Shown here piece by piece: positions 1 to 64,000 of a stretch of DNA of 64,000 nt. Origin of the DNA: Escherichia coli (GTDB taxonomy: Bacteria > Pseudomonadota > Gammaproteobacteria > Enterobacterales > Enterobacteriaceae). The translations under genes were made by a program, and so were the position numbers. The first letter of the stretch is position 1. Each line of letters begins with the position of its first letter. Below the pieces are notes generated by a model. It ran no database searches. It was given only the letters and a program-made list of their open reading frames with translations, and had not been told where the DNA came from. The stretch lies in the NCBI RefSeq assembly GCF_044324875.1, contig NZ_CP172185.1. One strand, written 5' to 3'.

Positions 1-2
1 TT

Positions 3-392
3 TCACATTCTACGCTGCAAATCTTGCTGGTGAATCACATCAACCATGCCAATGAGGTAGATGAAACATTCCGTCAGGCGATGGCTAAGTTGCGCCGGGT
101 AGGCGTTACTTTGCTCAACCAGAGCGTTCTGTTACGTGGCGTGAACGATAGCGCACAAACGCTGGCAAACCTGAGTAATGCGTTGTTCGATGCCGGCGTG
201 ATGCCGTATTACCTGCATGTGCTCGATAAGGTACAGGGCGCGGCGCATTTTATGGTGAGTGATGACGAAGCACGGCAGATTATGCGTGAGTTGCTGACAC
301 TGGTGTCGGGATATCTGGTGCCTAAACTGGCGCGAGAAATTGGCGGCGAACCCAGCAAAACGCCGCTGGATCTCCAGCTACGCCAGCAGTAA
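3..392 (+). CDS. epmB: EpmB (EF-P beta-lysylation, lysine 2,3-aminomutase-like), C-terminal part; 5' end outside window
   Basis: ORF 24..392 continues an upstream open frame; position upstream of yjeJ-yjeI-groESL matches E. coli gene order. Confidence 0.7.
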   Translation, partial: SHSTLQILLVNHINHANEVDETFRQAMAKLRRVGVTLLNQSVLLRGVNDSAQTLANLSNALFDAGVMPYYLHVLDKVQGAAHFMVSDDEARQIMRELLTLVSGYLVPKLAREIGGEPSKTPLDLQLRQQ

Positions 393-626
393 CTGATTAA
401 ACAGGGAAGTTTAATCTTTGCACGTTGCATAACCTTTAATTATTCATATACATTGCTGTTATTACTTTTTATATAACCAACACCAATAATTAACCTTTCT
501 TTTCTGTTTATATAGAGTGAGCACGGCTATTTATGTTATTTTAACAACTATTACTACCAAGCCCATTTATCTGGCTTATAAATTAAAATTAATGATTTAA
601 TTGAGAAATGGTTAGGGAGAACCTAC

Positions 627-1496
627 ATGGCCATAAGCATCAAGGGTGTTAATACCGGTGTTATTCGCAAGAGTAATAATTTCATTGCACTGGCGCTGAA
701 AATTAAAGAGCCTCGCAATAAAGAATCGTTGTTCTTTCTGTCTGTCATGGAACTGCGCGACCTTCTGATTGCGCTGGAAAGCCGTCTGCATCAAAAGCAT
801 AAACTGGATGCTGCTGCACGCCTTCAGTATGAGCAAGCTCGCGATAAAGTCATTAAGAAAATGGCAGAAAATATCCCAGAAATTCTGGTTGATGAGCTTA
901 AAAATGCCGATATTAATCGTCGGGTTAACACGCTGGAACTTACCGATAATCAGGGTGAAAATCTTACCTTCGTATTAACGCTACATGACGGTAGCAAATG
1001 TGAGTTAGTCATCAATGAATTGCAGATTGAAATGCTGGCGCGAGCAATCATTCATGCAATTAATAATGCGGAAATGCGTGAACTGGCATTACGTATTACC
1101 TCACTGTTAGATTTCCTGCCGTTATACGACGTTGACTGCCAGGACAATGGCAATCTGGAATATGACACCTATTCCCAACCGGAATGGAAACATAACTTGT
1201 TCAACCATTATCTGGCGGTGCTTTACCGCTTTAAAGATGAAAGTGGCAAAGAACAATTTAGCGGCGCAGTGGTGAAAACGCGTGAAGCAACGCCGGGTAA
1301 AGAAGTGGAGGCGATCACCCGCCGAATGCTTGATTTCAGCCCCCGACTGAAAAAACTCGCGGGTGTGCCATGTCAGGTCTATGTTCGCACCGTAGCGGCA
1401 AATAACGCCCAACCGCTAACCCAGGATCAATGCTTACGCGCGCTGCATCACTTACGTGTTCAATCCACCAGCAAAACTGCACCACAGGCGAAATAA
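627..1496 (+). CDS. yjeJ: Conserved protein YjeJ, function unknown
   Basis: 289-aa ORF; position between epmB and yjeI/groEL as in E. coli. Confidence 0.6.
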   Translation: MAISIKGVNTGVIRKSNNFIALALKIKEPRNKESLFFLSVMELRDLLIALESRLHQKHKLDAAARLQYEQARDKVIKKMAENIPEILVDELKNADINRRVNTLELTDNQGENLTFVLTLHDGSKCELVINELQIEMLARAIIHAINNAEMRELALRITSLLDFLPLYDVDCQDNGNLEYDTYSQPEWKHNLFNHYLAVLYRFKDESGKEQFSGAVVKTREATPGKEVEAITRRMLDFSPRLKKLAGVPCQVYVRTVAANNAQPLTQDQCLRALHHLRVQSTSKTAPQAK

Positions 1497-1545
1497 TCCC
1501 ATCTGTTTTACTACGAGGCTGGAAGTATCCAGCCTCTGGATCCCA

Positions 1546-1899
1546 TCAGTTCGGGCACTTATATACCTGGCCGATAATCTGGCTATCCGTCGGGACAAAA
1601 CTGGACAACATCCCCTGCGACGGGCTGCTGATGCCATAAATCACGTTACCGCCCATTGCAGCCGCCTGGTTGCGCAGATCGTTTGCTGCGCCGCGCATAG
1701 AACCGCCCTCTTCACCGTGTTGCCCGGAAAGCCAGTTGCTTTGCTTACCTGTCGCAGTACCAATCAGCTGGCACTCTGCGCCTGGCTGCTCGTCCACAAT
1801 GCGTACACTCTGACCGGCAGCACTCAATTCGTTGCTGGAGCTACAACCCGCCATCAGTAGCGCGGCACCGACAATCCCTGCTAAGTATTTTACGTGCAT
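1546..1899 (-). CDS. yjeI: Small lipoprotein YjeI (DUF4156-like)
   Basis: ORF 1546..1932; likely start at internal Met giving MHVKYLAGIVGAALLMAGCSS with lipobox LMAGC. Confidence 0.6.
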   Translation of the reverse strand: MHVKYLAGIVGAALLMAGCSSSNELSAAGQSVRIVDEQPGAECQLIGTATGKQSNWLSGQHGEEGGSMRGAANDLRNQAAAMGGNVIYGISSPSQGMLSSFVPTDSQIIGQVYKCPN

Positions 1900-1973
1900 G
1901 TTATTCCCCATAATCAATGAGCTGGACGCCACTCGCGTCGTCCGTGTCTGAATCTTATACTAGAAAGATGACC

Positions 1974-2010
1974 AAAAGAAAAACCCCCAGACATTTCTGC
2001 CCGGGGGTTT
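1974..2010 (-). terminator. GC-rich dyad plus T-run downstream of groEL stop (candidate intrinsic terminator)
   Basis: CCCCCAG...CCGGGGG dyad followed on minus strand by T-rich run, just after groEL stop. Confidence 0.4.
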
Positions 2011-2036
2011 GTTTATTTCTGCGAGGTGCAGGGCAA

Positions 2037-3695
<1,659 letters not shown>

Positions 3696-3726
3696 TTAAA
3701 TTCGTATGTTCAGTGTCGTGCGCGGA

Positions 3727-4071
<345 letters not shown>

Positions 4072-4097
4072 TTACGTGGTTTCCCGGCTGGTGACCA

Positions 4098-4131
4098 GAG
4101 AAATGGGGATGAGGCTTCGCCCCTTCAAGGG
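4098..4131 (-). promoter_or_regulatory. Heat-shock sigma32-type promoter of groES-groEL
   Basis: On minus strand CTTGAA (-35-like), ~14-nt spacer, CCCCATTTC (-10-like), matching sigma32 consensus TTGAAA/CCCCATNT; located upstream of groES start. Confidence 0.6.
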
Positions 4132-4295
4132 GGAAAAAGAAAAAAAATCCTGATCAGCACAAAATCGGGTGAAAACCCTGATTCACCTCACATTTCATCG
4201 CAATTTCTTCATCACCGGCATAAGCGAATCTGATTGTGCTACCATCGAAAATCTACGCAGTTGCCCATAATTTGGGCGCAATCGGACATCAACCC

Positions 4296-5552
4296 ATGAG
4301 TGGACTCAAACAAGAACTGGGGCTGGCACAGGGCATTGGCCTGCTATCGACGTCATTATTAGGCACCGGCGTGTTTGCCGTTCCTGCGTTAGCTGCACTG
4401 GTAGCAGGCAATAACAGCCTGTGGGCGTGGCCCGTTTTGATTATCTTAGTGTTCCCGATTGCGATTGTGTTTGCGATTCTGGGTCGCCACTATCCCAGCG
4501 CAGGCGGCGTCGCGCACTTCGTCGGTATGGCGTTTGGTTCGCGGCTTGAGCGAGTCACCGGCTGGCTGTTTTTATCAGTCATTCCCGTGGGTTTGCCTGC
4601 CGCACTACAAATTGCAGCCGGATTCGGCCAGGCAATGTTTGGCTGGCATAGCTGGCAACTGTTGTTGGCAGAACTCGGTACGCTGGCGCTGGTGTGGTAT
4701 ATCGGTACTCGCGGTGCTAGTTCCAGTGCTAATCTACAAACAGTTATTGCCGGACTTATCGTCGCGCTGATTGTCGCTATCTGGTGGGCGGGCGATATCA
4801 AACCTGCGAATATCCCCTTCCCTGCACCTGGTAATATCGAACTTACCGGGTTATTTGCTGCGTTATCAGTGATGTTCTGGTGCTTTGTCGGTCTGGAGGC
4901 ATTTGCCCATCTTGCCTCGGAATTTAAAAATCCAGAGCGTGATTTTCCTCGTGCTTTGATGATTGGTCTGCTGCTGGCAGGATTAGTCTACTGGGGCTGT
5001 ACGGTAGTCGTCTTACACTTCGACGCCTATGGTGAACAAATGGCGGCAGCAGCATCGCTTCCAAAAATTGTAGTGCAACTGTTCGGTGTAGGAGCGTTAT
5101 GGATTGCCTGCGTGATTGGCTATCTGGCCTGCTTTGCCAGTCTCAACATTTATATACAGAGCTTCGCCCGCCTGGTCTGGTCGCAGGCGCAACATAATCC
5201 TGACCACTACCTGGCACGCCTCTCTTCTCGTCATATCCCGAATAATGCCCTCAATGCGGTGCTCGGCTGCTGCGTGGTGAGCACGTTGGTGATTCATGCT
5301 TTAGGGATCAATCTGGACGCACTTATCATCTATGCCAATGGCATCTTTATTATGATTTATCTGTTATGCATGCTGGCAGGCTGTAAATTATTGCAAGGTC
5401 GTTATCGACTACTGGCGGTGGTTGGCGGGCTGTTATGCGTTCTGTTACTGGCAATGGTCGGCTGGAAAAGTCTCTATGCGCTGATCATGCTGGCGGGGTT
5501 ATGGCTGTTTCTGCCAAAACGAAAAACGCCGGAAAATGGCATAACCACATAA
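4296..5552 (+). CDS. yjeH: APC-family amino-acid exporter YjeH
   Basis: ORF 4236..5552; start taken at MSGLKQELGLAQGIGLLSTSLLGTGVFAV giving ~418 aa polytopic membrane protein; synteny. Confidence 0.8.
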   Translation: MSGLKQELGLAQGIGLLSTSLLGTGVFAVPALAALVAGNNSLWAWPVLIILVFPIAIVFAILGRHYPSAGGVAHFVGMAFGSRLERVTGWLFLSVIPVGLPAALQIAAGFGQAMFGWHSWQLLLAELGTLALVWYIGTRGASSSANLQTVIAGLIVALIVAIWWAGDIKPANIPFPAPGNIELTGLFAALSVMFWCFVGLEAFAHLASEFKNPERDFPRALMIGLLLAGLVYWGCTVVVLHFDAYGEQMAAAASLPKIVVQLFGVGALWIACVIGYLACFASLNIYIQSFARLVWSQAQHNPDHYLARLSSRHIPNNALNAVLGCCVVSTLVIHALGINLDALIIYANGIFIMIYLLCMLAGCKLLQGRYRLLAVVGGLLCVLLLAMVGWKSLYALIMLAGLWLFLPKRKTPENGITT

Positions 5553-5567
5553 TCCGGCGTTTTGGCA

Positions 5568-6044
5568 TTAATCCTGGCGATCGTCTTTATGATCAAGGCG
5601 GTCGCGGTCATCATCCTTTCGCTGGTACTCACCATCAAAAGTATTACCGCCACCGGTCCCGGCGCTAAAACCGCCGCCTGGCATGCGAGAAAAGCGCAAA
5701 TGCGGCATCAACTTCACTGTCAGATGCTTTTGCACCGGCGGTAATAAAAGCAGAAGACCGAGGAAGTCGGTGAAAAAGCCCGGTAATAAAAGCAGCAAAC
5801 CGGCAATGATCAGCGAAACACTTTTAATCATCTCCGCCGCTGGGTTTTCACCTGCCGCCATTTTTTGCTGCATCAGCACGAAATTCTTAAAGCCCTGGTT
5901 GCGTACCAGTGACATACCGATAACTGACGTGAATATAACCAGCACGAGGGTCAGCAATACCCCCAATACATGGGCAACCTGAATAAAGATTGAAATCTCA
6001 ATATAGACATAAAGGAAAATGGCAATAAAAGGTAACCAGCGCAA
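5568..6044 (-). CDS. fxsA: Inner membrane protein FxsA
   Basis: 158 aa, N-terminal TM helices and acidic C-terminal tail; position between yjeH and aspA. Confidence 0.75.
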   Translation of the reverse strand: MRWLPFIAIFLYVYIEISIFIQVAHVLGVLLTLVLVIFTSVIGMSLVRNQGFKNFVLMQQKMAAGENPAAEMIKSVSLIIAGLLLLLPGFFTDFLGLLLLLPPVQKHLTVKLMPHLRFSRMPGGGFSAGTGGGNTFDGEYQRKDDDRDRLDHKDDRQD

Positions 6045-6177
6045 AGGTTTCTCCTGTAATAGCAGCCGGTTAACCCCGGCTACCTGAATGGGTTGCGAAT
6101 CGCGTTCAGCTTATATTGTGGTCATTAGCAAAATTTCAAGATGTTTGCGCAACTATTTTTGGTAGTAATCCCAAAGC

Positions 6178-6193
6178 GGTGATCTATTTCACA
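6178..6193. promoter_or_regulatory. Candidate CRP-type binding site upstream of aspA
   Basis: GGTGAtctattTCACA matches TGTGA-N6-TCACA with one mismatch, ~190 bp upstream of aspA start. Confidence 0.3.
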
Positions 6194-6380
6194 AATTAAT
6201 AATTAAGGGGTAAAAACCGGCACTTAAAGTGATCCAGATTACGGTAGAAATCCTCAAGCAGCATATGATCTCGGGTATTCGGTCGATGCAGGGGATAATC
6301 GTCGGTCGAAAAACATTCGAAACCACATATATTCTGTGTGTTTAAAGCAAATCATTGGCAGCTTGAAAAAGAAGGTTCAC

Positions 6381-7817
6381 ATGTCAAACAACATTCGTAT
6401 CGAAGAAGATCTGTTGGGTACCAGGGAAGTTCCAGCTGATGCCTACTATGGTGTTCACACTCTGAGAGCGATTGAAAACTTCTATATCAGCAACAACAAA
6501 ATCAGTGATATTCCTGAATTTGTTCGCGGTATGGTAATGGTTAAAAAAGCCGCAGCTATGGCAAACAAAGAGCTGCAAACCATTCCTAAAAGTGTAGCGA
6601 ATGCCATCATTGCCGCATGTGATGAAGTCCTGAACAACGGAAAATGCATGGATCAGTTCCCGGTAGACGTCTACCAGGGCGGCGCAGGTACTTCCGTAAA
6701 CATGAACACCAACGAAGTGCTGGCCAATATCGGTCTGGAACTGATGGGTCACCAGAAAGGTGAATATCAGTACCTGAACCCGAACGACCATGTTAACAAA
6801 TGTCAGTCCACTAACGACGCCTACCCGACCGGTTTCCGTATCGCAGTTTACTCTTCCCTGATTAAGCTGGTAGATGCGATTAACCAACTGCGTGAAGGCT
6901 TTGAACGTAAAGCTGTCGAATTCCAGGACATCCTGAAAATGGGTCGTACCCAGCTGCAGGACGCAGTACCGATGACCCTCGGTCAGGAATTCCGCGCTTT
7001 CAGCATCCTGCTGAAAGAAGAAGTGAAAAACATCCAACGTACCGCTGAACTGCTGCTGGAAGTTAACCTTGGCGCAACAGCAATCGGTACTGGTCTGAAC
7101 ACGCCGAAAGAGTACTCTCCGCTGGCAGTGAAAAAACTGGCTGAAGTCACTGGCTTCCCATGCGTACCGGCTGAAGACCTGATCGAAGCGACCTCTGACT
7201 GCGGCGCTTATGTAATGGTTCACGGCGCGCTGAAACGCCTGGCTGTGAAGATGTCCAAAATCTGTAACGACCTGCGCTTGCTCTCTTCTGGCCCACGTGC
7301 CGGCCTGAACGAGATCAACCTGCCGGAACTGCAGGCGGGCTCTTCCATCATGCCAGCTAAAGTAAACCCGGTTGTTCCGGAAGTGGTTAACCAGGTATGC
7401 TTCAAAGTCATCGGTAACGACACCACTGTTACCATGGCAGCAGAAGCAGGTCAGCTGCAGTTGAACGTTATGGAGCCGGTCATTGGCCAGGCCATGTTTG
7501 AATCCGTTCACATTCTGACCAACGCTTGCTACAACCTGCTGGAAAAATGCATTAACGGCATCACTGCTAACAAAGAAGTGTGCGAAGGTTACGTTTACAA
7601 CTCTATCGGTATCGTTACTTACTTGAACCCGTTCATCGGTCACCACAACGGTGACATCGTGGGTAAAATCTGTGCCGAAACCGGTAAGAGTGTACGTGAA
7701 GTCGTTCTGGAACGCGGTCTGTTGACTGAAGCGGAACTTGACGATATTTTCTCCGTACAGAATCTGATGCACCCGGCTTACAAAGCAAAACGCTATACTG
7801 ATGAAAGCGAACAGTAA
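6381..7817 (+). CDS. aspA: Aspartate ammonia-lyase
   Basis: ORF 6336..7817; start at [30 protein letters not shown]; fumarase/aspartase family signature [11 protein letters not shown]. Confidence 0.95.
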
Positions 7818-7842
7818 TCGTACAGGGTAGTACAAATAGAGA

Positions 7843-7870
7843 AGGCACGTCAGATGACGTGCCTTTTTTC
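7843..7870 (+). terminator. Intrinsic terminator after aspA
   Basis: AGGCACGTC-agat-GACGTGCCT stem-loop followed by TTTTTT. Confidence 0.6.
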
Positions 7871-7934
7871 TTGTGAGCAGTAACTTAAAAATAACAATCT
7901 AATATCAACTTGTTAAAAAACAAGGAAGGCTAAT

Positions 7935-9236
7935 ATGCTAGTTGTAGAACTCATCATAGTTTTGCTGGCGATCTTCTTGGGCGCCAGATTGGGGGGAATA
8001 GGTATTGGTTTTGCAGGCGGATTGGGGGTGCTGGTTCTTGCCGCTATTGGCGTTAAACCCGGTAACATCCCGTTCGATGTCATTTCCATTATCATGGCGG
8101 TTATCGCCGCTATTTCTGCCATGCAGGTTGCTGGCGGTCTGGACTATCTGGTTCATCAGACAGAAAAGCTGCTGCGCCGTAACCCGAAATACATCACGAT
8201 CCTCGCACCGATCGTGACCTATTTCCTGACAATCTTTGCTGGTACTGGCAACATCTCTCTGGCGACACTGCCAGTTATCGCTGAAGTTGCGAAGGAACAA
8301 GGCGTTAAACCTTGCCGTCCGCTGTCTACTGCAGTGGTATCCGCGCAGATTGCGATCACCGCATCGCCAATCTCAGCAGCAGTGGTTTACATGTCTTCCG
8401 TGATGGAAGGTCATGGCATCAGCTACCTCCATCTGCTCTCCGTGGTCATCCCGTCCACCCTGCTGGCGGTTCTGGTGATGTCCTTCCTGGTCACTATGCT
8501 GTTCAACTCCAAACTCTCTGACGATCCGATTTATCGCAAGCGTCTGGAAGAAGGCCTGGTTGAACTGCGCGGTGAAAAGCAGATTGAAATCAAATCCGGT
8601 GCAAAAACGTCCGTCTGGCTATTCCTGCTGGGCGTAGTTGGCGTGGTTATCTATGCAATCATCAACAGCCCAAGCATGGGTCTGGTTGAAAAACCGCTGA
8701 TGAACACCACCAACGCAATCCTGATCATCATGCTCAGCGTTGCAACTCTGACCACCGTTATCTGTAAAGTCGATACCGACAACATCCTCAACTCCAGCAC
8801 CTTCAAAGCAGGTATGAGCGCCTGTATTTGTATCCTGGGTGTTGCGTGGCTGGGCGATACTTTCGTTTCCAACAACATCGACTGGATCAAAGATACCGCT
8901 GGTGAAGTGATTCAGGGTCATCCGTGGCTGCTGGCCGTCATCTTCTTCTTTGCTTCTGCTCTGCTGTACTCTCAGGCTGCAACCGCAAAAGCACTGATGC
9001 CGATGGCTCTGGCACTGAACGTTTCTCCGCTGACCGCTGTTGCTTCTTTCGCTGCGGTGTCTGGTCTGTTCATTCTGCCGACCTACCCGACGCTGGTTGC
9101 TGCGGTACAGATGGATGACACGGGTACTACCCGTATCGGTAAATTCGTCTTCAACCATCCGTTCTTCATCCCGGGTACTCTGGGTGTTGCCCTGGCCGTT
9201 TGCTTCGGCTTCGTGCTGGGTAGCTTCATGCTGTAA
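7935..9236 (+). CDS. dcuA: Anaerobic C4-dicarboxylate transporter DcuA
   Basis: 433 aa polytopic membrane protein; directly downstream of aspA as in E. coli. Confidence 0.9.
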   Translation: MLVVELIIVLLAIFLGARLGGIGIGFAGGLGVLVLAAIGVKPGNIPFDVISIIMAVIAAISAMQVAGGLDYLVHQTEKLLRRNPKYITILAPIVTYFLTIFAGTGNISLATLPVIAEVAKEQGVKPCRPLSTAVVSAQIAITASPISAAVVYMSSVMEGHGISYLHLLSVVIPSTLLAVLVMSFLVTMLFNSKLSDDPIYRKRLEEGLVELRGEKQIEIKSGAKTSVWLFLLGVVGVVIYAIINSPSMGLVEKPLMNTTNAILIIMLSVATLTTVICKVDTDNILNSSTFKAGMSACICILGVAWLGDTFVSNNIDWIKDTAGEVIQGHPWLLAVIFFFASALLYSQAATAKALMPMALALNVSPLTAVASFAAVSGLFILPTYPTLVAAVQMDDTGTTRIGKFVFNHPFFIPGTLGVALAVCFGFVLGSFML

Positions 9237-9244
9237 TGACCAAT

Positions 9245-9271
9245 CGCGGGGCGTTCACGCCCCGCTTTCTT
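9245..9271 (+). terminator. Intrinsic terminator after dcuA
   Basis: GCGGGGCG-ttca-CGCCCCGC hairpin followed by TTTCTTT. Confidence 0.55.
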
Positions 9272-9351
9272 TCCCGCCGACTAACATCCTTCCCCCGTCC
9301 GTTGTATAGTGACCTCTCTCTTGCGGTTCCATCTGTTCTTGCGAGGTGTTT

Positions 9352-9690
9352 ATGCTTGATGAAAAAAGTTCGAATACCGCGTCTGTCGTGGTGCTATGTA
9401 CGGCACCGGATGAAGCGACAGCCCAGGATTTAGCCGCCAAAGTGCTGGCGGAAAAACTGGCGGCCTGCGCGACCTTGATCCCCGGCGCTACCTCTCTCTA
9501 TTACTGGGAAGGTAAGCTGGAGCAAGAATACGAAGTGCAGATGATTTTAAAAACTACCGTATCTCTCCAGCAGGCACTGCTGGAATGCCTGAAGTCTCAT
9601 CATCCATATCAAACCCCGGAACTTCTGGTTTTACCTGTTACACACGGAGACACAGATTACCTCTCATGGCTCAACGCATCTTTACGCTGA
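9352..9690 (+). CDS. cutA: Divalent-cation tolerance protein CutA
   Basis: ORF 9346..9690; [55 protein letters not shown]; overlaps dsbD start. Confidence 0.85.
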
Positions 9691-11363
9691 TCCTGCTACT
9701 TTGCAGCACTTCCGTTTTTGCCGGATTATTCGACGCGCCGGGACGTTCACAATTTGTCCCCGCGGATCAAGCCTTTGCTTTTGATTTTCAGCAAAACCAA
9801 CATGACCTGAATCTGACCTGGCAGATCAAAGACGGTTACTACCTCTACCGTAAACAGATCCGCATTACGCCGGAACACGCGAAAATTGCCGACGTGCAGC
9901 TGCCGCAAGGCGTCTGGCATGAAGATGAGTTTTACGGCAAAAGCGAGATTTACCGCGATCGGCTGACGCTTCCCGTAGCCATCAACCAGGCGAGTGCGGG
10001 AGCGACGTTAACTGTCACCTACCAGGGCTGTGCTGATGCCGGTTTCTGTTATCCGCCAGAAACCAAAACCGTTCCGTTAAGCGAAGTGGTCGCCAACAAC
10101 GAAGCGTCACAGCCTGTGTCTGTTCCACAGCAAGAGCAGTCCACCGCGCAATTGCCCTTTTCCGCGCTCTGGGCGTTGTTGATCGGTATTGGTATCGCCT
10201 TTACGCCATGCGTGCTGCCAATGTACCCACTGATTTCTGGCATCGTGCTGGGTGGTAAACAGCGGCTCTCCACTGCCAGAGCATTGTTGCTGACCTTTAT
10301 TTATGTGCAGGGGATGGCGCTGACTTACACGGCACTGGGTCTGGTGGTTGCCGCCGCAGGGTTACAGTTCCAGGCGGCGCTACAGCACCCATACGTACTC
10401 ATTGGCCTCGCTATCGTCTTTACCTTGCTGGCGATGTCAATGTTTGGCTTGTTTACTCTGCAACTCCCCTCTTCGCTGCAAACACGTCTCACGCTGATGA
10501 GCAATCGCCAACAGGGCGGCTCACCTGGCGGTGTGTTTGTTATGGGGGCGATTGCCGGACTGATCTGTTCACCATGCACCACCGCACCGCTTAGCGCGAT
10601 TCTGCTGTATATCGCCCAAAGCGGGAACATGTTGCTGGGGGGCGGCACGCTTTATCTCTATGCGTTGGGCATGGGCCTGCCGCTGATGCTAATAACCGTC
10701 TTTGGTAACCGCCTGCTGCCGAAAAGCGGCCCGTGGATGGAACAAGTCAAAACCGCGTTTGGTTTTGTGATCCTCGCACTGCCGGTCTTCCTGCTGGAGC
10801 GAGTGATTGGTGATATATGGGGATTACGCTTGTGGTCGGCGCTTGGTGTCGCATTCTTTGGCTGGGCCTTTATCACCAGCCTACAGGCCAAACGCGGCTG
10901 GATGCGCGTGGTGCAAATAATCCTGCTGGCAGCAGCATTGGTTAGCGTGCGCCCACTTCAGGATTGGGCATTTGGTGCGACGCATACCGCGCAAACTCAG
11001 ACGCATCTCAACTTTACACAAATCAAAACGGTAGATGAGTTAAATCAGGCGCTCGTTGAAGCCAAAGGCAAACCGGTGATGTTAGATCTCTATGCCGACT
11101 GGTGCGTCGCCTGTAAAGAGTTTGAGAAATACACCTTCAGCGACCCGCAGGTGCAAAAAGCGTTAGCAGACACGGTATTACTTCAGGCCAACGTCACTGC
11201 CAACGACGCACAAGATGTGGCGCTGTTAAAGCATCTTAATGTCCTTGGCCTACCGACAATTCTCTTTTTTGACGGACAAGGCCAGGAGCATCCACAAGCA
11301 CGCGTCACGGGCTTTATGGATGCTGAAACCTTCAGCGCACATTTGCGCGATCGCCAACCGTGA
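9666..11363 (+). CDS. dsbD: Thiol:disulfide interchange protein DsbD
   Basis: ORF 9585..11363, start at [19 protein letters not shown] (signal peptide); central TM domain with Cys pairs; C-terminal thioredoxin-like CVAC motif. Confidence 0.9.
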
Positions 11364-11375
11364 ACGACACTTGCA

Positions 11376-11975
11376 GTGGGAAAGACGGAGGAAAATAGCG
11401 TGCAACGTGAAGATGTACTGGGAGAAGCCCTGAAATTATTAGAATTACAAGGGATTGCCAACACCACGCTGGAGATGGTTGCTGAACGTGTGGATTATCC
11501 ACTGGACGAGCTGCGCCGCTTCTGGCCAGACAAAGAGGCAATCCTCTACGATGCGCTGCGTTATCTTAGCCAACAGATAGATGTCTGGCGTCGTCAGCTG
11601 ATGCTGGACGAAACGCAAACCGCCGAACAAAAGCTGCTGGCACGTTATCAGGCGTTATCGGAGTGCGTTAAAAACAACCGCTATCCGGGCTGTCTGTTTA
11701 TCGCTGCCTGTACGTTTTATCCCGATCCTGGCCACCCTATTCATCAACTGGCCGATCAGCAAAAAAGCGCGGCCTACGATTTCACCCACGAACTGTTAAC
11801 CACGCTGGAAGTTGACGATCCGGCGATGGTAGCAAAGCAGATGGAACTGGTGCTGGAAGGCTGTTTAAGCCGAATGCTGGTGAATCGCAGCCAGGCGGAT
11901 GTCGACACCGCACATCGGCTGGCAGAAGATATCCTGCGCTTCGCTCGCTGCCGCCAGGGTGGCGCACTGACCTGA
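11376..11975 (+). CDS. yjdC: TetR-family transcriptional regulator YjdC
   Basis: N-terminal HTH-like segment ([36 protein letters not shown]); last core gene before tRNA-Phe; true start may be the internal GTG at ~11400. Confidence 0.7.
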
Positions 11976-12081
11976 CAGAAACACAGAAAAGAAGCGATTT
12001 GCCGCAATCTTAAGCAGTTGAATCGCTTTTACTGAAATTAGGTTGACGAGATGTGCAGATTACGGTTTAATGCGCCCCGTT

Positions 12082-12157
12082 GCCCGGATAGCTCAGTCGG
12101 TAGAGCAGGGGATTGAAAATCCCCGTGTCCTTGGTTCGATTCCGAGTCCGGGCACCA
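12082..12157 (+). tRNA. pheU: tRNA-Phe (anticodon GAA)
   Basis: GCCCGGATAGCTCAGTCGGTAGAGCAGGGGATTGAAAATCCCCGTGTCCTTGGTTCGATTCCGAGTCCGGGCACCA; cloverleaf with GAA anticodon loop; pheU assigned from yjdC neighbourhood (sequence identical to pheV). Confidence 0.95.
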
Positions 12158-12168
12158 AATTCATATAA

Positions 12169-12195
12169 ACGGACCTCCACGGAGGTCCGTTTTTC
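12169..12195 (+). terminator. Hairpin plus T-run after tRNA-Phe
   Basis: GGACCTCCAC/GGAGGTCC inverted repeat followed by TTTTT. Confidence 0.5.
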
Positions 12196-12354
12196 GTTTC
12201 AGGACGCCACGATTTAAGCGTCCTGCCGCCAAATCAATTCTACCGAACTCAACCAGACTCCCCCCACATCAACCCCATTGTGTGGGTATAATTGCGGGTA
12301 TACCCCAGTTCGACAGAATTTGTACCCTCTTTAACGCATTCAGAAGGCTGAACT

Positions 12355-13617
12355 ATGGCACTGACTGACGCAAAAATCCGGGCTGCAAAGCACACTGACA
12401 AGGCTTATAAACTCACTGACGGGGCTGGCATGTTCCTGCTGGTACATCCTAATGGTTCCCGTTACTGGCGTCTCCGTTATCGCATTCTGGGTAAGGAGAA
12501 AACTCTGGCACTTGGTGTATACCCGGAGGTTTCTCTCTCCGAAGCTCGTACAAAACGGGATGAGGCCCGAAAACTGATTTCGGAGGGGATTGACCCTTGC
12601 GAACAGAAAAGAGCTAAAAAAGTAGTCCCTGATTTACAACTCTCTTTTGAACATATTGCACGACGCTGGCATGCCAGTAATAAACAATGGGCACAATCAC
12701 ACAGCGATAAGGTACTCAAAAGCCTCGAAACACACGTTTTCCCCTTTATCGGCAACCGGAACATCACAACACTCAATACCCCGGACCTGCTTATCCCTGT
12801 TCGTGCTGCAGAAGCTAAACAAATTTATGAAATCGCCAGTCGTCTGCAGCAAAGAATATCTGCTGTAATGCGTTATGCCGTACAGTCTGGCATCATCAGA
12901 TATAATCCTGCTCTGGATATGGCTGGCGCATTGACCTCTGTAAAACGACAGCATCGCCCCGCTCTTGATCTTTCACGTCTGCCTGAACTTCTGTCGCGTA
13001 TTAACAGTTATAAAGGTCAGCCTGTCACCCGGCTTGCTGTTATGCTGAATTTACTGGTTTTTATTCGCTCCAGTGAACTCAGATATGCCCGCTGGGCTGA
13101 AATTGATATTGACAATTCAATGTGGACTATTCCAGCCGAACGCAAACCTCTGCCAGGGGTAAAATTCTCACACCGGGGCTCCAAGATGCGAACACCACAT
13201 CTTGTGCCACTCAGCAAACAGGCTGTAGCCATACTGACAGAACTTCAGACATGGGCTGGTGAAAATGGTCTGATCTTTACGGGAGCACATGACCCGCGTA
13301 AACCAATCAGTGAAAATACCGTAAATAAGGCCCTCAGAGTGATGGGGTATGACACAACCAAGGAAGTCTGTGGCCATGGATTCCGGGCGATGGCGTGCAG
13401 TGCATTGATTGAATCAGGTTTGTGGTCCCGCGATGCTGTGGAACGTCAGATGAGCCATCAGGAGCGTAATGGTGTACGTGCTGCGTATATCCATAAAGCA
13501 GAACATCTGGAAGAACGTCGACTGATGCTACAGTGGTGGGCAGATTTTCTGGATGCGAACAGAGATAAGGGTATCAGCCCGTTTGAATATGCAAAGATTA
13601 ACAATCCATTAAAATAG
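12355..13617 (+). CDS. int: P4-type tyrosine integrase (island integrase adjacent to tRNA-Phe)
   Basis: 420 aa; MALTDAKIRAAKHTDKAYKLTDGAGMFLLVHPNGSRYWRLRYRILGKEKTLALGVYPEVSLSEARTKRDEARKL typical of P4-like integrase N-terminus; C-terminal catalytic region with HGFRA; located ~200 bp after tRNA. Confidence 0.9.
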   Translation: MALTDAKIRAAKHTDKAYKLTDGAGMFLLVHPNGSRYWRLRYRILGKEKTLALGVYPEVSLSEARTKRDEARKLISEGIDPCEQKRAKKVVPDLQLSFEHIARRWHASNKQWAQSHSDKVLKSLETHVFPFIGNRNITTLNTPDLLIPVRAAEAKQIYEIASRLQQRISAVMRYAVQSGIIRYNPALDMAGALTSVKRQHRPALDLSRLPELLSRINSYKGQPVTRLAVMLNLLVFIRSSELRYARWAEIDIDNSMWTIPAERKPLPGVKFSHRGSKMRTPHLVPLSKQAVAILTELQTWAGENGLIFTGAHDPRKPISENTVNKALRVMGYDTTKEVCGHGFRAMACSALIESGLWSRDAVERQMSHQERNGVRAAYIHKAEHLEERRLMLQWWADFLDANRDKGISPFEYAKINNPLK

Positions 13618-13620
13618 TAA

Positions 13621-13650
13621 GCAGTCCGGGCTGATTGCCCGGACTGCTTT
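13621..13650 (+). terminator. Hairpin after integrase gene
   Basis: GCAGTCCGGGC-tgatt-GCCCGGACTGC followed by TTT. Confidence 0.5.
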
Positions 13651-14068
13651 AACTGATTATTTTTCTTTGTAAATGATGACGAAGATTGATGTTCTGGCAA
13701 GTTACTCCGGCTTCCATTAAAGTCCCTTCGTCATGTTCTTCAGGCTATTTATGACTGTGATTAGCACCAGGAATATCTGGTTTCCATGAGAGCAGGTAAT
13801 AACCCCCGGTGTTTTCGGCTGTTCTGGTATCCTTGTCCAACGCAGGCAGTCATTATAAACGGTAAAAAATGTATTCACTGTTATGAAATCAATAGTCCTG
13901 ACGTACTGTTGAATGTGCTTGCGTTCTGAACCTTGTACAACCAGTACATTTGATACCGAATTATAAGCAAAACATTGCATCCAACTTTTTCAATATGGAC
14001 AATAGTTGTCCATATGGTGGTTTTATATTCGATAAATCAATGGATTTCATTGAGTCATAGGACTGGTA

Positions 14069-17000
14069 ATGGATGAAAATGCTTTAGGGTTTGCCTCATA
14101 CTGGCGCAACTCGCTTGCGGACGCTGAGTCAGGAAAGGGCAGTTTTGAACGGAAAGACGCCAAAAATTTCACTCACTGGCATGGGATAGCGGCGGGACGT
14201 CTTGACGAAGCGATTGTCAGTAAATTTTTTAAGGGAGAAAAAGACGATGTCGAAACGGTCGATGTCATCTTGCGCCCAAAAGTTTATTTCCGGTTACTGC
14301 AGCATGGTAAGGACCGTTCTGCAGGTGCGCCTGATATTGTTACCCCGATAGTGACGCCAGCCTTGCTAAGCCGTGAGGGTTTTTTATATCCGACGCCAGC
14401 GACCTCCATTCCCAGAGACCTGCTTGAACCTTTGCCAAAAGGAGCATTTTCGATTGGTGAGATTGGGCAGTATGACAAATACAAGACGACCCATACCACG
14501 TTCTCTATCAACTTTGATGACAGCGTTGATAAGACTGCCGAAACGGATGAAGAACGGGAAGAACGATATGCAGCCTTGCAGCAGGAGTGGCGTCAATATC
14601 TGGATGATTCAGAGAGGCTGCTGAAGAACGTTGCCGGCGACTGGATTAAAAATCCTGAGCAATATGAACTCGCTGAGCACGGTTATATTGTTAAAACGGC
14701 GCAATCTGGCGGTGCCAGTTTCCATATCCTTTCTCTTTATGATCACCTGCTTGTTTGCAATAAGGATGTGCCGCTCTTCAATCGATTCGCCTCGCGAGAG
14801 GTTCATGCTGCAGAGTCTTTGCTGGCCCCTGGAGCAAAATTCAGCGACAGGCTTGGACACTCCGGAGATAAGTTTCCGCTGGCAAAGGCTCAGCGCGATG
14901 CCTTAAGCCATTTTCTGGATGCTAAACATGGCGATATCCTTGCTGTTAATGGCCCTCCTGGAACCGGAAAAACCACGCTGGTGCTTTCTATCATCGCCAC
15001 GCAGTGGGCCAGAGCGGCTCTCGAAAAATCTGAGCCTCCGGTTATTATCGCGACTTCAACGAATAACCAGGCTGTAACGAACATTATTGAGGCATTCGGG
15101 AAAGACTTTTCGCAAGGTTCAGGTGCGATGGCCGGGCGATGGTTGCCAGAGCTGAAAAGCTTCGGCGCTTATTTTCCCTCAGGCAGCCGTAAAGCTGAAG
15201 CAGCCAAAAAATATCAAACTGAAGATTTCTTCAACCAGGTTGAGTCAAAAGAGTATGTAGAAGATGCACTGCTGTTTTATCTGGAAAAGGCTAAGGCAGC
15301 CTTTCCTGAAAAAGAGTGTTCATCCCCTGAAAAGGTCATTGAACTCCTGCATGGTCAGTTGGCAGCAAAATCCGAGCAACTGATAAGACTGAACGCAACA
15401 TGGCAAAAGTTAAGCCAGATTCGGGCTGCGCGTGAGCTTATTGCTAATGATATTGAGCAATATCTCAATAATTTAAATAAATTACTTTCCGGACAAGAAC
15501 AAAAAATCACTCTACTGAAGAGTGCTAAAACGGAATGGAAAAAATATCGCGCCGGTGAATCACTGATCTATTCATTATTTTCCTGGCTTCCGGCGGTTCG
15601 CAGTAAGCGACAGTACCAAATACAGCTGTTTCTCGAAGATAAATTAGGTGCGCTGATTGCAGGAAATCAATGGTCTGATCCTGAAACTATCGAACGTAAT
15701 ATTGATGGGCTGCTCAATTCCGCTGAGCGCGAGCAAACAACATACCGGCAGCAGATTGACTCCGCCCATGAAATCATTCTTAAAGAACAGCAGGCGGTTC
15801 AGGAGTGGCAGAGACTGGCTCTTGATTTAGGGTATGAGGGCGACGAGGAACTGAGCTTCTCACAGGCCGATGAACTGGCTGATACGCAGATTCGCTTCCC
15901 TGCATTTTTACTGACGACTCACTACTGGGAAGGTCGTTGGCTGATGGATATGGCCAGCATTGATGATCTGCAGGAAGAGAAGAAGAAAAAAGGCGCTAAA
16001 GGGGTAACCGCCCGTTGGCAACGTCGAATGAAACTCACTCCATGTGTGGTGATGACATGCTATATGCTGCCCGGCAATATGCAGATAAGTGAGCACAAAG
16101 GACAGCGTAAATTCGAGAAAAGTTATTTGTATGATTTTGCCGATTTACTCATTGTCGATGAAGCCGGGCAGGTGCTTCCTGAAGTGGCTGCTGCCTCGTT
16201 TGCATTAGCTAAGAAGGCATTAGTGATTGGCGATACGGAGCAGATCCCGCCAATATGGAGTATTGCTCCTGCGATTGATATCGGTAACATGCTGGCGGAA
16301 AAAATTCTGTCTGGCAGTACGCAAGAAGAGATTACCGAGAAATATACGGCAATCGCAGACCTTGGTAAAAGTGCCGCATCTGGCAGCGTTATGAAAATAG
16401 CGCAGTTTGCTTCGCGCTATCAATATGATCCCGAACTGGCTCGTGGTATGTACCTATATGAACACCGCCGGTGCTACGACAATATTATTGGATACTGTAA
16501 TACGCTCTGCTATCACGGTAAGTTGTTGCCTAAAAGAGGGCGTGAAGAGAGCAATTTAATGCCCGCAATGGGGTATCTCCATATTGATGGTAAAGGAGAG
16601 CTGGCAAGTAGTGGAAGTCGATATAATTTGCTTGAGGCTGAAACGATAGCGGTCTGGTTGGCAGAGAACCAGCAAAATATTGAAGCGCATTACGGTAAAT
16701 CGCTTCATGAAGTTGTCGGTATTGTGACGCCTTTTAGCGCTCAGGTATCCACTATCAAACAGGTGCTGGGCAAACAAGGTATCAGTACAGGCACGAATGA
16801 AAAGTCGCTCACAGTGGGCACCGTGCACTCTCTTCAGGGAGCGGAAAGAGCGATTGTGATATTCTCGCCAGTCTATTCAAAACATGAAGACGGCGGGTTT
16901 ATTGATAGCGATAACAGCATGCTGAATGTTGCAGTCTCCCGTGCGAAGGACAGTTTTCTGGTCTTCGGCGATATGGACCTGTTTGAGGTCCAGCCAGCCT

Positions 17001-17584
17001 CATCGCCACGGGGATTACTGGCAAAATACCTCTTTGAGTCAGAGAAGAATGCGCTCTCTTTTGATTATAAAGAGCGTAAGGATTTAAAAACCGCCGGGAC
17101 CAAAATCTACACACTTCATGGTGTGGAGCAACATGATAATTTCCTGAATCAGACATTTGAAAATACCAGTAAACACATCACGATAGTTTCTCCATGGCTG
17201 ACCTGGCAAAGGCTGGAGCAAACCGGTTTTCTTGATTCCATGATTGCGGCGTGTTCACGTGGAATTAACGTCACGATAGTCACTGACAGAAGCTACAACA
17301 CTGAACATAATGATTTTGAGAAGCGAAAAGAGAAGCAGCAGAACTTTAAAGCGGCGCTGGAGAAACTGAATGCGCTGGGTATTGCTACAAAGCTGGTAAA
17401 CCGTGTTCATAGCAAAATTGTTATTGGTGATGATGGTTTGCTGTGCGTGGGATCGTTCAACTGGTTTAGTGCGACACGGGAAGCGCGATATGAACGATAC
17501 GATACATCAATGGTTTATTGCGGTGATAACCTGAAGGGTGAGATTGAGGCTATTTATAATAGTCTTGAGAGGCGGCAGGTTTAG
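14069..17584 (+). CDS. Large fusion protein: unknown N-terminal domain + Upf1-like SF1 helicase core + C-terminal PLD-family (single HKD) nuclease domain; candidate defence protein
   Basis: 1171 aa; Walker A GPPGTGKT (~aa 295), Walker B/motif [11 protein letters not shown] (~aa 695), motif V-like [11 protein letters not shown], motif VI-like VAVSRAKD, then HSKIVIGDD (HxK(x)4D) near aa 1114; first cargo gene after island integrase. Confidence 0.9.
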
Positions 17585-17600
17585 AGCAGGAATGGTGAGT

Positions 17601-17637
17601 AGCCATCTTACCGATCGTTTTCGAGCGTAAGATGGCT
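17601..17637. other. 11-bp inverted repeat hairpin between convergent genes (possible bidirectional terminator)
   Basis: AGCCATCTTAC ...15 nt... GTAAGATGGCT between stop of helicase-PLD gene and stop of minus-strand sulfatase-family gene. Confidence 0.35.
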
Positions 17638-17692
17638 GAATGGAATGGCTATTATTGCACAGTCCTTAATTATAACATTCATACCGACATGA

Positions 17693-19192
17693 TTATCTTC
17701 TGCCCGGAAGAATCAGAGGCTGTGGTTTCAGACTGTCTGCCGGTACATTCCTGTCTCCGTTAAAAACAATAACGGGTTCATTATCTTCGTCTGTCAGCGG
17801 ATTGAATGGCGGTATATTTTCAGTACGAATGCCGGTCAGCCACTGAAAAATACCTGCGAAATGACGGGCACTGATTTTTCTGCTGACGGACTGATGAGAC
17901 GTGATGTCACTGGCGGTAATAATCAGGGGAACGCTGTAGCCTCCTTGTATATGGCCATCATGATGAACAGGATTAGCACTGTCGCTGACCGACAGACCAT
18001 GGTCAGAAAAGTAAAGCATGGCAAAATGACGGGAGTGCCGGCGAAGGATACCATCAAGCTGACCGAGAAAGTTATCCAGTTTACTGATGCTGGCGAGGTA
18101 ACAGGCAATCTTTCGGGGATACTGCTCCAGGTAATGATTCGGCCAGGAGTTAAGTCGGTCACACGGATTCGGATGAGAGCCAATCATGTGCAGGAATATC
18201 ACCTTCGGAGAGGATTTATCCGCCAGTGCACGTTCTGTTTCCTGTAACAACAACATGTCATCCGTTTTACGGGAAGCAAAGCTGCCTTTCTTGAGGAAAA
18301 CGGTATGCTCCGCATCAGAAGCAATAACAGAGATGCGTGTATCATGCTCCCCCAGTTTTCCCTGATTGGATATCCACCATGTGCTGTATCCTGCTTTTGC
18401 TGCCAGCGCCACCACGTTGTTGCCGGAGTCAGGGTTCTGCTCATAGTCATAAATCAGTGTCCGGCTCAGGGAAGGTACGGTACTGGCTGCTGCCGATGTA
18501 TAGCCGTCAATAAATAAACCGGGAGCCGTATTCAGCCATGGTGTGGTTGGCACGGGATAGCCATATACCGACATATAATCCCTGCGCACACTCTCACCAG
18601 TAACGATAACAATCGTGTCATACAACGGTGTTCCCGGCAGGATTTTCCAGTTGTCAGCCCCGTGCTGACTCAGTTGTTTATAACGCTGCATTTCACGCAA
18701 TGTGTCAGTTGTTCCCACAACAATTCCTTTAACCATCCGCAACGGCCAGCTGTTTACAGAGCATAATACGAACAGCAGCAGTGCCAGCCAGTTACGGTGA
18801 CCGCGGTGGTGTGTCCGCCAGAAAATCACCATGAATACCAGAATCGCGGCACTGACCAGAAAATGATAAACAGGAATCATCCCGGTAAACTCTGCAGCCT
18901 CATCAGCCGTGGTCTGCAGCAACGCGACAATAAAACTGTTGTTGATTTTACCGTACGTCATACCCGCAGGCGCATACAGTGCACAACAGAACAGAAATAA
19001 CAGCGTTGTAATGGATGTGAGGGTATTTCTGTGTGCAAGGAGCAGAAGGAGAAACAGAAGCAGCACATTTCCTGTGGCATTCTTCTCAGTGTATCCGCAT
19101 GCAATTGTGGTTATCACAGAAATAACAAAAAAGAATAAAAACAATAAAATCCGGGGTGTGTCGCCCGGACAAAACAGTTTTCTGATATTCAT
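17693..19192 (-). CDS. Sulfatase-family integral membrane enzyme (phosphoethanolamine-transferase-like)
   Basis: 499 aa; hydrophobic N-terminal TM region followed by soluble domain with HMIGSHPNPCDRL-type motif typical of alkaline-phosphatase/sulfatase superfamily transferases. Confidence 0.55.
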   Translation of the reverse strand: MNIRKLFCPGDTPRILLFLFFFVISVITTIACGYTEKNATGNVLLLFLLLLLAHRNTLTSITTLLFLFCCALYAPAGMTYGKINNSFIVALLQTTADEAAEFTGMIPVYHFLVSAAILVFMVIFWRTHHRGHRNWLALLLFVLCSVNSWPLRMVKGIVVGTTDTLREMQRYKQLSQHGADNWKILPGTPLYDTIVIVTGESVRRDYMSVYGYPVPTTPWLNTAPGLFIDGYTSAAASTVPSLSRTLIYDYEQNPDSGNNVVALAAKAGYSTWWISNQGKLGEHDTRISVIASDAEHTVFLKKGSFASRKTDDMLLLQETERALADKSSPKVIFLHMIGSHPNPCDRLNSWPNHYLEQYPRKIACYLASISKLDNFLGQLDGILRRHSRHFAMLYFSDHGLSVSDSANPVHHDGHIQGGYSVPLIITASDITSHQSVSRKISARHFAGIFQWLTGIRTENIPPFNPLTDEDNEPVIVFNGDRNVPADSLKPQPLILPGRR

Positions 19193-19373
19193 CGGAGTAT
19201 ATCGACAACATTATTATGAAGAGAACAGGATAATAAAAATCAGAAATTATCTGTAAAACAGATAACAGACAACCCTGCAGCAATAGACTGCAGGGTGTTT
19301 CTGTTTAATTGCAGAAGATATACAATTATATTAATTACAGAATATTCGTGATTATCTCTCGGGAACAGTGTTG

Positions 19374-20114
19374 TCAGAAGTTATAAGTCACACCAAGCAT
19401 GATGTCATGACTTTTAACATCAACTTCTGACTTATATTTATCGCCCCACTCGTCCTTGTAACTCACACTGCTGTCACCTGCATCAAGATAGCGATAGCTG
19501 AGGTCCAGAGCGATATCCGGGGTTACGTCATAGCGGACACCCGCGCCAAGGTTCCATGCGAAGTTGTCAGCAGAGCCTGAACGTGACAACGATTCGCGAC
19601 CACTGCTTCCGTACTCATAATCCCAGGTACTGATACCGGTTGTTTTCTGGTGAATTCTGGCGTAGCCAATCCCTGCAGATATCCAAGGTGTGAATGCGCT
19701 GTCATTCCGGAAGTCATAGTACGCATTCAGCATTAGTGTGTTGACTGACACCTCATTCTTCAGGTCATCACGCCAGTAACCACCTGACCAACTGTCTTTA
19801 TCTACGTTATACTTCGAATCAGCTTTTCCACGAGCGTAAAACTCCAGTTCTGTACGAACCGGAATACTGAACTGCGGATAAAAATCATAACCAGCCGCGA
19901 TACCACCACTGAATACCGTATCATGGTCATCGCCGCCTTTATACTTTGACGTTTCTTCCTCATCTCCTGACAGGAAACGCTGGTCTGAAAGTGACACCAC
20001 AGAGGTACCGGCTTTACCGGTCAGATAAAAACCGCTTTTACCTTCCTCAGCACCTGCATTTGCTGCAAATACACAGGCTGCGGCCACCACTGAAACAGCA
20101 AAAACCTTTTTCAT
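19374..20114 (-). CDS. Outer-membrane beta-barrel protein (OmpA-like transmembrane barrel family)
   Basis: 246 aa; signal peptide MKKVFAVSVVAAACVFAANA; alternating aromatic/hydrophobic strands; C-terminal ...GVTYNF terminal Phe. Confidence 0.6.
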   Translation of the reverse strand: MKKVFAVSVVAAACVFAANAGAEEGKSGFYLTGKAGTSVVSLSDQRFLSGDEEETSKYKGGDDHDTVFSGGIAAGYDFYPQFSIPVRTELEFYARGKADSKYNVDKDSWSGGYWRDDLKNEVSVNTLMLNAYYDFRNDSAFTPWISAGIGYARIHQKTTGISTWDYEYGSSGRESLSRSGSADNFAWNLGAGVRYDVTPDIALDLSYRYLDAGDSSVSYKDEWGDKYKSEVDVKSHDIMLGVTYNF

Positions 20115-20569
20115 TTCAATTATCTCCGTTATTGCTCCGTTGCTGCAAGCAGTACTCAGTGCATTTTAAAACCCGCCATGCTATAGCCTCAATCGAATAA
20201 AATCGATCGAATCGATCGATGATATCGATCGTCATTAACCAGAAATTTTTATCGTATTCAGTCAGCACAGACACAACAAATGCATGCCATGCAGGCAGCC
20301 ATGCCCCGTCGCGACAGATGGTAGCAGTGGGCTGGCGAAGAGCAGAATTAATAAAATTTGTTTATTCTGTCAGGAGATAAGGTGTCACCTGTTCATGAAC
20401 ACAATTAAGGAAGAGACATACATGAGCTGACTGGCAGTCCAGAGTGCATGCGGTTACAAGCCGGAAAGGTGAACCGGTATAACCAGTGAGCAGAGTTTGT
20501 GAAGGGGGGATATAAAAAAGCCCACTGCATGGCTGCGGGTAAAGAGTCAGTTATTTCCGGCGTTTTTCA

Positions 20570-20950
20570 AGGTAGTTGTCGCCTGATGTAATAAAATTAC
20601 GTTATGCCGCTTCTTTTTCTGGATTCAGATAAACTGCCTGAATGAGTTCCCAGTCACGCAACTGTTTGCTCCAGCGCTCAGGATGACGCTTGCGAGCTTC
20701 GCGATAAACTTTTTTTCTGGCTTCCAGTATTTGTGCATCAATTCCGCGATGGCGTTCATCCGGAGTAACATACTTAATACCGCTGTGCTTGTGTTCCAGG
20801 TTGTACCATTACGTGAACTTGCTTAACCAACTTCTGGCTTCATCTATGGTTCGAAAACCATTCTCCGGCCACCATGAACAATACTTAATCGTCCGGAAGA
20901 GCGATTCGGAATAAAGAAGTGTTACTGGCAGTTCTTTCATCGCATCAGTG
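20570..20950 (-). pseudogene. IS3-family transposase C-terminal remnant
   Basis: Minus-strand translation ...GIKYVTPDERHRGIDAQILEARKKVYREARKRHPERWS... and ...NGFRTIDEARSWLSKF... resembles transposase C-terminus; no intact ORF. Confidence 0.45.
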
Positions 20951-20969
20951 AAAACCAGCAGGGCACTGC

Positions 20970-21391
20970 TCACCAGAGCAACACAGGAAAGTGAACCCGA
21001 ACAAAAGTTCCTGTACCATTTTCTCCCAGCAGACGTGAGGCTTGTTCCAGTGACGCTGGTATACGTCCCAGCCGGACATCAAGTGCGCCGATGGCTATTG
21101 CCTGAAATCGCATCGTACAGCAAATCACCAACAGGACACCGACAGACATTAAAGGTAACCCCCTGTAATCCAGTAGTTCCGCCAGCCAGCGGTCATTTAG
21201 GGAGTCAGAAAACCAATCGCCAGAATCGTGCCCGGAAAGGCATAACCCAGCGACGCCCCTCTCATCACACCGCGCCTGAACAGTGGCATAGCGTTGAGGA
21301 ATTCCGGGCATTCCAGACTACGAGCAGACTGACAAAAATTACGACAAAGCGTTGAAGGAAGCCAGCGCGCGGACTGACAGGACTTTACCAT
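20970..21391 (-). pseudogene. Degraded ABC-transporter permease fragment
   Basis: Fragments with EAA-loop-like sequence (IPASLEQASRLLGENGTGTFVRVHFPVLL) in two frames; no intact gene. Confidence 0.4.
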
Positions 21392-21440
21392 AAAAACACA
21401 GGCTAACCGCGCCTGCGTTTTTAATGACGGATAAACAGAA

Positions 21441-23420
21441 TCAGGTGCCGATTATGCCGCCGTCGGCTTTTACGATAACGACAGTTGAGGAGCGCGGACG
21501 ACCAGCCTTATCGCCGTCAGGCCAGCTTGATACTGCCGTCGGATGCTGCGGATCGCTAAGCCCTTCGCTTGGCTCGCCAGGGTGCTGGATGTTAATAAAC
21601 AGCGTCCGGTTATCCGGAGTGAACGCGATGCCGGTGATTTCGCAGCCGCGCGGGCCGGTCAGGAAGCGGCGGAACTCATTGGTACCGGGGATCGTCGCCA
21701 CCATCTGGTTGTTGCCCATGCCTTTGTAATCTTTACTATTGATGGTTGATGACGACACGTCGGTCTGGATCCATAGCACGCCGCGGTGATCGAAGCTCAG
21801 GCCATCGGCGCTGCCGAATTCCGCCCCCTTCATGCTGCCTTTGGTTTCCGGTTTGTCCGTATCGGTGCGACCGCCCATCACAAGAATATCCCAGGCAAAC
21901 TGCAGCGCGGTCGGGTCACCGTTATGCTCCAACCAGTGAATGATGTGGCCGTAAACGTTTTTGGCGCGCGGGTTGGCCGCATCCACTGGCGCTTTTCCTT
22001 CCTTACCGCGATCGCTGTTGTTGGTGAGCGTGCAGTAAACGCTGCCGGCGTGATATGGATCGACCGCAATCCACTCCGGGCGGTCCATTTTAGTGGCCCC
22101 CACGGCGTCTGCCGCCAGACGGGTTTTAATCAACAGGTCGCCCTGGTTTTCAAACCCTTTACTGGCGTCGAGCCCATTTTGTCCGAACACCAGCGGTAGC
22201 CACTCGCCTTTGCCGTCGTCGTTAAATTTCGCCACGTACAGAGTGCCTTTTTCCAGCAGGTGCATGTTGGCTTTGCGATCCTGCGGGTTGAATTTTCCTT
22301 CCGAGACAAATTTATATATGTATTCGAATTTCTGGTCATCGCCCATATAGACCACAACGCGGTTATCCGGGGCAATTGTCACCGCTGCGCCTTCGTGTTT
22401 GATGCGACCAAGCGCGGTGTGCTTGCGCGGCACTGAATGCGGATCGTATGGATCGATTTCCACCACCCAGCCGAAGCGGTTCGGCTCGTTCGGCGTGGCG
22501 TCGACGCTGAACCTTTTATCCACTTCGTTCCAGCGGTAAGAGTCGTCGCTCCCGCTGATACCGTAACGTTTTTCCAGCGGGTTCATCTCTGCTTTTTTTA
22601 CGAAAATATCGGACCAGTTCTCTTCACACGTCAGATAGGTGCCCCACGGCGTAAATCCGTTGGCACAGTTCTGCATGGTGCCGAGAATGATTTCGCCTTT
22701 CGGATCGTCAACTGTTTGCATCAGTGGGTTATGCAGCGCCGGACCGGTGATTTTCATCGGCGTGTTAACGGTGATGCGGCGTGCGAAAGATGACGGGCGC
22801 ACCACTTCCCAGCCCAGGGGCACTTTTTTTACTTCAATGACCGACACGCCCATCGCGTTCTGGCCTTTAAGAGCTTTATCGGCGCTCCAGTTGGCATCGC
22901 CATCTTTAAACAGTAGACCGTTATCGATGTATTCATGGTTTATGGCAAGCAGGCCGTGATCGGAGCTGTTCCCGCCCTGCGGCAGGCTAAACCACGCCAT
23001 GCCGTCGTGGTGCATCCCGGCCTGCGCCGCCTGTTCTTCCGTGGTGTTGCTACCGTCGGTTTTAAAAACCGGCAGATTTCCGGCAATCCCGGTGGCGTCG
23101 CCCCATTTGTAGAAGGGCTTCGCGATGTATCCTTCCGGCACGATAACGGTATCTTCCGTGGAAACCGGCAGGCTGGTGAAACCGAGCGTCGTCGCTTTGC
23201 CGAGGTTACCGCTTGCTTTGGAGACCACTTTCGCCAGCGCGTTTTCCTGTTTCAGCAGAAATGGGAACGCTGCCGCGGCACCGGCGACCGTGCCGGCCTG
23301 TAACAGACGGCGGCGTGACAAATAAACTTCCGCCACCTGCGAAAACGCGCGGTTATCGCTCGGGTTACTGATTTCTTCACTATGCTCACGTTTGAATAAA
23401 GTTTTTAACGGTCTGCCCAT
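21441..23420 (-). CDS. Tat-secreted PhoX-like (DUF839-type) phosphatase
   Basis: 659 aa; twin-arginine signal SRRRLLQAGTVAGAAAAFPF; size and composition consistent with PhoX family; family call not verified. Confidence 0.5.
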   Translation of the reverse strand: MGRPLKTLFKREHSEEISNPSDNRAFSQVAEVYLSRRRLLQAGTVAGAAAAFPFLLKQENALAKVVSKASGNLGKATTLGFTSLPVSTEDTVIVPEGYIAKPFYKWGDATGIAGNLPVFKTDGSNTTEEQAAQAGMHHDGMAWFSLPQGGNSSDHGLLAINHEYIDNGLLFKDGDANWSADKALKGQNAMGVSVIEVKKVPLGWEVVRPSSFARRITVNTPMKITGPALHNPLMQTVDDPKGEIILGTMQNCANGFTPWGTYLTCEENWSDIFVKKAEMNPLEKRYGISGSDDSYRWNEVDKRFSVDATPNEPNRFGWVVEIDPYDPHSVPRKHTALGRIKHEGAAVTIAPDNRVVVYMGDDQKFEYIYKFVSEGKFNPQDRKANMHLLEKGTLYVAKFNDDGKGEWLPLVFGQNGLDASKGFENQGDLLIKTRLAADAVGATKMDRPEWIAVDPYHAGSVYCTLTNNSDRGKEGKAPVDAANPRAKNVYGHIIHWLEHNGDPTALQFAWDILVMGGRTDTDKPETKGSMKGAEFGSADGLSFDHRGVLWIQTDVSSSTINSKDYKGMGNNQMVATIPGTNEFRRFLTGPRGCEITGIAFTPDNRTLFINIQHPGEPSEGLSDPQHPTAVSSWPDGDKAGRPRSSTVVIVKADGGIIGT

Positions 23421-23842
23421 TGCGGTTTCCTTTCAAAAAATCGATTTCAAGGGGAATCATTTTTATGCACGTGAGTCTACGGAAAGATTGTTACGGAAAT
23501 ATAACAATTGTCATAAAAAACCGGCGATAAAATCATCTATGGTCGGGACGCGGTTTCAGGTATGATGTGAGGCTAGAATTCTGAACGCTCTCTTTTGTTG
23601 AGCATATATGGACGTCCCGGGTGAGGCAAGTACTGGTTCGATGCGGTTTGCGACCATATATCCGGCGTCGTTAGTAGGTTCAATGACCTGCGCCATGATG
23701 TTATCCGGGCCCTGTTTCCTAATCACTACACCGGTATTTGATTACCCAGGTCAACTTCAGACTGTTACAGGGGCGGTAGCCGTTATCTCATCAGTGAATG
23801 TAAACTCAGTTAAAAATATTTTCTATAACTTACTGTTTTTCT

Positions 23843-24052
23843 TTAATTCATCACAACGGCCTTCTGCATATTAAAATCAATACTATCGCTCAAAACACGC
23901 CAGATGATTCTTGTCAGCTTATTCGCCAGCGCACCAGTGGTTTTCAGGAACCCTCGACGGGCTTCCATCCTTTGCAGACAAATACTCAGACTGTCAGTGA
24001 GCTTTTTCACACAGCGCATTACAGACTGAAATGGCACACTGAATTTGGTCAC
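23843..24052 (-). mobile_element. IS110-family transposase C-terminal fragment
   Basis: ...LKTTGALANKLTRIIWRVL... resembles IS110-family C-terminus; truncated. Confidence 0.4.
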
Positions 24053-24104
24053 CTGAACAGAGGTGATATGCTCACCTCAGAACAAGACTGGTGCCCTAAT
24101 GAAA

Positions 24105-25310
24105 AAAAGAAATTTTAGCGCAGAGTTTAAACGCTAATCCGCCCAACTGGTTGTTGACCAGAACTATACGGTGGCAGATGCCGCCAAAGCTATGGATATC
24201 GGCCTTTCCACAATGACAAGATGGGTCAAACAACTGCGTGATGAGCGTCAGGGCAAAACACTAAAAGCCTCTCCGATGACACCAGAACAAATCGAAATAC
24301 GTGAGCTGAGGAAAAAGCTACAACGCATTGAAATGGAGAATGAAATATTAAAAAGGCTACTGCACTCTTGATGTCAGCCTCCCTGAACAGTTCTCTATAA
24401 TAGGGAAACTCAGGACACGTTATCCTTTGGTCACTCTCTGTGTAGTGGATCGGTAATTCAGGACACCTCATTTTCACTGTTAATGTTAAAAAGTGAAAAT
24501 GAGGTGATGCATGATCAAAACTCGTCGGACTAAACGTACCTTTTCCCCGGAGTTCAAGCTTGAAGCTATCGAACAGGTGGTTAAATACCAGCGTGATGTC
24601 AGAGAAGTCGCGCTGGCACTCGAGCTCAACCCTGACCATTTGCGTAAATAGATACGGTTGTATAAGCAGGAACTTCAGGGTATTGAGCCCGCTGGTAATG
24701 CTATTACTCCTGAACAACGCTAAATTAAGCAGCTTAAAGCGCAGATAAAGCGCCCTGAGATGGAAAAAGAAATACTAAAGCAGGCTGCCGTGCTGATGAG
24801 CGAAATCCCCGGGGAAACTGTCGCGCTAATCACACAGCTGAAAGCAAAGTGGCCAGTGCGGGTTCTTTGTCATTTATTCGGTATTCACCGTAGCATTTAT
24901 TACGCGCAGGTGAAGCGTCCTGTTAATGTGCAAAGAATTGAATTACGAAGTCGGGTGAGGGCTGTCCATGCTCTCAGTCGTGGCGCAGTCGGTAGCCGGG
25001 CAATCAGTCAGATGTTGCGCCATAGTGGCGTTGATGCAGGTCGGTGGCTGGCACGACGACTGATGCGGGAATGCGGGCTGACAAGTCGACAGCCAGTTAA
25101 ACATCACTACCGGGTAAACGAAGACAAAAGTCCGCCATTGCCAAATTTACTGAACCGGCAATTTCACCCCGCCGCACCAAACCGCGTCTGGTGCGGCAAC
25201 ATCAGTTTTATTCGCCTGCAGGACAAATGGTGTTATCTCGCACTCGTTGTTGATTTATATTCACGGCGGATTATCGGTTCAGCCCTCTCATTAACCGCTG
25301 ATGCTGAGTT
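24105..25310 (+). mobile_element. Nested IS3-family remnants: IS911-like orfA fragment followed by a second IS3-family orfA/orfB with in-frame stops, truncated by IS66 insertion
   Basis: [52 protein letters not shown] (orfA-like with stop); MIKTRRTKRTFSPEFKLEAIEQVV...; orfB part ends ...WCGNISFIRLQDKWCYLALVVDLYSRRIIGSAL at the IS66 boundary. Confidence 0.6.
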
Positions 25311-25347
25311 GTAAGCGTACAGCGAGGGCCGTATTGACGGGGATGTG

Positions 25348-26886
25348 TTATTCAGCTGGCAGTGCTATGCGCCACGGAAGCAGTTCGCTGACCCGGTTGA
25401 CCGGCCAGTCTGCTATGACGCCAAGCACATGGCGAAGGTAGCTTTCTGGATCCACGTCATTCAGTTTGCACGTCCCTATCAGGCTGTACAGTAGCGCTCC
25501 CCGCTCACCACCATGGCCAGAGCCGAAGAACAGGAAGTTTTTACGACCCAGACTTACCGCCCGCAGGGCATTTTCAGCGATGTTGTTGTCGATTTCCACC
25601 CAGCCATCGTTCGCATAGTACGTCAGTGCCGGCCACTGGTTAAGTGCGTACGCGAACGCCTTCGCCAACTCTGAGTGTCGCGACAGGGTCTTCATCTTTT
25701 CACGCAACCAGCTTTCCAGGGATTTCAACAGCGGTTTCGTTTTTCGCTGACGTTCAGCAAGCCGCTGCTCTGCCGGCATTCCCCTTATATCCGCCTCTAT
25801 GGCGTACAACTGACCGATCTGCTCCAGGGCTTCTTCCGTCAGTGCTGACGGGATGCGGACGTGCACATCGTGGATCTTTCGGCGGGCATGAGCCCAGCAG
25901 GCAGCTTCCGTTATCCCACCATTGCGATACAGCTCGTTGAACCCGGCGTACGCATCCGCTTGCAGCACACCGCTGAAGCAAGCAAGATGAGTCTGCGGAT
26001 GGATGCCTTTTCTGTCCGGGCTGTAAGCGAACCACACTGCAGGTGCCAACGCTGACCCGGCATTGCGGTCATCACGAACATACGCCCACAACCGCCCGGT
26101 CTTCGTCTTCTTATTACCCGGCATCAGTACCTGGACCGGGGTATCATCGGCATGGAGTTTGCCGTCAGTCATGACATAGCCATGAAGCGCCTCTTCCAGC
26201 GGAGACAGCAGCCGGCAGCATGCATCCACCCAGCCCGACAGCAGTGAACGGCTCAGCTCCACACCTTGCCGGCCGTATATTTCTGACTGGCGATACAGCG
26301 GGGTGTGCTCTGCATACTTCGAGGTCAGCACGCGGGCCAGCAGCCCCGGTCCGGCGATACCCCGCTCGATGGGCCGCGAAGGTGCAGGTGCCTGCACGAT
26401 GGCATCGCACTGAGTACAGGCATGTTTTTCCCGTACCGTCCGGATAACCCGGAAGGCGCTACGCATCAACTCCAGCTGTTCGGCGGTATCCTCGCCCAGA
26501 TAGCTCAGTGAACCGCCGCAGTTCGGGCAGCACGGCGCCGCAGGCAACAGTCGCTTTTCGTCACGGGGTAGTGATTCAGGGAACGGCTTACGGATGCGGG
26601 TCTGACGCAACGGACGCTGTACTGCCGGGTCATACACCCTACCAGTCAGCGTATCGCTCTCTTTCTGAAGCCGGTTCAGATCGGCTTCCATTTGTGCGAT
26701 ACGGCGGGAGACTTTTTCGGAACGACTGCCGAAGTTCATCCGGCGGAGTTTATCCAGCTGCGCCTGCAGATGGTCTATTTCGCGCTCCCGGTTGCTCAGC
26801 TTTTCCTGCAGGGCGTGGATCAGCGCTTCCTGTTCGGCCAGGCGCTGTTTCAGCAGGAAGATGTCGTCAGAAGAGATGTCGTTCAT
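25348..26886 (-). CDS. tnpC: IS66-family transposase TnpC
   Basis: 512 aa; leucine-zipper-like N-terminus, CxxC zinc-finger-like motifs, DDE core. Confidence 0.85.
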
Positions 26887-26935
26887 AAGCCCGTATTTTA
26901 CCGGGCTTATTCTGTGACAACCAGGATAAAGAGAT

Positions 26936-27283
26936 TTACAGCATGGTCAGGGAGGTCAGCAGCCGCTTAGGCTGTCGCCAGTCGATACCTTCCAGCAGCA
27001 TCGCCAGCTGCGCCTGTGTAAGGAACACTTTGCCATCACGGGCTGACGGCCAGGCGAAGCGCCCACGCTCCAGCCGTTTGGTCAGGAGGCACAGTCCGTC
27101 ACCGGTGGACCACAGCAGTTTAACCTGACTGCCGCTGCGGCCCCGGAAAATGAAAACATGGCCGGACATGGGATCGTCTTTCAGCGCCGTCTGTACTTTC
27201 GCAGCCAGGCCGTTGAAGCCATTTCTCATATCGGTGATACCGGCAACCAGCCAAATTTTGGTCCCGGAAGGTAAAGGGATCAT
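26936..27283 (-). CDS. tnpB: IS66 Orf2 (TnpB)
   Basis: 115 aa; [31 protein letters not shown] typical IS66 Orf2. Confidence 0.85.
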
Positions 27284-27681
27284 CGCTTCAGTTCCTGTAT
27301 CAGCAGAGTCAGGAGCTTTTCGCTGACATTGCCATTGAAGCGGAGCGTCCCGTGCCGGAACGTTACCTCACAGCTGATACTGAGGGTTTCCGGGTCCTCT
27401 GCGAGCGATTCTGGCTGTTCGGCAGCTGCATCGAGAGTCACAGGAAGTAGCTGGGGGCTCTCTGAAGAAGGTAATAGCAGCTTTCCCTCGCGCCATTGTT
27501 GTCGCCATTTGAACAACAGATTGGCGTTAATGCCATTTTCAAGAGCAAGTTTTGAGATGGATATCCCGGGTTCACAGGAGGCAGCAACGAGCTGCTGTTT
27601 AAATTCGGGAGGATAATTAGGGCAGCCTTTTCGCCTGCCGGGAGTCACATTTTTCTGCATATCTGACACTTTGGTTCCCAC
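27280..27681 (-). CDS. tnpA: IS66 Orf1 (TnpA)
   Basis: 133 aa; overlaps tnpB start by 4 bp. Confidence 0.8.
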   Translation of the reverse strand: MGTKVSDMQKNVTPGRRKGCPNYPPEFKQQLVAASCEPGISISKLALENGINANLLFKWRQQWREGKLLLPSSESPQLLPVTLDAAAEQPESLAEDPETLSISCEVTFRHGTLRFNGNVSEKLLTLLIQELKR

Positions 27682-27748
27682 TACTTATTTGGTGGACACC
27701 ACTTTGTCTAATTCGTCAGATTCTGACCAGACGGTTCAGGCTGTACGC

Positions 27749-29833
27749 TTACGCCTGACCGGTGTCTCTGGTGACATATTCCGGAGCTCCGGAGAGAGTA
27801 AAGGTAACGCGATCATCGGCAGAAGCATCTCCATACTGCAGATGCCCGTCGTTGGGGATCATGGCCAGTTTGCCGTAATAGCGATACACATTGTATTCAT
27901 CCTGTGTATAGCCAAAGAAGGACTGATTATTCAGTTGTGAACCCGACAGGCTGACAAACTCGCTGGCAAGAAGATGACTTCCCGTATTATCCAGTTTGTT
28001 CGCGTCAATCAGCAGATTATTACCGGCCGAAATTCTGGCATCCCCCCCTGTTGCACCAACATCGACGCGTGTTGTGCCAGTCAGAAATTTCCGGGTGGCT
28101 CCCTTTTCAGTCGGAACGGCCCATGCCTCAAAACCACCACCGGCAGTACCGCTCCAGGACTTCACATAATATCCCCATCCATTTTCACCTAAATCGCCCA
28201 CTCTGACTGAAACAGAATTTACACCATCAGGTACTGCGACATTCTCAACCGGAATGTATGATTTTGTCTCATTTATACCCTCCCGCTGATTCAGTAAATG
28301 TCCGGTTCTGATGGTGATATCACCGCGGGTGGTTTCGATATTCCCGGAGGTATTAATCACTTCAGCATTCGCGGCACCACTGACATCTTTCTGCATCACC
28401 AGGCTGTAACCCGCCAGCATATCGCCGTGATGGTTCCGGATGGTGCTGGCAAACAGCGAGAGGTTATTGCCCGCATACAACAGTGCGGTGTTAATGACTG
28501 CCCCGGCGACCGTTAACACCAGACTACCCGTCGTGCCGGTAAAACCGTCGAGAGTGATATCTCCCCTGCTGGTCAGGCTGACGTCCCCGCCTGCCTGCAG
28601 GCTGCCGCTGGCATTCATCGCAATCCCGCTGCCGCTCAGTGCCGTGGTGCCGTTGCCGGCGGTCAACTGGCCATTGTTGGTCAGCCTGCCTGCAGCATTC
28701 AGCGTGATACCGTTGCCCTGCAATGTGGCGCCATTGGTAATATCACCCTGGCTGCTGACGGAGAGTTGTTTATTCGCGGCGATAACGCCCTGTGCGGTCA
28801 AACCACGTGTGAGCTTCAGCGTCAGGTTACCGAGTGCAACCAGCTGGCCCGCGCCGCTGAGCGAGACCATTTCAGCAAGCATATCACCGCCGCTGAACAC
28901 CTTCCCGCCGGCGTTGTTCAGGCTGTTCCCTTTTATTGTCAGGCCCTGATTACCCAGCAGCGTGCCGCTGTTGGTGATGGTCTGCGTGTTGACGTTCAGT
29001 TGTGCAGCCTGGAACAGGCCACGGTTGGTCAGACTGTTACCTGTGAGCGTTGCCTGATTCGCCGCCATCACAGTGCCATTACCGGCAAGCTTCGCCACGT
29101 TCAGCAGCAGGTCAGTGGCCTGTAGCCAGCCACTGCCACTGTAGTCCGGCGTGGTGAACGTCAGCTCACCGCCGGAAAGAATCTTGCCACTGTTGTGGGC
29201 CTGCGTTGCCGCGCTGAGCGTGGTTTTACCGTTGCCCTGAATGGTGCCGTCATTAGTCAGCACAGGTGCAGAAAGCGCTGATACGTTCTGACTGAGAAGC
29301 ACACCGCTGGTCTGGTTGGTCAGGGCATTCAGCAATGTAAGAGTCAGCCCGCTGTCGCCCTGCACACGACCTGAGTTGGTCAGCGAACTGGCGGTGATTC
29401 GGTTATCCGCCCCCTGAAGCTGCCCACTATTGCTGATGTCTCTGGCGTTGACGTTTAATGTACCGCCTGTCAGCATTTTACCGTGCTGTTGCAGATTACC
29501 ACTGAGTGTCACATTCAGGCTGTTAACACCACTGATTTCGCCACCGTTGCTGAGCGAATCACCATTCACTTCCAGCGTCTTCGCGCTGATTAATCCCTTG
29601 TTACCCAGCACTTTCCCGGTAAGGCGGGCATCGCCCAGGGCGGTAATTTTGCTGCCGGTGGCAGCAATAACATCGCCACTCAGGGTCAGAGCCAACTCCA
29701 GCGCACTCTGAACAGCACCGCTGCTGGTCAGGCTGCTGGCATCCAGAGTAATGTTCTGCCCCTGAATCCGGCCGCTGTTGGTCACATCTCCTGCGCTCAG
29801 CGTCAGCGAGTTCTGGCTCGATCCGCGCACCAC
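27749..29833 (-). pseudogene. Fragment of a large filamentous-haemagglutinin/CdiA-like repeat protein (two-partner-secretion exoprotein), truncated at both ends
   Basis: 694 aa of degenerate ~20-aa repeats rich in TLSG/LTNSG/IQGNG/NAL motifs; no signal peptide or TPS domain; 3' end abuts IS66 copy 1; 5' end abuts the GC-rich block. Confidence 0.6.
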
Positions 29834-29872
29834 TTATCCCGAACTGCGTCAGCAGTTGATCGGAGGTACACC

Positions 29873-30424
29873 ATGAAACGCATTCTGACCCGTGGCCTGG
29901 CGCTGCTGATGCTGATGCTCGCCGGCTGCAGCATCGAGGTCACCGAGTACCGGCAGCAGCAGCCCGCCCTCGACATCTTCCACTATTTTCAGGGTCGAAC
30001 CGAGGCGTGGGGGATGGTGCAGGATCGCCGCGGTAAACAGCTGCGCCGCTTCCATGTAGCGATCGATGGCGACGTCGTCGGCGACACCCTGACGCTCCAT
30101 GAGCGCTTTGTCTATGACGATGGCGAGAAACAGCAGCGGGTGTGGCGCATTCGCCGCACCGGCGATAACCATTATCAGGGCACCGCCGGGGATATCGAAG
30201 GCGTGGCCAGCGGCCAGGCGGCAGGCAATGCCTTTCACTGGCGCTACAGCATGAACGTCGAGGCCAGCGGCAGCCGGTGGCTGCTGCACTTTGACGACTG
30301 GATGTTCCTGCAGGACGGCAGCCATTTGTTTAACAAAACCGAGATGAAGAAATTCGGCATTACGGTGGCCACCGTGACCCTTTTCTTTACCCGAACCACA
30401 GCAGAAGAGAGGACAGCGCCATGA
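29873..30424 (+). CDS. Lipoprotein (DUF3833-like)
   Basis: 183 aa; lipobox MKRILTRGLALLMLMLAGCS; overlaps next gene start by 4 bp. Confidence 0.55.
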   Translation: MKRILTRGLALLMLMLAGCSIEVTEYRQQQPALDIFHYFQGRTEAWGMVQDRRGKQLRRFHVAIDGDVVGDTLTLHERFVYDDGEKQQRVWRIRRTGDNHYQGTAGDIEGVASGQAAGNAFHWRYSMNVEASGSRWLLHFDDWMFLQDGSHLFNKTEMKKFGITVATVTLFFTRTTAEERTAP

Positions 30425-31380
30425 ACACGCAACCTGTCATTGGGATCAGCGGATGTTTAACCGGCTCAGCCGTGCGATTCGACGGCGGGCATAAGCGTAT
30501 GGGCTTTGTGATGGATGAGCTCGCGCAGTGGGTGGCGTTTAAGCCCGTCTGCCCGGAGATGGCGATCGGCCTGCCCGTTCCCCGCCCGGCGCTCCGGCTG
30601 GTGCAGACCCCGGTCGGGGAGATCCGCATGCGCTTCAGCCACGCCCCGCACGAGGATGTGACGGAGAAGATGGCCGATTTCGCCAACGCCCATCTGGCAA
30701 CCCTGGGCGAGCTGTCGGGCTTTATCGTCTGCGCCAAATCGCCGATCTGCGGGATGGAGCGCGTGCGGCTGTATGATGAAAAAGGCAATCGCGGGCGTAA
30801 GGAAGGCGTGGGGCTGTTTACCGGCGCCCTGATGGCGCGCTACCCGTGGCTTCCGGTGGAAGAGGATGGCCGGCTGCACGATCCGCTGCTGCGGGAGAAT
30901 TTTGTCGAGCGCGTCTTCGCCCTGCATGAACTCAACGCCCTGCGCGCCCGCGGCCTGACCCGCCACGGCCTGCTGGCCTTTCACAGCCGCTACAAGCTGC
31001 AGCTGCTGGCTCACCACCAGGCGGGCTACCGCGAGATCGGCCCCTTCGTCGCCTCGCTGCATGAATGGGAGGATCTGGAGGCTTTCTTCGAGGTCTATCG
31101 CGAAAAGCTGATGGCGATCCTCAAGCGGCCCGCCTCTCGGAAAAACCACACCAACGTGCTGATGCATATTCAGGGTTATTTCCGCGACCAGCTGAACAGC
31201 CGCCAGCGCGGCGAGCTGCGGGAGGTGATCCTCAACTATCGCGCCGGGCTGCTGCCGATCCTCGCGCCGCTGACGCTGCTTAAGCACTATCTGGCCGAGT
31301 ATCCGGATCGCTACCTGCAGGCGCAGAACTATTTTGACCCCTACCCGCAGGATCTTGCCCTGCGCCTGACGGTGAACTGA
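30421..31380 (+). CDS. YbgA-like protein (DUF523/DUF1722 architecture)
   Basis: 319 aa; N-terminus VIGISGCLTGSAVRFDGGHK typical of DUF523. Confidence 0.55.
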   Translation: MNTQPVIGISGCLTGSAVRFDGGHKRMGFVMDELAQWVAFKPVCPEMAIGLPVPRPALRLVQTPVGEIRMRFSHAPHEDVTEKMADFANAHLATLGELSGFIVCAKSPICGMERVRLYDEKGNRGRKEGVGLFTGALMARYPWLPVEEDGRLHDPLLRENFVERVFALHELNALRARGLTRHGLLAFHSRYKLQLLAHHQAGYREIGPFVASLHEWEDLEAFFEVYREKLMAILKRPASRKNHTNVLMHIQGYFRDQLNSRQRGELREVILNYRAGLLPILAPLTLLKHYLAEYPDRYLQAQNYFDPYPQDLALRLTVN

Positions 31381-31385
31381 GGGAA

Positions 31386-31620
31386 CCTGGGCCAGCTGCC
31401 CGGCGGCGCTGCGCTTGCGCGGGCCTGGGAGGGGATCCCGCAGGCCTCCTCAGGAACGTAGGCCGGATAAGGCATTTATGCCGCCATCCGGCACAACCAC
31501 AGGTATGGAGCTTGAAGTGTCCTGCCCGGCGGCGCTGCGCCTGCCGGGCCTGGGGGGTATCCCGCAGGCCTCCTCAGAAACGTAGGCCGGATAAGGCATG
31601 TATGCCGCCATCCGGCATAA
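31386..31620. repeat. Tandem duplication (~120-bp unit) each carrying a REP-type palindromic element
   Basis: Two copies of CCTGCCCGGCGGCGCTGCGC...GGGATCCCGCAGGCCTCCTCAG(G/A)AACGTAGGCCGGATAAGGCAT(T/G)TATGCCGCCATCCGGCA. Confidence 0.7.
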
Positions 31621-31692
31621 ATGGAGCGCACCAGTCGTAGCCCGGCTAAGCGTAGCGCCAGCCGGGAACGCTCCTTCGACAACGCTATCGCA

Positions 31693-33075
31693 TCAGAACC
31701 ACGCCTCAAACATCCCGCCGACGTTCAGCGAATCCAGCTGCTGGTCTTTGGTGCCGTTGACCTTAGCGGTATGCTCGTTGTCCACCTGACCGCCGGTCAC
31801 GTAGAAGCGCAGCATCGGACGGAACTCCGGCCCCATGCCGATGGCGATGTTCTGCGACAGCGTCAGCTTCCAGCCGTGGTTATCCCCGCCCTGGTCGTAG
31901 TCCACGCGCTGGTAGCCCGCTTCCAGCCAGGTGGAGTGCACGTCGTTCCAGAAGTACATCGGCCGCACGATGGCACCGTAGTTTTTGCGGTTGTCGGTAT
32001 TATCTTTGCCGTTGTCGTAGTCGTGGAAGGCCAGCAGATATTCCACCTGCGCCTGCTGGGTGAACTTATGGCTGCCCTCGAAGCTAGCGTAGACCGTGGT
32101 CAGGTCGTCGGTTTTGTTGTAGACGCTGTTATCCGAGTTATCGGAGTAGCGCAGGATCACCTTGTTCACCCCTCTGTCGTTGGTGTGGCTCAGCACCAGG
32201 CCGCCCTGCCAGGCTTCGAGACGCGCGTCGCTGTCCACCGCCTTCGAGTCAAAGCCGTAGTTGGCGTACACCTCGACGTCGATCGGCCCGGCCTTGATGT
32301 TGTGGGTTTTGGTGGTCAGCGCGTAGTGGCCGTTGTCCCCGGTGTCGGAGCTGCCGGTACAGGTGATACGCGACGGGTTGGTCTCGTCGGCCATCACTTC
32401 CGGGCTACAGGATTTCACCTGCGACACCGCCGCCACGTCGAACTGCACGCCGCCGATATCAAAGTTCTTCACCCCGGCGCCCTGGCCGTCGTGGTTCATC
32501 CAGAAGTAGTCGTTGATCCCCTGTTGCGGACGCTGGTGGAAGTCGCGGCCGGCCCAGATATAGGCGTTGGGATTGGATTCCAGCACGTTGGTGACGCCGA
32601 CGTAGGCCTTCTTCAGGTTAACCTCGTCGCTCCAGTGGTCGAACATGACGTTGAGATCCCAGATAGCCCCCTGCGCGCTTTTGAAGGCTTTGCTGATCTG
32701 GAATTCGCCGCCGTTGCTTTCGTTGCCCAGACGGCCGATCGCCGAGGCGCCGTTATAGGAGCCGTCGACGCCGACATATTTCTGGTCGCCGGTCTGGAAA
32801 TGGGCGCCATAGCGGGCATAGCCGCTGAACTTGAGGCCGAACGGAATGGCCATATCCGGCGAGGCGGCGGTGGTCTGTGGGTTGGTAATGACGTCGACCT
32901 TTTTGTCGGCCGCGGCGTCAATTTTCGCCTGGCGGTCGGCCAGCGCTTTATCAACGGCTTTGGCGACGATGGCGTCGATCTGTTCCTGAGTAAATTCTTG
33001 CGCCATTACAGAGGTAAGCGGAAAAAACGCGGCGATAACCGCCATGGTTAATGGAAGTTTTTTTATCATTGTCAT
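31693..33075 (-). CDS. LamB-family sugar porin with N-terminal coiled-coil extension (ScrY-like)
   Basis: 460 aa; signal peptide then AQEFTQEQIDAIVAKAVDKALADRQAKIDAAADKK extension; C-terminal ...GGMFEAWF. Confidence 0.65.
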   Translation of the reverse strand: MTMIKKLPLTMAVIAAFFPLTSVMAQEFTQEQIDAIVAKAVDKALADRQAKIDAAADKKVDVITNPQTTAASPDMAIPFGLKFSGYARYGAHFQTGDQKYVGVDGSYNGASAIGRLGNESNGGEFQISKAFKSAQGAIWDLNVMFDHWSDEVNLKKAYVGVTNVLESNPNAYIWAGRDFHQRPQQGINDYFWMNHDGQGAGVKNFDIGGVQFDVAAVSQVKSCSPEVMADETNPSRITCTGSSDTGDNGHYALTTKTHNIKAGPIDVEVYANYGFDSKAVDSDARLEAWQGGLVLSHTNDRGVNKVILRYSDNSDNSVYNKTDDLTTVYASFEGSHKFTQQAQVEYLLAFHDYDNGKDNTDNRKNYGAIVRPMYFWNDVHSTWLEAGYQRVDYDQGGDNHGWKLTLSQNIAIGMGPEFRPMLRFYVTGGQVDNEHTAKVNGTKDQQLDSLNVGGMFEAWF

Positions 33076-33405
33076 GAGTTTCTCAATATAGGTTAATTTT
33101 ATTCAGACAATAACCAGCCTATTCTGAGCTGACAGAATATGTCGCTATCATCAGAACAAGTTATTTTTTATTTTGTACGGTCACAGAGGCATTACACAAT
33201 TATCGCTACTCGCCCTCCCTCACTGATATTAAAAAGGTGGCACAATGGCAGAACCATCCGCGCGGCGGATTGTTCCTCTATAGACAGTCAAACAGATAGC
33301 CTTTCGGCACAGACAGCATAAATACAACACGAACAAATAAACGCTATTTCCCGGCAGCGGGCACACGGCGGAATACATGCCCCCGCAGGGGCATGTCAGC
33401 CAAAT

Positions 33406-34725
<1,320 letters not shown>

Positions 34726-35136
34726 GATGAACTCCGAAATTGAGGAAGCCGAAAATTAACAACTGTGACACATCGTGTATTCTCATCGTCGGTTGCTCAA
34801 TTACGTTATTTCACTCAGCGATTGAGAAAATGCTCAAATGTGAGCCATCTCGCAAATAAAACTATTTTAAATATCTCGCTTCGCGCGCGTATAGAGTACA
34901 CTTCCTGGGGAATTCAGGTGGGCATAGCGAATTAAAATGCCGGTTTTGTCACATTGCCTGTCTGCCAAAAAATTAGCGGCGGATGGCGGCTCAACGCAAG
35001 TGATACAGGCCTTTGCTTCGAGGATCACAGAAGTAAAAAAACATAATTACTTAATTTAAAAACGTAATAGATTCTTCCATGTCAACTGTGTCAGAAAGTG
35101 TTTCACCTACACAAAACAAACCGGAGTCTGCTTAGA

Positions 35137-36591
35137 ATGAGTAAAAACATAATGCACAGTCGGCATGATGAATATCATAAATTAACCCGTGGAGAACGAA
35201 TTGGTTATGGCATGGGCGACTTTGCGCAAAACCTGGTTTTCGGCACAATTGGGGGTTTTCTGGCTTTGCATATGCTGACGGTAAATACCATCAGCACGGC
35301 AACGGCAGGCTTTATTTTTCTTTTTGTCCGCATAATTAACGTGTTTTGGGATCCGATGGTCGGCACCTACGTGGATAAACGAACCTCGAAGGCAGGGAAA
35401 TATCGTCCGTGGCTGTTACGAGCCGGCGTGCCGCTGGTGATCCTCTCGGCATTACTGTTCGCGCCCATCCCCGGAGTGAAAGGTTCGGTGGCTTTCGCCT
35501 TTATTATTTATCTGGCGCTGGACCTGGTTTATTCCTTAGTCAATATTCCCTATGGCTCGCTGAATGCGTCGCTGACCCGCGACCCGGAATCGATCGATAA
35601 ACTGACCAGTACCCGCATGATGCTGGCCAACAGCGCCAACCTGCTGGTCTATACCCTGTTCCCGATGTTTGTGCAGATGGCGGCGCCGAAAGATCGCAGC
35701 CTGAAAGACACCGGCTTTTTTGGCCTTGAGCTGAATATGGGGAATTATGCCGATCCGTCGGCAAATTACGCCTGGTTTGGCGTGTACGCCATCTATATGA
35801 TCATCGGCGCGGTGGCTCTGTTTATCTGTTATAAATTCACCAAAGAACGCGTTGTCGCGACCGCCGAGCAGACCGCCAACGTCAAAACCACCGACCTTTT
35901 CCACGAGCTCCGACATAACCGCCCGCTGGTTATTCTGGGCATGTTCTTTATGCTGGCCTTTACCTTCATGTTCTTCATGAACACTGTTAACGGCTTCTTC
36001 AACCAGTACGTCGTCGGCCACTCCGAATGGATGGGCGCGGTGGGTCTCGTCGCGTCTATTCCCGGCATCGCCTTCCCGATTTTCTGGCCGAAACTGAAAA
36101 AAATCTTTGGTAAAAAAGGCTTCTTCCATCTGTTCCTCGCCATGTTTATCGTCGGCGAACTGCTGACCTACGTCTGGTCCCGCGAAGGGATGCACGACGC
36201 CCTGTGGCTGGCCTACATCGCCACCTTTATTAAACAGTGGGGCTTAACCTCCGCCACCGGCTTTATGTGGGCGCTGGTACCGGAAGTCATCGCGTACGGC
36301 GAATTAAAATCTGGCAAACGCAATGCCGCCATTATCAATGCCATTATGGGACTCTTCTTCAAGATCGGCTTCACCATCGGCGGCGCGATCCCGCTGTGGC
36401 TGCTGGCGGTGTATGGCTTTAATGAAAGCGGCGCCGTGCAGAGCGCCAGCGCCATCGACGGGATCATTATGACCGCGGTGTGGATCCCGATCGCGCTGGC
36501 CGCTATTTCGATGGTGATTATCCAGGTTTATCCGATCTCCGATAAACATGTTACCGACATCAACCGTCAGCTGGATGAGATCCGCGTGTAG
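35137..36591 (+). CDS. GPH-family glycoside/xyloside:cation symporter (XynT/YagG-like)
   Basis: ORF 35098..36591; start taken at MSKNIMHSR...; 12-TM-type protein with GPH N-terminal motif GYGMGDFAQNLVF. Confidence 0.7.
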   Translation: MSKNIMHSRHDEYHKLTRGERIGYGMGDFAQNLVFGTIGGFLALHMLTVNTISTATAGFIFLFVRIINVFWDPMVGTYVDKRTSKAGKYRPWLLRAGVPLVILSALLFAPIPGVKGSVAFAFIIYLALDLVYSLVNIPYGSLNASLTRDPESIDKLTSTRMMLANSANLLVYTLFPMFVQMAAPKDRSLKDTGFFGLELNMGNYADPSANYAWFGVYAIYMIIGAVALFICYKFTKERVVATAEQTANVKTTDLFHELRHNRPLVILGMFFMLAFTFMFFMNTVNGFFNQYVVGHSEWMGAVGLVASIPGIAFPIFWPKLKKIFGKKGFFHLFLAMFIVGELLTYVWSREGMHDALWLAYIATFIKQWGLTSATGFMWALVPEVIAYGELKSGKRNAAIINAIMGLFFKIGFTIGGAIPLWLLAVYGFNESGAVQSASAIDGIIMTAVWIPIALAAISMVIIQVYPISDKHVTDINRQLDEIRV

Positions 36592-36649
36592 TTAAAAAAA
36601 TTATAAATCAGACCGATTCGTCACTTTCCATTTTAAAAGGTGTAATGAA

Positions 36650-38329
36650 ATGTCACTTATTCAAAACCCGATATTACGCGGCTTTAATGCCGACCCCAGT
36701 ATTATTCGCGTCGAGGATACGTACTATATTGCCAACTCGACGTTTGAGTGGTTTCCGGGCGTGCGTTTACATGAGTCGAAAGACCTGAAAAACTGGAACC
36801 TGCTGCCTTCGCCGCTCTCCACCACCACCCTGCTGGACATGAAGGGCAACCCCTCCTCCGGCGGCATTTGGGCGCCGGCGCTCTCCTGGGCCGACGGGCA
36901 ATTCTGGTTGGTGTATACCGATGTGAAGGTCACCGAAGGCGCCTTCAAAGACATGACCAACTACCTGACCACCGCGAAGGATATTCGGGGCCCGTGGAGC
37001 GACCCGATCAAGCTGAACGGAGTCGGGTTTGACGCCTCGCTGTTCCATGACGACGATGGCCGGAAATATATCGTCCAGCAAACCTGGGATCACCGGGAGT
37101 ACCATCACCCCTTCGATGGCATTACCTTAACGGAGCTGGATACCAACACGCTGAAGTTAATGCCGGAAACCGCGCGCACCATCTACCGCGGCACCGCCGT
37201 AGCGCTGGTCGAGGGGCCGCACCTCTATAAACTGAACGGCTACTACTACCTGTTTGCCGCCCAGGGCGGCACCGTGTTTACCCACCAGGAGGTGGTGGCG
37301 CGGTCGAAAACCCTCGAGGCCGACAGCTTTGAAACCGAGCCGGGCGACGTGTTCTTAACCAACGTCGACACCCCGGACAGCTACATCCAGAAACAGGGCC
37401 ATGGCGCGCTGGTCTCCACCCCGGAAGGCGAATGGTATTACGCCTCGCTCTGCGCCCGGCCGTGGAATCGCCCGGGGGAATCCATCTACGACCCGCGCGG
37501 CTGGTCAACCCTCGGCCGGGAAACCGCGATCCAGAAAGTGTACTGGGATGACGAGGGCTGGCCGCGTATTGAAGGCGGTCACGGCGGGAAAACCTTCGTC
37601 GAAGGACCGAAAGACGCCATCTTCACCGAAAGCGCCAGCGATAATAGCCAGCAGGATGACTTTACGTCGCCAGCCCTCGACCCGAACTGGAATACCCTGC
37701 GGGTGCCGTTTACGGCCAAAATGGGCACCACCGGTAACGGCAAATTAACCTTAATCGGCCAGGGCTCGTTAGCCAATACGCATGATCTGTCGCTGATTGC
37801 CCGCCGCTGGCAGGCCTTCTATTTTGACGCCGCGGTGAAGGTGAAATTCGAGCCCTTCAGCTACCAGCAGATGGCCGGGTTAACGAATTACTATAACGAC
37901 CGCCACTGGAGCTTCGTCTTCCTGACCTGGAATGAAATTAACGGCAAGGTCATCGAAGTCGGCGAAAATAACCGCGGGAAATACACGTCGTACCTGAAAG
38001 ATAACGCCATCAAGGTGCCGGACGGCGTGGAATACGTCTGGTTCCGGACCAAAGTCCGCAAGCAGACCTACAGCTATGAATACAGCTTCGATGGCGTGAC
38101 GTTCACCGAGATCCCGGTCCAGCTGGATGCCGCGGTGCTGTCCGATGACTATGTGTTGCAGAGCTACGGCGGGTTCTTTACCGGGGCGTTCGTCGGCCTG
38201 GCGGCGGTAGACTACGCCGGGTACGGCACCCAGGCTGAGTTTTATCAGTTCGAGTATCAGGAGCTGGGCGATAGCTTAGCGGCCGATGGCAGCTACAGCT
38301 GGGAGGCTGGCGAGACGCGGGATAAGTAA
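36650..38329 (+). CDS. Glycoside hydrolase family 43 beta-xylosidase (XynB/YagH-like)
   Basis: 559 aa; MSLIQNPILRGFNADPSIIRVEDTYYIANSTFEWFPGV typical GH43 N-terminus. Confidence 0.8.
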   Translation: MSLIQNPILRGFNADPSIIRVEDTYYIANSTFEWFPGVRLHESKDLKNWNLLPSPLSTTTLLDMKGNPSSGGIWAPALSWADGQFWLVYTDVKVTEGAFKDMTNYLTTAKDIRGPWSDPIKLNGVGFDASLFHDDDGRKYIVQQTWDHREYHHPFDGITLTELDTNTLKLMPETARTIYRGTAVALVEGPHLYKLNGYYYLFAAQGGTVFTHQEVVARSKTLEADSFETEPGDVFLTNVDTPDSYIQKQGHGALVSTPEGEWYYASLCARPWNRPGESIYDPRGWSTLGRETAIQKVYWDDEGWPRIEGGHGGKTFVEGPKDAIFTESASDNSQQDDFTSPALDPNWNTLRVPFTAKMGTTGNGKLTLIGQGSLANTHDLSLIARRWQAFYFDAAVKVKFEPFSYQQMAGLTNYYNDRHWSFVFLTWNEINGKVIEVGENNRGKYTSYLKDNAIKVPDGVEYVWFRTKVRKQTYSYEYSFDGVTFTEIPVQLDAAVLSDDYVLQSYGGFFTGAFVGLAAVDYAGYGTQAEFYQFEYQELGDSLAADGSYSWEAGETRDK

Positions 38330-38411
38330 AAGAGAGTGGGCCCACGCTACCGGTAAGGTAGCGTGGGGTTTGTGGTGTGTTTGATGTAATTAAAGCGAGC
38401 GCTGTCGGATG

Positions 38412-39050
38412 TCAGTCTGTGGGGCGCAGCCGGGCCTTCAGCTCTTCGGGGGTAAACGGCGGATCTCGCCGGTGCAGCATCGCATGGCAGTTGGGACATA
38501 CCGGGATCAGATCGGTTTCAGGGTTCAGGCGGTAGTCCTGCTTTATCCCGGCCAGCGGGATGAGATGGTGGATATGGATAAAGCCCTGGCCGATATCGCC
38601 ATAGCGGCTGGCCATATCCAGACCGCATACCTGACACTGGCAGCCATGCAGGCGAAGCGCCGCCTGACGAGCCTGACGGTCGCGCTCATAGCGATTGACC
38701 ACCACCTGCAACGCCGCCCCTTCCACGTACTCCATGGTCGTCTGCCCCTCATCGGGGAAAAGCGCAACCTCGTCATCGCCAGCGCCCTGCGACGCGATCG
38801 TAAATCCTTGCTCCAGTAACAGACGCACGCATTTTGATTTAATCCCCCCGCTGAAATCCGCCGGGGTAAATTCCGTTCCCGTCGCAAGCGTGGCCGCTAA
38901 CCCGACGATGGCTTTTGAAGGATACCGACGCCCCTCAAACTCGATCTCATACAGACGCGCGCTTTTAAACTGATGCGCAACGCCTGCATCGTAAGCGCGA
39001 ATGGCGGCGATGATGCATTCCCTGGATAAATGGTCCGGTAGTTTTTTCAT
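38412..39050 (-). CDS. HNH-family endonuclease with unassigned ~110-aa N-terminal domain
   Basis: 212 aa; C-terminal CQVCG...HIHHLIPLA...NPETDLIPVCPNCHAMLHRR HNH/zinc-finger core. Confidence 0.7.
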   Translation of the reverse strand: MKKLPDHLSRECIIAAIRAYDAGVAHQFKSARLYEIEFEGRRYPSKAIVGLAATLATGTEFTPADFSGGIKSKCVRLLLEQGFTIASQGAGDDEVALFPDEGQTTMEYVEGAALQVVVNRYERDRQARQAALRLHGCQCQVCGLDMASRYGDIGQGFIHIHHLIPLAGIKQDYRLNPETDLIPVCPNCHAMLHRRDPPFTPEELKARLRPTD

Positions 39051-39229
39051 AAGACATAGCTATCTGATGGCGCGAAGCTTGAGTATAAATAGAAAGCTAT
39101 GGTCTTTTCGAACAAATAACTGGCAGTGATAATTAAATCGCGATCCACGTAGAATCGCCGCATCTGGTAGGTTGATCGGCAAGGATTTTGCGAGCATCAT
39201 CGCATTTATTTAGCTGCCAATGTAACGCT

Positions 39230-40099
39230 ATGCCCTCCAGCACGACCCTGCAACACGCGATCGAGAACATCACCATCTGGCGCAAAGGCGAACAGCGTGC
39301 GCCGCATAAACCACTATTGCTGCTGTACGTCCTCTCGCAATACCAGCGCGGCCATGCGCGGATGTTCGACTACGCCTCGGAGATACGTGATGAGCTGCAT
39401 AGCCTGCTGGAACGCTTTGGCCCGCAGCGCCGCCAGTACCGGCCGGACATGCCCTTCTGGCGCCTGAAAGGCGACGGCTTCTGGGAGCTACACAACAGCG
39501 AACAGTGCTCAACCCAGGGCAGCCGACAGCCGCCCGGCAAAGAGCTGGAGCTCTGCCACGTCGCCGGCGGCTTTGATGAGCAGCATTTTGCGTTACTTAA
39601 CAGAAATAAGAAGCTGATCAATACCCTCGCCCATCAGATCCTCGAGGCGCACTTTCCGGAGAGTATTCAGGAAGAACTGGCTGAAGAGATGGGGTTTGAT
39701 CTGCTGCAGATCCGCAAAGAGCGCGACCCGCATTTTCGCCAGCAGGTGCTGCGCGCCTATAACTATGAGTGCGCTATCTGCGGCTTCAATATGCGCCATG
39801 ATAATACCTCCGTCGCCCTGGAAGCGGCCCATATCAAGTGGAAGCAGCACGGCGGCCCCTGCGAAATCCCTAACGGCCTGGCGCTCTGCGCGATTCACCA
39901 TAAGGCTTTTGATAAAGGATCCATTGGTCTGGATGAGGATATGCGCATCCAGGTTTCGCCGGCGGTGAACGGCGGAGGCATCGTTGGCAGGTTGTTCTGG
40001 GATTTTGATGGTAAGCCGATTACCTTGCCGATGGGGAAAGAATGCTATCCCCAGGAGGGGTTTGTGGCGTGGCACCGGCGGGAGGTGTTCAGGGGATGA
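39230..40099 (+). CDS. HNH-family endonuclease with unassigned ~190-aa N-terminal domain (candidate modification-dependent restriction enzyme)
   Basis: ORF 39188..40099; YNYECAICGF...AAHIKWKQHGGP...NGLALCAIHHKAFDKG HNH core; divergent from the neighbouring HNH gene. Confidence 0.7.
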   Translation: MPSSTTLQHAIENITIWRKGEQRAPHKPLLLLYVLSQYQRGHARMFDYASEIRDELHSLLERFGPQRRQYRPDMPFWRLKGDGFWELHNSEQCSTQGSRQPPGKELELCHVAGGFDEQHFALLNRNKKLINTLAHQILEAHFPESIQEELAEEMGFDLLQIRKERDPHFRQQVLRAYNYECAICGFNMRHDNTSVALEAAHIKWKQHGGPCEIPNGLALCAIHHKAFDKGSIGLDEDMRIQVSPAVNGGGIVGRLFWDFDGKPITLPMGKECYPQEGFVAWHRREVFRG

Positions 40100-41301
40100 G
40101 GGGGATGGTGATAAGCGGGTTTCGATGTTGAGCGTAGGGTTTAGGGATTGGGACTGTGTTTCGGAGAGGATTTCGTGGTTGATCAATGATTGGTCGTGGC
40201 TAGGTTAAAGGACTTATTTATTGATTGTTTTGATATTGATGCGAAGGCCTGACTCAAACATGCGATTTAACCTCATGATTTAAAATTGTTAATAATAAAC
40301 AACACCATCCTATACCAACACAGATACCAACACGAAAAATCACTGGTTTTCGGCATCGAACCAGGACAATCAGGTCCTGATTGAGATACCGAGCTCTGTT
40401 ACTCGTCATCTGCCTCGACAGGCTCCATTGCATCAAGTGGTACTCGCACCATCGCGATAGATCCAATCCGGATAAAAGCATCTTCCCCATCTATATCGGT
40501 TAACTGATATCGCTCACTTGATGCCGGATAATTGTGTCGATTGGCAACAGTGTACTCTTTCGTACAGCCAGAATGTGGCAGACTGAGGTGGAATAGATAA
40601 CGTCCGTATGCCCGCTGACCACCTCCGGGCGGGAGAGTGTGGTATCTGACATCATCATTTTTCCTTTTGGTTTATAAACGAAAACGCCAGCCGTATTCAG
40701 GCTGGCGTCAGGGTAATGAAGCGTGGTGAGTGATATTCACCGGTTCTGGTGCAGAAGCTGCAGATGACGCAGGGTACGGACATCCTCTCTGGCCTGTTCG
40801 ATACAGGGCAACAGTGCTGCCGATGTCAGTAGGCTATTTCCGGTTGATATACCCTGCCCGTAAATTACAGGGCAGGAATAGTATTATTAATTTCGGGAGA
40901 AGCTTAAGGTTGCCACATCGACAGTTTCATCACACAGGTTTTTGTCCTGAAATACTTTCTTATTTTTGACTTTAGCTAGCCATTGCCCGACATGAAGGGA
41001 GGGTACAGTGATGATACCGTCCTCATTACTTACAAAGGTAAGTTCTGCTTTATGAGCCGAATGTTTATGCTCTGCCGCATGAGTATGGCGGGATGATTTC
41101 AGATAACTGACAGAGTCAAGCTCCAGAGTGGCTCCGGCAAGCGGGGAAGTTTTATACAGAACTTTCAGCTTCACATCTTCACCGAAACGACTGATATCGG
41201 ATAACGGAATTAGACTGGCCCCCTGAATCTCCAGACAACCAGTATCACTTAAATAAGTGATAGTCTTAATACTAGTTTTTAGACTAGTCATTGGAGAACA
41301 G

Positions 41302-41667
41302 ATGATTGATGTCTTAGGGCCGGAGAAACGCAGACGGCGTACCACACAGGAAAAGATCGCAATTGTTCAGCAGAGCTTTGAACCGGGGATGACGGTCTCC
41401 CTCGTTGCCCGGCAACATGGTGTAGCAGCCAGCCAGTTATTTCTCTGGCGTAAGCAATACCAGGAAGGAAGTCTTACTGCTGTCGCCGCCGGAGAACAGG
41501 TTGTTCCTGCCTCTGAACTTGCTGCCGCCATGAAGCAGATTAAAGAACTCCAGCGCCTGCTCGGCAAGAAAACGATGGAAAATGAACTCCTCAAAGAAGC
41601 CGTTGAATATGGACGGGCAAAAAAGTGGATAGCGCACGCGCCCTTATTGCCCGGGGATGGGGAGTAA
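41302..41667 (+). CDS. insC: IS2 OrfA (InsC)
   Basis: [56 protein letters not shown]. Confidence 0.9.
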
Positions 41668-42530
41668 GCTTAGTCAGCCGTTGTCTCCGGGTGTCGCGTG
41701 CGCAGTTGCACGTCATTCTCAGACGAACCGATGACTGGATGGATGGCCGCCGCAGTCGTCACACTGATGATACGGATGTGCTTCTCCGTATACACCATGT
41801 TATCGGAGAGCTGCCAACGTATGGTTATCGTCGGGTATGGGCGCTGCTTCGCAGACAGGCAGAACTTGATGGTATGCCTGCGATCAATGCCAAACGTGTT
41901 TACCGGATCATGCGCCAGAATGCGCTGTTGCTTGAGCGAAAACCTGCTGTACCGCCATCGAAACGGGCACATACAGGCAGAGTGGCTGTGAAAGAAAGTA
42001 ATCAGCGATGGTGCTCTGACGGGTTCGAGTTCCGCTGTGATAACGGAGAAAAACTGCGAGTCACGTTCGCGCTGGACTGCTGTGACCGTGAGGCACTGCA
42101 CTGGGCGGTCACTACGGGCGGCTTCAACAGTGAAACAGTACAGGACGTCATGCTGGGAGCGGTGGAACGCCGCTTCGGCAACGAGCTTCCGGCGTCTCCA
42201 GTAGAGTGGCTGACGGATAATGGTTCATGCTACCGGGCTAATGAAACACGGCAGTTTGCCCGGATGTTGGGGCTTGAACCGAAGAGCACGGCGGTGCGGA
42301 GTCCGGAGAGTAACGGCATAGCAGAGAGCTTCGTGAAAACGATAAAGCGTGACTACATCAGTGTCATGCCCAAACCAGACGGGTTAACGGCAGCAAAGAA
42401 CCTTGCAGAGGCGTTCGAGCATTATAACGAATGGCATCCGCATAGTGCACTGGGTTATCGCTCGCCACGGGAATATCTACGGCAGCAAGCCAGTAATGGG
42501 TTAAGTGATAACAGGTGTCTGGAAATATAG
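41625..42530 (+). CDS. insD: IS2 OrfB (InsD) transposase, expressed by frameshift fusion with OrfA
   Basis: 301 aa, DDE integrase core; overlaps orfA in -1 frame. Confidence 0.9.
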
Positions 42531-43032
42531 GGGCAAATCCAGGAATGATTTCAAGCTCATCCCCTATTGGATACTGATAGAGTTGTGCTGGCATCTGCTG
42601 TTCACCAGGAATAAAAGATTTTGCATATTTAGTCACAAACTCACAGTATGCCACATCATTTCTGCCCTCCCGGCTGACAGGCTTCCATCCTGACGAGGTT
42701 CTCGACCAGTATCCCGGTTTCATTTTCGTTGACAGAACGTAGCTATTACCGTTGCCTGCAGTCTCAATTTTATAGACATAATCCGTGGATGTTGGCTTCA
42801 GCGTTATTGTCTCTTTCCCGTTATAAAGCCGGGGAGTTTCAAAGAAATCCCTTCTGTCAGGAATCGTGCCCTTTGAGGGGAAATTATGACCATAACCAAT
42901 CTCTGCGATAACGTTGTTCTCTGCCTGTTTGCCGGTAATCCAGACATCATGGGCCAGGACATGCCCCGATGCTGTCAGACAAAGAGCTAAGATATAGCCT
43001 GTATTTTTCATCATGATTTATTTCCTGAGAGG

Positions 43033-45003
43033 TTACCACTGATAACGGGTATAAAGACTGACAGTTCGGCCTGAAAGCGGCACACCTTTGCCATTCATGG
43101 CAAGCTTGTTGAAGGCATTATCCAGAGTTACTGACGCCTCAAAGCCTTTAACACTTACAGGCTTATAAGACAGTGAAAAGGAATGTATGGCATAGCCAGC
43201 CTGATAGGAGTCGCCTTTTTTCACATGCGTGGCTGATGCTGAAAGTTCAGCACGCCATCCGGCATAAACGCCTCTATGACCAACAGGTATGCTGATGTCA
43301 CTGATAAGTGTGTCAGGATTGCCGGAGCCCAGCCATTCCCTGCTGCTGGCATCCATACTTTCCGTCCGGTTATAAGAAAGCACCCAGTCAACATAATCAG
43401 ACTGGTAATTTCCCTGCATATCCCATCCCCAGATACGGGCCCGGGATACATTATAAGAATAAGAACGCATCCGTTTCATATCCACGCGTGTGGCAATATA
43501 GTTTCTGGCATCCGTTCCGAAATATCCGCCTTTTAACTGCAGCCGGTCATTGTCTGTAAGCAGGCCATCCAGTTGAATACCTGCGCCAATCTCACGGGTG
43601 ATGTTATTTTCTGGTTTCAGATTAAGGTTAGGAACCCAGTAATTGGGTTTACCCTTGCGGTAAAAATGTACATCATCCCTGTACATTTCTGCCATTGTGG
43701 GCGCTCGGAATGCAGAGGATATGGAGCCGTACATCATCAGCCAGTCTGTCGGTGAGACTGAAATCGCCGCCCTTGGGGACAGGCGTTCGGCTTTCAGTTC
43801 TCCGGCACGGGGATTGAAGCTCTTGTACCGGTCATAGCGGGAACCGACGATAATGTTAACAGGGTAGCTTTTCATTGTCATTTCATCCTGGAAATACAAC
43901 GATGTAAAGTCAATATTTCCTTCCGGATATAGTGTGGCAGAGCCTTCTGGCTTCTGCTGCTGACGGTAATATTCAGCGCCATAACTTAACTGATGGGCTC
44001 CCGGAAAAATCAGAGTATGACTCCTGTTGACAACATTAACACCGGAGGTTCTGTTGTTTCTCCATTCTGCCGTTTTGTTGTGACCGTTTGTCTTGATAGT
44101 GATATCACTGAGATATAACGTTGACTGTACATTGATGAGGCTGTTATCCACAGGAGCGTACTGGTACCAGAACTGTACGTCATTTTGTACTGTTTTTCTG
44201 TCACGCAGGCCGCTGTCACCATGTGTCTGAGTGGGATTGCCCGGTTCAGTGGTGTTATTCCGGTAGAGACGCAAGCTGGCACCTGCTTTGTTACTGTCTG
44301 TTATACCGACAGAGCCTTTCGCAAACAGGGCTGCAGGTTTTTCCTTGTTAGGTGCGCGCTCACCATCACTTTGATAGATATTACCTCTTTTACGCATAAT
44401 GACAGAAAGGAGCGCATCTGTTTTTCCGGTTTTACCGAACCAGGTGAGCCCCGAGCCTGTGCTGTGGTCACCACTGGCAATATTTCCCCACAGACTTAAA
44501 CCGTTTGTCTCTCCGGGGGGAAGGAAATCTGCTGCATCGGCAGTTCTGAAGTCCACTACACCTCCCAGCCCGCCACTGCCGTACAGACTGGAGTTTGGCC
44601 CGCGGACAACTTCGATACGTTTGACAAGAGCCGGATCCAGATAAGTGCCACTGCTTTTTGCCATGTCACTAAGTTGGCGGACGCCGTCAACAAGAACAAG
44701 TACCCCGCTTTTGTCATAGCCGCGTAGATTAAAGGTCTGCCCATTGGTCCGTCCTGCACCAGTCTGGCTGAGACCGGCAACACCTTTCAGCATGCCGGCC
44801 GATGTAACCGCATTCTGACTCCACGGTGTGTCATTCGTGACGACACTGACCATCGACGGCGTTTCAAATACCGTGTTCTGATTTCCTGTCGCGACAATGG
44901 TGATTGTATCTTTAGCCATAGAAGAATGACTGGTCGCTGCCTGTAGTCCCACCGGGACTATAATTAATGTACAAATGACAGTTCTGATTACATTCATATA
45001 CAT
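43033..45003 (-). CDS. TonB-dependent outer-membrane receptor
   Basis: 656 aa; signal peptide; plug-domain TonB-box-like region DTITIVATGNQ; C-terminal ...TRYQW terminal aromatic. Confidence 0.8.
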   Translation of the reverse strand: MYMNVIRTVICTLIIVPVGLQAATSHSSMAKDTITIVATGNQNTVFETPSMVSVVTNDTPWSQNAVTSAGMLKGVAGLSQTGAGRTNGQTFNLRGYDKSGVLVLVDGVRQLSDMAKSSGTYLDPALVKRIEVVRGPNSSLYGSGGLGGVVDFRTADAADFLPPGETNGLSLWGNIASGDHSTGSGLTWFGKTGKTDALLSVIMRKRGNIYQSDGERAPNKEKPAALFAKGSVGITDSNKAGASLRLYRNNTTEPGNPTQTHGDSGLRDRKTVQNDVQFWYQYAPVDNSLINVQSTLYLSDITIKTNGHNKTAEWRNNRTSGVNVVNRSHTLIFPGAHQLSYGAEYYRQQQKPEGSATLYPEGNIDFTSLYFQDEMTMKSYPVNIIVGSRYDRYKSFNPRAGELKAERLSPRAAISVSPTDWLMMYGSISSAFRAPTMAEMYRDDVHFYRKGKPNYWVPNLNLKPENNITREIGAGIQLDGLLTDNDRLQLKGGYFGTDARNYIATRVDMKRMRSYSYNVSRARIWGWDMQGNYQSDYVDWVLSYNRTESMDASSREWLGSGNPDTLISDISIPVGHRGVYAGWRAELSASATHVKKGDSYQAGYAIHSFSLSYKPVSVKGFEASVTLDNAFNKLAMNGKGVPLSGRTVSLYTRYQW

Positions 45004-45129
45004 TCATATACATCCGAAAACATATGTCGGTATTAAAATGTTATAACATAACATTTTATTTATGCAACTCTGATTATGTAGCGTTCAGTGATGAACTGTT
45101 AATAATATTCTGTCGATCCGCTAAGTGTC

Positions 45130-45778
45130 AGTGTATGCGGTAAGCCTGCCCTTGAGTCACTGTTTGGCAACTGCTACATCTAAGGTGACGTTATCCGCTG
45201 ACATCGATATTCCCGTGGTGAGAGATAACCTAACGCACTATGCGGGTGGTTCTCATTGTAATTCTCGAACGCCTATGCAAGGTTATGCAATGCCGTTATT
45301 ACATTCGGTTTCTGTATGAACGCAATGTAGTCTTCCTTCATCGTTTTCACTAACCTTTCTGCCATTCCATTACTCTGAGAGCTGCTGATTGCCGTTGTGC
45401 AGGGCTCCAGATCCAACTCTCTGGCGAACTGCCGTGTTTCATGCGCTCTATACGCTGAACCGTTATCTGTCAACCACCGGATGGACTGTTCCGGTACTTT
45501 ATCGCCAAAGAGTTTTTCTATCGCTCCTAACATCACATCCTGCACTGTCGCTTTATTGTAACCTCCCGTATTGGATGCCCAGTCGATAGCTTCACGATCG
45601 CAACAGTCCAGAGCGAACGTAACCCGGACTTTTTCGCCATCATCGCAACCGAACTCAAAGCCATCAGAACATCAACGCTGGTCGCTTTCCTTACCGATAT
45701 TCGGCCTTTATGTTCCCGCTGCGGTCGTGATGGTTTGTCATGTAACAACAGGATATTTTCGCTCATTATCCGGTAAAC
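45130..45778 (-). mobile_element. IS2-like (IS3-family) orfB remnant, separated from its orfA part by IS66 copy 2
   Basis: ...[76 protein letters not shown]... parallels IS2 InsD; frame breaks present. Confidence 0.6.
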
Positions 45779-45809
45779 GGTAAGCGTCAACGGAGCACCG
45801 TATTGACGC

Positions 45810-47423
45810 TTATTTATTGGTGAGTACTACGTTCCATGGCAGGAGTTCATCAACTCGGTTGGAAGGCCATTCCGGCAGTACGCTCAGGATATGGCGCAGA
45901 TACGCTTCCGGATCGATACCGTTCAGACGGCAGGTGCCGATCAGCCCGTACAACAGTGCTCCACGCTCGCCGCCGTGATCGCTGCCAAAGAACATAAAGT
46001 TTTTCTTTCCGAGACAGACTGCACGAAGCGCTCTTTCCGCAGCATTATTATCCGCCTCCGCCAGACCGTCATCACTGTAATAACAGAGGGCATCCCACTG
46101 ATTCAGTACATAGCTGAACGCTTCGCCCAGTCTGGATTTTTTCGACAGCGTACCATTCTTCTCCACCATCCATTCATGCAGCGACGTCAGTAACACTTTG
46201 CTTCGCTGCTGCCTGACGGCAAGACGCTCTGACTCCGCTAATCCCCGTATTTCATCCTCGATGGCGTACAGTTCACTGATTCGCTTCAGGGCTTCTTCTG
46301 CCGTCGCACTTTTGCTGCTGATGTATACATCGTGGATTTTTCGCCGGGCATGGGCCCAGCACGCAACTTCTGTCAGTGCACCACCTTCACGTTCTGCACT
46401 GAACAACCTGTCGTAACCTGTGAACGCATCCGCCTGCAGGATACCCCGGAAGGGGCGGAGGTGTTGCTCCGGGTGTTTCCCCTGCCGGTTCGGCGAGTAC
46501 GCGAACCAGACCGCTGGAGGAGATGACGAACCCACATTGCGATCATCCCGGACATACGTCCAGATACGCCCTGTTTTCGCCTTTTTCTGACCCGGTGCCA
46601 GTACCTTTACCGGTGTGTCATCAGTGTGAACCTTGCGGGTGTTCATTACATAACGGTACAGGGCATCATTCACCGGTGTCATTAACTGGCAGCACGCGTC
46701 AACCCAGTTGGAGAGTAAGGCCCGGCTCAGTTCGACACCCTGGCGGGCAAAGATTTCACTCTGACGATACAGTGGCAGATGTTCGCAGTATTTTCCCGTT
46801 AACACGCGGGCAAGTAATCCGGGGCCCGCGATACCACGCTCTATCGGGCGGGACGACGCCGGTGCTTCAACAATACAGTCACATTTTGTACAGGCTTTTT
46901 TTACCCGTTCTGTGCGGATCACTTTCAGGGCACTGCTCACCAGTTCCAGCTGTTCAGCGCTGACTTCCCCCAGATAATCCAGCTCACCGCCACACTCCGG
47001 GCAACAGCTTTCTTCTGGCTCCAGGCGGTGTATTTCACGGGGAAGGTGTGCCGGTAACGGACGACGATGGCGCGACTGTCGCAACTGGCGGGGAACCTGA
47101 GGATCGTCTTCCCGCCCACTGTAACGATCGCTGTCCTGTTCACGTTGTTTCAGCAGAGCCTCAGCCAGTTCAACTTCACGACGCAGTTTTTCAGAACGGG
47201 GACCGAACAGCATCCGGAGCAGTTTTTCTATCTGAGCCCGCAGATGTTCTATTTCCCGTTCATCTTCTTCGATCTTTTCTTCGGCACGTGTCAGTGCAGA
47301 GCGCAGGAAGGCTTCCCTCTCTTCAACCAGACTCAGTTGCTGGTCTTTCTGACGGAGGGCTTCAGCCTGCTCAGAGAGCAATCTTTCCAGCTCTGCGATG
47401 CGAATGAGGTATTTCTGACTCAT
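45810..47423 (-). CDS. tnpC: IS66-family transposase TnpC (copy 2)
   Basis: 537 aa; colinear with copy 1 TnpC but diverged. Confidence 0.85.
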   Translation of the reverse strand: MSQKYLIRIAELERLLSEQAEALRQKDQQLSLVEEREAFLRSALTRAEEKIEEDEREIEHLRAQIEKLLRMLFGPRSEKLRREVELAEALLKQREQDSDRYSGREDDPQVPRQLRQSRHRRPLPAHLPREIHRLEPEESCCPECGGELDYLGEVSAEQLELVSSALKVIRTERVKKACTKCDCIVEAPASSRPIERGIAGPGLLARVLTGKYCEHLPLYRQSEIFARQGVELSRALLSNWVDACCQLMTPVNDALYRYVMNTRKVHTDDTPVKVLAPGQKKAKTGRIWTYVRDDRNVGSSSPPAVWFAYSPNRQGKHPEQHLRPFRGILQADAFTGYDRLFSAEREGGALTEVACWAHARRKIHDVYISSKSATAEEALKRISELYAIEDEIRGLAESERLAVRQQRSKVLLTSLHEWMVEKNGTLSKKSRLGEAFSYVLNQWDALCYYSDDGLAEADNNAAERALRAVCLGKKNFMFFGSDHGGERGALLYGLIGTCRLNGIDPEAYLRHILSVLPEWPSNRVDELLPWNVVLTNK

Positions 47424-47453
47424 GACCGTTTTTATAATGCGGTCAGGAGTTTT

Positions 47454-47804
47454 TTACAACATTGTCAGTGAGTTACGGCTGGATGTTTTTGGCTGACGCC
47501 AGTCCAGCTTATCGAGGAGCATTGCCAGTTGCGAGCGGGTAATGGATACCTTGCCGTCACGTACCGCAGGCCAGATAAACTGGCCTTCCTCCAGGCGTTT
47601 GGTGAACAGGCACAGACCATCAGCATCAGCCCAAAGAATTTTGACGGTGTCACCCCGTCGGCCACGGAAGATAAACAGGTGACCGGAGAAGGGATTATCA
47701 TTCAGCACATGTTGTACCTGTTCTCCCAGTCCGTTGAAGGATTTACGCATATCGGTAACGCCGGCAACGAGCCAGATACGGGTACCTGATGGGAGTGAGA
47801 TCAT
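47454..47804 (-). CDS. tnpB: IS66 Orf2 (TnpB, copy 2)
   Basis: 116 aa; MISLPSGTRIWLVAGVTDMRKSFNGLGEQVQ. Confidence 0.85.
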   Translation of the reverse strand: MISLPSGTRIWLVAGVTDMRKSFNGLGEQVQHVLNDNPFSGHLFIFRGRRGDTVKILWADADGLCLFTKRLEEGQFIWPAVRDGKVSITRSQLAMLLDKLDWRQPKTSSRNSLTML

Positions 47805-48226
47805 CTTCCCCTCCCGGTCAGTTCACGGATCAACACCGTGAGCAGCTCTGGCGATGGATTTTCCAGCGTCATGTTACCGTGACGGAATTCCACCTTGCAG
47901 GAACTGGCACTGACTCTGGTCTGAGTGGAAGTGGATAAAGACGGCGCAATGGCCGCCACAGGTTCTTTCTGCTCATCCGGCGTTATTTCTACAGGTAATA
48001 ATTCAACGCCAGTGTCAGAAGAGGTCGTTACCGGAAGACGCCGCGAAACACGCCCTTCGTTCTGCCAGAGCCTGAGCCATTTGAAAATAACATTATCATT
48101 GACGCCATTTTCACGTGCAATCTGTGCAACACAAGCTCCAGGTTGTGATGCCAGTTCCACCATACGAAGTTTGAATTCATTCGAATAGTTTTTACGAGGT
48201 TCTTTTCGCCAGTCCTGTAATTCCAT
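47801..48226 (-). CDS. tnpA: IS66 Orf1 (TnpA, copy 2)
   Basis: 141 aa; overlaps tnpB start. Confidence 0.8.
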   Translation of the reverse strand: MELQDWRKEPRKNYSNEFKLRMVELASQPGACVAQIARENGVNDNVIFKWLRLWQNEGRVSRRLPVTTSSDTGVELLPVEITPDEQKEPVAAIAPSLSTSTQTRVSASSCKVEFRHGNMTLENPSPELLTVLIRELTGRGR

Positions 48227-48419
48227 ACTTAGATGTCCGTCTATATCAGATGGGCGTCTAAGTTACCAATTCTCGTCTGATGGCTACATACGGCGGTCAG
48301 TTTACGCTTACGGTAAACGCGCTTTGCATTCACTAACGGTAGTCCTTCATTTAGGGACTGCCGCCTGAGTATCGCCCAGAACACGGCTTACCGGGGCTAT
48401 TCCTTGTCCGAAGGTAACA

Positions 48420-48700
48420 AGGGCACATGCGCTATCCATTTTCGCGATTGCGCATACTCCACCACTTCTTTGAGGATCTAAACTTCCATGGTTTTTTACC
48501 CAGCAAGAGCTGTAACTCTTTTATTTGTTTTATAGCGGCAGGCAGTTCTGAGGCAGGAACGACACCCTCTCCTGAAGCAACAGCAGTGAGACTTCCTTCC
48601 AGAGATTGTTTTTCCACTTAAACAACAGGCAGGGCTGAATACAACGCAAACGCGCCACATGTGACACCGCCATGCCAGGCTCCATTGTCTGCTGAATAAT
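48420..48700 (-). mobile_element. IS2-like orfA remnant (upstream half of the element split by IS66 copy 2)
   Basis: ...[36 protein letters not shown]... parallels IS2 InsC. Confidence 0.55.
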
Positions 48701-49896
48701 GCCAATTTTTTCCTGAGGAGTTTTACGTTTACGAAGCTACAGCCCCGGCAAAGTTCCAGTCATCTCAAAATTAGAACCAGTGTCAGACATATATCCAAGC
48801 CTGTCTCTTATTTTAAGATACATCCACTATCTGGCGTTTCAAGGGGCTGGTCCAGCTACAAATATTATTGAAAGAAATTTTTATGAAAACGAAGCTTTTT
48901 ACGATTTCTATCGGCATTGATGTAATATAGAAGAGTTATATAAATTATTCAAATCAAATTTTCTATTGAATATTTTCATTCACAGAGTGAGAAAGATGTA
49001 AAATAAAAATACAGGCTCATATATTATTACTTAACCTTACATGGATATCCTGAAATGACATTAATTATTAAGATAATAACGTTTTCATCGGTAGTAGTAG
49101 AAATAAACAAAATTTTAATTTCAAAAACTGCTTGTTTCTCGTAGTGAGGTACTTGTCTTTACTGATTCGGGTAACAGGAAAACATTTAAAATCATTCTGT
49201 TGCGCTCTTTCTGAGAGGCTGATTGCAAAATGGCATCTGAATCGATCGCAGTTGTATGACTCAGCGAGTAAGGCCAGGGAGGTGTTACCCACGAAAATAT
49301 GTACGGCCCAGAACGCGCTGGAACTCTTTTGATGCTCCAGCAAGAACTTAACCGAATGCCATTGGTACGCTGCCCCACAGAAAATTCCGTCACTAATGGC
49401 GGTAGCCGACAGATTCACATGGCGTTACCGCAGTAAACCAAGATGGATCTTGATTGCGTCCTCAACAGACAACATATCTGCTTTGGACAACGAGCCAATA
49501 TGTGTTTTGAGACAGGACTTATCCGCCGCCATAATCTGCTCTACAATCGCTTTGCTGCTCTGACACCTACGGTCACAACAGCCTCACTTGGATACACTCG
49601 CTCTGTGTTACTGGTCAGAGGAACGACGACTACTCGAGCGAGGTTCCTGTTTGCTGCGTCATTGCTCACGATCACTGCCGGACATGTCTTGCGGATTTCA
49701 CTGTCAACAGCAGGATCAAATTCAATCCACCACGTCTCACCTGTGCCGTCACTGCTCTGTCATCTTTCTAACACTTTACTGTCTAACACATGTAATAAAA
49801 AAGTTATTTTTCTGCAATTCGGGCATGATATTTAATCCCACGAGCATGAAACGTGTGAATTCGCTCATCAGGTACAACAAGCAAGAGAGATAAACG

Positions 49897-51213
49897 ATGA
49901 AACCGTTACATTATACAGCTTCAGCACTGGTGCTCGGACTGACGTTAATGGGGAATGCACAGGCAGTGACGACCATTCCGTTCTGGCACTCTATGGAAGG
50001 GGAACTGGGTAAAGAGGTGAATTCTCTGGTCCAACGTTTTAACGCCGAAAACCCGGATTACAAAATTATACCGACTTATAAAGGCAACTACGAAGAGAGT
50101 TTAAGTGCGGGGATCGCAGCATTTCGTACCGGTAACGCTCCGGCTATTTTGCAGGTTTATGAAGTTGGCACCGCCACCATGATGGCGTCGAAAGCCATTA
50201 AACCGGTGTATGACGTGTTTAAAGAGGCGGGGATTAACTTTGATGAGTCGCAGTTTGTGCCGACGGTTTCAGGCTACTACTCCGACAGCAAAACGGGACA
50301 CTTACTCTCCCAGCCGTTCAACAGCTCGACTCCTGTTCTCTATTACAACAAAGATGCTTTCAAGAAAGCAGGATTAGACCCGGAACAGCCGCCGAAAACC
50401 TGGCAGGATCTGGCGGACTATGCCGCGAAACTGAAAGCCTCCGGTATGAAGTGCGGCTACGCCAGCGGCTGGCAGGGCTGGATCCAACTGGAAAACTTTA
50501 GCGCCTGGAACGGTCTGCCGTTTGCCAGCAAAAACAACGGCTTTGACGGCACAGATGCGGTGCTGGAGTTCAACAAGCCGGAGCAGGTGAAACACATCGC
50601 CATGCTCGAAGAGATGAACAAGAAAGGCGATTTCAGCTACGTCGGGCGTAAGGATGAATCCACCGAGAAGTTCTATAACGGTGATTGCGCAATGACGACT
50701 GCCTCTTCTGGTTCTCTTGCCAGCATTCGCGAGTACGCCAAATTCAACTACGGCGTAGGCATGATGCCTTACGACGCTGACGCGAAAGATGCACCACAAA
50801 ACGCCATTATCGGCGGAGCCAGCCTGTGGGTGATGCAGGGCAAAGATAAAGAAACGTATACCGGCGTGGCGAAGTTCCTCGACTTCCTCGCGAAGCCAGA
50901 AAATGCTGCCGAGTGGCATCAGAAAACCGGTTATCTGCCAATCACCAAAGCGGCGTATGACCTGACCCGTGAGCAGGGCTTTTATGAGAAAAACCCAGGG
51001 GCGGATATCGCGACACGTCAGATGCTGAACAAACCGTCGTTACCGTTCACCAAAGGACTACGTCTGGGCAACATGCCGCAGATCAGAGCGATTGTGGATG
51101 AAGAGCTTGAGAGCGTGTGGACCGGTAAGAAGACGCCACAGCAGGCGCTGGATACCGCCGTTGAGCGTGGGAATCAGTTACTACGCCGCTTTGAGAAATC
51201 GACGAAGTCTTAA
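49897..51213 (+). CDS. sn-glycerol-3-phosphate-type ABC transporter periplasmic binding protein (UgpB-like), orphan
   Basis: 438 aa; signal peptide [23 protein letters not shown]; close UgpB-like sequence; no adjacent permease or ATPase genes. Confidence 0.75.
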
Positions 51214-51289
51214 CCAGTGTAATGTCGGATACGTTTCGCCTATCTGAGCTAACATCGCGTGTAGGCCGATGTGATTGACATCTTCCTCC

Positions 51290-52330
51290 TTACGGCATCA
51301 ACGTTCCAGACTGAGATGTACCCAGTTCCCTGGTGGAGAAGTCAGTCATGAATATTAATCGTATTGGTTTCGATCTTGCCGAAAAATGTTTTTCAAATCC
51401 ACGGCGTTGATCACAATGAATAGTGGTACGGAGAAAAACGCTGAGCCCTCCCCACATGATGACGTTTTTCTCCGGGCTTTCTCCCTGCCTCATCAGCATC
51501 GAAGTCTGTGGCTCTTCCCATTCTGGGCACGGGAACTCATTCCGTATGGGGCCTACCGTGCGCATTATTCCGTAGAAACTTGTCAAATCTTATCTCAAAG
51601 GTAACAAAAACGACGCTAATAATGCAGCTGCCATCTGTGAGGCCGTCAGCAGGCCCGGCATGCGATTTGTTGTTTTCATATCGGAATCCCAGCAGACGTT
51701 ACAGGAAGAATACCGGGTCCGGGCCAGAATCATCCGCGAGCGAACGGCGTTGCGTAATGAAATCCGGGGGCTGTTGAGTGAATTTGGTCTGCTGCTGCCT
51801 GTGGGGATAAGGCACGTGCGTAAAATCCAGCAGGGAATACTGCCCAGGGGCAGTGGAATGACCCTTCATCCGTTTGTTGTGCGAACTGTCAGAGTAAAAT
51901 GAACTCATATCGTCTCATGACCACCGTCTTCATGAGGCTGCAAGGGATGATATCCGTATTAAACAGCTGATGGAGCTAAAAGGAGTTGGTCCCACAACAG
52001 CCTGTGCGCTGGTTGCCTGTATCGGTAATGCACATGATTTTAAAAAGGGACGGCAACTGGCAGCCTGGCTGGGCTGACGCTATCACAATACCGCAGCGGC
52101 TGAATGTCGAAGCTGGGCAGGATAACAAAAGCCGGTGATTCGTATCTGCGAATGCTTCTGGTTCAGGGGGCTCGTTCAGTACTGATTGGTGCTGAGAAAA
52201 GGACTGACTCATTCAGTCGTTGGGTCTGTTCACTGGTTGAACGCAGAGAATACTGACGCGCTGTTGTGGCCATCGCCGCCAGAAAGGTAAGGCTGTGCTG
52301 GGCATCATGTCATTACGGTGATGATTTCAG
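51290..52330 (+). pseudogene. IS110-family transposase remnants (frameshifted)
   Basis: ...MELKGVGPTTACALVACIGNAHDFKKGRQLAAWLG...SYLRMLLVQGARSVL... in several frames. Confidence 0.5.
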
Positions 52331-52707
52331 GCTGTATTCAGCCAGCTAAAGCACGCAGCAACCGTATGACTATCTGATCTGCAACTCGTTGATGATAAAG
52401 TGTTAGACCCCGTGAGGTATATCTGATTATTGTACAGGATATACGTATCCGCTTAACGAACAAGAGCCTCACTCGCGTCTTTCATCTGGGCCGAATAGAT
52501 GAGATTCATCATGGTTGTTTATAGTACCGTCGTCTCTCCCCTTTATTTTTACAGAAAAGCAAACAGAAACCATAAATACCGGCGTTGACATGGCGGGGAA
52601 GCCGGCAACGGCTATCCCTACCGTAATCATAATATTTCTGTCATTTCTGCTCCCTACAATGACGTTAGTTTTACTTCTGGGCGATAACAACGAAAGGAGA
52701 GTATGAC

Positions 52708-54051
52708 ATGCACAACTCCAAAATCCGGCTGGCTATACTGGTTGGCTGCATGGCTCTGAGCGCCAACCTGTGGGCCAAAGCGCAGCCGGTGCAGGCAACG
52801 CTGGCCGGGCATGCAATTCTGCCGGCAAAATCCGCTGTTTCAACACCGAAGGATGCGCCGGGCGATTTGCAACAGAGCGGCAAATACACCAGCGGCAAAC
52901 GCGTCACCGAGCTGGGCAGCGTGGCGGGCAAATCCGCAGAACGCCTGACAGGACTCAGCCTGCCGATCAATGGTCAGCCGTTGCAGGGCCACTCAGGTAT
53001 CAAACACATGCCCGACGGTACCTATTGGGTGCTGACTGACAATGGCTTCGGCAGCAAAGCCAACTCCCCGGACGCCATGCTGTACCTCAACCAATACAAG
53101 ATAGATTTCAAAGACGGCTCGGTAGTACCGATGAAGACGCTGTTCCTGCATGATCCGGATAAAAAGGTGCCGTTCCACATCATCAACGAGAGCACCGAAC
53201 TACGCTATCTGACCGGCAGCGATTTTGATCCGGAAAGCTTCCAGTTTTCCGACGATGCCTTATGGATCGGTGATGAGTTCGGTCCTTACCTGATCAAGAC
53301 CGACCTGAACGGCAAGGTGCTGGCGGTGTTCGACACAGAAGTGGACGGTAAGGTGGTTAAATCGCCGGACAACCCGACGCTGACTCTACCTAGCGCTCCG
53401 GACGGTAAGCTGAACTTCCAGGTGGCGCGTTCCAAAGGCTTTGAAGGCATGGCCATCTCGCCGGACGGCAGTAAGCTGTATCCGCTGCTGGAAGGGGCAT
53501 TGTGGGACGGTGAGCAGTTCGAGAACGTTGACGGAAAACGCTACCTGCGTGTGCTGGAGTTCGATGCCAAACAGCAGGCCTGGACTGGTCGCAGCTGGCA
53601 GTACGTGCTGGAAGACAACCAGAACGCCATCGGCGACTTCAATATGATAGATGATACCCACGGACTGGTGATCGAGCGTGATAACGGCGAAGGCACGGCG
53701 GATAAAGCCTGCGTCGCCGGCGCGCCGACCAACAACTGCTTCAGTCAAGTAGCCAGGTTCAAACGGGTGTATAAAATTGCTTTCTCGGACACTAACGTCG
53801 GAAAACCTGTCGAAAAACTGGGCTATATTGACCTGATGAAGATTCAGGATCCGAACAAGCTGGCACGCAAGCCGCTGAACGACGGTGTGCTGACCTTCCC
53901 GTTCTTCACCATCGAGAACGTGGATGTGGTTGACACTAACCACATCATCGTAGGCAACGATAATAACTTCCCGTTTTCCTCCAGCCGCTGGCCTAATATG
54001 GCGGATGACAACGAGTTTATTCTACTGGATGTGAAGGATTTTCTGAAGTAG
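52708..54051 (+). CDS. Secreted phytase-like / esterase-like-activity-of-phytase family protein
   Basis: 447 aa; signal peptide; motifs WVLTDNGFG and SKGFEGMAISPDGSKLY typical of this beta-propeller family; family call unverified. Confidence 0.45.
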   Translation: MHNSKIRLAILVGCMALSANLWAKAQPVQATLAGHAILPAKSAVSTPKDAPGDLQQSGKYTSGKRVTELGSVAGKSAERLTGLSLPINGQPLQGHSGIKHMPDGTYWVLTDNGFGSKANSPDAMLYLNQYKIDFKDGSVVPMKTLFLHDPDKKVPFHIINESTELRYLTGSDFDPESFQFSDDALWIGDEFGPYLIKTDLNGKVLAVFDTEVDGKVVKSPDNPTLTLPSAPDGKLNFQVARSKGFEGMAISPDGSKLYPLLEGALWDGEQFENVDGKRYLRVLEFDAKQQAWTGRSWQYVLEDNQNAIGDFNMIDDTHGLVIERDNGEGTADKACVAGAPTNNCFSQVARFKRVYKIAFSDTNVGKPVEKLGYIDLMKIQDPNKLARKPLNDGVLTFPFFTIENVDVVDTNHIIVGNDNNFPFSSSRWPNMADDNEFILLDVKDFLK

Positions 54052-54207
54052 GGGGAAGAGCATCTTACGATACTCCTCGCTAATTTAAAAACGAACGGTG
54101 CTGAGCACCGTTTTTAATCACCTCGCCAGAACCTACCAGAATATGATGTTGGTTTATTATCACTGATTCATGGGGAGCACCCAGCGCTTCGGCGGTTTTT
54201 TATGTCT

Positions 54208-55032
54208 TTAAAGCAGTAGCGGTAGGGTCGCGCTGGCTGTTTTCTGGCTCACCTCGCTGTACTGGTCATCCAGCGCAATCAGCGATGTGGTGAGTAGCTC
54301 TACCAACAGCATCACTCCCACTTTGGCAGTCAGCGCGCCGGCACTCAAGGGTCCTTCCGGTTTGGCCGCGACCAGTTGAATATCACTCAGCGAAGCTAAC
54401 GGACTGCGCGGTGTATTACTCAGCGCCAGTACACGCACACCTTGCTTACGCGCTAGTTTTACGACATGCAGCAGATCGCGCGTGGATCCAGAACTGGAAA
54501 TCGCCACCACGAACGTGTTTTTACTAAGTGTTGTGGCGTTCATGGCAGCACGATGCATATCGCTGAACAATTGTGCGGGTTTCCCCAGACGCAGGAGTTT
54601 ATAATGTAAATACTCCCCCAGAATGGCACTGGCTGCTACGCCATAAATCTGCACTGACTGAGCCTGATGCAGTGCAAGCGCGGCTGCTTCCAGCAAGGCT
54701 CTGTCGAGTAATTTTGCTGTGTCCTGTATTGCTTGCACGGATTCATTGACCACATTGTCAATCTCATCACCGCCGTGCTCTACAAACTGTACTTGTCGGA
54801 GATCGAGTGCCAGCGCCATTTTGAATTCGTTATAGCCCTTACACCCAAGCGTTCGGCACAGACGTGTGACGCTAGCCTCGCTGGTGCCGCTTTCACGCGC
54901 AAGTTCGGTAATCGTCAGGTAGACAACTTTTGCCGGATCGCTAAGTACAAACTCTCCCAGCTTCTGTTGTGTTCGGCTATATCCATCAACGCTCTGGCGC
55001 AATCTCAGCAGCAGGTTTTCATTTTCTGACAT
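54208..55032 (-). CDS. RpiR/MurR-family transcriptional regulator (HTH + SIS domain)
   Basis: 274 aa; N-terminal HTH (LTITELARESGTSEASVTRLCRTLGCKGYNEFK), C-terminal SIS-like region. Confidence 0.75.
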   Translation of the reverse strand: MSENENLLLRLRQSVDGYSRTQQKLGEFVLSDPAKVVYLTITELARESGTSEASVTRLCRTLGCKGYNEFKMALALDLRQVQFVEHGGDEIDNVVNESVQAIQDTAKLLDRALLEAAALALHQAQSVQIYGVAASAILGEYLHYKLLRLGKPAQLFSDMHRAAMNATTLSKNTFVVAISSSGSTRDLLHVVKLARKQGVRVLALSNTPRSPLASLSDIQLVAAKPEGPLSAGALTAKVGVMLLVELLTTSLIALDDQYSEVSQKTASATLPLLL

Positions 55033-55197
55033 GTAAAATCCTTAATGCGTTTATCTGTTGATAGTGTGACGGAAAGGAGGGGATTGATGCCAGACATTTT
55101 AAAAAAGTATGATCGACTTCTTAGATTTTGATGGTGATTTTTATTTATAAGAATAATTATGGTAAAAATTTTCATCAAAAATCGAGGAGATGATAAA

Positions 55198-56754
55198 ATG
55201 ATGCAAATGTTTAGCGGCGCTTCATCGGGGGGATGGTTTGAAAAAGCGCAGCGGTTCGGAAAATCCTTCATGCTGCCGATTGCGGTATTGCCCGCAGCAG
55301 GGCTGTTATTAGGGATTGGTGGCGCGTTGTCAAATCCAAACACGTTGACGGCTTATCCGTTTTTAGATGCCGACTGGTTGCAGGCAATATTCACAATCAT
55401 GACCAGCGCAGGTTCTATTGTGTTTGCCAACCTGTCGGTACTCTTTGCAGTCGGCGTCGCCGTGGGGCTGGCGAAATCGGATAAAGGCACTGCCGGGCTT
55501 GCGTCATTGCTGGCGTTTCTGGTGATGAATGCCACCATCAACGCCTTATTAACGCTCAACGGAACGCTGGCGCACAAGAACCCCGCTTCAGTTGGCCAGG
55601 GGATGACGCTTGGTATTCAGACACTGGAAACTGGTGTGTTTGGTGGGGTGGTGATTGGTCTCGTCACCTGCACTTTACATAGCCGTTTCAATAAAGTCTC
55701 ACTACCTCAGTTTCTCGGTTTTTTTAGTGGTTCTCGTTTTGTACCCATTATCAGCTCCCTTGCCGCGATAGTAGTGGGTGCGGTTATGACGGTGGTGTGG
55801 CCGCATTTCCAGAAACTCATTTTTGGACTGGGCGACCTGGTGGATGCGACGGGCTATCTGGGGACGCTGTTGTACGGCTTCATCCTGCGTATGCTCGGTC
55901 CACTGGGTTTACACCATATCTTTTATTTGCCGTTCTGGACGACGGCGCTGGGCGGCAGTGAAATCGTCAACGGCCAGTTGGTTGAAGGTACGCAGCGGAT
56001 TTTCTTTGCCCAACTTGCCGATCCGAATACGCAGCAGTTCTACGCGGGTACCGCTCGCTTTATGTCCGGGCGCTTTATCACCATGATGTTTGGCCTGCTT
56101 GGCGCATGTCTGGCAATGTACCATACTGCAAAGCCGGAGAATAGAAAGGTTGTCGCCGGACTACTTTTGTCGGCAGCCCTGACCTCTTTCCTGACGGGAA
56201 TCACTGAGCCTGTTGAGTTCTCCTTCCTGTTTGTCGCGCCCGTATTATACGTAATTCACGCCTTCTTCGATGGTCTGGCGTTTATGGTCGCCCATATTTT
56301 ACATATCACTATTGGGCAAACCTTTTCGGGCGGGCTTATCGATTTCCTTCTCTTCGGCGTGTTGCAGGGGGAAGCTAAAACAAACTGGATGTATGTCCCC
56401 ATAGTGGGAATACCGTGGTTCTTCCTTTACTACTTTACTTTCCGCTATTTGATTAACCGCTTTGGCTGGCTGACGCCGGGGCGTGAGAACGTAACCCAGG
56501 TTGAATCCGGCCAGCCTCAGAGTGAACGCGCAGCGGCAGTCATTGCCGGGCTGGGAGGCAAAGAGAATCTGGAAGAGGTGGACTGTTGCGCCACGCGCCT
56601 GCGCGTGACGGTTAAAGAGAGCAGTAAGGTAGATGAAGCTGCGCTGAAAGTGGCCGGAGCGCGTGGCGTGATTATTCGCGGCAACGGCGTTCAGGTGATT
56701 TATGGCCCTCATGTCACCATCATTAAAAACGAAGTCGAAGAGATTTTATCGTAA
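55198..56754 (+). CDS. PTS glucose-family EIICB component
   Basis: ORF 55159..56754; polytopic EIIC followed by EIIB with conserved Cys ([15 protein letters not shown]). Confidence 0.8.
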
Positions 56755-57443
56755 TGAAAACTGTACTGGATTCCCTGAAAGGTAAATTAATCGTCTCCTG
56801 TCAGGCTCTGGAAAATGAGCCTCTACATAGTCCGTTTATTATGTCACGTATGGCGCTGGCGGCAGCACAAGGTGGTGCTGCAGGTATCCGTGCCAACAGC
56901 GTGGCGGATATTAGTGCTATCAAAGAGATTGTCTCCCTTCCGATGATAGGGATTATCAAACGCGATTACCCTGGCAGTGAGGTGTTTATCACGGCCACTC
57001 TCCGGGAAGTGGATGAGCTGATGACCGTTGAGCCGGAAATTATTGCCCTGGATGCTACTGCGCGCCCGCGCCCTGGTGGTCAGACGCTGGAAGAACTGGT
57101 CACGCAGATCCGCGCTCGCTACCCGTCCATACTTCTGATGGCAGATATAGCAACAGTAGAAGAGGCAGTGACAGCTGAACGTCTGGGTTTTGACTGTGTG
57201 GGCACTACGCTCTACGGCTATACCGCAGAAACTGCCAGGCATGTGCTGGCGGAAAATGACTGTGGATTCTTACGTGAGGTCCTGAAAGCGGTCAGCGTTC
57301 CGGTCGTGGCGGAAGGGAATGTCGACACCCCGGAGTGCGCCGCACGTTGCCTGACATTAGGCGCTCATACCGTGGTGGTTGGGGGGGCAATCACTCGTCC
57401 GCAGCAGATAACGACACGCTTTATTGCAGCGATCGCCTCGTAA
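56754..57443 (+). CDS. nanE: N-acylmannosamine-6-phosphate 2-epimerase (NanE-like)
   Basis: 229 aa; [48 protein letters not shown] typical NanE N-terminus; start overlaps PTS stop. Confidence 0.8.

Positions 57444-64000: not shown

Follow-up and report, generated by a model that had tools for sequence, protein, structure and literature searches.

At the locus described here, in a window of 64,000 nucleotides of Escherichia coli DNA (the whole stretch analyzed), two adjacent, intact genes are transcribed divergently (Table 1). In the ORF listing, gene A on the minus strand has the motif string CQVCG...HIHHLIPL...VCPNCHAMLHR, and gene B on the plus strand has CAICGF...AAHIKWKQHGGP...CAIHHKAFDKG. 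The mechanical ORF of gene B begins with TTG (39188..40099, plus strand, 303 aa); in RefSeq and in every homologue the start is the ATG at 39230. Pfam places PF01844 in gene A and PF13391 (HNH_2) in gene B, which bears out the first-pass annotation of two adjacent, divergent HNH genes. Its claim that their N-terminal domains are unrelated also held: hhalign gave a probability of 0.2%, and the domains measure ~110 aa (A) and ~165-180 aa (B). RefSeq labels gene A "HNH endonuclease" (WP_045146948.1) and gene B "phosphorothioated DNA-binding restriction endonuclease" (WP_045146950.1); the restriction-endonuclease identity of gene B is already part of that annotation.

Table 1. Features of the divergent gene pair and its surroundings (positions in the window)
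Feature	Coordinates	Strand	Basis or description
G+C-rich hairpin, terminator-like	38341..38367	.	11-bp stem, 8 GC pairs; consensus scan only
Gene A, predicted head-HNH nuclease (ScoMcrA_N + McrA-type HNH), 212 aa	38412..39050	-	domain homology
HNH (beta-beta-alpha-Me) core of gene A, residues 139-195	38466..38636	-	PF01844, E value 3.6e-6
Head domain of gene A, residues ~4-88	38787..39041	-	homologous to ScoMcrA residues 3-94
Divergent control region, 179 bp, AT-rich (42% GC)	39051..39229	.	homologous to Citrobacter and Klebsiella cassette spacers
Sigma-70-like promoter candidate, gene A (TCGAAA-18-TATACT)	39082..39111	-	consensus match only
Sigma-70-like promoter candidate, gene B (GTGATA-18-TAGAAT)	39126..39155	+	consensus match only
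Conserved box upstream of gene B	39172..39213	+	TTGATC, 11 nt, invariant 16-nt palindrome TGCGAGCATCATCGCA (39189-39204), TTATTTA
Gene B, predicted SBD-HNH_2 phosphorothioate-dependent restriction endonuclease, EcoWI-like, 289 aa	39230..40099	+	NF045808; 73% identity to WP_000199891
Sulfur-binding domain (SBD) of gene B, residues ~11-155	39260..39694	+	alignment to ScoMcrA SBD in 5zmo/5zmm
HNH_2 nuclease core of gene B, residues 181-235	39770..39934	+	PF13391, E value 1.9e-9; resembles TagI HNH (6ghs)

Homologues numbered 1,175 for gene A and more than 3,300 for gene B. Across both genes dN/dS was 0.05-0.16 (0.07-0.16 for gene A, 0.05-0.12 for gene B), and both halves of gene A behaved likewise, indicating strong purifying selection. 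From the homologue numbers and the low dN/dS values, we conclude that A and B are real genes and not chance ORFs.

The 2-kb region is 100% identical in 11 of 5,426 complete E. coli genomes. In all 11, the pair is preceded by a xylA/MFS/GH43 sugar block within an IS-rich mosaic island, and in the window the terminator-like hairpin sits between the ends of the GH43 gene (38329) and gene A (38412). The GC content is 58.7% in gene A, 58.2% in gene B, and 58.2% in the neighboring GH43 gene, compared with 46% in the 1.1 kb beyond gene B and 50.7% in the window. The spacer between the two genes is at 42%. The earlier description of the pair as the last genes of a GC-rich block was therefore roughly right.

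A scan for sigma-70-like consensus sites gave 3 sites (1.6 expected), and the candidates for genes A and B lie back-to-back in the spacer. Furthermore, the box TTGAnn-11 nt-TGCGAGCATCATCGCA has hardly changed across nine loci, whether paired or solo, while its flanks diverge. This box, which goes with gene B and not with the pair, is a candidate for a core promoter or an operator. An Rfam search of positions 36000-43000 at an E value of ≤1 returned no RNA family; the conserved spacer is thus not a known RNA.

Gene B and its tested relative

The N-terminal domains of both proteins were identified by PDB, NCBIfam, and PADLOC searches together with precomputed Pfam hits. The fold check proposed in the first-pass annotation identified the gene B domain as an SBD and the gene A domain as the head of ScoMcrA.

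Gene B scored 440.5 bits against NCBIfam NF045808 (PT-DNA_restrict; curated cutoff, 180 bits), covering profile positions 2-284 of 284, and along its whole length it aligns without gaps to WP_000199891 of E. coli W/LY180, at 73% identity. Pfam PF26340 (DNA-SBD_ScoMcrA) is present in its homologues. The sulfur pocket of ScoMcrA is recognizable, with H116-R117 corresponding to H26-K27 and Y164-P165 to M74-P75 of gene B. In the ScoMcrA structural study, Lys takes the place of R117 in most homologues, P165 is critical, and the Y164M exchange strengthens binding (PMC6224610). The AAHI...NGLALCAIHHKAFD motif of the HNH_2 core is invariant in 10 homologues. By family score, sulfur-pocket residues, and HNH core, gene B falls within the phosphorothioate (PT)-dependent SBD-HNH family.

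This family has been studied experimentally. The SBD of WP_000199891 binds phosphorothioate DNA in the Rp but not the Sp configuration, and the gene for this protein cuts transformation by a Salmonella dnd cluster ~1,000-fold (PMC6224610). EcoWI, a 33.4-kDa homodimer, requires Mg2+, cuts GpsAAC/GpsTTC at N7/N6, and works alone when cloned (PMC7461809). The calculated mass of WP_000199891 is 33.41 kDa, against the 33.4 kDa given for EcoWI (PMC7461809). From the strain name and the equal mass, we infer that WP_000199891 is EcoWI; the EcoWI papers and supplement yielded no accession for the enzyme.

Gene B shares the SBD-HNH_2 architecture of this enzyme (289 versus 291 aa), its sulfur-pocket and catalytic residues, and the upstream palindrome. 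It differs in that it belongs to a separate clade, whose members are 79-86% identical to one another, and is linked to a head-HNH gene, whereas the EcoWI-type genes of E. coli W, EC291, and Salmonella stand alone in a tRNA-Leu island. By homology, gene B is a new allele in an enzyme family that is already known and backed by experiment, and its PT dependence and site preference are expected to follow those of the tested enzyme, at 73% identity.

These identities divide two claims of the first-pass annotation, which took the pair for a candidate type IV restriction module with modified-DNA reader domains. The reader-domain claim stands for gene B, since the SBD is a demonstrated reader of PT-DNA, but not for gene A, in which no modification-reader fold was found. 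The restriction claim likewise applies to gene B as a member of a PT-dependent restriction family, but the authors who characterized EcoWI-like enzymes placed them in a Type IIM/IIS-like class and not in type IV (PMC7461809).

Gene A and the head domain

The sole solved structure matching the N-terminal ~90 residues of gene A was the ScoMcrA head (phmmer E value, 2.8e-8; family profile E value, 1.1e-9). The precomputed Pfam hits name this region PF26345 (ScoMcrA_N), and a linker of ~20 residues connects it to the HNH core. With PF26345 followed by PF01844 in ~210 aa, gene A belongs to the ScoMcrA_N + HNH family. Its HNH core contains the CxxC...CxxC zinc ligands and an HH...N...H motif, and C139, C142, H161, H162, C185, N187, C188, H189, and H193 are invariant in 29 gene A homologues. 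Pfam and structure/profile comparisons revealed no recognized sensor or modification-reader domain in gene A.

The HNH core aligns with that of EcoKMcrA (6ghc) and with the C-terminal HNH of ScoMcrA. Gene A shares the overall plan of EcoKMcrA (NEco-HNH, 6GHC), in which a small N-terminal domain precedes an HNH at the C terminus (E value for the HNH homology, 1e-4). However, its N terminus corresponds to the ScoMcrA head and has no sequence or fold match to NEco, which binds 5mC/5hmC. By these comparisons, the homology of gene A to EcoKMcrA is confined to the HNH.

In the published structure, the ScoMcrA head is small and flexibly attached, and the authors assigned no function to it (PMC6224610). 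Our literature search yielded no experimental results on the head domain or on any head-HNH protein. A profile search with the head returned 3,550 clusters (50% identity) at an E value of ≤1e-3. Among the best 145 of the 3,550 cluster representatives, the head was accompanied by HNH in 40, HNH_2 in 18, EVE in 14, AAA_5 (McrB-like) in 8, nSTAND3 in 7, NOV_C in 6, SAD_SRA and DUF3427 in 3 each, and AspBHI_N and McrB_N in 1 each. The commonest architecture (32 of the best 145) was a head, ~130-190 aa, and a McrA-type HNH, the recognizable inserts being EVE, DUF3427, or SRA; direct head-HNH fusions of the gene A type made up 20 of the best 145. A local SBD HMM and jackhmmer detected no further head-SBD fusions among these top 145 representatives.

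Since the partner domains are those of type IV restriction architectures, the head is, as judged by domain content, a recurrent N-terminal module of predicted modification-dependent restriction proteins. Gene A is its minimal form, with no recognized sensor, in a functional neighborhood that is right for restriction. Compared with the PUA/EVE-HNH and SRA-HNH enzymes (VcaM4I and TagI), the sensor-plus-HNH logic is the same, and many gene A relatives carry EVE, SRA, or DUF3427 between head and HNH, but gene A itself has no such sensor.

Gene A is probably an autonomous second nuclease. Solo head-HNH genes in ICEs and defense islands indicate that a protein of this type can function without gene B. 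With less confidence, we suggest that recognition of DNA or of a target lies with the head. Because most head nucleases carry a separate sensor between head and HNH, specificity may not reside in the head, and gene A may have no specificity element.

A conserved cassette in six genomic contexts

The arrangement of a head-HNH gene and an SBD-HNH_2 gene diverging from a spacer of 136-180 bp recurs in six unrelated genomic contexts. In E. coli, it is found at the window locus, flanked by the GH43 sugar block, and at a second locus between nanS and a McrBC-like pair. It adjoins a type I hsdR gene and an Mrr_N-HNH gene in Klebsiella aerogenes and Wadjet genes in Klebsiella sp. R445. In three Citrobacter species the flanking genes differ from those of the window locus, and in Citrobacter farmeri the cassette lies between sugar-kinase and T6SS genes. 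Nucleotide homology between cassettes starts within ~15-40 nt of the stop codon of gene A and ends at most ~50 nt from that of gene B, and the flanks are unrelated. Only short, chance-level matches were found when flanking repeats were sought, and the cassette has no recombinase of its own.

The two proteins rank the loci alike, identity to the window copy being 78, 70, 67, and 64% for gene A and 86, 85, 80, and 79% for gene B. Most synonymous sites are saturated between cassettes, while dN/dS is 0.05-0.16. In a quick neighbor-joining distance tree, all paired head-HNH genes fell into one clade, apart from two clades of solo genes, one of which is ICE-borne. The view of the pair as a module was thus supported: with six contexts and congruent divergence, the two genes were inherited and moved together. 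Pairing is nevertheless not obligatory, since each gene is also found alone. Solo head-HNH genes are common, and unpaired SBD-HNH genes are present in Enterobacter and, at the tRNA-Leu island, in E. coli W, EC291, and Salmonella.

The novelty at this locus is the pairing, which is absent from existing annotation; the gene B type was already known. A full-text literature search returned no paper using the Pfam names of the domains, and the published neighborhood analysis of SBD-HNH genes sought only dnd genes (PMC7461809).

The sister allele adjoining nanS is intact in 326 of 5,426 E. coli genomes. In most of the remainder, K-12 among them, it has decayed, and only wreckage of it is left in more than 90% of complete E. 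coli genomes. In total, 337 complete E. coli genomes carry an intact cassette. A 156-bp spacer match was found in ~1,500 genomes. We considered whether this match is a REP- or MITE-type repeat and rejected the idea, as it is present in single copy at one locus and is bounded exactly by IS5-like and IS256 fragments. The cassette shows the fast decay of such defenses.

What the pair may do

The locus can be described as a predicted modification-dependent restriction gene of a known kind together with a head-HNH partner, with cooperation between them as a candidate reading. Their lasting linkage fits cooperation as well as independence. Starting from the observed domain identities, pocket and catalytic residues, selection, and co-inheritance, we favor, with a probability of roughly 60%, a small mobile defense cassette of two separately transcribed HNH nucleases directed against modified foreign DNA, in which gene B would be EcoWI-like and gene A autonomous. 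In such a cassette, a gene B dimer would dock through its N-terminal SBDs on Rp-phosphorothioate linkages introduced by the Dnd systems of other bacteria, probably in the context GpsAAC/GpsTTC, and its HNH_2 domains would cleave the two strands at a distance of a few base pairs. Plasmids and phages last replicated in a dnd+ host would be destroyed in the presumably dnd-negative carrier. In strain ES1, the annotation of the 20 kb flanking the cassette on each side includes no dnd or ssp gene. The head of gene A would recognize DNA or a target mark, and its McrA-type zinc-finger HNH would cleave. Both genes would be expressed from the shared 179-bp divergent control region, and together the two proteins would form a two-specificity barrier.

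The main rival, which we consider unlikely, is a two-component "split ScoMcrA," in which the head-HNH and SBD-HNH proteins cooperate as a hetero-oligomer or by recruitment. The SBD of gene B would find the phosphorothioate, and the HNH of gene A would add second-strand or processive cleavage or would gate B. ScoMcrA of Streptomyces coelicolor (5ZMM; head-SBD-SRA-HNH) provides a Rosetta-stone link for this idea, since it unites in one chain the head and HNH of gene A with the SBD of gene B: gene A matches its head (residues 3-94) and C-terminal HNH, and gene B matches its SBD (residues 104-246). However, the identity is only ~25-36%, the domains are here split over two divergent genes, and gene B has an HNH of its own and of another type (HNH_2, TagI-like). 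SAD_SRA had no match in either protein; with no single chain and no SRA, the locus does not encode a ScoMcrA-type enzyme. Cooperation would also agree with the maintenance of the pair in six contexts past synonymous saturation, with congruent divergence and a single origin, and with a gene A that lacks a recognized sensor domain. On the other hand, the tested solo enzyme, at 73% identity, needs no partner to restrict and cleave PT-DNA and acts as a homodimer (PMC6224610, PMC7461809), and A and B each occur solo in many lineages. Moreover, the conserved upstream box of gene B does not differ between paired and solo loci, and the paired gene B proteins keep all catalytic residues.

Less likely still is a role of gene A as a mobile-element nuclease, serving ICE or island maintenance or mobility or acting in a toxin-like manner, and hitchhiking next to the PT-dependent gene B. 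The closest solo clade does reside inside ICEs, beside TraI_2 relaxase and ArdC genes, and the cassette has moved repeatedly between loci, but without flanking repeats or its own recombinase. The other partners of the head are overwhelmingly type IV modules (EVE, SRA, DUF3427, and McrB), and the neighbors of the cassette are defense genes (type I R-M, Mrr_N-HNH, Wadjet, and McrBC). Hitchhiking would also leave the survival of a divergent pair across genera unexplained. Very improbable, finally, is the alternative named in the first-pass annotation, that A and B are phage homing-endonuclease remnants of a degraded prophage: although both HNH cores match phage HNH families (PHROGs) and the locus lies in an IS-rich mosaic island, it is contradicted by phage matches limited to the HNH cores (in a tblastn search, 0 of 50,697 phage records covered at least 80% of gene A), by full-length ORFs under strong purifying selection, and by the lack of flanking prophage genes in any of the six contexts.

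Gene B is one more allele of the family used to map phosphorothioate sites (EcoWI-seq), and its specificity could differ from that of EcoWI. If the two proteins cooperated as a split ScoMcrA, the role of the head would be to couple two different HNH nucleases or to license targets between them, and the pair would represent a new multisubunit class of modification-dependent restriction enzyme. The head, with its 3,550 clusters, would then serve type IV systems generally as a partner or regulatory module. The pairing is more useful than gene B itself, because it offers a concrete handle on the ScoMcrA head domain, which occurs in thousands of predicted restriction proteins without an assigned function. 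With one head-HNH protein of minimal form and its fixed SBD-HNH partner, the cassette is a simple system in which DNA binding by the head, modification sensing, and coupling to a nuclease can be addressed.

Cassette composition and the island junction

The GC content of the window cassette (38412-40099), the divergent pair of gene A (head-HNH, with a ScoMcrA_N head) and gene B (SBD-HNH, with a sulfur-binding domain), was compared with that of the cassettes at the comparison loci L087, L094, L003 and L099. It was 58-59% in the window allele versus 48-52% in Klebsiella, Citrobacter and the E. coli nanS locus. Furthermore, a gene B protein with 98% identity is on record for Klebsiella quasipneumoniae (P0266). 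The higher GC content and this near-identical protein therefore suggest that the window cassette was imported recently, along with the GC-rich xylA/GH43 block.

Directly past gene B, positions 40100-42530 harbor solely an IS2-type insertion sequence and short pseudogene fragments, which are annotated in ES1 as helix-turn-helix regulator pieces. This stretch marks an eroded junction of the island.

Sister allele and remnants in other E. coli genomes

Among 5426 complete E. coli genomes, 326 carry an intact sister allele, whose genes A and B share 64% and 79% identity, respectively, with their window counterparts; fragments of this allele were detected in 4946 of the 5426. In K-12, the remnant is annotated as a "restriction endonuclease" pseudogene; of head-HNH only approximately 5 codons are left, and of the SBD-HNH gene only approximately 250 nt. 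In intact loci, a 29-codon ORF (MNAHLSRQNCKIASTNLSEIIPRRAAALK) is located immediately downstream of head-HNH. The small K-12 protein YthB appears to be a deletion chimera in which the initial head-HNH codons (MNKLPDHL...) are joined to this ORF, and therefore its translation may start at the start of the relic head-HNH gene.

Nearly the entire A-B spacer of the window (156 bp, 39055-39210) has an approximately 97% identical copy in about 1500 of the 5426 complete genomes, as a single copy at one locus. An ISKpn26 (IS5-like) pseudogene abuts it exactly at one end, as does a fragment of an IS256-family transposase at the opposite end, and neither nuclease gene is left at this locus. The relic looks like the scar of a cassette copy eroded by IS elements.

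Coordinates of cassette-related features
Feature	Location	Strand	Remarks
Sister cassette allele	L099 (E. coli nanS locus) 2714-4373; L111 (E. coli BE2-5) 5065-6724		between nanS and McrBC-like pair
Sister-allele remnant	L110 (K-12 MG1655) 3046-3403
YthB	L110 ~3050-3150	minus	small protein, 32 aa, MNKLPAHLSRQNCKIASTNLSEIIPRRAAVLK
Spacer relic copies	L083 4001-4156; L085 3501-3656; L086 3501-3656		match to window 39055-39210
IS2-type insertion sequence	window 41257-42530		InsC/InsD-like ORFs
Palindrome TGCGAGCATCATCGCA	window 39189-39204		equivalent site in L002, L084, L087, L094, L003, L099, L104, L107

Other domain arrangements and a conserved upstream palindrome

In Klebsiella aerogenes (L087, 2260-4636), three adjacent HNH nucleases, each with a different N-terminal domain (Mrr_N-HNH, SBD-HNH_2 and ScoMcrA_N-HNH), lie beside a type I hsdR. 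A Pontiellaceae MAG (L032, 5411-6280) encodes, near an X-HNH gene and a Vsr-like gene, a 289-aa protein in which an SBD-like N-terminal domain (HKP...PFW motifs) is followed not by a nuclease but by a C-terminal domain of the HIT type (HVHIHVIP).

In every SBD-HNH gene examined, paired or solo, the 16-nt palindrome TGCGAGCATCATCGCA is invariant approximately 25 nt upstream of the start codon. It is preceded by TTGAnn and may be an operator or promoter element.

Follow-up and report, generated by a model that had tools for sequence, protein, structure and literature searches.

A recent IS2 insertion in the DUF4198 partner gene of a putative zinc-uptake operon behind a predicted Zur box in Escherichia coli

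Described relatives of the receptor and of the DUF4198 protein

Zcp (NGO1049; PDB 9MHI-9MHO) was the first DUF4198 protein to be characterised; in Neisseria gonorrhoeae, it captures zinc in the periplasm and is regulated by Zur (PMC12663993). Another member of the family, IsDUF4198, binds Ni with a Kd of 18 nM; the gene neighbourhoods of the family include NikR and TonB receptors, and 79% of its members carry an N-terminal histidine in the mature protein after the signal peptide (PMC12537917). In Caulobacter, the CC2193/CC2194 pair, a DUF4198 gene beside a hemin receptor gene, is regulated by Fur and iron (PMC3751524). On the side of the receptors, ZnuD/TdfJ of Neisseria and ZnuD of Acinetobacter are Zur-regulated TonB-dependent zinc receptors and represent cases of heme-receptor-like TonB receptors carrying zinc (PMC2895646).

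The operon described here comes from an E. coli strain, where it is part of the pheU genomic island, and was analysed within a window of 64,000 nucleotides, which is the whole stretch of DNA under study. It codes for a TonB-dependent receptor and a DUF4198 protein and extends exactly from the start codon of the receptor gene to the stop codon of the DUF4198 gene (40887-45003). Because both genes lie on the same strand and the receptor stop codon is located 18 bp before the DUF4198 start, they form one operon. ChuA, the E. coli receptor used for comparison, is encoded in the Fur-regulated chu locus, and we take His86 of the plug and His420 of the FRAP/NPNL loop to be the two heme-coordinating histidines of ChuA/ShuA. 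Hma is the second receptor for heme in uropathogenic E. coli CFT073. We know of no characterised Zur-regulated outer-membrane zinc importer in E. coli.

The receptor gene was intact, as had been claimed in a first-pass annotation made from the sequence. Its exact sequence is present on 298 contigs, and the product aligns end to end with ChuA at 42% identity, contains Pfam Plug and TonB_dep_Rec_b-barrel domains and reached 413.5 bits with the heme/hemoglobin receptor model TIGR01785 (cut-off 316.85). It shares the plug and 22-strand barrel architecture, the TonB box and the FRAP box with ChuA/ShuA (PDB 9DHE, 3FHH), including the histidine equivalent to ChuA His420, whereas the plug residue equivalent to His86 is a lysine and the NPNL motif reads NLNL. 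Unlike ChuA, it is preceded by a predicted Zur box and no Fur box, and it is accompanied by a DUF4198 partner in place of chuSTUWXY. Hma (CFT073 c2482) was rejected as a match, showing 29% identity over 164 plug residues only and a length of 715 aa vs. 656 aa; it, too, is an accessory TonB-dependent receptor encoded by a genomic island in extraintestinal E. coli, but adjoins cobU in CFT073 and is monocistronic. Orthology to ZnuD (NCBIfam NF038289) was also rejected at 46.7 bits vs. a cut-off of 950 bits, with a match to the plug region only. Like ZnuD/TdfJ, the receptor lies behind a predicted Zur box of the E. coli-type consensus and resembles heme receptors, while its transport of zinc is a prediction.

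The DUF4198 protein carries a signal peptide with a predicted cleavage site between VLA and HD (in the context GHVLA-HDVW, judged by inspection), and the mature protein would start with His22 as its N-terminal residue. Among the aligned homologues, His22 is conserved in 72 of 73 sequences, His43 and Cys249 in 65 of 73 each and Cys124 in 64 of 73, and the His-rich loop is restricted to the enterobacterial subfamily. The AlphaFold (AF2) model of the protein has a pLDDT of 91.2, and its best matches in the PDB by Foldseek were Zcp with bound zinc (9MHL) and Ni-bound IsDUF4198 (9GCB), with TM values of 0.74-0.84 and an E-value of 3e-19 to Zcp (9MHI/9MHL) and an E-value of 4e-11 to 9GCB. Judged by this model, the protein is a structural homologue of gonococcal Zcp. 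Both belong to the same Pfam family, have the two-domain fold, a signal peptide and the pair of conserved cysteines, and are encoded by transcription units preceded by a Zur box; the sequence E-value is 2.7e-22 at only 24% identity. Orthology to cluster-1 Zcp was rejected, because the three zinc-ligand histidines of its site (H29, H31 and H142) are absent, the aligned residues being Q30, E32 and E138; therefore, the metal specificity of Zcp is not transferable. Further differences are the internal His-rich loop of the E. coli protein and the organisation of its gene, which shares a transcription unit with the receptor gene, whereas zcp is monocistronic. The E. coli DUF4198 protein occurs in a Zcp-like setting, although it is not a cluster-1 orthologue.

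Anatomy and age of the IS2 insertion

The DUF4198 gene is split by a complete IS2 element flanked on both sides by GGAAT (Table 1), exactly as the first-pass annotation had described it. The probability of a chance 5-bp match at a fixed position is about 1/1024. By direct reading, the left end of the element starts with TAGACTGGCCCCC and the right end closes with GGGGCAAATCCA, and the distance from TAGACTGGCC to GGGGCAAATCCA is 1331 bp. The products of orfA and orfB scored 276 bits (cut-off 229) and 713 bits (cut-off 597) with the NCBIfam models of IS2 TnpA and TnpB, respectively, and the copy is 96-98% identical to four other IS2 copies of 1331 bp. Two further IS2 insertions in the same module are also flanked by 5-bp duplications (AAGGG and GATAC). 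The insertion represents ordinary IS traffic in an IS-rich island, and there is nothing unusual in the IS2 copy. It resembles other cases of gene inactivation by IS2 in E. coli in length, terminal sequences, orfA/orfB, the A6G site and the 5-bp duplication, and its particular site is unoccupied in all 5426 complete genomes.

Table 1. Positions of the features in and around the interrupted operon, counted from the first nucleotide of the window.
Feature	Position	Strand	Properties
Left boundary of the receptor-DUF4198 module	40823..40824		63 bp past the DUF4198 stop
DUF4198 gene, 3' part	40887..41210	-	Codons 157-263 and stop; second beta-sandwich domain, His-rich loop SSRHTHAAEHKHSAHK, Cys249
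Target-site duplication GGAAT, left copy	41206..41210		5 bp, read from sequence
Complete IS2 (IS3 family)	41211..42541	+	1331 bp, IRL left, IRR right; ends read from sequence
Inverted-repeat arms of IS2	41220-41252 and 42501-42533		Inverted-repeat search
IS2 orfA	41302..41667	+	121 aa, HTH_Tnp_1, full length
A6G programmed -1 frameshift motif of IS2	41619-41625	+	
IS2 orfB	41625..42530	+	301 aa, rve integrase core, full length
Fusion ORF of the interrupted DUF4198 gene	42364-43014	-	216 aa; native through Pro158, then 58 IS2-encoded codons
Target-site duplication GGAAT, right copy	42542..42546		5 bp, perfect match to the left copy
DUF4198 gene, 5' part	42547..43014	-	Codons 1-156; signal peptide, His22, His43, Cys124
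TonB-dependent receptor	43033..45003	-	Intact, 656 aa; ChuA/ShuA paralogue, TIGR01785 subfamily
Predicted Zur box	45034..45058		Sense strand AAAATGTTATGTTATAACATTTT; 31 bp upstream of the receptor ATG
Best sigma-70-like promoter match upstream of the receptor	45073..45102	-	TTAACA-18-CATAAT; consensus match only
IS3-family remnant, not IS2	45142..45800 (ends approximate)	-	About 71% similar to IS2 orfB; inverted-repeat search

Excising IS2 together with one GGAAT copy in silico (joining 40887-41210 to 42547-43014) yielded a single continuous ORF of 263 aa on the minus strand, in agreement with the predicted length of about 260 aa. The two halves indeed belong to one gene: the exact protein is encoded on 787 public contigs, and the restored DNA is identical over 792/792 positions to the intact gene of strain ECCNB12-2. 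The product matches Pfam DUF4198 (PF10670) with an E-value of 7.9e-25 and 88.7 bits (cut-off 34 bits) over profile positions 2-208 of 209, which bears out the assignment to this family. In the interrupted gene, the adjacent GGAAT copy extends the native reading of the 5' part through Pro158.

Of 5426 complete E. coli genomes, 1143 contain the DUF4198 gene, and about 98.6% of the records with the gene have it at full length. The empty insertion site was found in 1137 genomes, some of them 100% identical, whereas the left IS2 junction occurred in 0 of the 5426 genomes and the junction was found in no PLSDB plasmid. A match to the right junction in strain 1517k was rejected, as it derives from another IS2 copy inserted at a distance of 211 bp, with the target-site duplication AAGGG. 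Because intact alleles have exactly the restored sequence and the junctions are absent from these genomes and plasmids, we regard the insertion, on the strength of these sequence comparisons, as recent and private to the lineage, and the suggestion of a recent inactivation held up against insertion-free strains. About 21% of the complete E. coli genomes carry the receptor-DUF4198 cassette itself, for the most part on F-type virulence/resistance plasmids and pheU/pheV-type islands.

Regulatory region and alternative explanations

The pairing of a TonB-dependent receptor with a DUF4198 protein had been associated with metal uptake, and Fur or NikR boxes had been suggested upstream of the receptor. 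A metal-type regulatory site is indeed located there, but it is a predicted Zur box: the best Fur match reached only 11/19, a score attained 360 times in the window, and the NikR operator GTATGA-N16-TCATAC occurs nowhere in the 64 kb. The predicted Zur box has three mismatches to the 23-bp consensus GAAATGTTATANTATAACATTTC, which was matched in none of 100 shuffled versions of the window, and one mismatch to the structure-based 20-mer pattern TGWNAYRWTATAWYRTNWCA (consensus sequences from PMC4219657 and PMC2895646). It is unique in the window, carries the Zur-specific central TATA and is located just downstream of the -10 hexamer of the sigma-70-like match. The same position is occupied by the box in three other E. 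coli alleles, and it is conserved at six other loci, including Salmonella, Providencia, a Klebsiella plasmid and metagenome contigs. Where it precedes orthologous receptor-DUF4198 pairs in Salmonella, Providencia and the Klebsiella plasmid, the flanks are otherwise unrelated, and in one metagenome contig the box occurs with a pair behind a ZnuA-type ABC transporter. A literature search retrieved no paper on Zur binding or zinc-dependent repression at this operator. The presence of a predicted Zur box and the lack of Fur and NikR sites point to zinc rather than iron or nickel. Zur may thus repress the operon under sufficient zinc, and zinc starvation would induce it.

The main alternative with respect to the substrate is that the ChuA-like receptor imports heme, with the DUF4198 protein as a periplasmic accessory related to iron or heme, and that IS2 impairs a secondary heme pathway. 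We consider this rather unlikely, even if the receptor exceeds the TIGR01785 threshold (413 vs. 317 bits), aligns with ChuA along its entire length at 42% identity and retains the FRAP-box histidine, a plasmid copy is annotated as heme/hemoglobin receptor in the iron-acquisition region of pRS218 (PMC4155114), and the Caulobacter DUF4198 gene beside a hemin receptor is regulated by Fur (PMC3751524). Both the enterobacterial and the Caulobacter pair combine genes for a DUF4198 protein and a heme-type TonB receptor, but the former has no Fur box and instead a Zur box with central TATA that is conserved across genera. Moreover, the ChuA plug residue His86 is replaced by Lys, one related pair adjoins the ZnuA-type transporter, and heme-receptor-like TonB receptors such as ZnuD can carry zinc (PMC2895646). 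Uptake of nickel or cobalt under NikR control, as proposed for some DUF4198 proteins, appears extremely improbable: the nickel affinity of IsDUF4198 and the NikR and TonB receptor neighbourhoods of the family (PMC12537917), as well as the similarity of the model to 9GCB, would fit it, while there are neither a NikR operator in the window nor nik or cbi genes nearby, and a Zur box is present instead.

With respect to the consequences of the insertion, the first-pass annotation had offered two readings, an inactivated uptake system or altered expression driven by outward promoters of IS2. IS2 has historically been known for its effects on neighbouring genes, and transcripts of the transposase on the + strand would extend into the 5' part of the DUF4198 gene and into the receptor gene in antisense orientation. 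Outward transcription or a hybrid promoter could therefore activate a neighbouring gene, or an antisense RNA could lower the receptor, but we regard such an expression change as very unlikely. IS2 lies antisense to the operon, and outward transcription would reach no intact gene in sense orientation at either end: to the left, there are only the 3' fragment of the DUF4198 gene, a hairpin and pseudogene fragments, and the sequence beyond the module boundary belongs to a different island segment; to the right, all genes are antisense to outward reading. A promoter scan predicted no hybrid promoter at 41211 or 42541, and the best -35-like hexamer in IRR, TGGAAA, would by inspection be paired with GAATGA as its -10. 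Because no functional gene is located downstream, no polar or activating effect is expected either. The proposed inactivation stood in part: the DUF4198 accessory gene is lost, but the damage was overstated, since the receptor, the promoter region and the regulatory site are untouched. A truncated product might still be exported and bind metal via His22 and His43, rendering the insertion nearly neutral. The cut coincides with the boundary of the two predicted domains and the retained 5' part contains the whole N-terminal domain with both most conserved candidate ligands, yet this reading seems improbable to us: Cys249, the partner of Cys124 in the conserved pair, is lost, the entire second domain with the His-rich loop is gone, 58 unrelated residues are added, and about 98.6% of the natural copies are full-length, an argument that the protein is required in full.

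The best reading of the insertion is a simple loss-of-function event in the periplasmic partner. A single IS2 entered codon 158 of the second gene of the operon by simple insertion with a 5-bp duplication, severing the protein at the boundary of its two beta-sandwich domains; the product would lack domain 2 along with the His-rich loop and one of the two paired conserved cysteines, gain 58 IS2-encoded residues, and is almost certainly null or unstable. As the receptor gene lies upstream of the insertion and retains its promoter region and predicted Zur box, the receptor should still be made, and only the DUF4198 partner would be lost. Directly upstream of this promoter region lies an IS3-family remnant (Table 1), and relatives have an annotated IS3-family pseudogene at the equivalent position. 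Taken as a whole, we consider it very probable that the locus represents a private and recent IS2 knockout of the DUF4198 partner in a presumed zinc-uptake operon preceded by a predicted Zur box.

Proposed role of the cassette

From the combination of the predicted Zur operator, the receptor and the DUF4198 protein, we infer Zur-controlled import with zinc as substrate. The outer-membrane TonB-dependent receptor, followed by the periplasmic DUF4198 metal-binding protein, would import zinc or a zinc complex across the outer membrane and capture it in the periplasm, and the cassette is probably an unstudied zinc-starvation system. We propose more tentatively, at somewhat below even chances, that it represents the missing Zur-controlled outer-membrane zinc route in E. 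coli and other Enterobacterales, in which a receptor derived from ChuA acquired zinc or a zinc-loaded ligand as its new substrate and was coupled to a DUF4198 capture protein with a His-rich loop.

Some observations on the cassette speak against zinc. The receptor belongs to the heme/hemoglobin subfamily, keeps the FRAP-box histidine and scores far below the ZnuD model, so that heme or another ligand retains some likelihood. A CobW-family GTPase, encoded after the pair in some E. coli, is devoid of CxCC, the typical motif of COG0523 proteins linked to zinc.

The insertion itself matters only for the phenotype of the strain. The pair of ChuA-like receptor and DUF4198 protein, however, is common on plasmids and islands of extraintestinal E. 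coli, and it is annotated as heme/hemoglobin receptor and assumed to be iron-related, yet preceded by a conserved predicted Zur box and no Fur box. If our reading is true, the annotation and the presumed role in nutritional immunity of this widespread plasmid cargo would shift from iron to zinc. The window would then provide a natural knockout that affects the periplasmic partner but spares the receptor, and strains with an intact receptor and a broken partner would represent natural material to separate both functions.

Insertion of IS2 into the DUF4198 gene

The IS2 element downstream of the TonB-dependent receptor gene starts with TAGACTGGCCCCCTGAATC and finishes with ATAGGGGCAAATCCA, and a GGAAT copy lies immediately outside each end, as the first-pass annotation had proposed; the junction strings of the insertion are GATATCGGATAACGGAATTAGACTGGCCCCCTGAATC and ATATAGGGGCAAATCCAGGAATGATTTCAAGCTCATC. 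Both reading frames are full length, orfA (121 aa) and orfB (301 aa) scoring above the NCBI curated cut-offs for IS2 TnpA and IS2 TnpB, and the element is 96–98% identical to four 1331-bp IS2 copies from other strains. When IS2 and one GGAAT copy were removed in silico, the joined flanks yielded a single 263-aa ORF on the minus strand, which matches the Pfam DUF4198 model across essentially its whole length (E 7.9e-25). The restored protein also occurs, residue for residue, on 787 public contigs, and over its 792 bp the reconstructed gene shows 100% identity to the uninterrupted copy in strain ECCNB12-2. Both halves therefore belong to one gene, and the suspected interruption of a continuous DUF4198-like frame is borne out.

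Of 5426 complete E. coli genomes, 1143 carry the DUF4198 gene; its plasmid locations number 764 and its chromosomal ones 422. In 1153 of 1169 records one contiguous stretch covers at least 80% of the gene, and a 300-bp empty-site query was uninterrupted in 1137 genomes, some copies being 100% identical. Among the same 5426 genomes, the left IS2 junction had no match and the right junction a single apparent one in strain 1517k, which was ruled out as the same insertion because it has its own duplication (AAGGG) and an IS2 in the same orientation but 211 bp nearer the stop codon. The junction was likewise not found in the PLSDB plasmids, and the 216-aa fusion ORF, in which the 5' part of the DUF4198 gene reads on into IS2, had no exact counterpart on record. 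The identical duplications and the lack of divergence from intact alleles argue that the insertion is recent and private to its lineage, in agreement with the recent inactivation suggested earlier, and it is common to none of the genomes searched.

Features of the receptor-DUF4198 module and its surroundings in the window
Feature	Position	Strand	Details
tRNA-integrase segment	12082-13617		tRNA-Phe (GAA), P4-type tyrosine integrase
Helicase-nuclease ORF	14069-17584		1171 aa
EptA-like transferase and beta-barrel protein	17693-20114		transferase 499 aa
HNH-endonuclease gene pair	38412-40099		divergent
Left edge of module	40823/40824		63 bp past DUF4198 stop; beyond it a different island segment with xylose, GH43 and restriction genes
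GC-rich inverted repeat	40853-40859 / 40870-40876		found by inspection
DUF4198 gene, split	40887-41210 and 42547-43014	-	segments joined on excision
GGAAT copies abutting IS2 ends	41206-41210 and 42542-42546		direct reading
IS2	41211-42541		1331 bp; direct reading
IS2 terminal inverted repeats	41220-41252 and 42501-42533		repeat finder
IS2 A6G frameshift motif	41619		
TonB-dependent receptor	43033-45003	-	656 aa, intact
10-bp tandem duplication	44994-45003 and 45004-45013		ATGTATATGA (sense strand)
Predicted Zur box	45034-45058		AAAATGTTATGTTATAACATTTT (sense strand); ends 31 bp before receptor ATG
IS3-family remnant	from 45142		about 71% similar to IS2 orfB; just upstream of receptor promoter region, reads toward receptor
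IS66-family unit	45810-48226		complete, after IS3 remnant; tnpA 47801-48226, tnpB 47454-47804, tnpC 45810-47423

Genomic setting and other IS elements

The DNA of the window is that of E. coli. At its left end, dcuA and dsbD are followed by a tRNA-Phe (GAA) gene and a P4-type tyrosine integrase gene, so that a mosaic genomic island makes up most of the window; from the known gene order of K-12 we take it to be the island at pheU. Just inside the island lies an ORF with superfamily-1 helicase domains (AAA_11/AAA_12) and a C-terminal PLD-like nuclease domain, which looks like a defence-type helicase-nuclease. It is followed by an island-borne gene for an EptA-like phosphoethanolamine transferase adjoining one for a small beta-barrel outer-membrane protein, both of which are also present at the same island position in strain LR-33. 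One member of the HNH-endonuclease pair further to the right is annotated in relatives as a phosphorothioated-DNA-binding restriction endonuclease.

The module lies in IS-rich DNA that has been struck repeatedly, and IS debris bounds it in every context examined. In strain 1517k (locus L002, 4707-11885), the DUF4198 gene carries its IS2 together with a nested ISEc12/IS3 cluster, with ISEc12 further upstream in the gene, and in strain MS20658 (locus L007, 9001-10331), an IS2 with the duplication GATAC splits a CobW-family gene downstream of the pair. The module junction at the left edge in the window occurs in no complete genome and suggests an IS2-end-mediated deletion or rearrangement, with no IS left behind, 387 bp from the present IS2. 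ES1 is an example of strains in which an IS2 abuts the left-hand sequence: the left end of that element meets it at most one base away from the edge seen in the window, and the differing flanks (CCGAA on the left, CTGAA on the right) show no target duplication.

The receptor, the DUF4198 protein and the effect of the insertion

The receptor was correctly described as intact: its 656-aa sequence is found exactly on 298 contigs and aligns end to end with ChuA at 42% identity. Judged by sequence, it is a paralogue of the heme receptors ChuA and ShuA, matching their crystal-structure sequences with E values of about 1e-166 and scoring above the cut-off of the heme/hemoglobin receptor family TIGR01785. 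The FRAP-box His420 of ChuA is kept, whereas the plug His86 is replaced by lysine. The receptor is not an orthologue of the zinc receptor ZnuD, and an assignment as Hma was rejected, as the cobU-adjacent receptor of CFT073 has 715 aa, is monocistronic and shows 29% identity over the plug alone.

The DUF4198 gene starts 18 bp past the receptor stop codon. An AlphaFold model of its product (pLDDT 91.2, pTM 0.88) gave as best structural matches the gonococcal zinc-capture protein Zcp (TM 0.74–0.84) and a nickel-binding DUF4198 protein of Ideonella, both of which were characterised only in 2025 (PMC12663993, PMC12537917). In an alignment of 73 homologues built from an exhaustive HMMER search (a word-indexed search gave close relatives only), His22, which becomes the N-terminus once the signal peptide is cleaved, is kept in 72 sequences, His43 and Cys249 in 65 each and Cys124 in 64. 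The enterobacterial subfamily has a His-rich loop, which reads SSRHTHAAEHKHSAHK in the window and is even richer in Salmonella and Providencia. The zinc ligands of Zcp (H29, H31 and H142, taken from the title of entry 9MHK) correspond to Q30, E32 and E138 in the E. coli protein, and a transfer of the Zcp zinc site was rejected because the three histidines are not conserved. DUF4198 proteins of E. coli are not a subject of the Zcp paper (PMC12663993).

IS2 interrupts the protein after residue 158, at the junction of two beta-sandwich domains in the model (strand 154–158), so that the product lacks domain 2 together with the His-rich loop and Cys249 and carries 58 IS2-encoded residues in addition. 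The split gene is likely a null allele, with a small chance that the N-terminal domain it still encodes, which holds His22 and His43, retains some function. The receptor should be unaffected because its gene lies upstream of IS2 and retains its promoter region; antisense transcripts from IS2 could conceivably reach into that gene. The first-pass annotation had also considered altered expression driven by outward promoters of IS2. A promoter scan predicted no hybrid promoter at the IS2 ends, and all that lies downstream of the DUF4198 gene is a short GC-rich inverted repeat and fragments whose counterparts in relatives are annotated as pseudogenes; with nothing functional downstream, this alternative lacks a target.

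Predicted control of the cassette by Zur

Fur or NikR boxes had been envisaged upstream of the receptor, and neither was found: a consensus scan of the 300 bp upstream gave a best Fur score of 11/19, a chance level reached 360 times in the window, and the 64 kb contain no NikR operator. Instead, the upstream region carries a predicted Zur box. It differs at three positions from the proteobacterial Zur box of 23 bp, GAAATGTTATANTATAACATTTC, and at one from TGWNAYRWTATAWYRTNWCA, the E. coli pattern derived from structure, and it has the central TATA that separates Zur from Fur sites (PMC4219657). No second site of this kind occurs in the 64 kb, and when the whole window was shuffled 100 times with dinucleotides preserved, the 23-bp consensus was never matched. 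Within E. coli, the chromosomal allele of JCM 5491 has no mismatches to the 20-mer, and the core is kept in the alleles of pVR50B and MS20658. Orthologous receptor-DUF4198 pairs carry the box 21–31 bp before the start codon, with two mismatches of 23 in Salmonella enterica and one of 20 each in Providencia rettgeri and on a Klebsiella plasmid. There are no mismatches on a metagenome contig where the pair follows a ZnuA-type ABC transporter, and two in two solitary subfamily members without an adjoining receptor. Since the box is kept across these loci while the surrounding sequence is not conserved, phylogenetic footprinting favours the prediction of Zur control. A tandem duplication at the receptor start, present in the window and ECCNB12-2 and absent from LR-33, pVR50B and MS20658, lengthens the distance between box and ATG from 21 to 31 bp and leaves the upstream ATG copy out of frame.

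A role of the cassette in iron or heme uptake would fit the heme/hemoglobin family membership of the receptor, the Caulobacter pair of a DUF4198 gene and a hemin-receptor gene, which is iron-regulated (PMC3751524), and the plasmid copy annotated as a heme/hemoglobin receptor in the iron-acquisition region of pRS218 (PMC4155114); we consider it unlikely, at roughly one chance in five. Little weight was given to a COG0523 neighbour as evidence for zinc. In some E. coli a CobW-family GTPase gene follows the pair, as in the chromosomal allele of JCM 5491 near tRNA-Arg and the iro cluster (locus L008, 5538-6737; 399 aa, Pfam cobW and CobW_C), and it adds little because the CxCC motif typical of zinc-linked COG0523 proteins is missing and the gene is absent from the window. 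Under the predicted Zur control, Zur would repress the operon and zinc starvation would induce it; zinc or a ligand bearing it would cross the outer membrane by way of the receptor, with the DUF4198 protein acting like Zcp to capture metal in the periplasm.

The literature searched contained no paper describing the placement of this cassette under Zur in E. coli, and it held no account of a TonB receptor under Zur control, either in E. coli or on pUTI89-type plasmids. The insertion is real and the earlier reading of it holds in its main claim; as an event it is an ordinary new instance of IS2 insertional inactivation. The analysis adds what IS2 has hit: a widespread cassette, uncharacterised and annotated as a heme receptor, for which the sequence evidence predicts control by Zur and not by Fur or NikR.

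Follow-up and report, generated by a model that had tools for sequence, protein, structure and literature searches.

A complete copy of ISEc23, an insertion sequence of the IS66 family, lies within an older, already dead ISEc48-like element of the IS3 family in the stretch of Escherichia coli DNA that we analysed (the window, 64,000 nucleotides of contig NZ_CP172185.1). The arrangement is best explained, with a probability of about 97%, by a single simple transposition of ISEc23 into orfB of that element with duplication of an 8-bp target. The initial annotation had proposed an IS66-family element nested in an IS2-like element, and this proposal was borne out by the ends of the insert, the duplication, the colinear host and a natural empty site. 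The features of the locus, together with a nearby IS2, are listed below.

41211-42541: intact IS2 with a 5-bp duplication, GGAAT
45140-45779, minus strand: 3' portion of the IS2-group (ISEc48-like) host, by alignment to ISEc48; outer boundary accurate to about 10 bp
45772-45779, no strand: copy 1 of the duplication, GGTAAACG, host sequence inside the orfB codons R-V-Y-R
45780-48311, minus strand: complete ISEc23 (IS66 family), 2532 bp, by full-length match to annotated copies
about 45780-45803 and 48288-48311: terminal imperfect inverted repeats of ISEc23
45810-47423, minus strand: tnpC, open, IS66-family DDE transposase of 537 aa (Pfam DDE_Tnp_IS66, 1.5e-97)
47454-47804, minus strand: tnpB, IS66 Orf2-type accessory protein of 116 aa, identical to the reference (Pfam TnpB_IS66, 1.1e-36)
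47801-48226, minus strand: tnpA, IS66 accessory HTH protein of 141 aa, identical to the reference (Pfam HTH_Tnp_1, 5.1e-12)
48312-48319, no strand: copy 2 of the duplication, GGTAAACG, adjoining the ISEc23 end
48320-48861, minus strand: 5' portion of the IS2-group (ISEc48-like) host, by ISEc48 alignment and by tblastn with IS2 OrfA and OrfB
48320-48378, minus strand: orfB N-terminal remnant (tblastn, IS2 OrfB)
about 48379/48380, minus strand: 148-bp internal deletion in the host at the start of orfB (ISEc48 alignment)
about 48397-48790, minus strand: orfA remnant with two 1-bp deletions and two stops (tblastn, IS2 OrfA)
about 48820-48861, minus strand: orfA-side terminal inverted repeat of the host (ISEc48 alignment)

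The insert matched copies annotated by PGAP as ISEc23 with 100% coverage and 99.8-99.9% identity (2093 records at 99% or above), and it is on this near-identity that the name used here is based. Of the 24 outermost positions of its termini, 20 are complementary (GTAAGCGTCAACGG... and GTAAGCGTAAACTG...), and the inverted repeats start with GTAAGCG. Because the same termini, GTAAGCGTCAACGGAG ... GTCAGTTTACGCTTAC, also delimit the five other ISEc23 copies examined, located at four different sites and each flanked by its own perfect 8-bp duplication, the boundaries of the element are unambiguous. The PGAP-annotated ISEc23, present in thousands of genomes including those of E. coli 042 and 2014C-4135, has the same length of 2532 bp, the same termini and the same layout tnpA (141 aa)-tnpB (116 aa)-tnpC (537 aa) at 99.8% nucleotide identity; TnpA and TnpB are identical, and insert and annotated element both generate an 8-bp target duplication. 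The three genes are consecutive on one strand, with tnpA and tnpB overlapping by 4 bp, and all of them are open, in agreement with the earlier description of a complete IS66-family element. The TnpC product also contains the zf-IS66, LZ_Tnp_IS66 and IS66 C-terminal domains (Pfam), and it scored 446.8 bits on the IS66 transposase model NF033517 of NCBIfam, above the curated cut-off of 180. Compared with a consensus built from the five reference copies, the insert shows six nucleotide differences, five of which are non-synonymous in TnpC (T36R, R69L, T75P, P190S and P396A with respect to the common WP_000080195.1-type sequence), and judging from these changes the element may no longer be fully active. 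Our search of the literature on ISEc23 returned inventories only.

The element had been labelled the second IS66 copy of the stretch, which is right as to the family and wrong as to the element. The other IS66-family element of the window (about 25311-27750) shares only 64% identity with the ISEc23 insert (blastn) and so cannot be a copy of the same IS, and a repeat search across the whole window (seed 14, repeats of 200 bp or more) detected no further copy of ISEc23.

The 8-bp duplication reported in the initial annotation was found intact on both sides of the insert, with GGTAAACG at 45772-45779 and 48312-48319. This octamer occurs four times on the plus strand of the window, so its presence alone is uninformative and it is its position that counts; with the ends of the element fixed, the chance of identical abutting octamers is 4^-8, or about 1.5e-5. 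A passage of PMC6778807 that cites Machida 1984 reports an 8-bp duplication for IS66. The excision that had been suggested, of 45779 to 48319, has the correct end and a start displaced by one base, and the segment to be removed is 45780 to 48319 (2540 bp).

When the flanks were rejoined in this way, they formed one IS3-family element, as the earlier reading had anticipated; it is colinear with ISEc48, and its OrfB frame is continuous. In a global alignment the two elements remain colinear all the way from the inverted repeat beside orfA to the degenerate opposite end, the tblastn matches to the IS2 OrfA and OrfB proteins are ordered and on the same strand, and a single in-frame tblastn HSP covering residues 72-126 of IS2 OrfB spans the rejoined junction. 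OrfB-like sequence runs on the minus strand at 45207-45779 and resumes at 48320-48378. The same-strand remnants described on either side of the insert were confirmed, except that the right flank, which had been assigned to orfA only, also carries the N-terminal part of orfB.

The host spans about 45140 to 48861 with ISEc23 included. Within its 3' portion lie the C-terminal two thirds of the orfB remnant (the rve/DDE integrase core), which contain two in-frame stops and have lost 1 bp, together with a degenerate terminal inverted repeat; residues 123-284 of IS2 OrfB align to 45692-45207 with 68.5% identity (tblastn), and the Pfam rve match is weak. At the opposite end the orfA-side inverted repeat, TAGCTGGACCAGCCCCTTGAAACGCCAGA, is recognisable by comparison with those of ISEc48 and IS2. 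PGAP annotates the equivalents of the 3' and 5' portions in strain LH50-c as a DDE-type integrase pseudogene and as a 'transposase, frameshifted' pseudogene, respectively. Overall, instead of two intact frames linked by one programmed -1 frameshift, the host has reading frames broken by the 148-bp deletion, three 1-bp deletions, one 3-bp deletion and four in-frame stops, and on the strength of these lesions the host is a pseudogene remnant that has long been dead.

With respect to ISEc48 (e.g. NZ_CP065616.1, 144416-145700), the host is colinear over its full length at about 89% nucleotide identity (range 88-90%), with similarity in the orfA-side inverted repeat, orfA, orfB and the far end, but it is missing 148 bp where orfB begins, has the additional 1-bp and 3-bp deletions and the four in-frame stops, and shows a degenerate far inverted repeat and no visible target duplication. 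Since annotated copies of ISEc48 and of other IS3-family elements are about 88-90% identical to the host, we regard it as an ISEc48-like relative rather than as ISEc48 proper. IS2 belongs to the same family and group, and it has a related inverted-repeat pattern and 68% protein identity in OrfB over the DDE core, but the nucleotide identity of the host to the IS2 of the window is only about 70%. Hence the designation of a pre-existing IS2-like host holds at the level of the IS2 group, with the qualification that this host is not IS2 itself and was already a long-dead pseudogene. No target duplication of the host, such as a matching pentamer, was found next to its estimated ends at about 45140 and 48861; one side reads CAAAT and the far end is degenerate. 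Because of this degeneration near 45140, the flank on that side depends on where the end is placed, and the boundaries of the host are approximate.

The uninterrupted form of the host exists in nature. The rejoined host (1215 bp) gave a single ungapped match of at least 99% identity in at least 133 E. coli records, with 99.6% ungapped identity in many genomes, and many E. coli carry the empty allele at this very locus of the chromosome. APEC O2-211, one of the strains with an empty site along with IMT5155, matches base for base across the junction; it has one GGTAAACG and colinear flanks of 7919 bp (99.6% identity). We considered whether two ISEc23 copies could instead have undergone homologous recombination, or some other rearrangement could have occurred, joining flanks from different IS2-like elements. 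IS66-family copies mediate such events elsewhere (PMC6778807), and the window is rich in insertion sequences, with the intact IS2 and the other IS66-family element mentioned above. Nevertheless, recombination predicts unlike flanking octamers and the observed ones are identical, and the flanks rejoin base-perfectly to the allele found uninterrupted at the same locus in those 133 or more records. A recombinational origin is thus refuted by the identical duplication and the exact empty site, and we assign it a practically negligible probability.

The comparison with the empty allele also orders the events under the simple transposition of ISEc23. The rejoined host and the empty allele differ by five substitutions and no indels, and the uninterrupted alleles share the 148-bp deletion, the frameshifts and all stops but one, so that these lesions are older than the insertion.

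Among 5426 complete genomes of E. coli, the occupied junction was detected in two, LH50-c and ECCNB12-2, both from chicken. The LH50-c chromosome (NZ_CP100500.1, 894688-898788) matches the full 4101 bp of the locus at 99.9% and the window over 14.6 kb at 99.86%, diverges upstream of about 42540 of the window, and lacks the IS2 that the window carries in a DUF4198 gene. The LH50-c copy of ISEc23, at the same site, has in common with that of the window four of the six differences from the consensus. In ECCNB12-2 (NZ_CP033635.1), the interior of ISEc23 was later destroyed through the insertion of ISEc45 and of a member of the IS3 family. As the junctions and the duplication in both strains are identical to those of the window, they derive from one and the same insertion event, and the sequences indicate, by inference, a single origin of the insertion. 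A further candidate, in strain A12 (three joined pieces that together cover 88%), was rejected as an occupied site; there, ISEc23 is juxtaposed with a pseudogene of the IS3 family and an IS110 element in an unrelated arrangement. The earlier description of the insertion as relatively recent is supported, in a relative sense only, by the perfect duplication, the three open ORFs and the occupancy of 2 in 5426 genomes.

These genomes also bear on whether the nesting might be an assembly artefact, with a repeat collapsed or misplaced at an IS boundary. Insertion sequences are a classic cause of misassembly; on the other hand, the left junction is 100% identical over 181 bp in the two independently assembled complete genomes and the right junction is kept in both, ECCNB12-2 retains both junctions despite its disrupted ISEc23 interior, and misassembly would not be expected to create a perfect 8-bp duplication. 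We therefore consider an artefact extremely improbable.

Taken together, the observations are best explained by one transposition, in which an active ISEc23 (tnpA-tnpB-tnpC) entered the orfB region of an older ISEc48-related member of the IS2 group. Gap repair after staggered target cleavage would have doubled the 8-bp GGTAAACG, if the chemistry is as presumed. The host, which lies on a genomic island of the pheV/pheU type in an E. coli lineage that is avian-associated, had been inactivated beforehand by the 148-bp deletion, frameshifts and stop codons, and with a host already inactive the insertion was presumably selectively neutral and simply inherited.

A non-neutral explanation, in which ISEc23 prefers IS2-group targets or the insertion regulates the neighbouring heme-receptor gene, appears very unlikely. 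In favour of a preference, a second independent nesting of ISEc23 in IS2, inside the terminal inverted repeat of IS2 and with the duplication ATATTTCC, is found in strain 042 and in three porcine strains (ETEC1747, ETEC1731 and CV839-06). Against it, most listed ISEc23 copies lie in unrelated genes, including those for CDI immunity, DUF905, traD, tssF and vat, the five duplications compared have no common consensus, and neutral accumulation also predicts nesting in dead insertion sequences. As for a regulatory effect, about 780 bp separate the insertion from the start codon of the receptor gene, and the sequence between them is unaltered. The narrower proposition that ISEc23 genuinely favours IS2-group DNA, based on the two independent nestings (in orfB here and in the IS2 inverted repeat of 042 and the three porcine strains), is unlikely as well, if somewhat less so. 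If it were true, target choice and not neutral survival would account for the nesting, and the successive layers of ISEc48-like element, ISEc23 and, in ECCNB12-2, ISEc45 and the IS3-family element would provide a relative clock for the poultry-associated lineage.

The locus is an ordinary nested insertion of an already known kind, and neither its mechanism nor its genes are new. It adds a further textbook case of simple insertion by an IS66-family element with an 8-bp duplication, of little import beyond annotation. For annotation, the two transposase pseudogene fragments beside ISEc23 should be described as one interrupted ISEc48-like fossil, and the locus, with both occupied and empty sites known, provides a clean presence/absence marker for a small chicken-associated lineage of E. 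coli.

Reading of window positions 44800-49300 together with a pattern check revealed a 2532-bp segment (45780..48311) bounded directly on both sides by GGTAAACG, as the initial annotation had claimed for an IS66-family element nested in an IS2-like one. The segment ends are imperfect inverted repeats (GTAAGCGTCAACGGAGCACCGTAT versus GTAAGCGTAAACTGACCGCCGTAT, 20 of 24 positions matching), and it contains three open ORFs, the 537-aa product scoring 446.8 bits on NCBIfam NF033517 (cut-off 180).

Features of the inserted element and its flanking duplication
45772-45779, duplication copy GGTAAACG
45810-47423, minus strand, 537-aa ORF (TnpC), Pfam LZ_Tnp_IS66, zf-IS66, DDE_Tnp_IS66 and IS66 C-terminal domain
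47454-47804, minus strand, 116-aa ORF (TnpB), Pfam TnpB_IS66
47801-48226, minus strand, 141-aa ORF (TnpA), Pfam HTH_Tnp_1
48312-48319, duplication copy GGTAAACG

In a megablast search of 5426 complete E. coli genomes, the element was a full-length match (99.8-99.9%) to sequences annotated as IS66-like element ISEc23 family transposase, TnpA and TnpB, with a best match of at least 99% in 2093 records. Five reference ISEc23 copies, occupying four different sites, were compared with their flanks; all had exactly the termini of the window copy and their own perfect 8-bp duplication (GGAAAGCT, ATATTTCC twice at one site, GTAATGCT and CTATTTTC). Therefore, the ISEc23 ends are fixed independently of the window and the duplication length is 8 bp, in agreement with that reported for IS66 (PMC6778807, citing Machida et al. 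1984). With the ends fixed, the chance of identical abutting octamers is about 1.5e-5. On every point that sequence can test, the insert conforms to ISEc23 and the IS66 family. It had been counted as a second IS66 copy; however, the other IS66-family element, at ~25311-27750 (minus strand; ORFs of 512, 115 and 133 aa), shares only ~64% identity with ISEc23 and is another member of the family. A 250-bp fragment at 61273-61522, ~70% identical to the ISEc23 tnpA end, resembles what is left of a further IS66-family element.

To reconstitute the host element, 45780..48319 was removed in silico (the initial coordinates were correct within one base, the proposed excision having started at 45779) and the rejoined flanks were translated on the minus strand. 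They encoded IS2-type OrfA and OrfB interrupted by stops and frameshifts, with one reading frame continuous across the junction. In tblastn searches with the intact IS2 of the window, OrfB residues 72-126 spanned the junction in one HSP (48378 to 45680), residues 123-284 matched 45692-45207, and OrfA matched 48733-48400. The nearest named relative found was ISEc48 (~88-90% nucleotide identity), and a global alignment showed colinearity with an ISEc48 copy (L004) between the inverted repeat on the orfA side (~48861) and the far end (~45140), which is degenerate. This alignment and the junction-spanning HSP bear out that the flanks form one colinear IS3-family element; since they rejoin colinearly, the counter-case of flanks that reconstitute no such element does not hold. 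By homology and colinearity the host is assigned to the IS2 group of the IS3 family, does not qualify as an intact member, and, at ~89% identity, is too divergent for the name ISEc48 or IS2.

Defects of the host element relative to ISEc48 (L004)
~48379/48380, 148-bp deletion
elsewhere in the element, three 1-bp deletions, one 3-bp deletion and four in-frame stops

Many E. coli chromosomes contain the rejoined 1215 bp at full length (100%), as one ungapped alignment at 99.6% (best match at least 99% in at least 133 records). In APEC O2-211, 81 bp across the junction were identical and contained one GGTAAACG, and the neighbourhood was colinear with the window over 7919 bp at 99.6% identity (in order, DUF4198 gene, TonB-dependent heme-type receptor, IS pseudogene, MazF/PemK fragment, ugpB paralogue, IS110 pseudogene and phytase-like esterase). 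A 44-aa ORF (49541-49675, minus strand), flanked by the IS fossil and the ugpB paralogue, is the counterpart of what related genomes annotate as a truncated toxin of the PemK/MazF family. The window host differs from the APEC O2-211 allele by five substitutions and zero indels, and a TAG stop at 48737-48739 is private to the window. With so few differences from the empty allele, the deletion, the frameshifts and all stops but one predate the arrival of ISEc23. The element in which ISEc23 landed was already dead.

DDE transposons generate target duplications by staggered target cleavage and repair; ISEc23 insertion would have cut the target 8 bp apart, repair yielding the duplication. The insert is complete, belongs to the IS66 family and has intact genes, canonical ends and an 8-bp duplication; relatives have a precise empty site. 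That the two flanking duplications are identical points to a simple insertion without later recombination between copies, a reasoning also used in PMC6778807. These duplications and the base-perfect empty site exclude recombination between IS copies as the origin of the structure. The simple transposition into a pre-existing IS proposed initially is supported.

The complete 4.1-kb nested structure was present in one complete genome, LH50-c (poultry faeces, Switzerland), at 99.9% identity. A 181-bp junction-specific query retrieved a second, ECCNB12-2 (chicken, China), which keeps both junctions, ISEc23 being reduced to its first ~220 bp and last 132 bp. There (locus L005 of NZ_CP033635.1, L005 positions 9001-11850), ISEc45 and an IS3-family element replace the ISEc23 interior, making three layers of nesting. 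The same junctions in two independent complete assemblies exclude an assembly artefact. The window and LH50-c ISEc23 copies have in common four differences from the five-copy consensus; between the two, three of 2532 bp differ, a level close to the 0.14% divergence over the aligned 14.6 kb. Most simply, the insertion happened once, in an ancestor shared by the members of a small lineage, which then diverged in the ordinary way. The description "relatively recent" is fair, and "very recent" would go beyond the data.

In E. coli 042 and ETEC1747, ISEc23 lies within an IS2 terminal inverted repeat (after TGGATTTGCCCCTATATTTCC) with the duplication ATATTTCC; this junction occurs in 4 complete genomes, an IS66-in-IS2 nesting independent of that in the window. 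This second nesting is the one observation favouring ISEc23 targeting or a regulatory role of the insertion, which is very improbable given that most other ISEc23 copies, among the matches listed, are in unrelated genes.

An intact IS2 (41211-42541, plus strand, 1331 bp, ends TAGACTGGCCCC... and ...GGGGCAAATCCA, perfect 5-bp duplication GGAAT) interrupts the DUF4198 gene adjoining the receptor gene. Because DUF4198 is uninterrupted (792 bp) in LH50-c and APEC O2-211, this IS2 is a further strain-specific insertion. IS2 and the ISEc48-like element are inverted (42206-42486 versus 45197-45477, 71% complementary) and flank the heme-receptor gene (43033-45003) and the truncated DUF4198 gene; this composite-transposon look is probably coincidental, since one arm is a fossil. 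A pheV/pheU-type genomic island seems to make up most of the window, given tRNA-Phe (12082-12157) directly followed by a 420-aa integrase-domain gene (12355-13617). Beside the integrase, a 1171-aa protein (14069-17584, plus strand) weakly resembles SF1 helicase-type anti-phage proteins, with scores below threshold (PLuB helicase-like 1.6e-24, ProA, Hhe), and is a possible defence gene product.

Nested IS insertions are commonplace, and the locus is already annotated in RefSeq. Relative to the consensus, six nucleotides of the window ISEc23 are changed, while its TnpA and TnpB keep the consensus sequence; five of the six changes are non-synonymous, all in TnpC (T36R, R69L, T75P, P190S and P396A), which may reflect relaxed constraint on this copy. 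As its target was already a pseudogene, we infer that the insertion was neutral.

Follow-up and report, generated by a model that had tools for sequence, protein, structure and literature searches.

Mobile-element scars and a captured promoter upstream of an orphan ugpB paralogue in a pheU-associated genomic island of Escherichia coli

The 1197-bp tract at positions 48700-49896 is, in our reading, a mosaic of mobile-element scars in a pheU-associated genomic island, without a function as a unit, and we give this reading a probability of about 0.93. The tract is not one feature; it consists of the scars of four mobile elements together with one captured promoter. From left to right these are the end of an IS2-group element, the 3' part of an IS4-family element with a short IS21-family relic inside it, a PemK/MazF toxin pseudogene, and the promoter of an orphan ugpB paralogue (ugpB'). 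All positions refer to the window, i.e. the whole 64-kb stretch of E. coli DNA that was analysed.

Setting and composition of the tract

In the window, dcuA and dsbD (identified by Pfam) precede a tRNA-Phe gene at 12082-12157, and a P4-type integrase gene (12355-13617) comes next. A tRNA-Phe gene followed by a P4-type integrase is the pheU position, and the tract therefore lies approximately 37 kb inside a pheU-linked genomic island. This is a chromosomal E. coli island of the APEC/ExPEC type. The 1351 bases around the tract match chromosomal loci with 99.8-100% identity in about 150-190 of 5,426 complete E. coli genomes. The tract itself is at least 99% identical in about 150-190 genomes, which reflects recent spread of the island and does not by itself argue against constraint. 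The carriers include BEN2908, APEC O2-211 and F11, and many of them are avian or extraintestinal pathogenic strains. Strain LH50-c has the overall arrangement closest to that of the window. In DNA searches of the complete E. coli genomes, conservation of the AT-rich core of the tract was not found outside the island lineage.

The GC content of the tract is 40.7%, compared to 50.7% for the 64-kb window. Low GC is restricted to about 48861-49219, where it is 27.3% over 359 bp, with 23.2% at 48861-49067. Elsewhere the values are 43.5% (48700-48860), 50.5% (49254-49364), 55% (49365-49424) and 49.2% (49425-49741). Segments of 300 bp having less than 33% GC are found at only three places in the 64 kb and the core is one of these, which makes it a genuine compositional outlier. 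The preliminary description had called the entire tract strongly AT-rich; this holds for the core, approximately one third of the tract, and fails for the remainder. The homopolymeric runs mentioned in the same description are not enriched, as the tract has 7 runs of at least 5 nucleotides against 4.5±2.1 in shuffled sequences, and 2 runs of at least 6 against 1.2±1.1. A repeat search gave short matches only, at chance level.

The earlier view that the tract holds no convincing open reading frame is right insofar as the tract lacks an intact gene, yet pseudogene or insertion sequence (IS) DNA can be recognised in about 800 of the 1197 bases. Homology was assigned to all but 60 bases. The proposed borders of IS remnants are found on the left side, formed there by an IS2-group pseudo-IS that ISEc23 has divided in two, and not on the right side, where ugpB' is the border and an IS110 pseudogene is located only beyond ugpB'. 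Apart from the question of borders, the AT-rich core is an IS remnant itself.

Insertion sequence remnants

The left edge of the tract (48700-48860, minus strand) belongs to a decayed IS2-group element of the IS3 family and comprises its left end with the first codons, as identified by blastn, alignment of the inverted repeats and the PGAP annotation. The whole element covers approximately 45132-48860 and is split by ISEc23. Its terminal inverted repeat starts with TGTAGCTGGACCAGCCCCTTGA at 48860, the 5' untranslated part extends to 48764, directly before the orfA start at 48763, and codon 9 of orfA is an in-frame TAG. The nucleotide identity to IS2 orfA is 70% (blastn, E 4e-33), and 48764-48860 aligns with the IS2 left terminal region (IRL) as well as with the element's own end at 45132, where TGTATGCGGTAAGCCTGCCCTTGA was compared with the repeat at 48860. 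Elements of the IS2 group of the IS3 family have an orfA/orfB transposase and terminal inverted repeats ending TG..CA, and the assignment is made here on orfA and on the two ends, TGTAGCTGG.. (48860) and TGTATGCGG.. (45132), which are alike and resemble the IS2 IRL. The PGAP calls for this element are frameshifted IS3-family/DDE pseudogenes, and at identical loci 48310-48763 is called as a frameshifted, truncated transposase.

ISEc23 belongs to the IS66 family and sits within the IS2-group element, outside the tract, thereby explaining the IS-remnant border on the left. Its genes tnpC (45810-47423), tnpB (47454-47804) and tnpA (47801-48226) are all on the minus strand and were identified from the open reading frames and the LH50-c annotation. 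The ISEc23 insertion is absent from AZ159 and BEN2908.

The AT-rich core is the larger part of an IS4-family (subgroup-IS4-like) 3'-terminal remnant on the plus strand (48861-49364), corresponding to element coordinates of about 897-1385 out of 1385 bp. The GC content of this remnant is 33% overall and 27% up to 49219. Its origin was found by a protein search in which all six-frame pieces were concatenated. This search retrieved 434-aa IS4-family transposases, one of which is annotated by NCBI in Photorhabdus tasmaniensis. When taken singly, the six-frame pieces are too short and disrupted to be detected in this way, and none of them matched Pfam or NCBIfam. When E. coli genomes and plasmids were searched with the DNA of the core, the hits were limited to the locus itself, the toxin gene and a 35-bp IS21 end.

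Two of the related transposases (P0006 and P0005) match PF01609 (DDE_Tnp_1) with an E-value of 1.5e-17 and NF033592 with 170-171 bits, where the cut-off is 115, as expected of the DDE transposase which IS4-family elements encode in a single ORF. The corresponding intact elements (L016 and L017) are 1385 bp long and have perfect 18-bp terminal repeats, CAATGGCATTCGGTTAAG, with target duplications of 10 bp (TCTCCTTCAA and TCCGGCGTAG). Partial relatives were found on plasmids of Xenorhabdus bovienii and Arsenophonus apicola. With relatives in the AT-rich Morganellaceae (Photorhabdus, Xenorhabdus and Arsenophonus), the remnant derives from an AT-rich IS of Morganellaceae type. The transposase genes of the intact relatives have 35-36% GC, and the AT-richness of the core is attributed to inheritance from such an AT-rich IS.

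Using blastn, window positions 48855-49364 align to element positions 897-1383 with 77.9% identity (E 1.4e-118, 515 columns), and the remnant has 75-78% nucleotide identity to the intact copies over the last approximately 490 nucleotides. Using tblastn, the window matches transposase residues of about 298-434 out of 434 with E-values from 1e-36 to 4e-39. The transposase frame contains three in-frame stops and three frame changes in the tblastn alignment. Identity to the intact IS4-family copies drops from about 80% to about 20% exactly at 48855. The tblastn alignment could be extended to the left as far as 48735, and this extension was rejected because the nucleotide identity there is 13-40%, which is random, compared to about 80% to the right of 48855, and because the stretch aligns with the IS2 left end. 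Six bases at the junction (GCTACA, 48855-48860) are common to the IS2-group element and the IS4-family element, and within these the exact point is ambiguous.

The IS4-family motif Y-(2)-R-(3)-E-(6)-K (PMC2266710) was located at 48903-48947 on the plus strand from the tblastn alignment. The residues at this site are Y R H * C N I E E L Y K L F K in the window and Y-H-L/Y-R-W-N-I-E-E-L-Y-K-L-S-K in the relatives. The spacing is retained together with the Y, E and K residues, and the R codon has become TGA. The motif is thus recognisable, and judged by its codons it would be inactivated.

The right terminal inverted repeat, CTTAACCGAATGCCATTG, was found at 49347-49364 (plus strand) from a three-way alignment with the intact copies. 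It is the reverse complement of CAATGGCATTCGGTTAAG and is identical to both ends of the two intact elements. Ends of the IS4 family carry 5'-CA, and the end pattern of subgroup IS4 is -AATR--------WTW (PMC2266710, Table 1). The repeat fits this subgroup pattern, and the stop codon of the transposase gene (49349-49351) overlaps with it. The window contains no left end of the element. Further pieces of the IS4-family element were searched for in the 64-kb window and none was found, which indicates that the 5' part was lost and not merely displaced. What is left is not a complete, transposition-competent element, the sequence being limited to about 897-1385 of 1385 bp with a broken frame and an IS21 relic inside, and without its left end and target duplication it is unable to transpose. 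None of the 5,426 complete E. coli genomes has an intact copy of the element, and in the RefSeq E. coli records the remnant is left unannotated.

The relic in question is the left terminus of an ISSso4-like IS21-family element (49220-49253, plus strand) of 34-35 bp, the match being 100% over 35 bp. The source sequence, found in pIncHI2-MU3 among other plasmids, is located approximately 200 bp upstream of istA. An IS21-family element has istA and istB between multi-repeat termini, and the relic has no such organisation. Relative to the intact IS4-family copies it is an insertion which replaces about 7 bp of the transposase gene, giving a net gain of 28 bp by which the transposase frame is shifted.

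Other strains have lost the left part of the tract by independent truncations involving IS1 or IS3-family elements. IS1 truncates the tract at 49108 in J31 and Z1323CEC0004, and at 49258 in Z1323CEC0010 and three others. An IS3-family element truncates it at 49473 in AH25, CM2 and 19451123. The truncated strains keep the right part of the tract, with ugpB' and its promoter unchanged, which argues that the core is not a required regulatory part.

The toxin pseudogene and the captured ugpB' promoter

A 60-bp spacer (49365-49424), delimited by its flanking features, separates the end of the IS4-family element from the stop codon of the toxin gene. It gave no match in the searches of plasmid and other DNA and is the sole part of the tract with no assigned homology. 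The spacer presumably represents original DNA located 3' of the toxin gene.

The following stretch (49425-49741, minus strand) is a PemK/MazF-family toxin pseudogene, identified by Pfam and by alignment to plasmid toxins. When corrected for the frame shift, the translation matches PF02452 with an E-value of 5.7e-21 and 75 bits, covering profile positions 3-108 of 109. Compared to the intact antitoxin-toxin pair of pSTEC640_4 (CP061001.1) the identity is 78% at the nucleotide level and 80% at the amino acid level. Near 49565 a single base pair has been deleted, and the resulting frame shift ends in a TAG at 49541-49543. Furthermore, the first three codons, the start, the promoter and the upstream antitoxin gene are all missing; ugp-derived sequence stands in place of the codons, and the position of the antitoxin is occupied by the ugpB promoter. 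A type II toxin-antitoxin system of this kind has a PF02452-type toxin sequence in an intact frame with a start, and an antitoxin gene immediately upstream, and of these hallmarks the window retains the PF02452 sequence only. For lack of antitoxin, promoter and start, and with its frame split, this is a pseudogene; it does not constitute a module for addiction or defence.

PGAP annotates the pseudogene as two fragments, a 'PemK/MazF toxin' of 51 aa (49541-49696) and a 'hypothetical protein' of 35 aa (49425-49532), and both are probably inactive to judge from the disruptions. Every E. coli copy is the same toxin pseudogene, BEN2908 having an extra 6-bp duplication, and no more intact copy was found among the 5,426 complete E. 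coli genomes. A decayed gene was among the explanations originally offered for the tract, and this idea is borne out in two cases: the 3' third of the IS4-family transposase gene on the plus strand (tblastn E 4e-39, blastn E 1e-118) and the toxin pseudogene on the minus strand (80% amino acid identity and the PF02452 match).

The right end of the tract (49742-49896, plus strand) aligns to the K-12 ugpB upstream region and forms the promoter and leader of ugpB'. This gene (49897-51213, plus strand) is an intact paralogue encoding 438 amino acids, 426 of which are identical to K-12 UgpB. The captured block as a whole covers 1533 bp (49736-51268) and is 93.5% identical to K-12 positions 3592482-3590954. 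Of the 398-bp livF-ugpB spacer it contains 161 bp, and this is followed by the whole of ugpB and a further 55 bp past the gene.

Alignments to both parents place the junction between toxin and ugp sequence at the hexamer CTCACC (49736-49741; GGTGAG on the minus strand), which is common to the ugp upstream sequence and to toxin codons 4-5. Homology to the K-12 ugpB upstream region begins at 49736, and homology to the intact toxin stops at GGTGA. As one homology ends and the other starts within a single hexamer, the junction points to illegitimate recombination at a microhomology.

Four Pho-box half-sites with 11-bp phasing were found in the promoter, at 49757 (CTGTCAT), 49768 (CTAACAC), 49779 (CTGTCTA) and 49790 (ATGTAAT). 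The stretch 49757-49796 aligns with the K-12 ugpB promoter, and the first half-site is a perfect CTGTCAT. A Pho box consists of 7-bp direct repeats of the CTGTCAT type which are phased at 11 bp and lie upstream of the -10 element, and ugpB is under PhoB control (PMC4447250); the half-sites have this arrangement. The ugpB' promoter is the only part of the tract expected to be functional and would be PhoB-dependent, as suggested by its alignment and its half-sites.

Alternative readings, history and known relatives

In enterobacteria, H-NS prefers AT-rich, horizontally acquired DNA. The core, with 23-27% GC over 200-360 bp in a window of 50.7% GC, has the composition expected of an H-NS-bound silencing region which would damp neighbouring island genes including ugpB'. 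Such a role is compatible with the origin from an IS relic, on which it would be a passive overlay. However, descent from an AT-rich IS fully accounts for the composition, and the high-affinity motif TCGATAAATT is not enriched, with one site with two mismatches in the tract and 68 sites in the window against 56.7±7.9 expected. The core is also separated from the ugpB' promoter by approximately 530 bp, with DNA of 50% GC in between, and the strains in which IS1 or IS3-family elements have removed the core keep ugpB' and its promoter unchanged. We regard silencing by the core as possible but unlikely. Binding of H-NS as such is plausible from the composition; it would be passive, resulting from the nature of the dead IS, and at best incidental.

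A more elaborate version is that the IS4-family relic has been co-opted and modulates the PhoB-dependent expression of ugpB', either by acting as a nucleation patch for H-NS or by giving rise to antisense or read-through transcripts. If this were true, a phosphate-scavenging gene carried by the island would be regulated in part by IS debris. We consider such co-option very improbable.

The preliminary description also raised the possibility of an unannotated small regulatory RNA. The region is long, it is unannotated in RefSeq records and it contains a few sigma-70-like hexamer pairs, all of which would suit such a gene. Against this, no Rfam match was found in the tract at permissive or gathering thresholds; the nearest weak match (AfaR, 25 bits compared to a gathering threshold of 100, E 0.19) is outside the tract, in the IS2-group element. 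The fold z-scores are -0.37 for the plus strand and +1.40 for the minus strand. Promoter-like sites number 5 against 2.9±1.7 expected and terminator-like sites 2 against 1.0±1.1, both at chance level; no terminator is located in the core, and no promoter-terminator unit is formed there. Hence neither an RNA family nor a combination of promoter, terminator and structure, by which a bacterial small RNA would be recognised, is seen in the tract. Outside this locus the homologues of the core are IS4-family elements only, and the left part is deleted in several strains. The idea of a small RNA was abandoned on these grounds as extremely improbable.

The chance that the 116-aa open reading frame at 49068-49418 (minus strand) is a real unannotated protein-coding gene is practically negligible: it is the longest in the tract, and one public protein collection holds a single 7-member cluster of near-identical predicted proteins, but a search of 5.8 billion proteins matched it to nothing except its own locus (95% identity), it belongs to no Pfam or NCBIfam family, PGAP makes no call for it, and it is chimeric, combining unrelated pieces of DNA, since it lies antisense to the IS4-family transposase remnant and extends across the IS21 relic. 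With homologues at its own locus only, and lying antisense to an IS remnant, it was rejected as a gene.

Returning to the mosaic of scars, the homologies, boundaries, disruptions and strain-to-strain truncations are as described above, and the order of events at the locus is only partly constrained. A plasmid-type antitoxin-toxin module would have been present at the site to begin with, and an IS4-family element would have inserted 60 bp beyond the toxin stop codon. An IS21-family element may then have entered the IS4 transposase gene and later been lost, leaving its terminal 34 bp. The IS2-group element would have arrived after this, and the IS4-family element would have lost its 5' two-thirds to it. 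No target-site duplication was detected when the flanks of the IS2-group element (at 45132 and 48860) were examined for one, and for this reason the mechanism of the deletion is one that we infer. ISEc23 would have inserted into the IS2-group element subsequently, in this lineage only. On the other side, the ugpB segment would have been joined to toxin codon 4 via the 5-6-bp microhomology, thereby removing the antitoxin gene and the toxin start. Finally, point mutations would have eroded both reading frames.

For annotation there is a direct gain, as RefSeq leaves the IS4-family remnant unannotated and splits the toxin pseudogene into two small "proteins". An AT-rich "intergenic" tract of an island can be a dead AT-rich IS from another bacterial lineage. 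A protein-level check for IS should therefore come first, before readings as a small RNA or a dedicated silencing region; the DNA searches missed the remnant in the present case. The GGTGAG microhomology junction is of value as a record of how an orphan ugpB' was captured with only its Pho-box promoter.

The kind of feature described here is already well known and is ordinary genomic-island wreckage, and each part can be compared to a known system. The closest known relatives of the core are the intact copies of subgroup IS4 from P. tasmaniensis (P0006/L016) and from a Logan contig (P0005/L017). The window shares with these the identical 18-bp right repeat, the exact C-terminus of the transposase (MTQRVRPGR..RWNSFDAPART*), the YREK region and a similar AT-richness. 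Unlike the intact copies, the window keeps only the 3' 35% of the element, has a broken frame interrupted by the IS21 relic, and has no left end. The likeness to ISSso4-like IS21 elements is limited to the 34-35 bp of the left terminus; istA, istB and the right end are missing and there is no other similarity.

The toxin pseudogene was compared to the PemK/MazF modules of pSTEC640_4 and of plasmid B of strain C5, which it resembles over the whole toxin (80% amino acid identity) and over the full length of PF02452. In pSTEC640_4, the gene of a 76-aa antitoxin overlaps the start of the 108-aa toxin. In contrast to these plasmid modules, the window has no antitoxin, promoter or start codon, and its frame is split by the 1-bp deletion.

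The K-12 ugpBAECQ operon is the counterpart of the captured block. It differs from the window in that only 161 of the 398 bp of the spacer are kept here, with a toxin pseudogene instead of livF as the upstream neighbour, and in that ugpB' is an orphan which is not followed by ugpAECQ. The likeness to the K-12 promoter lies in the 161 bp before the start codon, which include the tandem Pho-box half-sites and the ribosome-binding region.

The pheU-associated island and its phosphate-related genes

The left boundary of the pheU-associated genomic island is marked, at 7935-13617, by dcuA, dsbD, the tRNA-Phe gene at 12082-12157 and the gene of a P4-type integrase at 12355-13617. Further inside, the orphan ugpB paralogue (ugpB') is adjoined by a phytase-like esterase gene at 52708-54051 (Pfam PF13449, E = 7.5e-61), and the related island of strain LH50-c also carries a glycerophosphodiester phosphodiesterase gene together with a gene of the PhoX family. 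Judged from gene sequences, phosphate scavenging is a theme of the island.

AT-rich stretches and a weak small RNA match

At 44975-45131, an AT-rich stretch with a GC content of 38% was found upstream of a minus-strand gene (43033-45003) for a TonB-dependent receptor. It holds a tandem ACATTCATAT repeat as well as a 12-bp palindrome, ATGTTATAACAT, and could serve as an operator, such as one of the Fur type. When the 64-kb window was scanned in windows of 300 bp, the only spots below 33% GC apart from the AT-rich core (48861-49219) of the tract upstream of ugpB' were 366-748 and 60381-60774.

The Rfam model of the small RNA AfaR gave a weak match at 48232-48353, with 25 bits (E = 0.19) where the gathering score is 100. 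This match is located inside the IS2-group element, adjoining the end of ISEc23, and is most likely due to chance.

Strain variants upstream of ugpB'

Three independent IS-mediated truncations of the tract upstream of ugpB' were found in the loci of J31, Z1323CEC0004, Z1323CEC0010 and AH25, at positions equivalent to 49108 (IS1), 49258 (IS1) and 49473 (IS3 family) of the window. Owing to truncation, ugpB' of Z1323CEC0004 is placed beside gss/yghU/hybG, an arrangement which implies a large IS1-mediated rearrangement. The sole length variant observed among the carriers is a 6-bp tandem duplication, CTGACA, in the PemK/MazF-family toxin pseudogene of BEN2908, at the equivalent of window position ~49552.

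The ugpB' cassette

The second, orphan copy of ugpB is carried on a 1.5-kb cassette (49736-51268, with the coding sequence at 49897-51213), in which a Pho-box promoter is present and ugpAECQ is absent. Intact ugpB' was found in approximately 195 genomes, and its surroundings are all IS debris. This conservation amid debris suggests that the solo binding protein it encodes is maintained by selection. UgpB reportedly moonlights as a periplasmic chaperone that responds to bile. Compared with UgpB of K-12, the product of ugpB' is identical at 426 of 438 amino acids, and the two genes differ by 50 synonymous and 12 non-synonymous codon differences.

Follow-up and report, generated by a model that had tools for sequence, protein, structure and literature searches.

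What is a glycerol-3-phosphate (G3P) binding-protein gene doing in an Escherichia coli island without its transporter, and does it belong functionally with the secreted phytase-like gene that follows it? Both genes lie in the window analysed here, a stretch of 64,000 nucleotides of E. coli DNA (NZ_CP172185.1), where ugpB occupies 49897-51213 on the plus strand (438 aa) and the second gene, named phy here, 52708-54051 on the same strand (447 aa). The genes are real at these coordinates, and their matches are far beyond chance. They have been annotated previously and are mostly ordinary, RefSeq annotating phy identically in 228 E. coli genomes, and for E. coli they amount to a small accessory module. 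The explanation favoured here, held as a whole with moderate confidence, is that the segment is a mosaic assembled by insertion sequences (IS) in a pheU-associated island, with both ugpB and phy Pho-regulated and serving organophosphate use.

The first gene had been described in the sequence-only reading as UgpB-like; judged by its sequence, it is a true UgpB. Against NF008211, the UgpB equivalog model with a cutoff of 411, the protein reaches 932.6 bits; it matches PDB 4aq4 at E=5e-282, and is equal in length and 97.3% identical to UgpB of K-12 (b3453; PDB 4AQ4/6X84), the binding protein of UgpBAEC. The two copies have near-identical signal peptides and differ at 12 amino acids (precursor positions 12, 16, 42, 45, 58, 67, 68, 114, 276, 371, 381, and 398). 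The ligand-contact residues that can be checked are kept: Glu66 and Trp169 of the mature protein (precursor positions 89 and 192), named as G3P contacts (10.1101/529602), are common to both copies. At the DNA level, the coding sequence is 95% identical to that of K-12, with dS of 0.197 and dN/dS of 0.07, and the island gene is about 5% diverged from every E. coli chromosomal allele. No plasmid carrying the island allele was found.

Whether such a gene is a paralogue or a replacement was a question posed at the outset, and it is settled by the chromosomal ugpAEC genes, which are present in 5421-5424 of the 5426 complete E. coli genomes. Since these genes are near-universal, the island ugpB is an extra copy and not a replacement.

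The regulatory region of the gene (49736-49896, plus strand), as aligned to the livF-ugpB spacer of K-12, is kept in part. Homology to the K-12 ugp locus breaks off 10 bp before an array of phased 11-bp Pho-box half-sites begins (approximately 49746-49818), so that the livF-proximal part of the K-12 region is absent from the island. The boxes, at -151 to -96, score 12, 11, 9, 10, 9, and 9 of 14 and are collinear with those of K-12. When a strict 18-mer Pho-box consensus with up to three mismatches was applied, the window had no match; this consensus was judged too strict because the authentic ugpB boxes also fail it, and was replaced by half-site scoring, in which scores of at least 12 occur in the whole window only in the ugpB array. 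As far as sequence can tell, then, the island ugpB has kept its PhoB-box promoter array. To the left lies a fragment of a PemK/MazF toxin gene (49541-49696, minus strand), placed from the RefSeq annotation of a 99.8%-identical locus (L003) whose coordinates were shifted by +10501 to give those of the window. This fragment bounds the module on the left and accompanies ugpB in other genomes; a PF02452 gene occupies the equivalent position at loci L102-L107.

The right end of the ugp homology explains how the gene was orphaned. By BLAST limits, only 49736-51268 is homologous at the DNA level to the ugp locus of K-12, the homology stopping 55 bp past the ugpB stop codon, and none of ugpA, ugpE, and ugpC lies downstream; the absence of these genes, noted already from the sequence alone, is thereby borne out. 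Unlike the K-12 gene, the island copy is also without downstream ugpQ, so it is not part of a UgpBAEC(Q) operon, a trait of the locus and not of the protein, and it sits between the pemK fragment and an insertion-sequence remnant in the pheU island. The 55 bp (51214-51268, plus strand) align to the beginning of the K-12 ugpB-ugpA spacer and close with the left half of a REP (…GCGTGTAGGCCG). Identity to K-12 ceases at GGCCG, where K-12 reads on as GATAAGCG…, and it is there that a decayed IS110-family element of 1,335 bp begins (51269-52603, plus strand; delimited by RefSeq annotation and homology to related copies).

The remnant contains a transposase pseudogene (about 51348-52349) with a frameshift and internal stops and, beyond it, roughly 250 bp of non-coding 3′ end. 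Its left end is common to a copy in E2348/69 that likewise abuts …GCGTAGGCCG, and its right end was set by homology (91% across the 3′ half) to an IS110-family element that is intact on a plasmid; an intact copy of the exact element was not present among the 5,426 E. coli genomes. By its sequence, the remnant belongs to the IS110 family, having both an IS110-type transposase and a site-specific insertion in a REP. Targeting of REPs by elements of this family is known (PMC1525189, PMC11208160), and the remnant resembles IS621 and other REP-targeting IS110 elements in its transposase, in its long non-coding end, and in a left end that abuts the GTAGGCCG portion of the REP, while differing from them in that its transposase is frameshifted and interrupted by stops. 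The two flanks of the remnant do not stem from one and the same REP, which implies a rearrangement; since ugpA is not what follows on the right, ugpAEC was lost by rearrangement at the IS. Capture of a ugpB fragment, its end within a REP, and the IS-linked loss of ugpAEC are thus demonstrated at this locus. The captured piece is 1.5 kb of foreign ugp DNA comprising the Pho-box promoter array, the intact ugpB, and 55 bp of spacer; an IS110-family element inserted in the REP of the ugpB-ugpA spacer, with ugpAEC removed by the rearrangement there. The main value of the segment lies in this clean example of a REP-targeting IS110 element stranding a regulated binding-protein gene from its transporter.

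It may be asked whether the stranded gene does anything at all. It has to be considered, albeit as a somewhat unlikely reading, that ugpB is inert hitch-hiking debris yet to decay and that Phy has a role unrelated to phosphate, for instance as a different hydrolase, a cyclase, or a propeller with a binding function. For ugpB, this sits poorly with a break that spares the full Pho-box array together with an intact reading frame, and with the exact island protein being intact every time in the 846 blocks of the assembly collection in which it occurs. All island copies are about 99.8% identical, so this intactness reflects recent spread and not proven selection. In the explanation that we prefer, phosphate (Pi) starvation would lead PhoB to activate the island ugpB, and its product would hand over G3P or glycerophosphodiesters to the UgpAEC encoded on the chromosome, raising the dosage of the binding protein; docking on the host UgpAE is assumed, with the 97% identity as its sole basis.

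The ugpB-phy segment occurs in about 3-4% of complete E. coli genomes, and the exact island UgpB is followed by the IS110 remnant and then phy in eight distinct contexts, never by ugpA. Many carrier strains are from chickens or poultry, human gut, or extraintestinal sources. This distribution would suit a transport-independent role of the extra UgpB in gut and poultry-associated strains, as a bile-responsive addition to the chaperones of the periplasm, for which an orphan UgpB would need no transporter; E. coli UgpB acts as a chaperone when free of G3P, and its overexpression leads to bile resistance (reviewed in PMC8144458). Yet the promoter that was kept is a Pho promoter, so that expression would depend on limiting Pi or on the induction by bile that has been reported, and the host has a ugpB of its own. 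We regard such a role as decidedly improbable.

As for the second gene, the expectation of a secreted phytase-like protein 1.5 kb downstream of ugpB proved accurate with regard to place, export, and family: the spacing is 1,494 bp by the reading-frame coordinates, an N-terminal Sec-type signal peptide is present, and Phy matches PF13449 (‘Phytase-like’) with 207 bits, against a gathering threshold of 27.6. Orthologues 60-92% identical are found across α-, β-, and γ-proteobacteria. The AlphaFold model is a β-propeller (pLDDT 95.4), and the family has a conserved set of Asp, Glu, Asn, and Arg residues, of which D111, D149, R166, D172, E323, D325, and R427 do not vary among 63 sequences that include Phy. 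Among solved structures, the fold comes nearest to glutaminyl cyclase and YjiK and not to phosphatases; sequence and profile searches of the PDB with Phy found neither a solved structure nor a phytase, and Foldseek against the PDB returned generic WD40-like propellers only (TM about 0.3).

Three enzyme families were considered for Phy, and its sequence matches none of them. A β-propeller phytase (PF02333) was not recognised by sequence, PF13449 being the sole match reported at E<=0.001; PhoX (PF05787) gave no Pfam match and an hhalign probability of 0.6% against the window’s own PhoX; and there was no match to the glycerophosphodiester phosphodiesterase (GDPD) family PF03009. The name ‘glycerophosphodiester phosphodiesterase’ carried by some orthologues is taken from multidomain relatives. 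The family name in Pfam, the β-propeller fold with its many conserved acidic residues, and the enrichment of phy in poultry isolates would all fit a genuine phytase acting on phytate to release phosphate in the gut of birds fed on grain; we find that highly improbable. On sequence and model, Phy is a predicted periplasmic PF13449 β-propeller that is not recognisable as a phytase, a PhoX, or a GDPD enzyme.

Several known proteins help to place it. PhoX (PF05787) and Bacillus phytase (PF02333) are, like Phy, exported β-propellers with conserved acidic, presumably metal-binding residues and a Pho-regulated context. The product of orf34 in the SRL pathogenicity island of Shigella flexneri belongs to the same family (PF13449, ‘esterase-like activity of phytase’), and its gene, located in a tRNA-associated island, also adjoins an IS66 element (PMC6980539); what distinguishes the window from this and other PF13449 cases is the IS110 remnant that links phy to ugpB. 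The PF13449 domain is also shared with cyanobacterial GDPD/phytase-like proteins of Nodularia (NSP_RS02895 and NSP_RS03145), which are induced by P starvation (PMC9846622), as are PF13449 proteins in a diatom (PMC7283521). In contrast to the multidomain Nodularia proteins, Phy is a lone 447-aa domain without GDPD, PhoX, PhoD, or RTX modules. No assayed activity for the stand-alone family was present in the literature searched.

The 5′ region of phy (52604-52707, plus strand), delimited by inspection of the sequence, appears to hold a promoter of its own, and no plus-strand terminator is predicted between ugpB and phy (51213-52708). A Pho-box-like 18-mer, TCATAATATTTCTGTCAT, lies at 52627-52644; its proximal half-site, CTGTCAT, is perfect and stands 10 bp upstream of the -10 hexamer TACAAT (52655-52660), and the distal half matches at 3/7, for a total of 10/14, a score expected by chance about 0.5 times per kb per strand. 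The promoter block is conserved in Serratia, on E. coli and E. albertii plasmids, and on a Salmonella plasmid. Among the upstream regions of 70 phy orthologues, 22 have a Pho box of at least 11/14 at about -60 to -100, compared with 0.7% of shuffles and 2/70 on the opposite strand (Fisher p=7e-6), and orthologues throughout Proteobacteria have Pho-box-like repeats in place of the -35. In long relatives, PF13449 is fused to GDPD (6/7), PhoX (2/7), or PhoD (1/7), which ties the domain to phosphodiester hydrolysis. The enrichment of Pho boxes and the domain fusions indicate phosphate metabolism, which speaks against a phosphate-unrelated Phy. From these sequence features, phy is probably switched on by phosphate starvation, and its link to phosphate scavenging is supported by the orthologue Pho boxes, the fusions, and its pairing with PhoX on plasmids. 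With such promoters and partners, and with 60-90% identity across α-, β-, and γ-proteobacteria, the stand-alone family is a tractable candidate for a step still missing from the picture of how bacteria recycle organophosphates.

This pairing bears on how the genes came together. The PhoX-like gene reported elsewhere in the window is confirmed as a PhoX-family alkaline phosphatase gene at 21441-23420 on the minus strand (PF05787, 554 bits), 29 kb from phy, whereas phy and phoX form a convergent pair on three plasmid backbones of E. coli and E. albertii. Both plasmid genes are about 93% identical to the window copies, and the phoX adjacent to phy on pRM14721 is 93.5% identical to that of the window at the nucleotide level. 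The sequence-only reading held that the island had repeatedly acquired organophosphate-scavenging functions, taken here to mean that ugpB, the phytase-like gene, and the PhoX gene were gained in several independent events under selection. The presence of all three in one island and the preservation of the ugpB-phy unit in several contexts, sometimes bracketed by IS1, count in its favour; but neighbouring phy and phoX on plasmids, equally diverged, suggest one acquisition that was later split, the ugpB fragment ending at an IS target site suggests accidental capture, and phy is unlinked to ugp genes elsewhere. We therefore consider repeated independent acquisition unlikely, while the phosphate theme of the same reading gains from the Pho boxes, the fusions, and the PhoX pairing. 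Sequence comparison points instead to phy and phoX probably having arrived together, and ugpB through an insertion-sequence accident.

An earlier neighbourhood of ugpB and phy in a donor was also considered, prompted by a yhhA-like gene beside phy on the Salmonella plasmid. No locus has ugpB, ugpQ, or yhhA near phy, so this is not supported; nor does phy have conserved neighbours, its contexts being variable, with generic ABC-transporter similarity (25-30%) to UgpA, UgpE, and UgpC only. In the IS-assembled mosaic that we favour, the adjacency of ugpB and phy would have been made by the IS and the unit would now be mobile together, the older partner of phy being PhoX. Phy itself may be a Pho-regulon protein in periplasmic organophosphate breakdown, expressed from its own promoter and most likely acting as a metal-dependent phosphoesterase, or as a partner of one, alongside PhoX.

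A bolder extension, which we rate as unlikely enough to be called speculative, is that stand-alone PF13449 proteins form a class, unrecognised so far and widely conserved, of metal-dependent phosphodiesterases that work in the periplasm under Pho control and turn diesters (glycerophosphodiesters, for instance) into G3P or monoesters. The IS-made ugpB-phy unit of E. coli, with PhoX elsewhere in the island, would then be a selected and portable ‘enzyme plus binding protein’ kit supplying the chromosomal UgpAEC.

Two minor observations concern the surroundings of the unit. Where IS1 brackets ugpB-phy, a target-site duplication was looked for and none was seen, so composite transposition is unproven. 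An Rfam scan of 48000-58000 gave no match, and a consensus scan found a G+C-rich, terminator-like hairpin (54094-54112, no strand assigned) between the convergent genes phy and rpiR.

The extra ugpB gene of the island (49897-51213, +; an ORF of 438 aa) and phy (52708-54051, +; 447 aa) are separated by 1,494 bp. The ugpB product scores 932.6 bits against the UgpB equivalog model NF008211 (cutoff 411), and its hit to the E. coli UgpB crystal structure (PDB 4aq4) has E=5e-282. The sole Pfam match of the phy product is PF13449 'Esterase-like activity of phytase' (207 bits, cutoff 27.6); it matches no NCBIfam model and has no sequence relative in the PDB. These coordinates and matches bear out the sequence-only reading, which had placed a UgpB-like and a phytase-like protein here, about 1.5 kb apart. 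Both genes are annotated in hundreds of genomes, UgpB being fully known and the phy family known but uncharacterised. Because the window starts in the core chromosome (…dsbD, yjdC/dicD, tRNA-Phe), followed by an integrase-bearing island, the genes belong to a pheU-associated genomic island. Of 5,426 complete E. coli genomes, 185 share the 6-kb stretch 48300-54300 (~99.8% identity, coverage of 80% or more); many of these carriers come from chickens, the human gut or human extraintestinal sites.

Only 49736-51268 is homologous to the K-12 ugp locus at the DNA level (93.5% identity), in agreement with the earlier claim that UgpB is encoded without adjoining ugpA, ugpE or ugpC. Upstream, the homology begins 161 bp before the ugpB ATG and leaves 10 bp ahead of the first Pho box; a phased array of 11-bp half-sites (-151 to -96), collinear with that of K-12, bears the only Pho-box match of at least 12/14 in the whole window. 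Kasahara et al. reportedly described in 1991 an upstream cAMP-CRP promoter of ugp, which would fall in the part missing from the island. Downstream, K-12 identity ends 55 bp past the ugpB stop at …GCGTGTAGGCCG, where K-12 goes on with GATAAGCG…; this break lies inside a REP element of the ugpB-ugpA spacer. It is followed by a 1,335-bp IS110-family element (51269-52603) with a frameshifted, interrupted transposase gene. The left end of this remnant is common to a related copy in E2348/69, likewise abutting …GCGTAGGCCG, and an intact IS110-family element on a plasmid, 91% identical, marks its right end. Site-specific insertion into REPs is known for IS110-family elements, e.g., IS621 (PMC1525189, PMC11208160). 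To the right of the remnant stands neither ugpA nor the second half of the REP, so ugpAEC was lost through a rearrangement at the IS; this REP/IS110 account of the orphan ugpB is new. The ~250-bp non-coding 3' end of the remnant (52350-52603), 91% identical to the intact plasmid element, corresponds to no RNA family in Rfam.

The island ugpB CDS is 95.1% identical to that of K-12, and the 12 amino-acid differences leave untouched Glu66 and Trp169 (mature numbering), residues highlighted for the E. coli G3P site (10.1101/529602). With a dS of 0.197, the dN/dS of 0.07 indicates strong purifying selection on the island allele before its capture. The donor was probably a related Escherichia-like species, as judged from dS and because every E. 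coli chromosomal ugpB allele is just 90-95% identical to the fragment, which none of the searched plasmids carries. Chromosomal ugpAEC is found in 5,421-5,424 of 5,426 E. coli genomes, so that the island gene is an additional paralogue and not a replacement. The species itself harbours strongly diverged ugp alleles: 661 E. coli records have a ugpAEC with just 90-95% identity to K-12.

The assembly collection lists a UgpB protein identical to that of the island in 846 blocks; all eight distinct contexts read have the IS110 remnant and phy after it, and none has ugpA there. In ~90 loci of other bacteria, phy is a stand-alone gene whose surroundings vary and lack ugp genes; its adjacency to ugpB therefore arose through the IS110 element and is specific to E. 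coli. Even so, the two genes remain together as a unit. In some E. coli chromosomes, a unit comprising a pemK toxin gene fragment, ugpB, the IS110 remnant and phy is bracketed by inverted IS1 copies at different chromosomal sites (3445-10024 in both comparison loci L104 and L106, one beside a pheU-type integrase and the other beside hyp/gss genes); no target-site duplication was found around it. The E. fergusonii plasmid pHNCF11W-130kb (L096, 4377-6550) carries an IS1-flanked fragment, the last ~620 bp of the remnant plus phy, 99.8% identical to 51980-54153 of the window, so the island module has moved onto an IncHI1B plasmid of another species. A Salmonella enterica plasmid (L005/L006, 8001-10052) bears a 78%-identical phy followed by a DUF2756 gene 69% identical at the protein level to K-12 YhhA, a neighbour of ugpQ. 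This pair hints at an old link of phy to the ugp neighbourhood, for which no other locus offers support.

The phy protein is full length relative to its orthologues in gamma-, beta- and alpha-Proteobacteria (60-92% identity; closest, Serratia bockelmannii, 92%), and orf34 of the Shigella SRL island belongs to the same PF13449 family (PMC6980539). By eye, the N-terminal stretch of the phy protein (MHNSKIRLAILVGCMALSANLWAKA) resembles a Sec signal peptide. The AlphaFold model is a confident beta-propeller (pLDDT 95.4, pTM 0.92). Conserved across the family are D111, N112, D149, R166, D172, D174, E176, E190, E246, E262, E323, D325, K352, E403, N417-N420, R427 and E436, and the alignment contains no conserved His or Cys; such a residue set suggests a metal-dependent (Ca2+-type) site. 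A Foldseek search of the PDB with the model was uninformative, the family profile matched no solved structure, hhalign detected no relation to the PhoX of the window, and the searched literature holds no assay of any stand-alone PF13449 member. 'Phytase' is therefore a label and not a demonstrated activity: membership of PF13449 stands, and that phy is a genuine phytase seems very improbable.

The links of phy to phosphate are of several kinds. All seven long PF13449 relatives examined are fusions to phosphoester hydrolase domains (GDPD in six, PhoX in two, PhoD and Exo_endo_phos in one each). In Nodularia (PMC9846622) and a diatom (PMC7283521, PMC6617621), PF13449 proteins are among those most strongly induced by P starvation or most abundantly secreted. 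The phy promoter contains an 18-mer, TCATAATATTTCTGTCAT, at 52627-52644, with 10 bp between the end of its proximal half-site, CTGTCAT, and the -10 element TACAAT; the phoA and pstS promoters of the Pho regulon are spaced alike. Serratia, plasmid alleles of E. coli and E. albertii and the Salmonella plasmid copy all retain the promoter block, and a Providencia orthologue has three tandem 11-bp boxes. Upstream of phy orthologues, Pho-box matches, clustered at -60 to -100, reach at least 11/14 in 22 of 70 loci and at least 10/14 in 40 (opposite strand, 2/70 and 8/70; Fisher p=7e-6 and 1e-8; shuffle rates, 0.7% and 5%). The evidence that stand-alone PF13449 proteins form a conserved Pho-box-associated family is new. 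With a site of just 10/14 in the window copy, Pho control of phy here is no more than likely. Transcription of phy might also continue from the Pho promoter of ugpB, since no plus-strand terminator is predicted between the genes.

Taken jointly, these data make it reasonably probable that, under Pi limitation, PhoB would switch on the retained ugpB promoter, and that the extra UgpB, 97% identical to that of the host, would dock on chromosomal UgpAEC and add binding capacity for G3P and glycerophosphodiesters. PhoB would probably also activate phy, whose product, a periplasmic propeller, may take part in organophosphate hydrolysis alongside PhoX. That ugpB is inert debris and phy an unrelated propeller is rather unlikely; against it stand the retained promoter and the family's Pho boxes and fusions. 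The extra UgpB might instead be a bile-responsive chaperone independent of transport; a chaperone activity of UgpB is known and its overexpression confers bile resistance (PMC8144458), and this explanation, set beside the retained Pho array, appears distinctly unlikely. The boldest reading, in which stand-alone PF13449 proteins would constitute a new class of periplasmic phosphodiesterases under Pho control that feed UgpB and PhoX, is likewise improbable.

The PhoX-family gene of the island (21441-23420, -; PF05787, 554 bits) lies 29 kb from phy. On three plasmid backbones of E. coli and E. albertii (IncF pRM14721, an E. albertii IncI-gamma/K1 plasmid and an IncFIA/FIB/FIC plasmid; L097, 4094-7691; L098 and L099, 3594-7194), a 93% phy allele is convergent with a PhoX gene ~275 bp away, itself 93.5% identical to that of the window. 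Such equal divergence suggests a mobile phy-phoX pair, not previously recognised, that was split later within the island. The phosphate-scavenging theme of the sequence-only reading is thus partly borne out, phy being tied to it by promoter, fusions and plasmid pairing, but its corollary, several independent acquisitions by the island, is unlikely given one equally diverged pair.

Directly downstream of phy, an accessory amino-sugar uptake cluster (54208-57443) encodes an RpiR-family regulator (-), a glucose/maltose-type PTS EIICB (+), frameshifted in one related genome, and a NanE-like ManNAc-6-P epimerase (+). On the other side lie a TonB-dependent heme/hemoglobin receptor (43033-45003, -; TIGR01785, 413 bits), followed by a complete IS66-family element (tnpA, tnpB, tnpC; 45810-48226, -), and, farther off, a 694-aa ORF with a filamentous-haemagglutinin repeat (27749-29833, -; PF05594) that may be a piece of a two-partner-secretion or CDI-type exoprotein. 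Virulence-type cargo is represented by an MliC-type c-lysozyme inhibitor (57948-58286, +), a sigma-like HTH protein (58643-59098, -) and a YadA-like trimeric autotransporter adhesin (59160-60473, -).

Follow-up and report, generated by a model that had tools for sequence, protein, structure and literature searches.

A three-gene cassette in the window, the 64-kb stretch of E. coli DNA analysed here, in our estimate with a probability of about 70%, constitutes a self-contained inducible route for the use of free N-acetylmannosamine (ManNAc). It consists of rpiR (54208..55032, minus strand), encoding a NanR-like regulator of the RpiR family with 274 aa, a gene encoding an EIICB permease of the glucose family (55198..56754, plus strand, 518 aa) and nanE (56754..57443, plus strand), encoding a ManNAc-6-P 2-epimerase of 229 aa. 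The original prediction had listed three ORFs at these coordinates and had suggested that the substrate is probably an amino sugar of the ManNAc type. All three are present, and both genome comparisons and the analysis of residues speak for such a substrate, the specificity itself being deduced from these. The concept is not new, as both PTS-plus-NanE routes and NanR regulators of the RpiR type have been described before.

The regulator gene is located on the minus strand facing the EIICB gene, as had been described, and its product contains the HTH_6 and SIS domains. The range 55033..55197 given for the divergent control region (165 bp) agrees with the permease start codon ATG at 55198, which is conserved, preceded by GAGGAG 8 nt upstream and also chosen by RefSeq, while the mechanically predicted ORF begins at 55159. 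The predicted overlap of nanE with the permease gene amounts to one base: the junction reads TCG-TAA-TGA, and base 56754 is common to the permease stop and the nanE start. Judged by this 1-base overlap, EIICB and nanE are therefore almost certainly co-transcribed. All three genes are real and maintained, since dN/dS ratios between 0.03 and 0.15 were obtained for each of them against orthologues of Citrobacter, Lelliottia, Enterobacter and plasmids.

NanE exceeds the cutoffs of NCBIfam NF002231 (316.1 bits, cutoff 189) and of the Pfam NanE family PF04131 (233.8 bits, cutoff 27), the latter match extending from position 1 to 191 of the 192 in the profile. Identity amounts to 61% with NanE of S. 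aureus (SaNanE), an enzyme with known kinetics, and to only 41% with NanE of E. coli K-12. Active-site residues of SaNanE are given as Gln11, Arg40, Lys63, Asp124, Glu180 and Arg208 (PMC8482478); in the alignment, Q17, R46, K69, D131, Y156, E187 and R215 correspond to SaNanE Q11, R40, K63, D124, Y149, E180 and R208. Both signature motifs that were searched for, xPxIGIxK[K/R] and VG[S/G]AxTR, are intact (LPMIGIIKR and VGGAITR). By these sequence comparisons, NanE is a bona fide member of its family with every active-site residue kept.

In case of the regulator, matches to PF01418 (HTH_6) and PF01380 (SIS) were obtained, and no named NCBIfam equivalog was matched above its cutoff. The nearest solved relative is NanR of V. 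vulnificus (VvNanR, PDB 4IVN; E 1.5e-68, 234 bits), with 44% identity over 271 aa and thus over the full length, whereas the next PDB match is far weaker (115 bits, 5e-32). The label RpiR/MurR-type can be kept with respect to RpiR; the regulator is much more distant from MurR, which matches with approximately 67 bits compared to the 234 bits of VvNanR. Both its closest characterised relative, a NanR, and its position beside a nan gene, divergent from EIICB-nanE, are in keeping with the designation as NanR. A phosphate-binding SSSGST loop aligns with its VvNanR counterpart; equivalents of this loop are S179, S181 and T184 of SpNanR and S190/S192 of MurR, with MurR S146 lying outside the loop (PMC12713135, PMC9177960). 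VvNanR was crystallised with ManNAc-6-P (4IVN), and the regulator of the cassette is likewise predicted to be a sensor of ManNAc-6-P.

The permease contains the PTS_EIIC and PTS_EIIB domains (PF02378, 297.9 bits; PF00367, 56.3 bits) and no EIIA domain according to Pfam, as expected for the glucose-family EIICB lacking EIIA that had been proposed. Identities to the E. coli proteins PtsG, MalX and NagE are 45%, 43% and 38%, respectively. Cys464 aligns with the phosphorylatable EIIB cysteine Cys421 of PtsG, and the GITE motif (T336/E337, corresponding to PtsG T297/E298) as well as His239/His240 (H211/H212) are kept. The PtsG contacts to OH-3, OH-4 and OH-6 are conserved (R203, T297, E298, H211, H212, F337 and S338 in PtsG numbering). 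Changes are found at the contacts to OH-2 and OH-1, where PtsG E202, K257, N215 and Q219 are replaced by L230, M296, Y243 and W247, respectively. E202 and K257 are listed among the glucose ligands of PtsG as binding OH-2, and OH-2 is needed for binding by PtsG (PMC11393339). The GlcNAc permease NagE has two of these four residues as well, namely the Met and, at PtsG position 219, the Trp. A pocket remodelled in this way would fit a 2-acetamido sugar other than GlcNAc, and the permease is predicted to be specific for ManNAc.

Databases (RefSeq, UniRef) name the permease maltose/glucose-specific or glucose-specific. It nevertheless stays below the curated cutoff of every glucose, maltose and GlcNAc equivalog. 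In case of TIGR02002 (glucose, PtsG) it falls short by 4.6 bits (587.2 bits, cutoff 591.8) and for NF008301 (PtsG) it reaches 421 bits (cutoff 647). Scores for the MalX and NagE equivalogs are 481.8 bits for NF007509 (cutoff 665), 482.2 bits for TIGR02004 (cutoff 632.2), 444.6 bits for TIGR01998 (cutoff 553.2) and 287.4 bits for NF007608 (cutoff 1010).

That no EIIA is encoded locally was borne out by tblastn with Crr, the query being verified against PF00358, which found no EIIA-Glc homologue across the 64-kb window. Because the window contains no EIIA-Glc gene, the permease presumably relies on the host chromosomal Crr (EIIA-Glc) as phosphoryl donor. The need for an EIIA-Glc-type partner receives independent support from orthologous clusters in Firmicutes, which encode one beside the module.

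Phylogenetic footprinting of the spacer was carried out with 22 genera or species. In the rpiR-proximal half, alignment columns reveal a conserved block, TAGTGTGACGGAAAG (55062..55076), and a GCCAG at 55089-55093; the block is possibly the promoter or leader of rpiR. A weak CRP-like site, TATGATCGACTTCTTA (55108..55123), was recognised by eye with 7 of 10 consensus positions and should be taken as putative; strong CRP-like sites occupy the same alignment columns in Aeromonas (TGTGAGAGCTGTCACA) and Pantoea. Two operator-like boxes follow. The distal box, TGATGGTGATTTTTATTT (55129..55146), overlaps a -35-like TTGATG (55128-55133) and is degenerate in E. coli, while the Citrobacter version, TGATGATAATTTTCATTT, is closer to the consensus. 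The proximal box, TGGTAAAAATTTTCATCA (55160..55177), is an 18-bp near-palindrome situated directly downstream of a -10-like AATAAT (55152-55157) and 21 nt upstream of the permease start codon. With up to 3 mismatches allowed, TGATGAAAATTTTCATCA has no other match in the window. A scan of 82 loci, comprising 80 species loci and two E. coli records (L001 and L002), gave 62 matches within 200 nt upstream of the permease gene (47 loci) and a single match elsewhere in 1.04 Mb. The boxes resemble the operators of SpNanR in length (18 bp) and in their A/T-centred type (PMC12713135). Since the counts of the promoter and terminator scan are not above those expected from shuffled sequences, the promoter hexamers are only a suggestion.

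A perfect palindrome of 28 nt, GGAATAAGCGATAATTATCGCTTATTCC (57472..57499, plus strand), is located 29 nt past the nanE stop. Its RNA hairpin (-25.5 kcal/mol, z -3.35) is conserved in Citrobacter and is not followed by a U tract; it probably forms the 3' end of the operon. Neither the spacer nor the stretch after nanE gave an Rfam match at E <=1, and the idea of a riboswitch or leader RNA in these places was rejected.

EIICB and nanE are direct neighbours in 77 of the 80 species loci; the permease occurs without nanE in Yersinia pekkanenii (L051) and in two loci of Selenomonas (L064 and L069), which counts against the proposed ManNAc route. The gene order is rpiR<>EIICB-nanE in the Enterobacterales and Aeromonas, EIICB-nanE-rpiR in the Bacillales and nanE-EIICB in the Negativicutes. 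Among these 80 loci, nagB is found at a distance of up to 6 kb in 11 and nagA in 6, all of them in Firmicutes. The cluster of Pectinatus, nanE-EIICB-rpiR-nagB-EIICB2-nagA-EIIA(Glc), comprises a full route from ManNAc to fructose-6-P. Genes of the sialic acid pathway are almost never close to the module (nanA in one of the 80 loci, nanK in one, nanT in none), and tblastn with NanA, NanK and NanT of K-12 gave no match in the 64-kb window. Sialic acid itself is therefore unlikely to be the substrate, and the cassette does not belong to the canonical cluster nanA-nanT-nanE-nanK.

In the route that we propose, the EIICB permease would import ManNAc and thereby phosphorylate it to ManNAc-6-P, the phosphate being supplied by the host PTS chain of EI, HPr and EIIA-Glc (Crr). 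The translationally coupled NanE would convert ManNAc-6-P to GlcNAc-6-P, from which the core enzymes NagA and NagB would yield fructose-6-P. The divergent regulator would bind the two 18-bp boxes, one of them at the -35 region and the other where transcription of the permease gene presumably begins, and ManNAc-6-P would most likely free the regulator from the DNA. We infer ManNAc as the transported sugar, ManNAc-6-P as the effector and repression rather than activation, the last only tentatively, since SpNanR and Lmo2795, both RpiR regulators of nanE operons, are activators.

Precedents from the literature point both ways. Growth of Listeria on ManNAc requires the lmo2795-nanE operon, which encodes an RpiR regulator, a PTS and NanE (PMC10667646), and a nanE of the same clade as that of the cassette occurs in all Cronobacter species, including sialic-acid-negative ones lacking nanAKT (PMC3716653). 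The only tested EIIBC encoded beside nanE, pneumococcal SP1684 (NanP), showed a weak glucosamine phenotype in the mutant, and the pneumococcus was found to take up ManNAc by ABC transporters (PMC3302838), which counts against the proposed route. So does the outcome of our literature search, which retrieved no transport or growth study of the permease or a close orthologue; it likewise retrieved no named ManNAc-specific PTS and no work on the cassette in APEC or Cronobacter. The degenerate distal box and CRP-like site, the glucose/maltose naming and the near-miss to TIGR02002 were counted on the same side. The benefit of the cassette is unproven, because E. coli already possesses ManXYZ and the NanE of the nan operon.

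The cassette could instead be an accessory to sialic acid catabolism, with NanE and the regulator handling ManNAc-6-P made by NanA and NanK and the permease importing another amino sugar (GlcN or GlcNAc) for NagA and NagB. Cronobacter sakazakii, Citrobacter freundii and Edwardsiella indeed carry a nanATK cluster without nanE, their sole nanE being located elsewhere and belonging to the clade of the cassette (PMC3716653), and both the glucosamine phenotype, the only one of the SP1684 mutant (PMC3302838), and the two pocket residues in common with NagE are in agreement with such a role. We nevertheless consider it unlikely: the module also occurs in the Cronobacter species without nanAKT and without growth on sialic acid (PMC3716653), adjacency to nanA or nanK is confined to one locus each, and a translationally coupled NanE would be unnecessary for a permease of GlcNAc or GlcN. 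Furthermore, the second, NagE-like EIICB of the Pectinatus cluster argues for different sugars per permease, and the Leu and Met of the C2 pocket, being hydrophobic, would accommodate an acetamido group more readily than a free amine.

Taking the database names at face value, the permease would be a transporter of glucose or maltose and its proximity to nanE functionally meaningless. The 45% identity to PtsG and the TIGR02002 score close to the cutoff speak for this, but the permease remains under all curated equivalog cutoffs, the OH-2 binders E202 and K257 that serve PtsG are lost to Leu and Met (PMC11393339), and chance offers no explanation for a linkage to nanE that extends, in three gene orders, across Proteobacteria and two classes of Firmicutes; we regard this explanation as very improbable. 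Hardly more credible, and if anything slightly less so, is that the E. coli cassette represents decaying cargo of a mosaic island, unexpressed or non-functional. It is flanked by IS remnants and pseudogenes, an IS903B insertion lies within the matched region in some genomes, and other genera have a stronger distal box and CRP-like site. Against decay, each of the three ORFs is intact and the catalytic residues are retained, dN/dS is approximately 0.1 even when the nearest copies from Citrobacter and plasmids are compared, 80% or more of the region is present in 468 genomes, with 211 records at 99% identity or more, and the proximal box, ribosome-binding site and permease start codon are intact in the E. 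coli copy.

The wording "chromosomal EIIA" of the original prediction had hinted at a plasmid location; the cassette is itself chromosomal and situated in a tRNA-Phe genomic island. A second copy, 93% identical, occurs on IncF plasmids from hens, and approximately 10% of the complete E. coli genomes carry the cassette. Homology to Citrobacter spans 54185 to 57529, and the flanking genes in Citrobacter and Enterobacter were identified as those of QueE and Eno. The left edge is marked by a G+C-rich hairpin with a T run (54174..54196), detected by the terminator scan just past the rpiR stop, and alignment shows the same hairpin, CCCGCTTCGGCGGGTTTTTTT, in the eno-rpiR spacer of Citrobacter. At the right edge of the captured DNA, a fossil of the queE start, ATGCAGTTCCCGATTAGC (57514..57531, plus strand), aligns with the Citrobacter queE start ATGCAGTACCCGATTAAC. 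Judging from these alignments, the E. coli cassette stems from a Citrobacter-like chromosome, whose eno-queE locus supplied it in one piece of 3.3 kb; it was captured into the tRNA-associated genomic island and, as a separate event, onto IncF plasmids. A link to the APEC tkt1 island was rejected, as the latter is located between metE and ysgA and its PTS and RpiR form a different pair; the transketolase genes near the module are a split pair beside an ascorbate-family PTS. The genome paper of BEN2908, which came into consideration for a possible link to the selC island AGI-3, makes no mention of the module.

Compared to known systems, the closest in composition is Listeria lmo2795-nanE, which also unites an RpiR regulator, a PTS permease and NanE and is independent of sialic acid, a sugar that Listeria cannot use (PMC10667646). 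The Listeria cluster differs by separate genes for EIIA and EIIBC, by additional ROK, HAD and oxidoreductase genes and by a co-directional, activator-like regulator (PMC10667646), whereas the cassette comprises three genes only, with a divergent regulator, a glucose-family EIICB and no EIIA. VvNanR, according to the summary in PMC12713135, senses ManNAc-6-P and represses a divergent nan promoter from two adjacent sites under co-regulation by CRP. Its regulon is a full sialic acid cluster (transporter, nanA, nanEK, nagA), while that of the cassette apparently covers only the PTS permease and nanE, with effector and operator predicted. Pneumococcal nan operon-I (SP1685-SP1684) likewise places nanE beside a glucose-family EIIBC without EIIA, in the order of the Negativicute orthologues, and SpNanR is an RpiR regulator that binds ManNAc-6-P and 18-bp near-palindromes. 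SpNanR is an activator, though, and nanE-nanP sits in a large regulon of sialidase, ABC transporter and lyase; the mutant phenotype of NanP concerned glucosamine and not ManNAc (PMC3302838). In K-12, ManXYZ and the NanE of nanATEK achieve the same chemistry, i.e., PTS uptake, conversion of ManNAc-6-P to GlcNAc-6-P and NagA/NagB (PMC10667646, PMC3716653), but with a mannose-family PTS and under control of a NanR of the GntR type that belongs to the sialic acid regulon, whereas the cassette brings along its own regulator and a dedicated permease, and its NanE is Firmicute-like. PtsG, MalX and NagE share the fold and domains of the permease, and PtsG and MalX likewise need a separate EIIA-Glc.

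It is tempting to go further and to regard the permease as founding a hitherto uncharacterised subfamily of the glucose PTS that is specific for ManNAc, with invariant Leu/Met/Tyr/Trp at the OH-2/OH-1 positions, that has spread horizontally between Firmicutes and Enterobacterales and that, in islands of ExPEC/APEC and on IncF virulence plasmids, would favour growth, inducibly by ManNAc, in host niches rich in sialic acid; the chances of this being right are about even.

The intact cassette is a sensible, fairly ordinary metabolic add-on from a Citrobacter-like bacterium, by which some pathogenic E. coli most likely take up ManNAc and channel it into ordinary amino-sugar metabolism. The pocket comparison provides a testable rule for how permeases of the glucose family read the C2 substituent. 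If the proposed route is true, it would correct the label "maltose/glucose-specific PTS" in hundreds of E. coli and many Enterobacterales genomes, would account for the "orphan" nanE of Cronobacter, Citrobacter and Enterobacter, and would give the accessory islands and IncF plasmids that occur in extraintestinal E. coli from birds and humans one more defined metabolic function.

The regulator gene lies on the minus strand (54208-55032; 274 aa; HTH_6 (RpiR-type) and SIS domains), followed on the plus strand by the EIICB permease gene (ATG 55198 to a stop at 56754; 518 aa; PTS_EIIC and PTS_EIIB) and nanE (56754-57443; 229 aa), whose product passes the curated NanE cutoffs. All three ORFs were found where the original prediction had placed them. 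The mechanical ORF of the permease begins at 55159; the start shared by orthologues of other genera, which is also the RefSeq start, is ATG 55198 with GAGGAG upstream at 55184-55189, and this start reproduces the predicted 165 bp intergenic spacer. The overlap reported for permease gene and nanE amounts to one base, since at their junction (TCG TAA TGA) base 56754 is common to the stop codon of the former and the start codon of the latter. The two genes are therefore translationally coupled and very unlikely to be transcribed separately. A domain search of the permease revealed no EIIA domain, and tblastn with E. coli Crr, the host EIIA-Glc (query sequence confirmed as PF00358), detected no homologue of EIIA-Glc within the 64 kb of the window, in agreement with the predicted lack of a local EIIA.

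By a wide margin, the best solved relative of the regulator is NanR of V. vulnificus (E 1.5e-68, 44% identity, full length; next best 5e-32), which was crystallised with ManNAc-6-P. The SSSGST phosphate-binding loop is kept, and none of the named NCBIfam equivalogs AlsR, MurR, and HexR came near its cutoff. The cassette NanE is 61% identical to that of S. aureus, contains both NanE signature motifs and retains Q17, R46, K69, D131, Y156, E187, and R215, the equivalents of which are catalytic or substrate-binding according to mutagenesis and a ligand-bound structure (PMC8482478). With only 41% identity to the nan-operon NanE of K-12, it represents a second, foreign copy in E. coli.

The permease shares 45%, 43%, and 38% identity with PtsG, MalX, and NagE, the glucose, maltose, and GlcNAc permeases of E. 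coli, respectively, and falls below every curated specificity cutoff of the equivalog profiles. Its public-database names are generic only, and no experimental study of it was found in the open-access literature; Cronobacter turicensis and C. dublinensis matches are among its closest homologues. The residues binding glucose in the cryo-EM structure of PtsG (PMC11393339) were mapped to the permease via alignment. The contacts to OH-3, OH-4, and OH-6 are retained (R231, T336, E337, H239, H240, F376, and S377), whereas those to OH-2 and OH-1 are swapped, with E202, K257, and N215 of PtsG corresponding to L230, M296, and Y243. In addition, PtsG Q219, a gating residue of hairpin HP1b without glucose contact, is replaced by W247. 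These four residues (L230, M296, Y243, and W247) are invariant among orthologues of the Enterobacterales, Aeromonas, Negativicutes, and Bacillales. NagE has the Met and the Trp in common with the permease, but carries Asn at the other two positions. From this pattern we infer that the pocket would suit a 2-acetamido sugar other than GlcNAc.

A pattern scan with one genome per species yielded 80 loci with close permease orthologues (68-96% identity), and in 77 of them nanE adjoins the permease gene. Three arrangements were observed, namely rpiR<>EIICB-nanE in the Enterobacterales and Aeromonas, EIICB-nanE-rpiR in the Bacillales, and nanE-EIICB in the Negativicutes. Within 6 kb, nagB occurs at 11 and nagA at 6 of the 80 loci, all in Firmicutes, and nanA and nanK at only one locus each. 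In case of Pectinatus frisingensis the gene row reads nanE, EIICB, rpiR, nagB, a second NagE-like EIICB, nagA, and EIIA-Glc, and in case of Seinonella EIICB, nanE, rpiR, and EIIA-Glc. These neighbourhoods support the view that the permease product would be the substrate of NanE, that the pathway would drain via NagA and NagB, and that an EIIA-Glc-type protein would act as phosphoryl donor to the permease. The second EIICB of Pectinatus (9363-10745 of its locus) is flanked by nagB and nagA, shares its cluster with the orthologue of the window's permease, and has Asn and Met as C2-pocket residues; the pair is natural side-by-side material for a comparison of specificity. Exceptions to the linkage are given by two Selenomonas loci and Yersinia pekkanenii, which lack a nearby nanE. 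The rpiR-EIICB pair of the latter (5928-8504 of its locus) is directly followed by gpmA, and a nanE may be located elsewhere in the genome.

Two conserved boxes were recognized in the divergent spacer by an alignment of 22 taxa. The proximal operator-like box TGGTAAAAATTTTCATCA (55160-55177) agrees at 16 of 18 positions with the perfect palindrome TGATGAAAATTTTCATCA and is the only such match within the window. Among 82 loci (the 80 species loci and two E. coli records), 62 matches to the palindrome with up to 3 mismatches fall within the 200 nt preceding the permease gene, across 47 loci, and only one in 1.04 Mb outside these regions. Because the motif was derived from these very sequences, the evidence consists in position specificity and cross-genus conservation rather than in the window count. 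With 18 bp and an A/T centre, the box resembles the near-palindromes, likewise of 18 bp, to which pneumococcal NanR binds (PMC12713135). The distal operator-like box (55129-55146), 31 nt upstream of the proximal one, overlaps a -35-like TTGATG, and the proximal box comes after a -10-like AATAAT, both candidate hexamers, though the promoter scan overall was not above chance. This placement suggests that the regulator would act by repression. A weak putative CRP-type site (55108-55123) matches 7 of 10 consensus positions in E. coli; in the same alignment, the Aeromonas site is perfect and the Pantoea site strong. In the rpiR-side half of the spacer, TAGTGTGACGGAAAG (55062-55076) and the pentamer GCCAG (55089-55093) are conserved in many Enterobacterales and correspond neither to an obvious sigma-70 promoter nor to a known operator.

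DNA homology to Citrobacter chromosomes is confined to 54185-57529. These three genes also occur together in Citrobacter, Enterobacter, Lelliottia, and relatives, where they are situated between eno and queE and flanked further out by pyrG and mazG at one end and by queD and cysJI at the opposite end. The left edge of the captured DNA consists of the hairpin of the eno-side spacer (54174-54196), the right edge of the first six queE codons (57514-57531; ATGCAGTTCCCGATTAGC versus ATGCAGTACCCGATTAAC in Citrobacter). Both are molecular fossils marking the exact ends of DNA from a Citrobacter-like eno-queE region, and together with the limits of homology they indicate that the E. coli cassette was cut out of a locus of this kind. 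At the DNA level, the cassette is matched best by a Citrobacter MAG (93% identity), and dN/dS values of 0.03-0.15 for all three genes indicate strong purifying selection. Between nanE and the queE fossil lies a perfect 28-nt palindrome, GGAATAAGCGATAATTATCGCTTATTCC (57472-57499; RNA fold -25.5 kcal/mol, z -3.35), which no U tract follows. Due to its conservation just upstream of queE in Citrobacter, it could be either a hairpin at the 3' end of nanE or an element controlling queE.

In the E. coli chromosome of the window, tRNA-Phe (12082-12157) comes after groEL and dsbD, with a P4-type integrase gene (12355-13617) directly behind it. The cassette is thus located approximately 42 kb into a genomic island at tRNA-Phe, which begins at 12082-13617 and extends beyond the window end. 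In E. coli strain 104 the same cargo block occurs in a tRNA-Sec (selC) island adjoining yicJI, and in APEC IMT5155 the cassette block is found near ireA. The region was matched in 567 of 5426 complete E. coli genomes, in 468 of these over at least 80% of its length. IncFIA/FIB/FII plasmids from hens carry a 93.5%-identical copy, flanked by a relaxase-like gene and by the replication region, and the IncF copy retains a longer queE piece than that of the window.

Other cargo was observed as well. Just inside the island, 14069-17584 encodes a 1171-aa protein with weak matches to the helicase-type anti-phage families PLuB and ProA, far below their cutoffs, and may be a defence gene. The segment 26000-40000 has a G+C content of 0.55-0.63, unusually high for E. 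coli, several long ORFs without NCBIfam match (e.g., 27749-29833 and 31621-33051) and overlapping long antisense ORFs; it was probably acquired from a foreign donor of high G+C. At 49897-51213, a UgpB-like substrate-binding protein is encoded as an orphan, with no permease or ATPase genes alongside. A phytase-like esterase gene (52708-54051) follows beyond IS110 remnants, and its 3' end recurs with 100% identity on E. coli and E. fergusonii plasmids. Downstream of the cassette, a gene for an inhibitor of c-type lysozyme (MliC family; 57948-58286) is followed by genes for a small protein with a sigma-70 region-4-like HTH (58643-59098) and for a YadA-like trimeric autotransporter adhesin of 437 aa (59160-60473), and these last two resemble a possible regulator-adhesin pair.

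The cassette belongs to known kinds of system. E. coli K-12 takes up ManNAc via ManXYZ and has it epimerised by NanE, and Listeria cannot grow on ManNAc without an operon of RpiR regulator, PTS, and NanE (PMC10667646). The pneumococcal nanE precedes nanP, which encodes a glucose-family EIIBC without EIIA; a nanP mutant shows a modest glucosamine defect, and ManNAc uptake is assigned to ABC transporters (PMC3302838, PMC5110562). In our reading, these data are the main caution against ManNAc as the permease substrate. All seven Cronobacter species, the ones unable to use sialic acid among them, possess a 229-aa nanE at a distance from nanAKT, and its product groups with proteins of Enterobacter, Citrobacter freundii, and Pantoea; the neighbouring PTS gene goes unmentioned (PMC3716653). 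The original reading as an amino-sugar (ManNAc-like) module is judged essentially right, and the underlying observation real. The cassette is best described as a putative stand-alone module for ManNAc uptake and epimerisation, probably under ManNAc-6-P control, which would rely on Crr, NagA, and NagB of the host. In species with a nan cluster devoid of nanE, the missing step of sialic acid catabolism is probably provided by the cassette as well.
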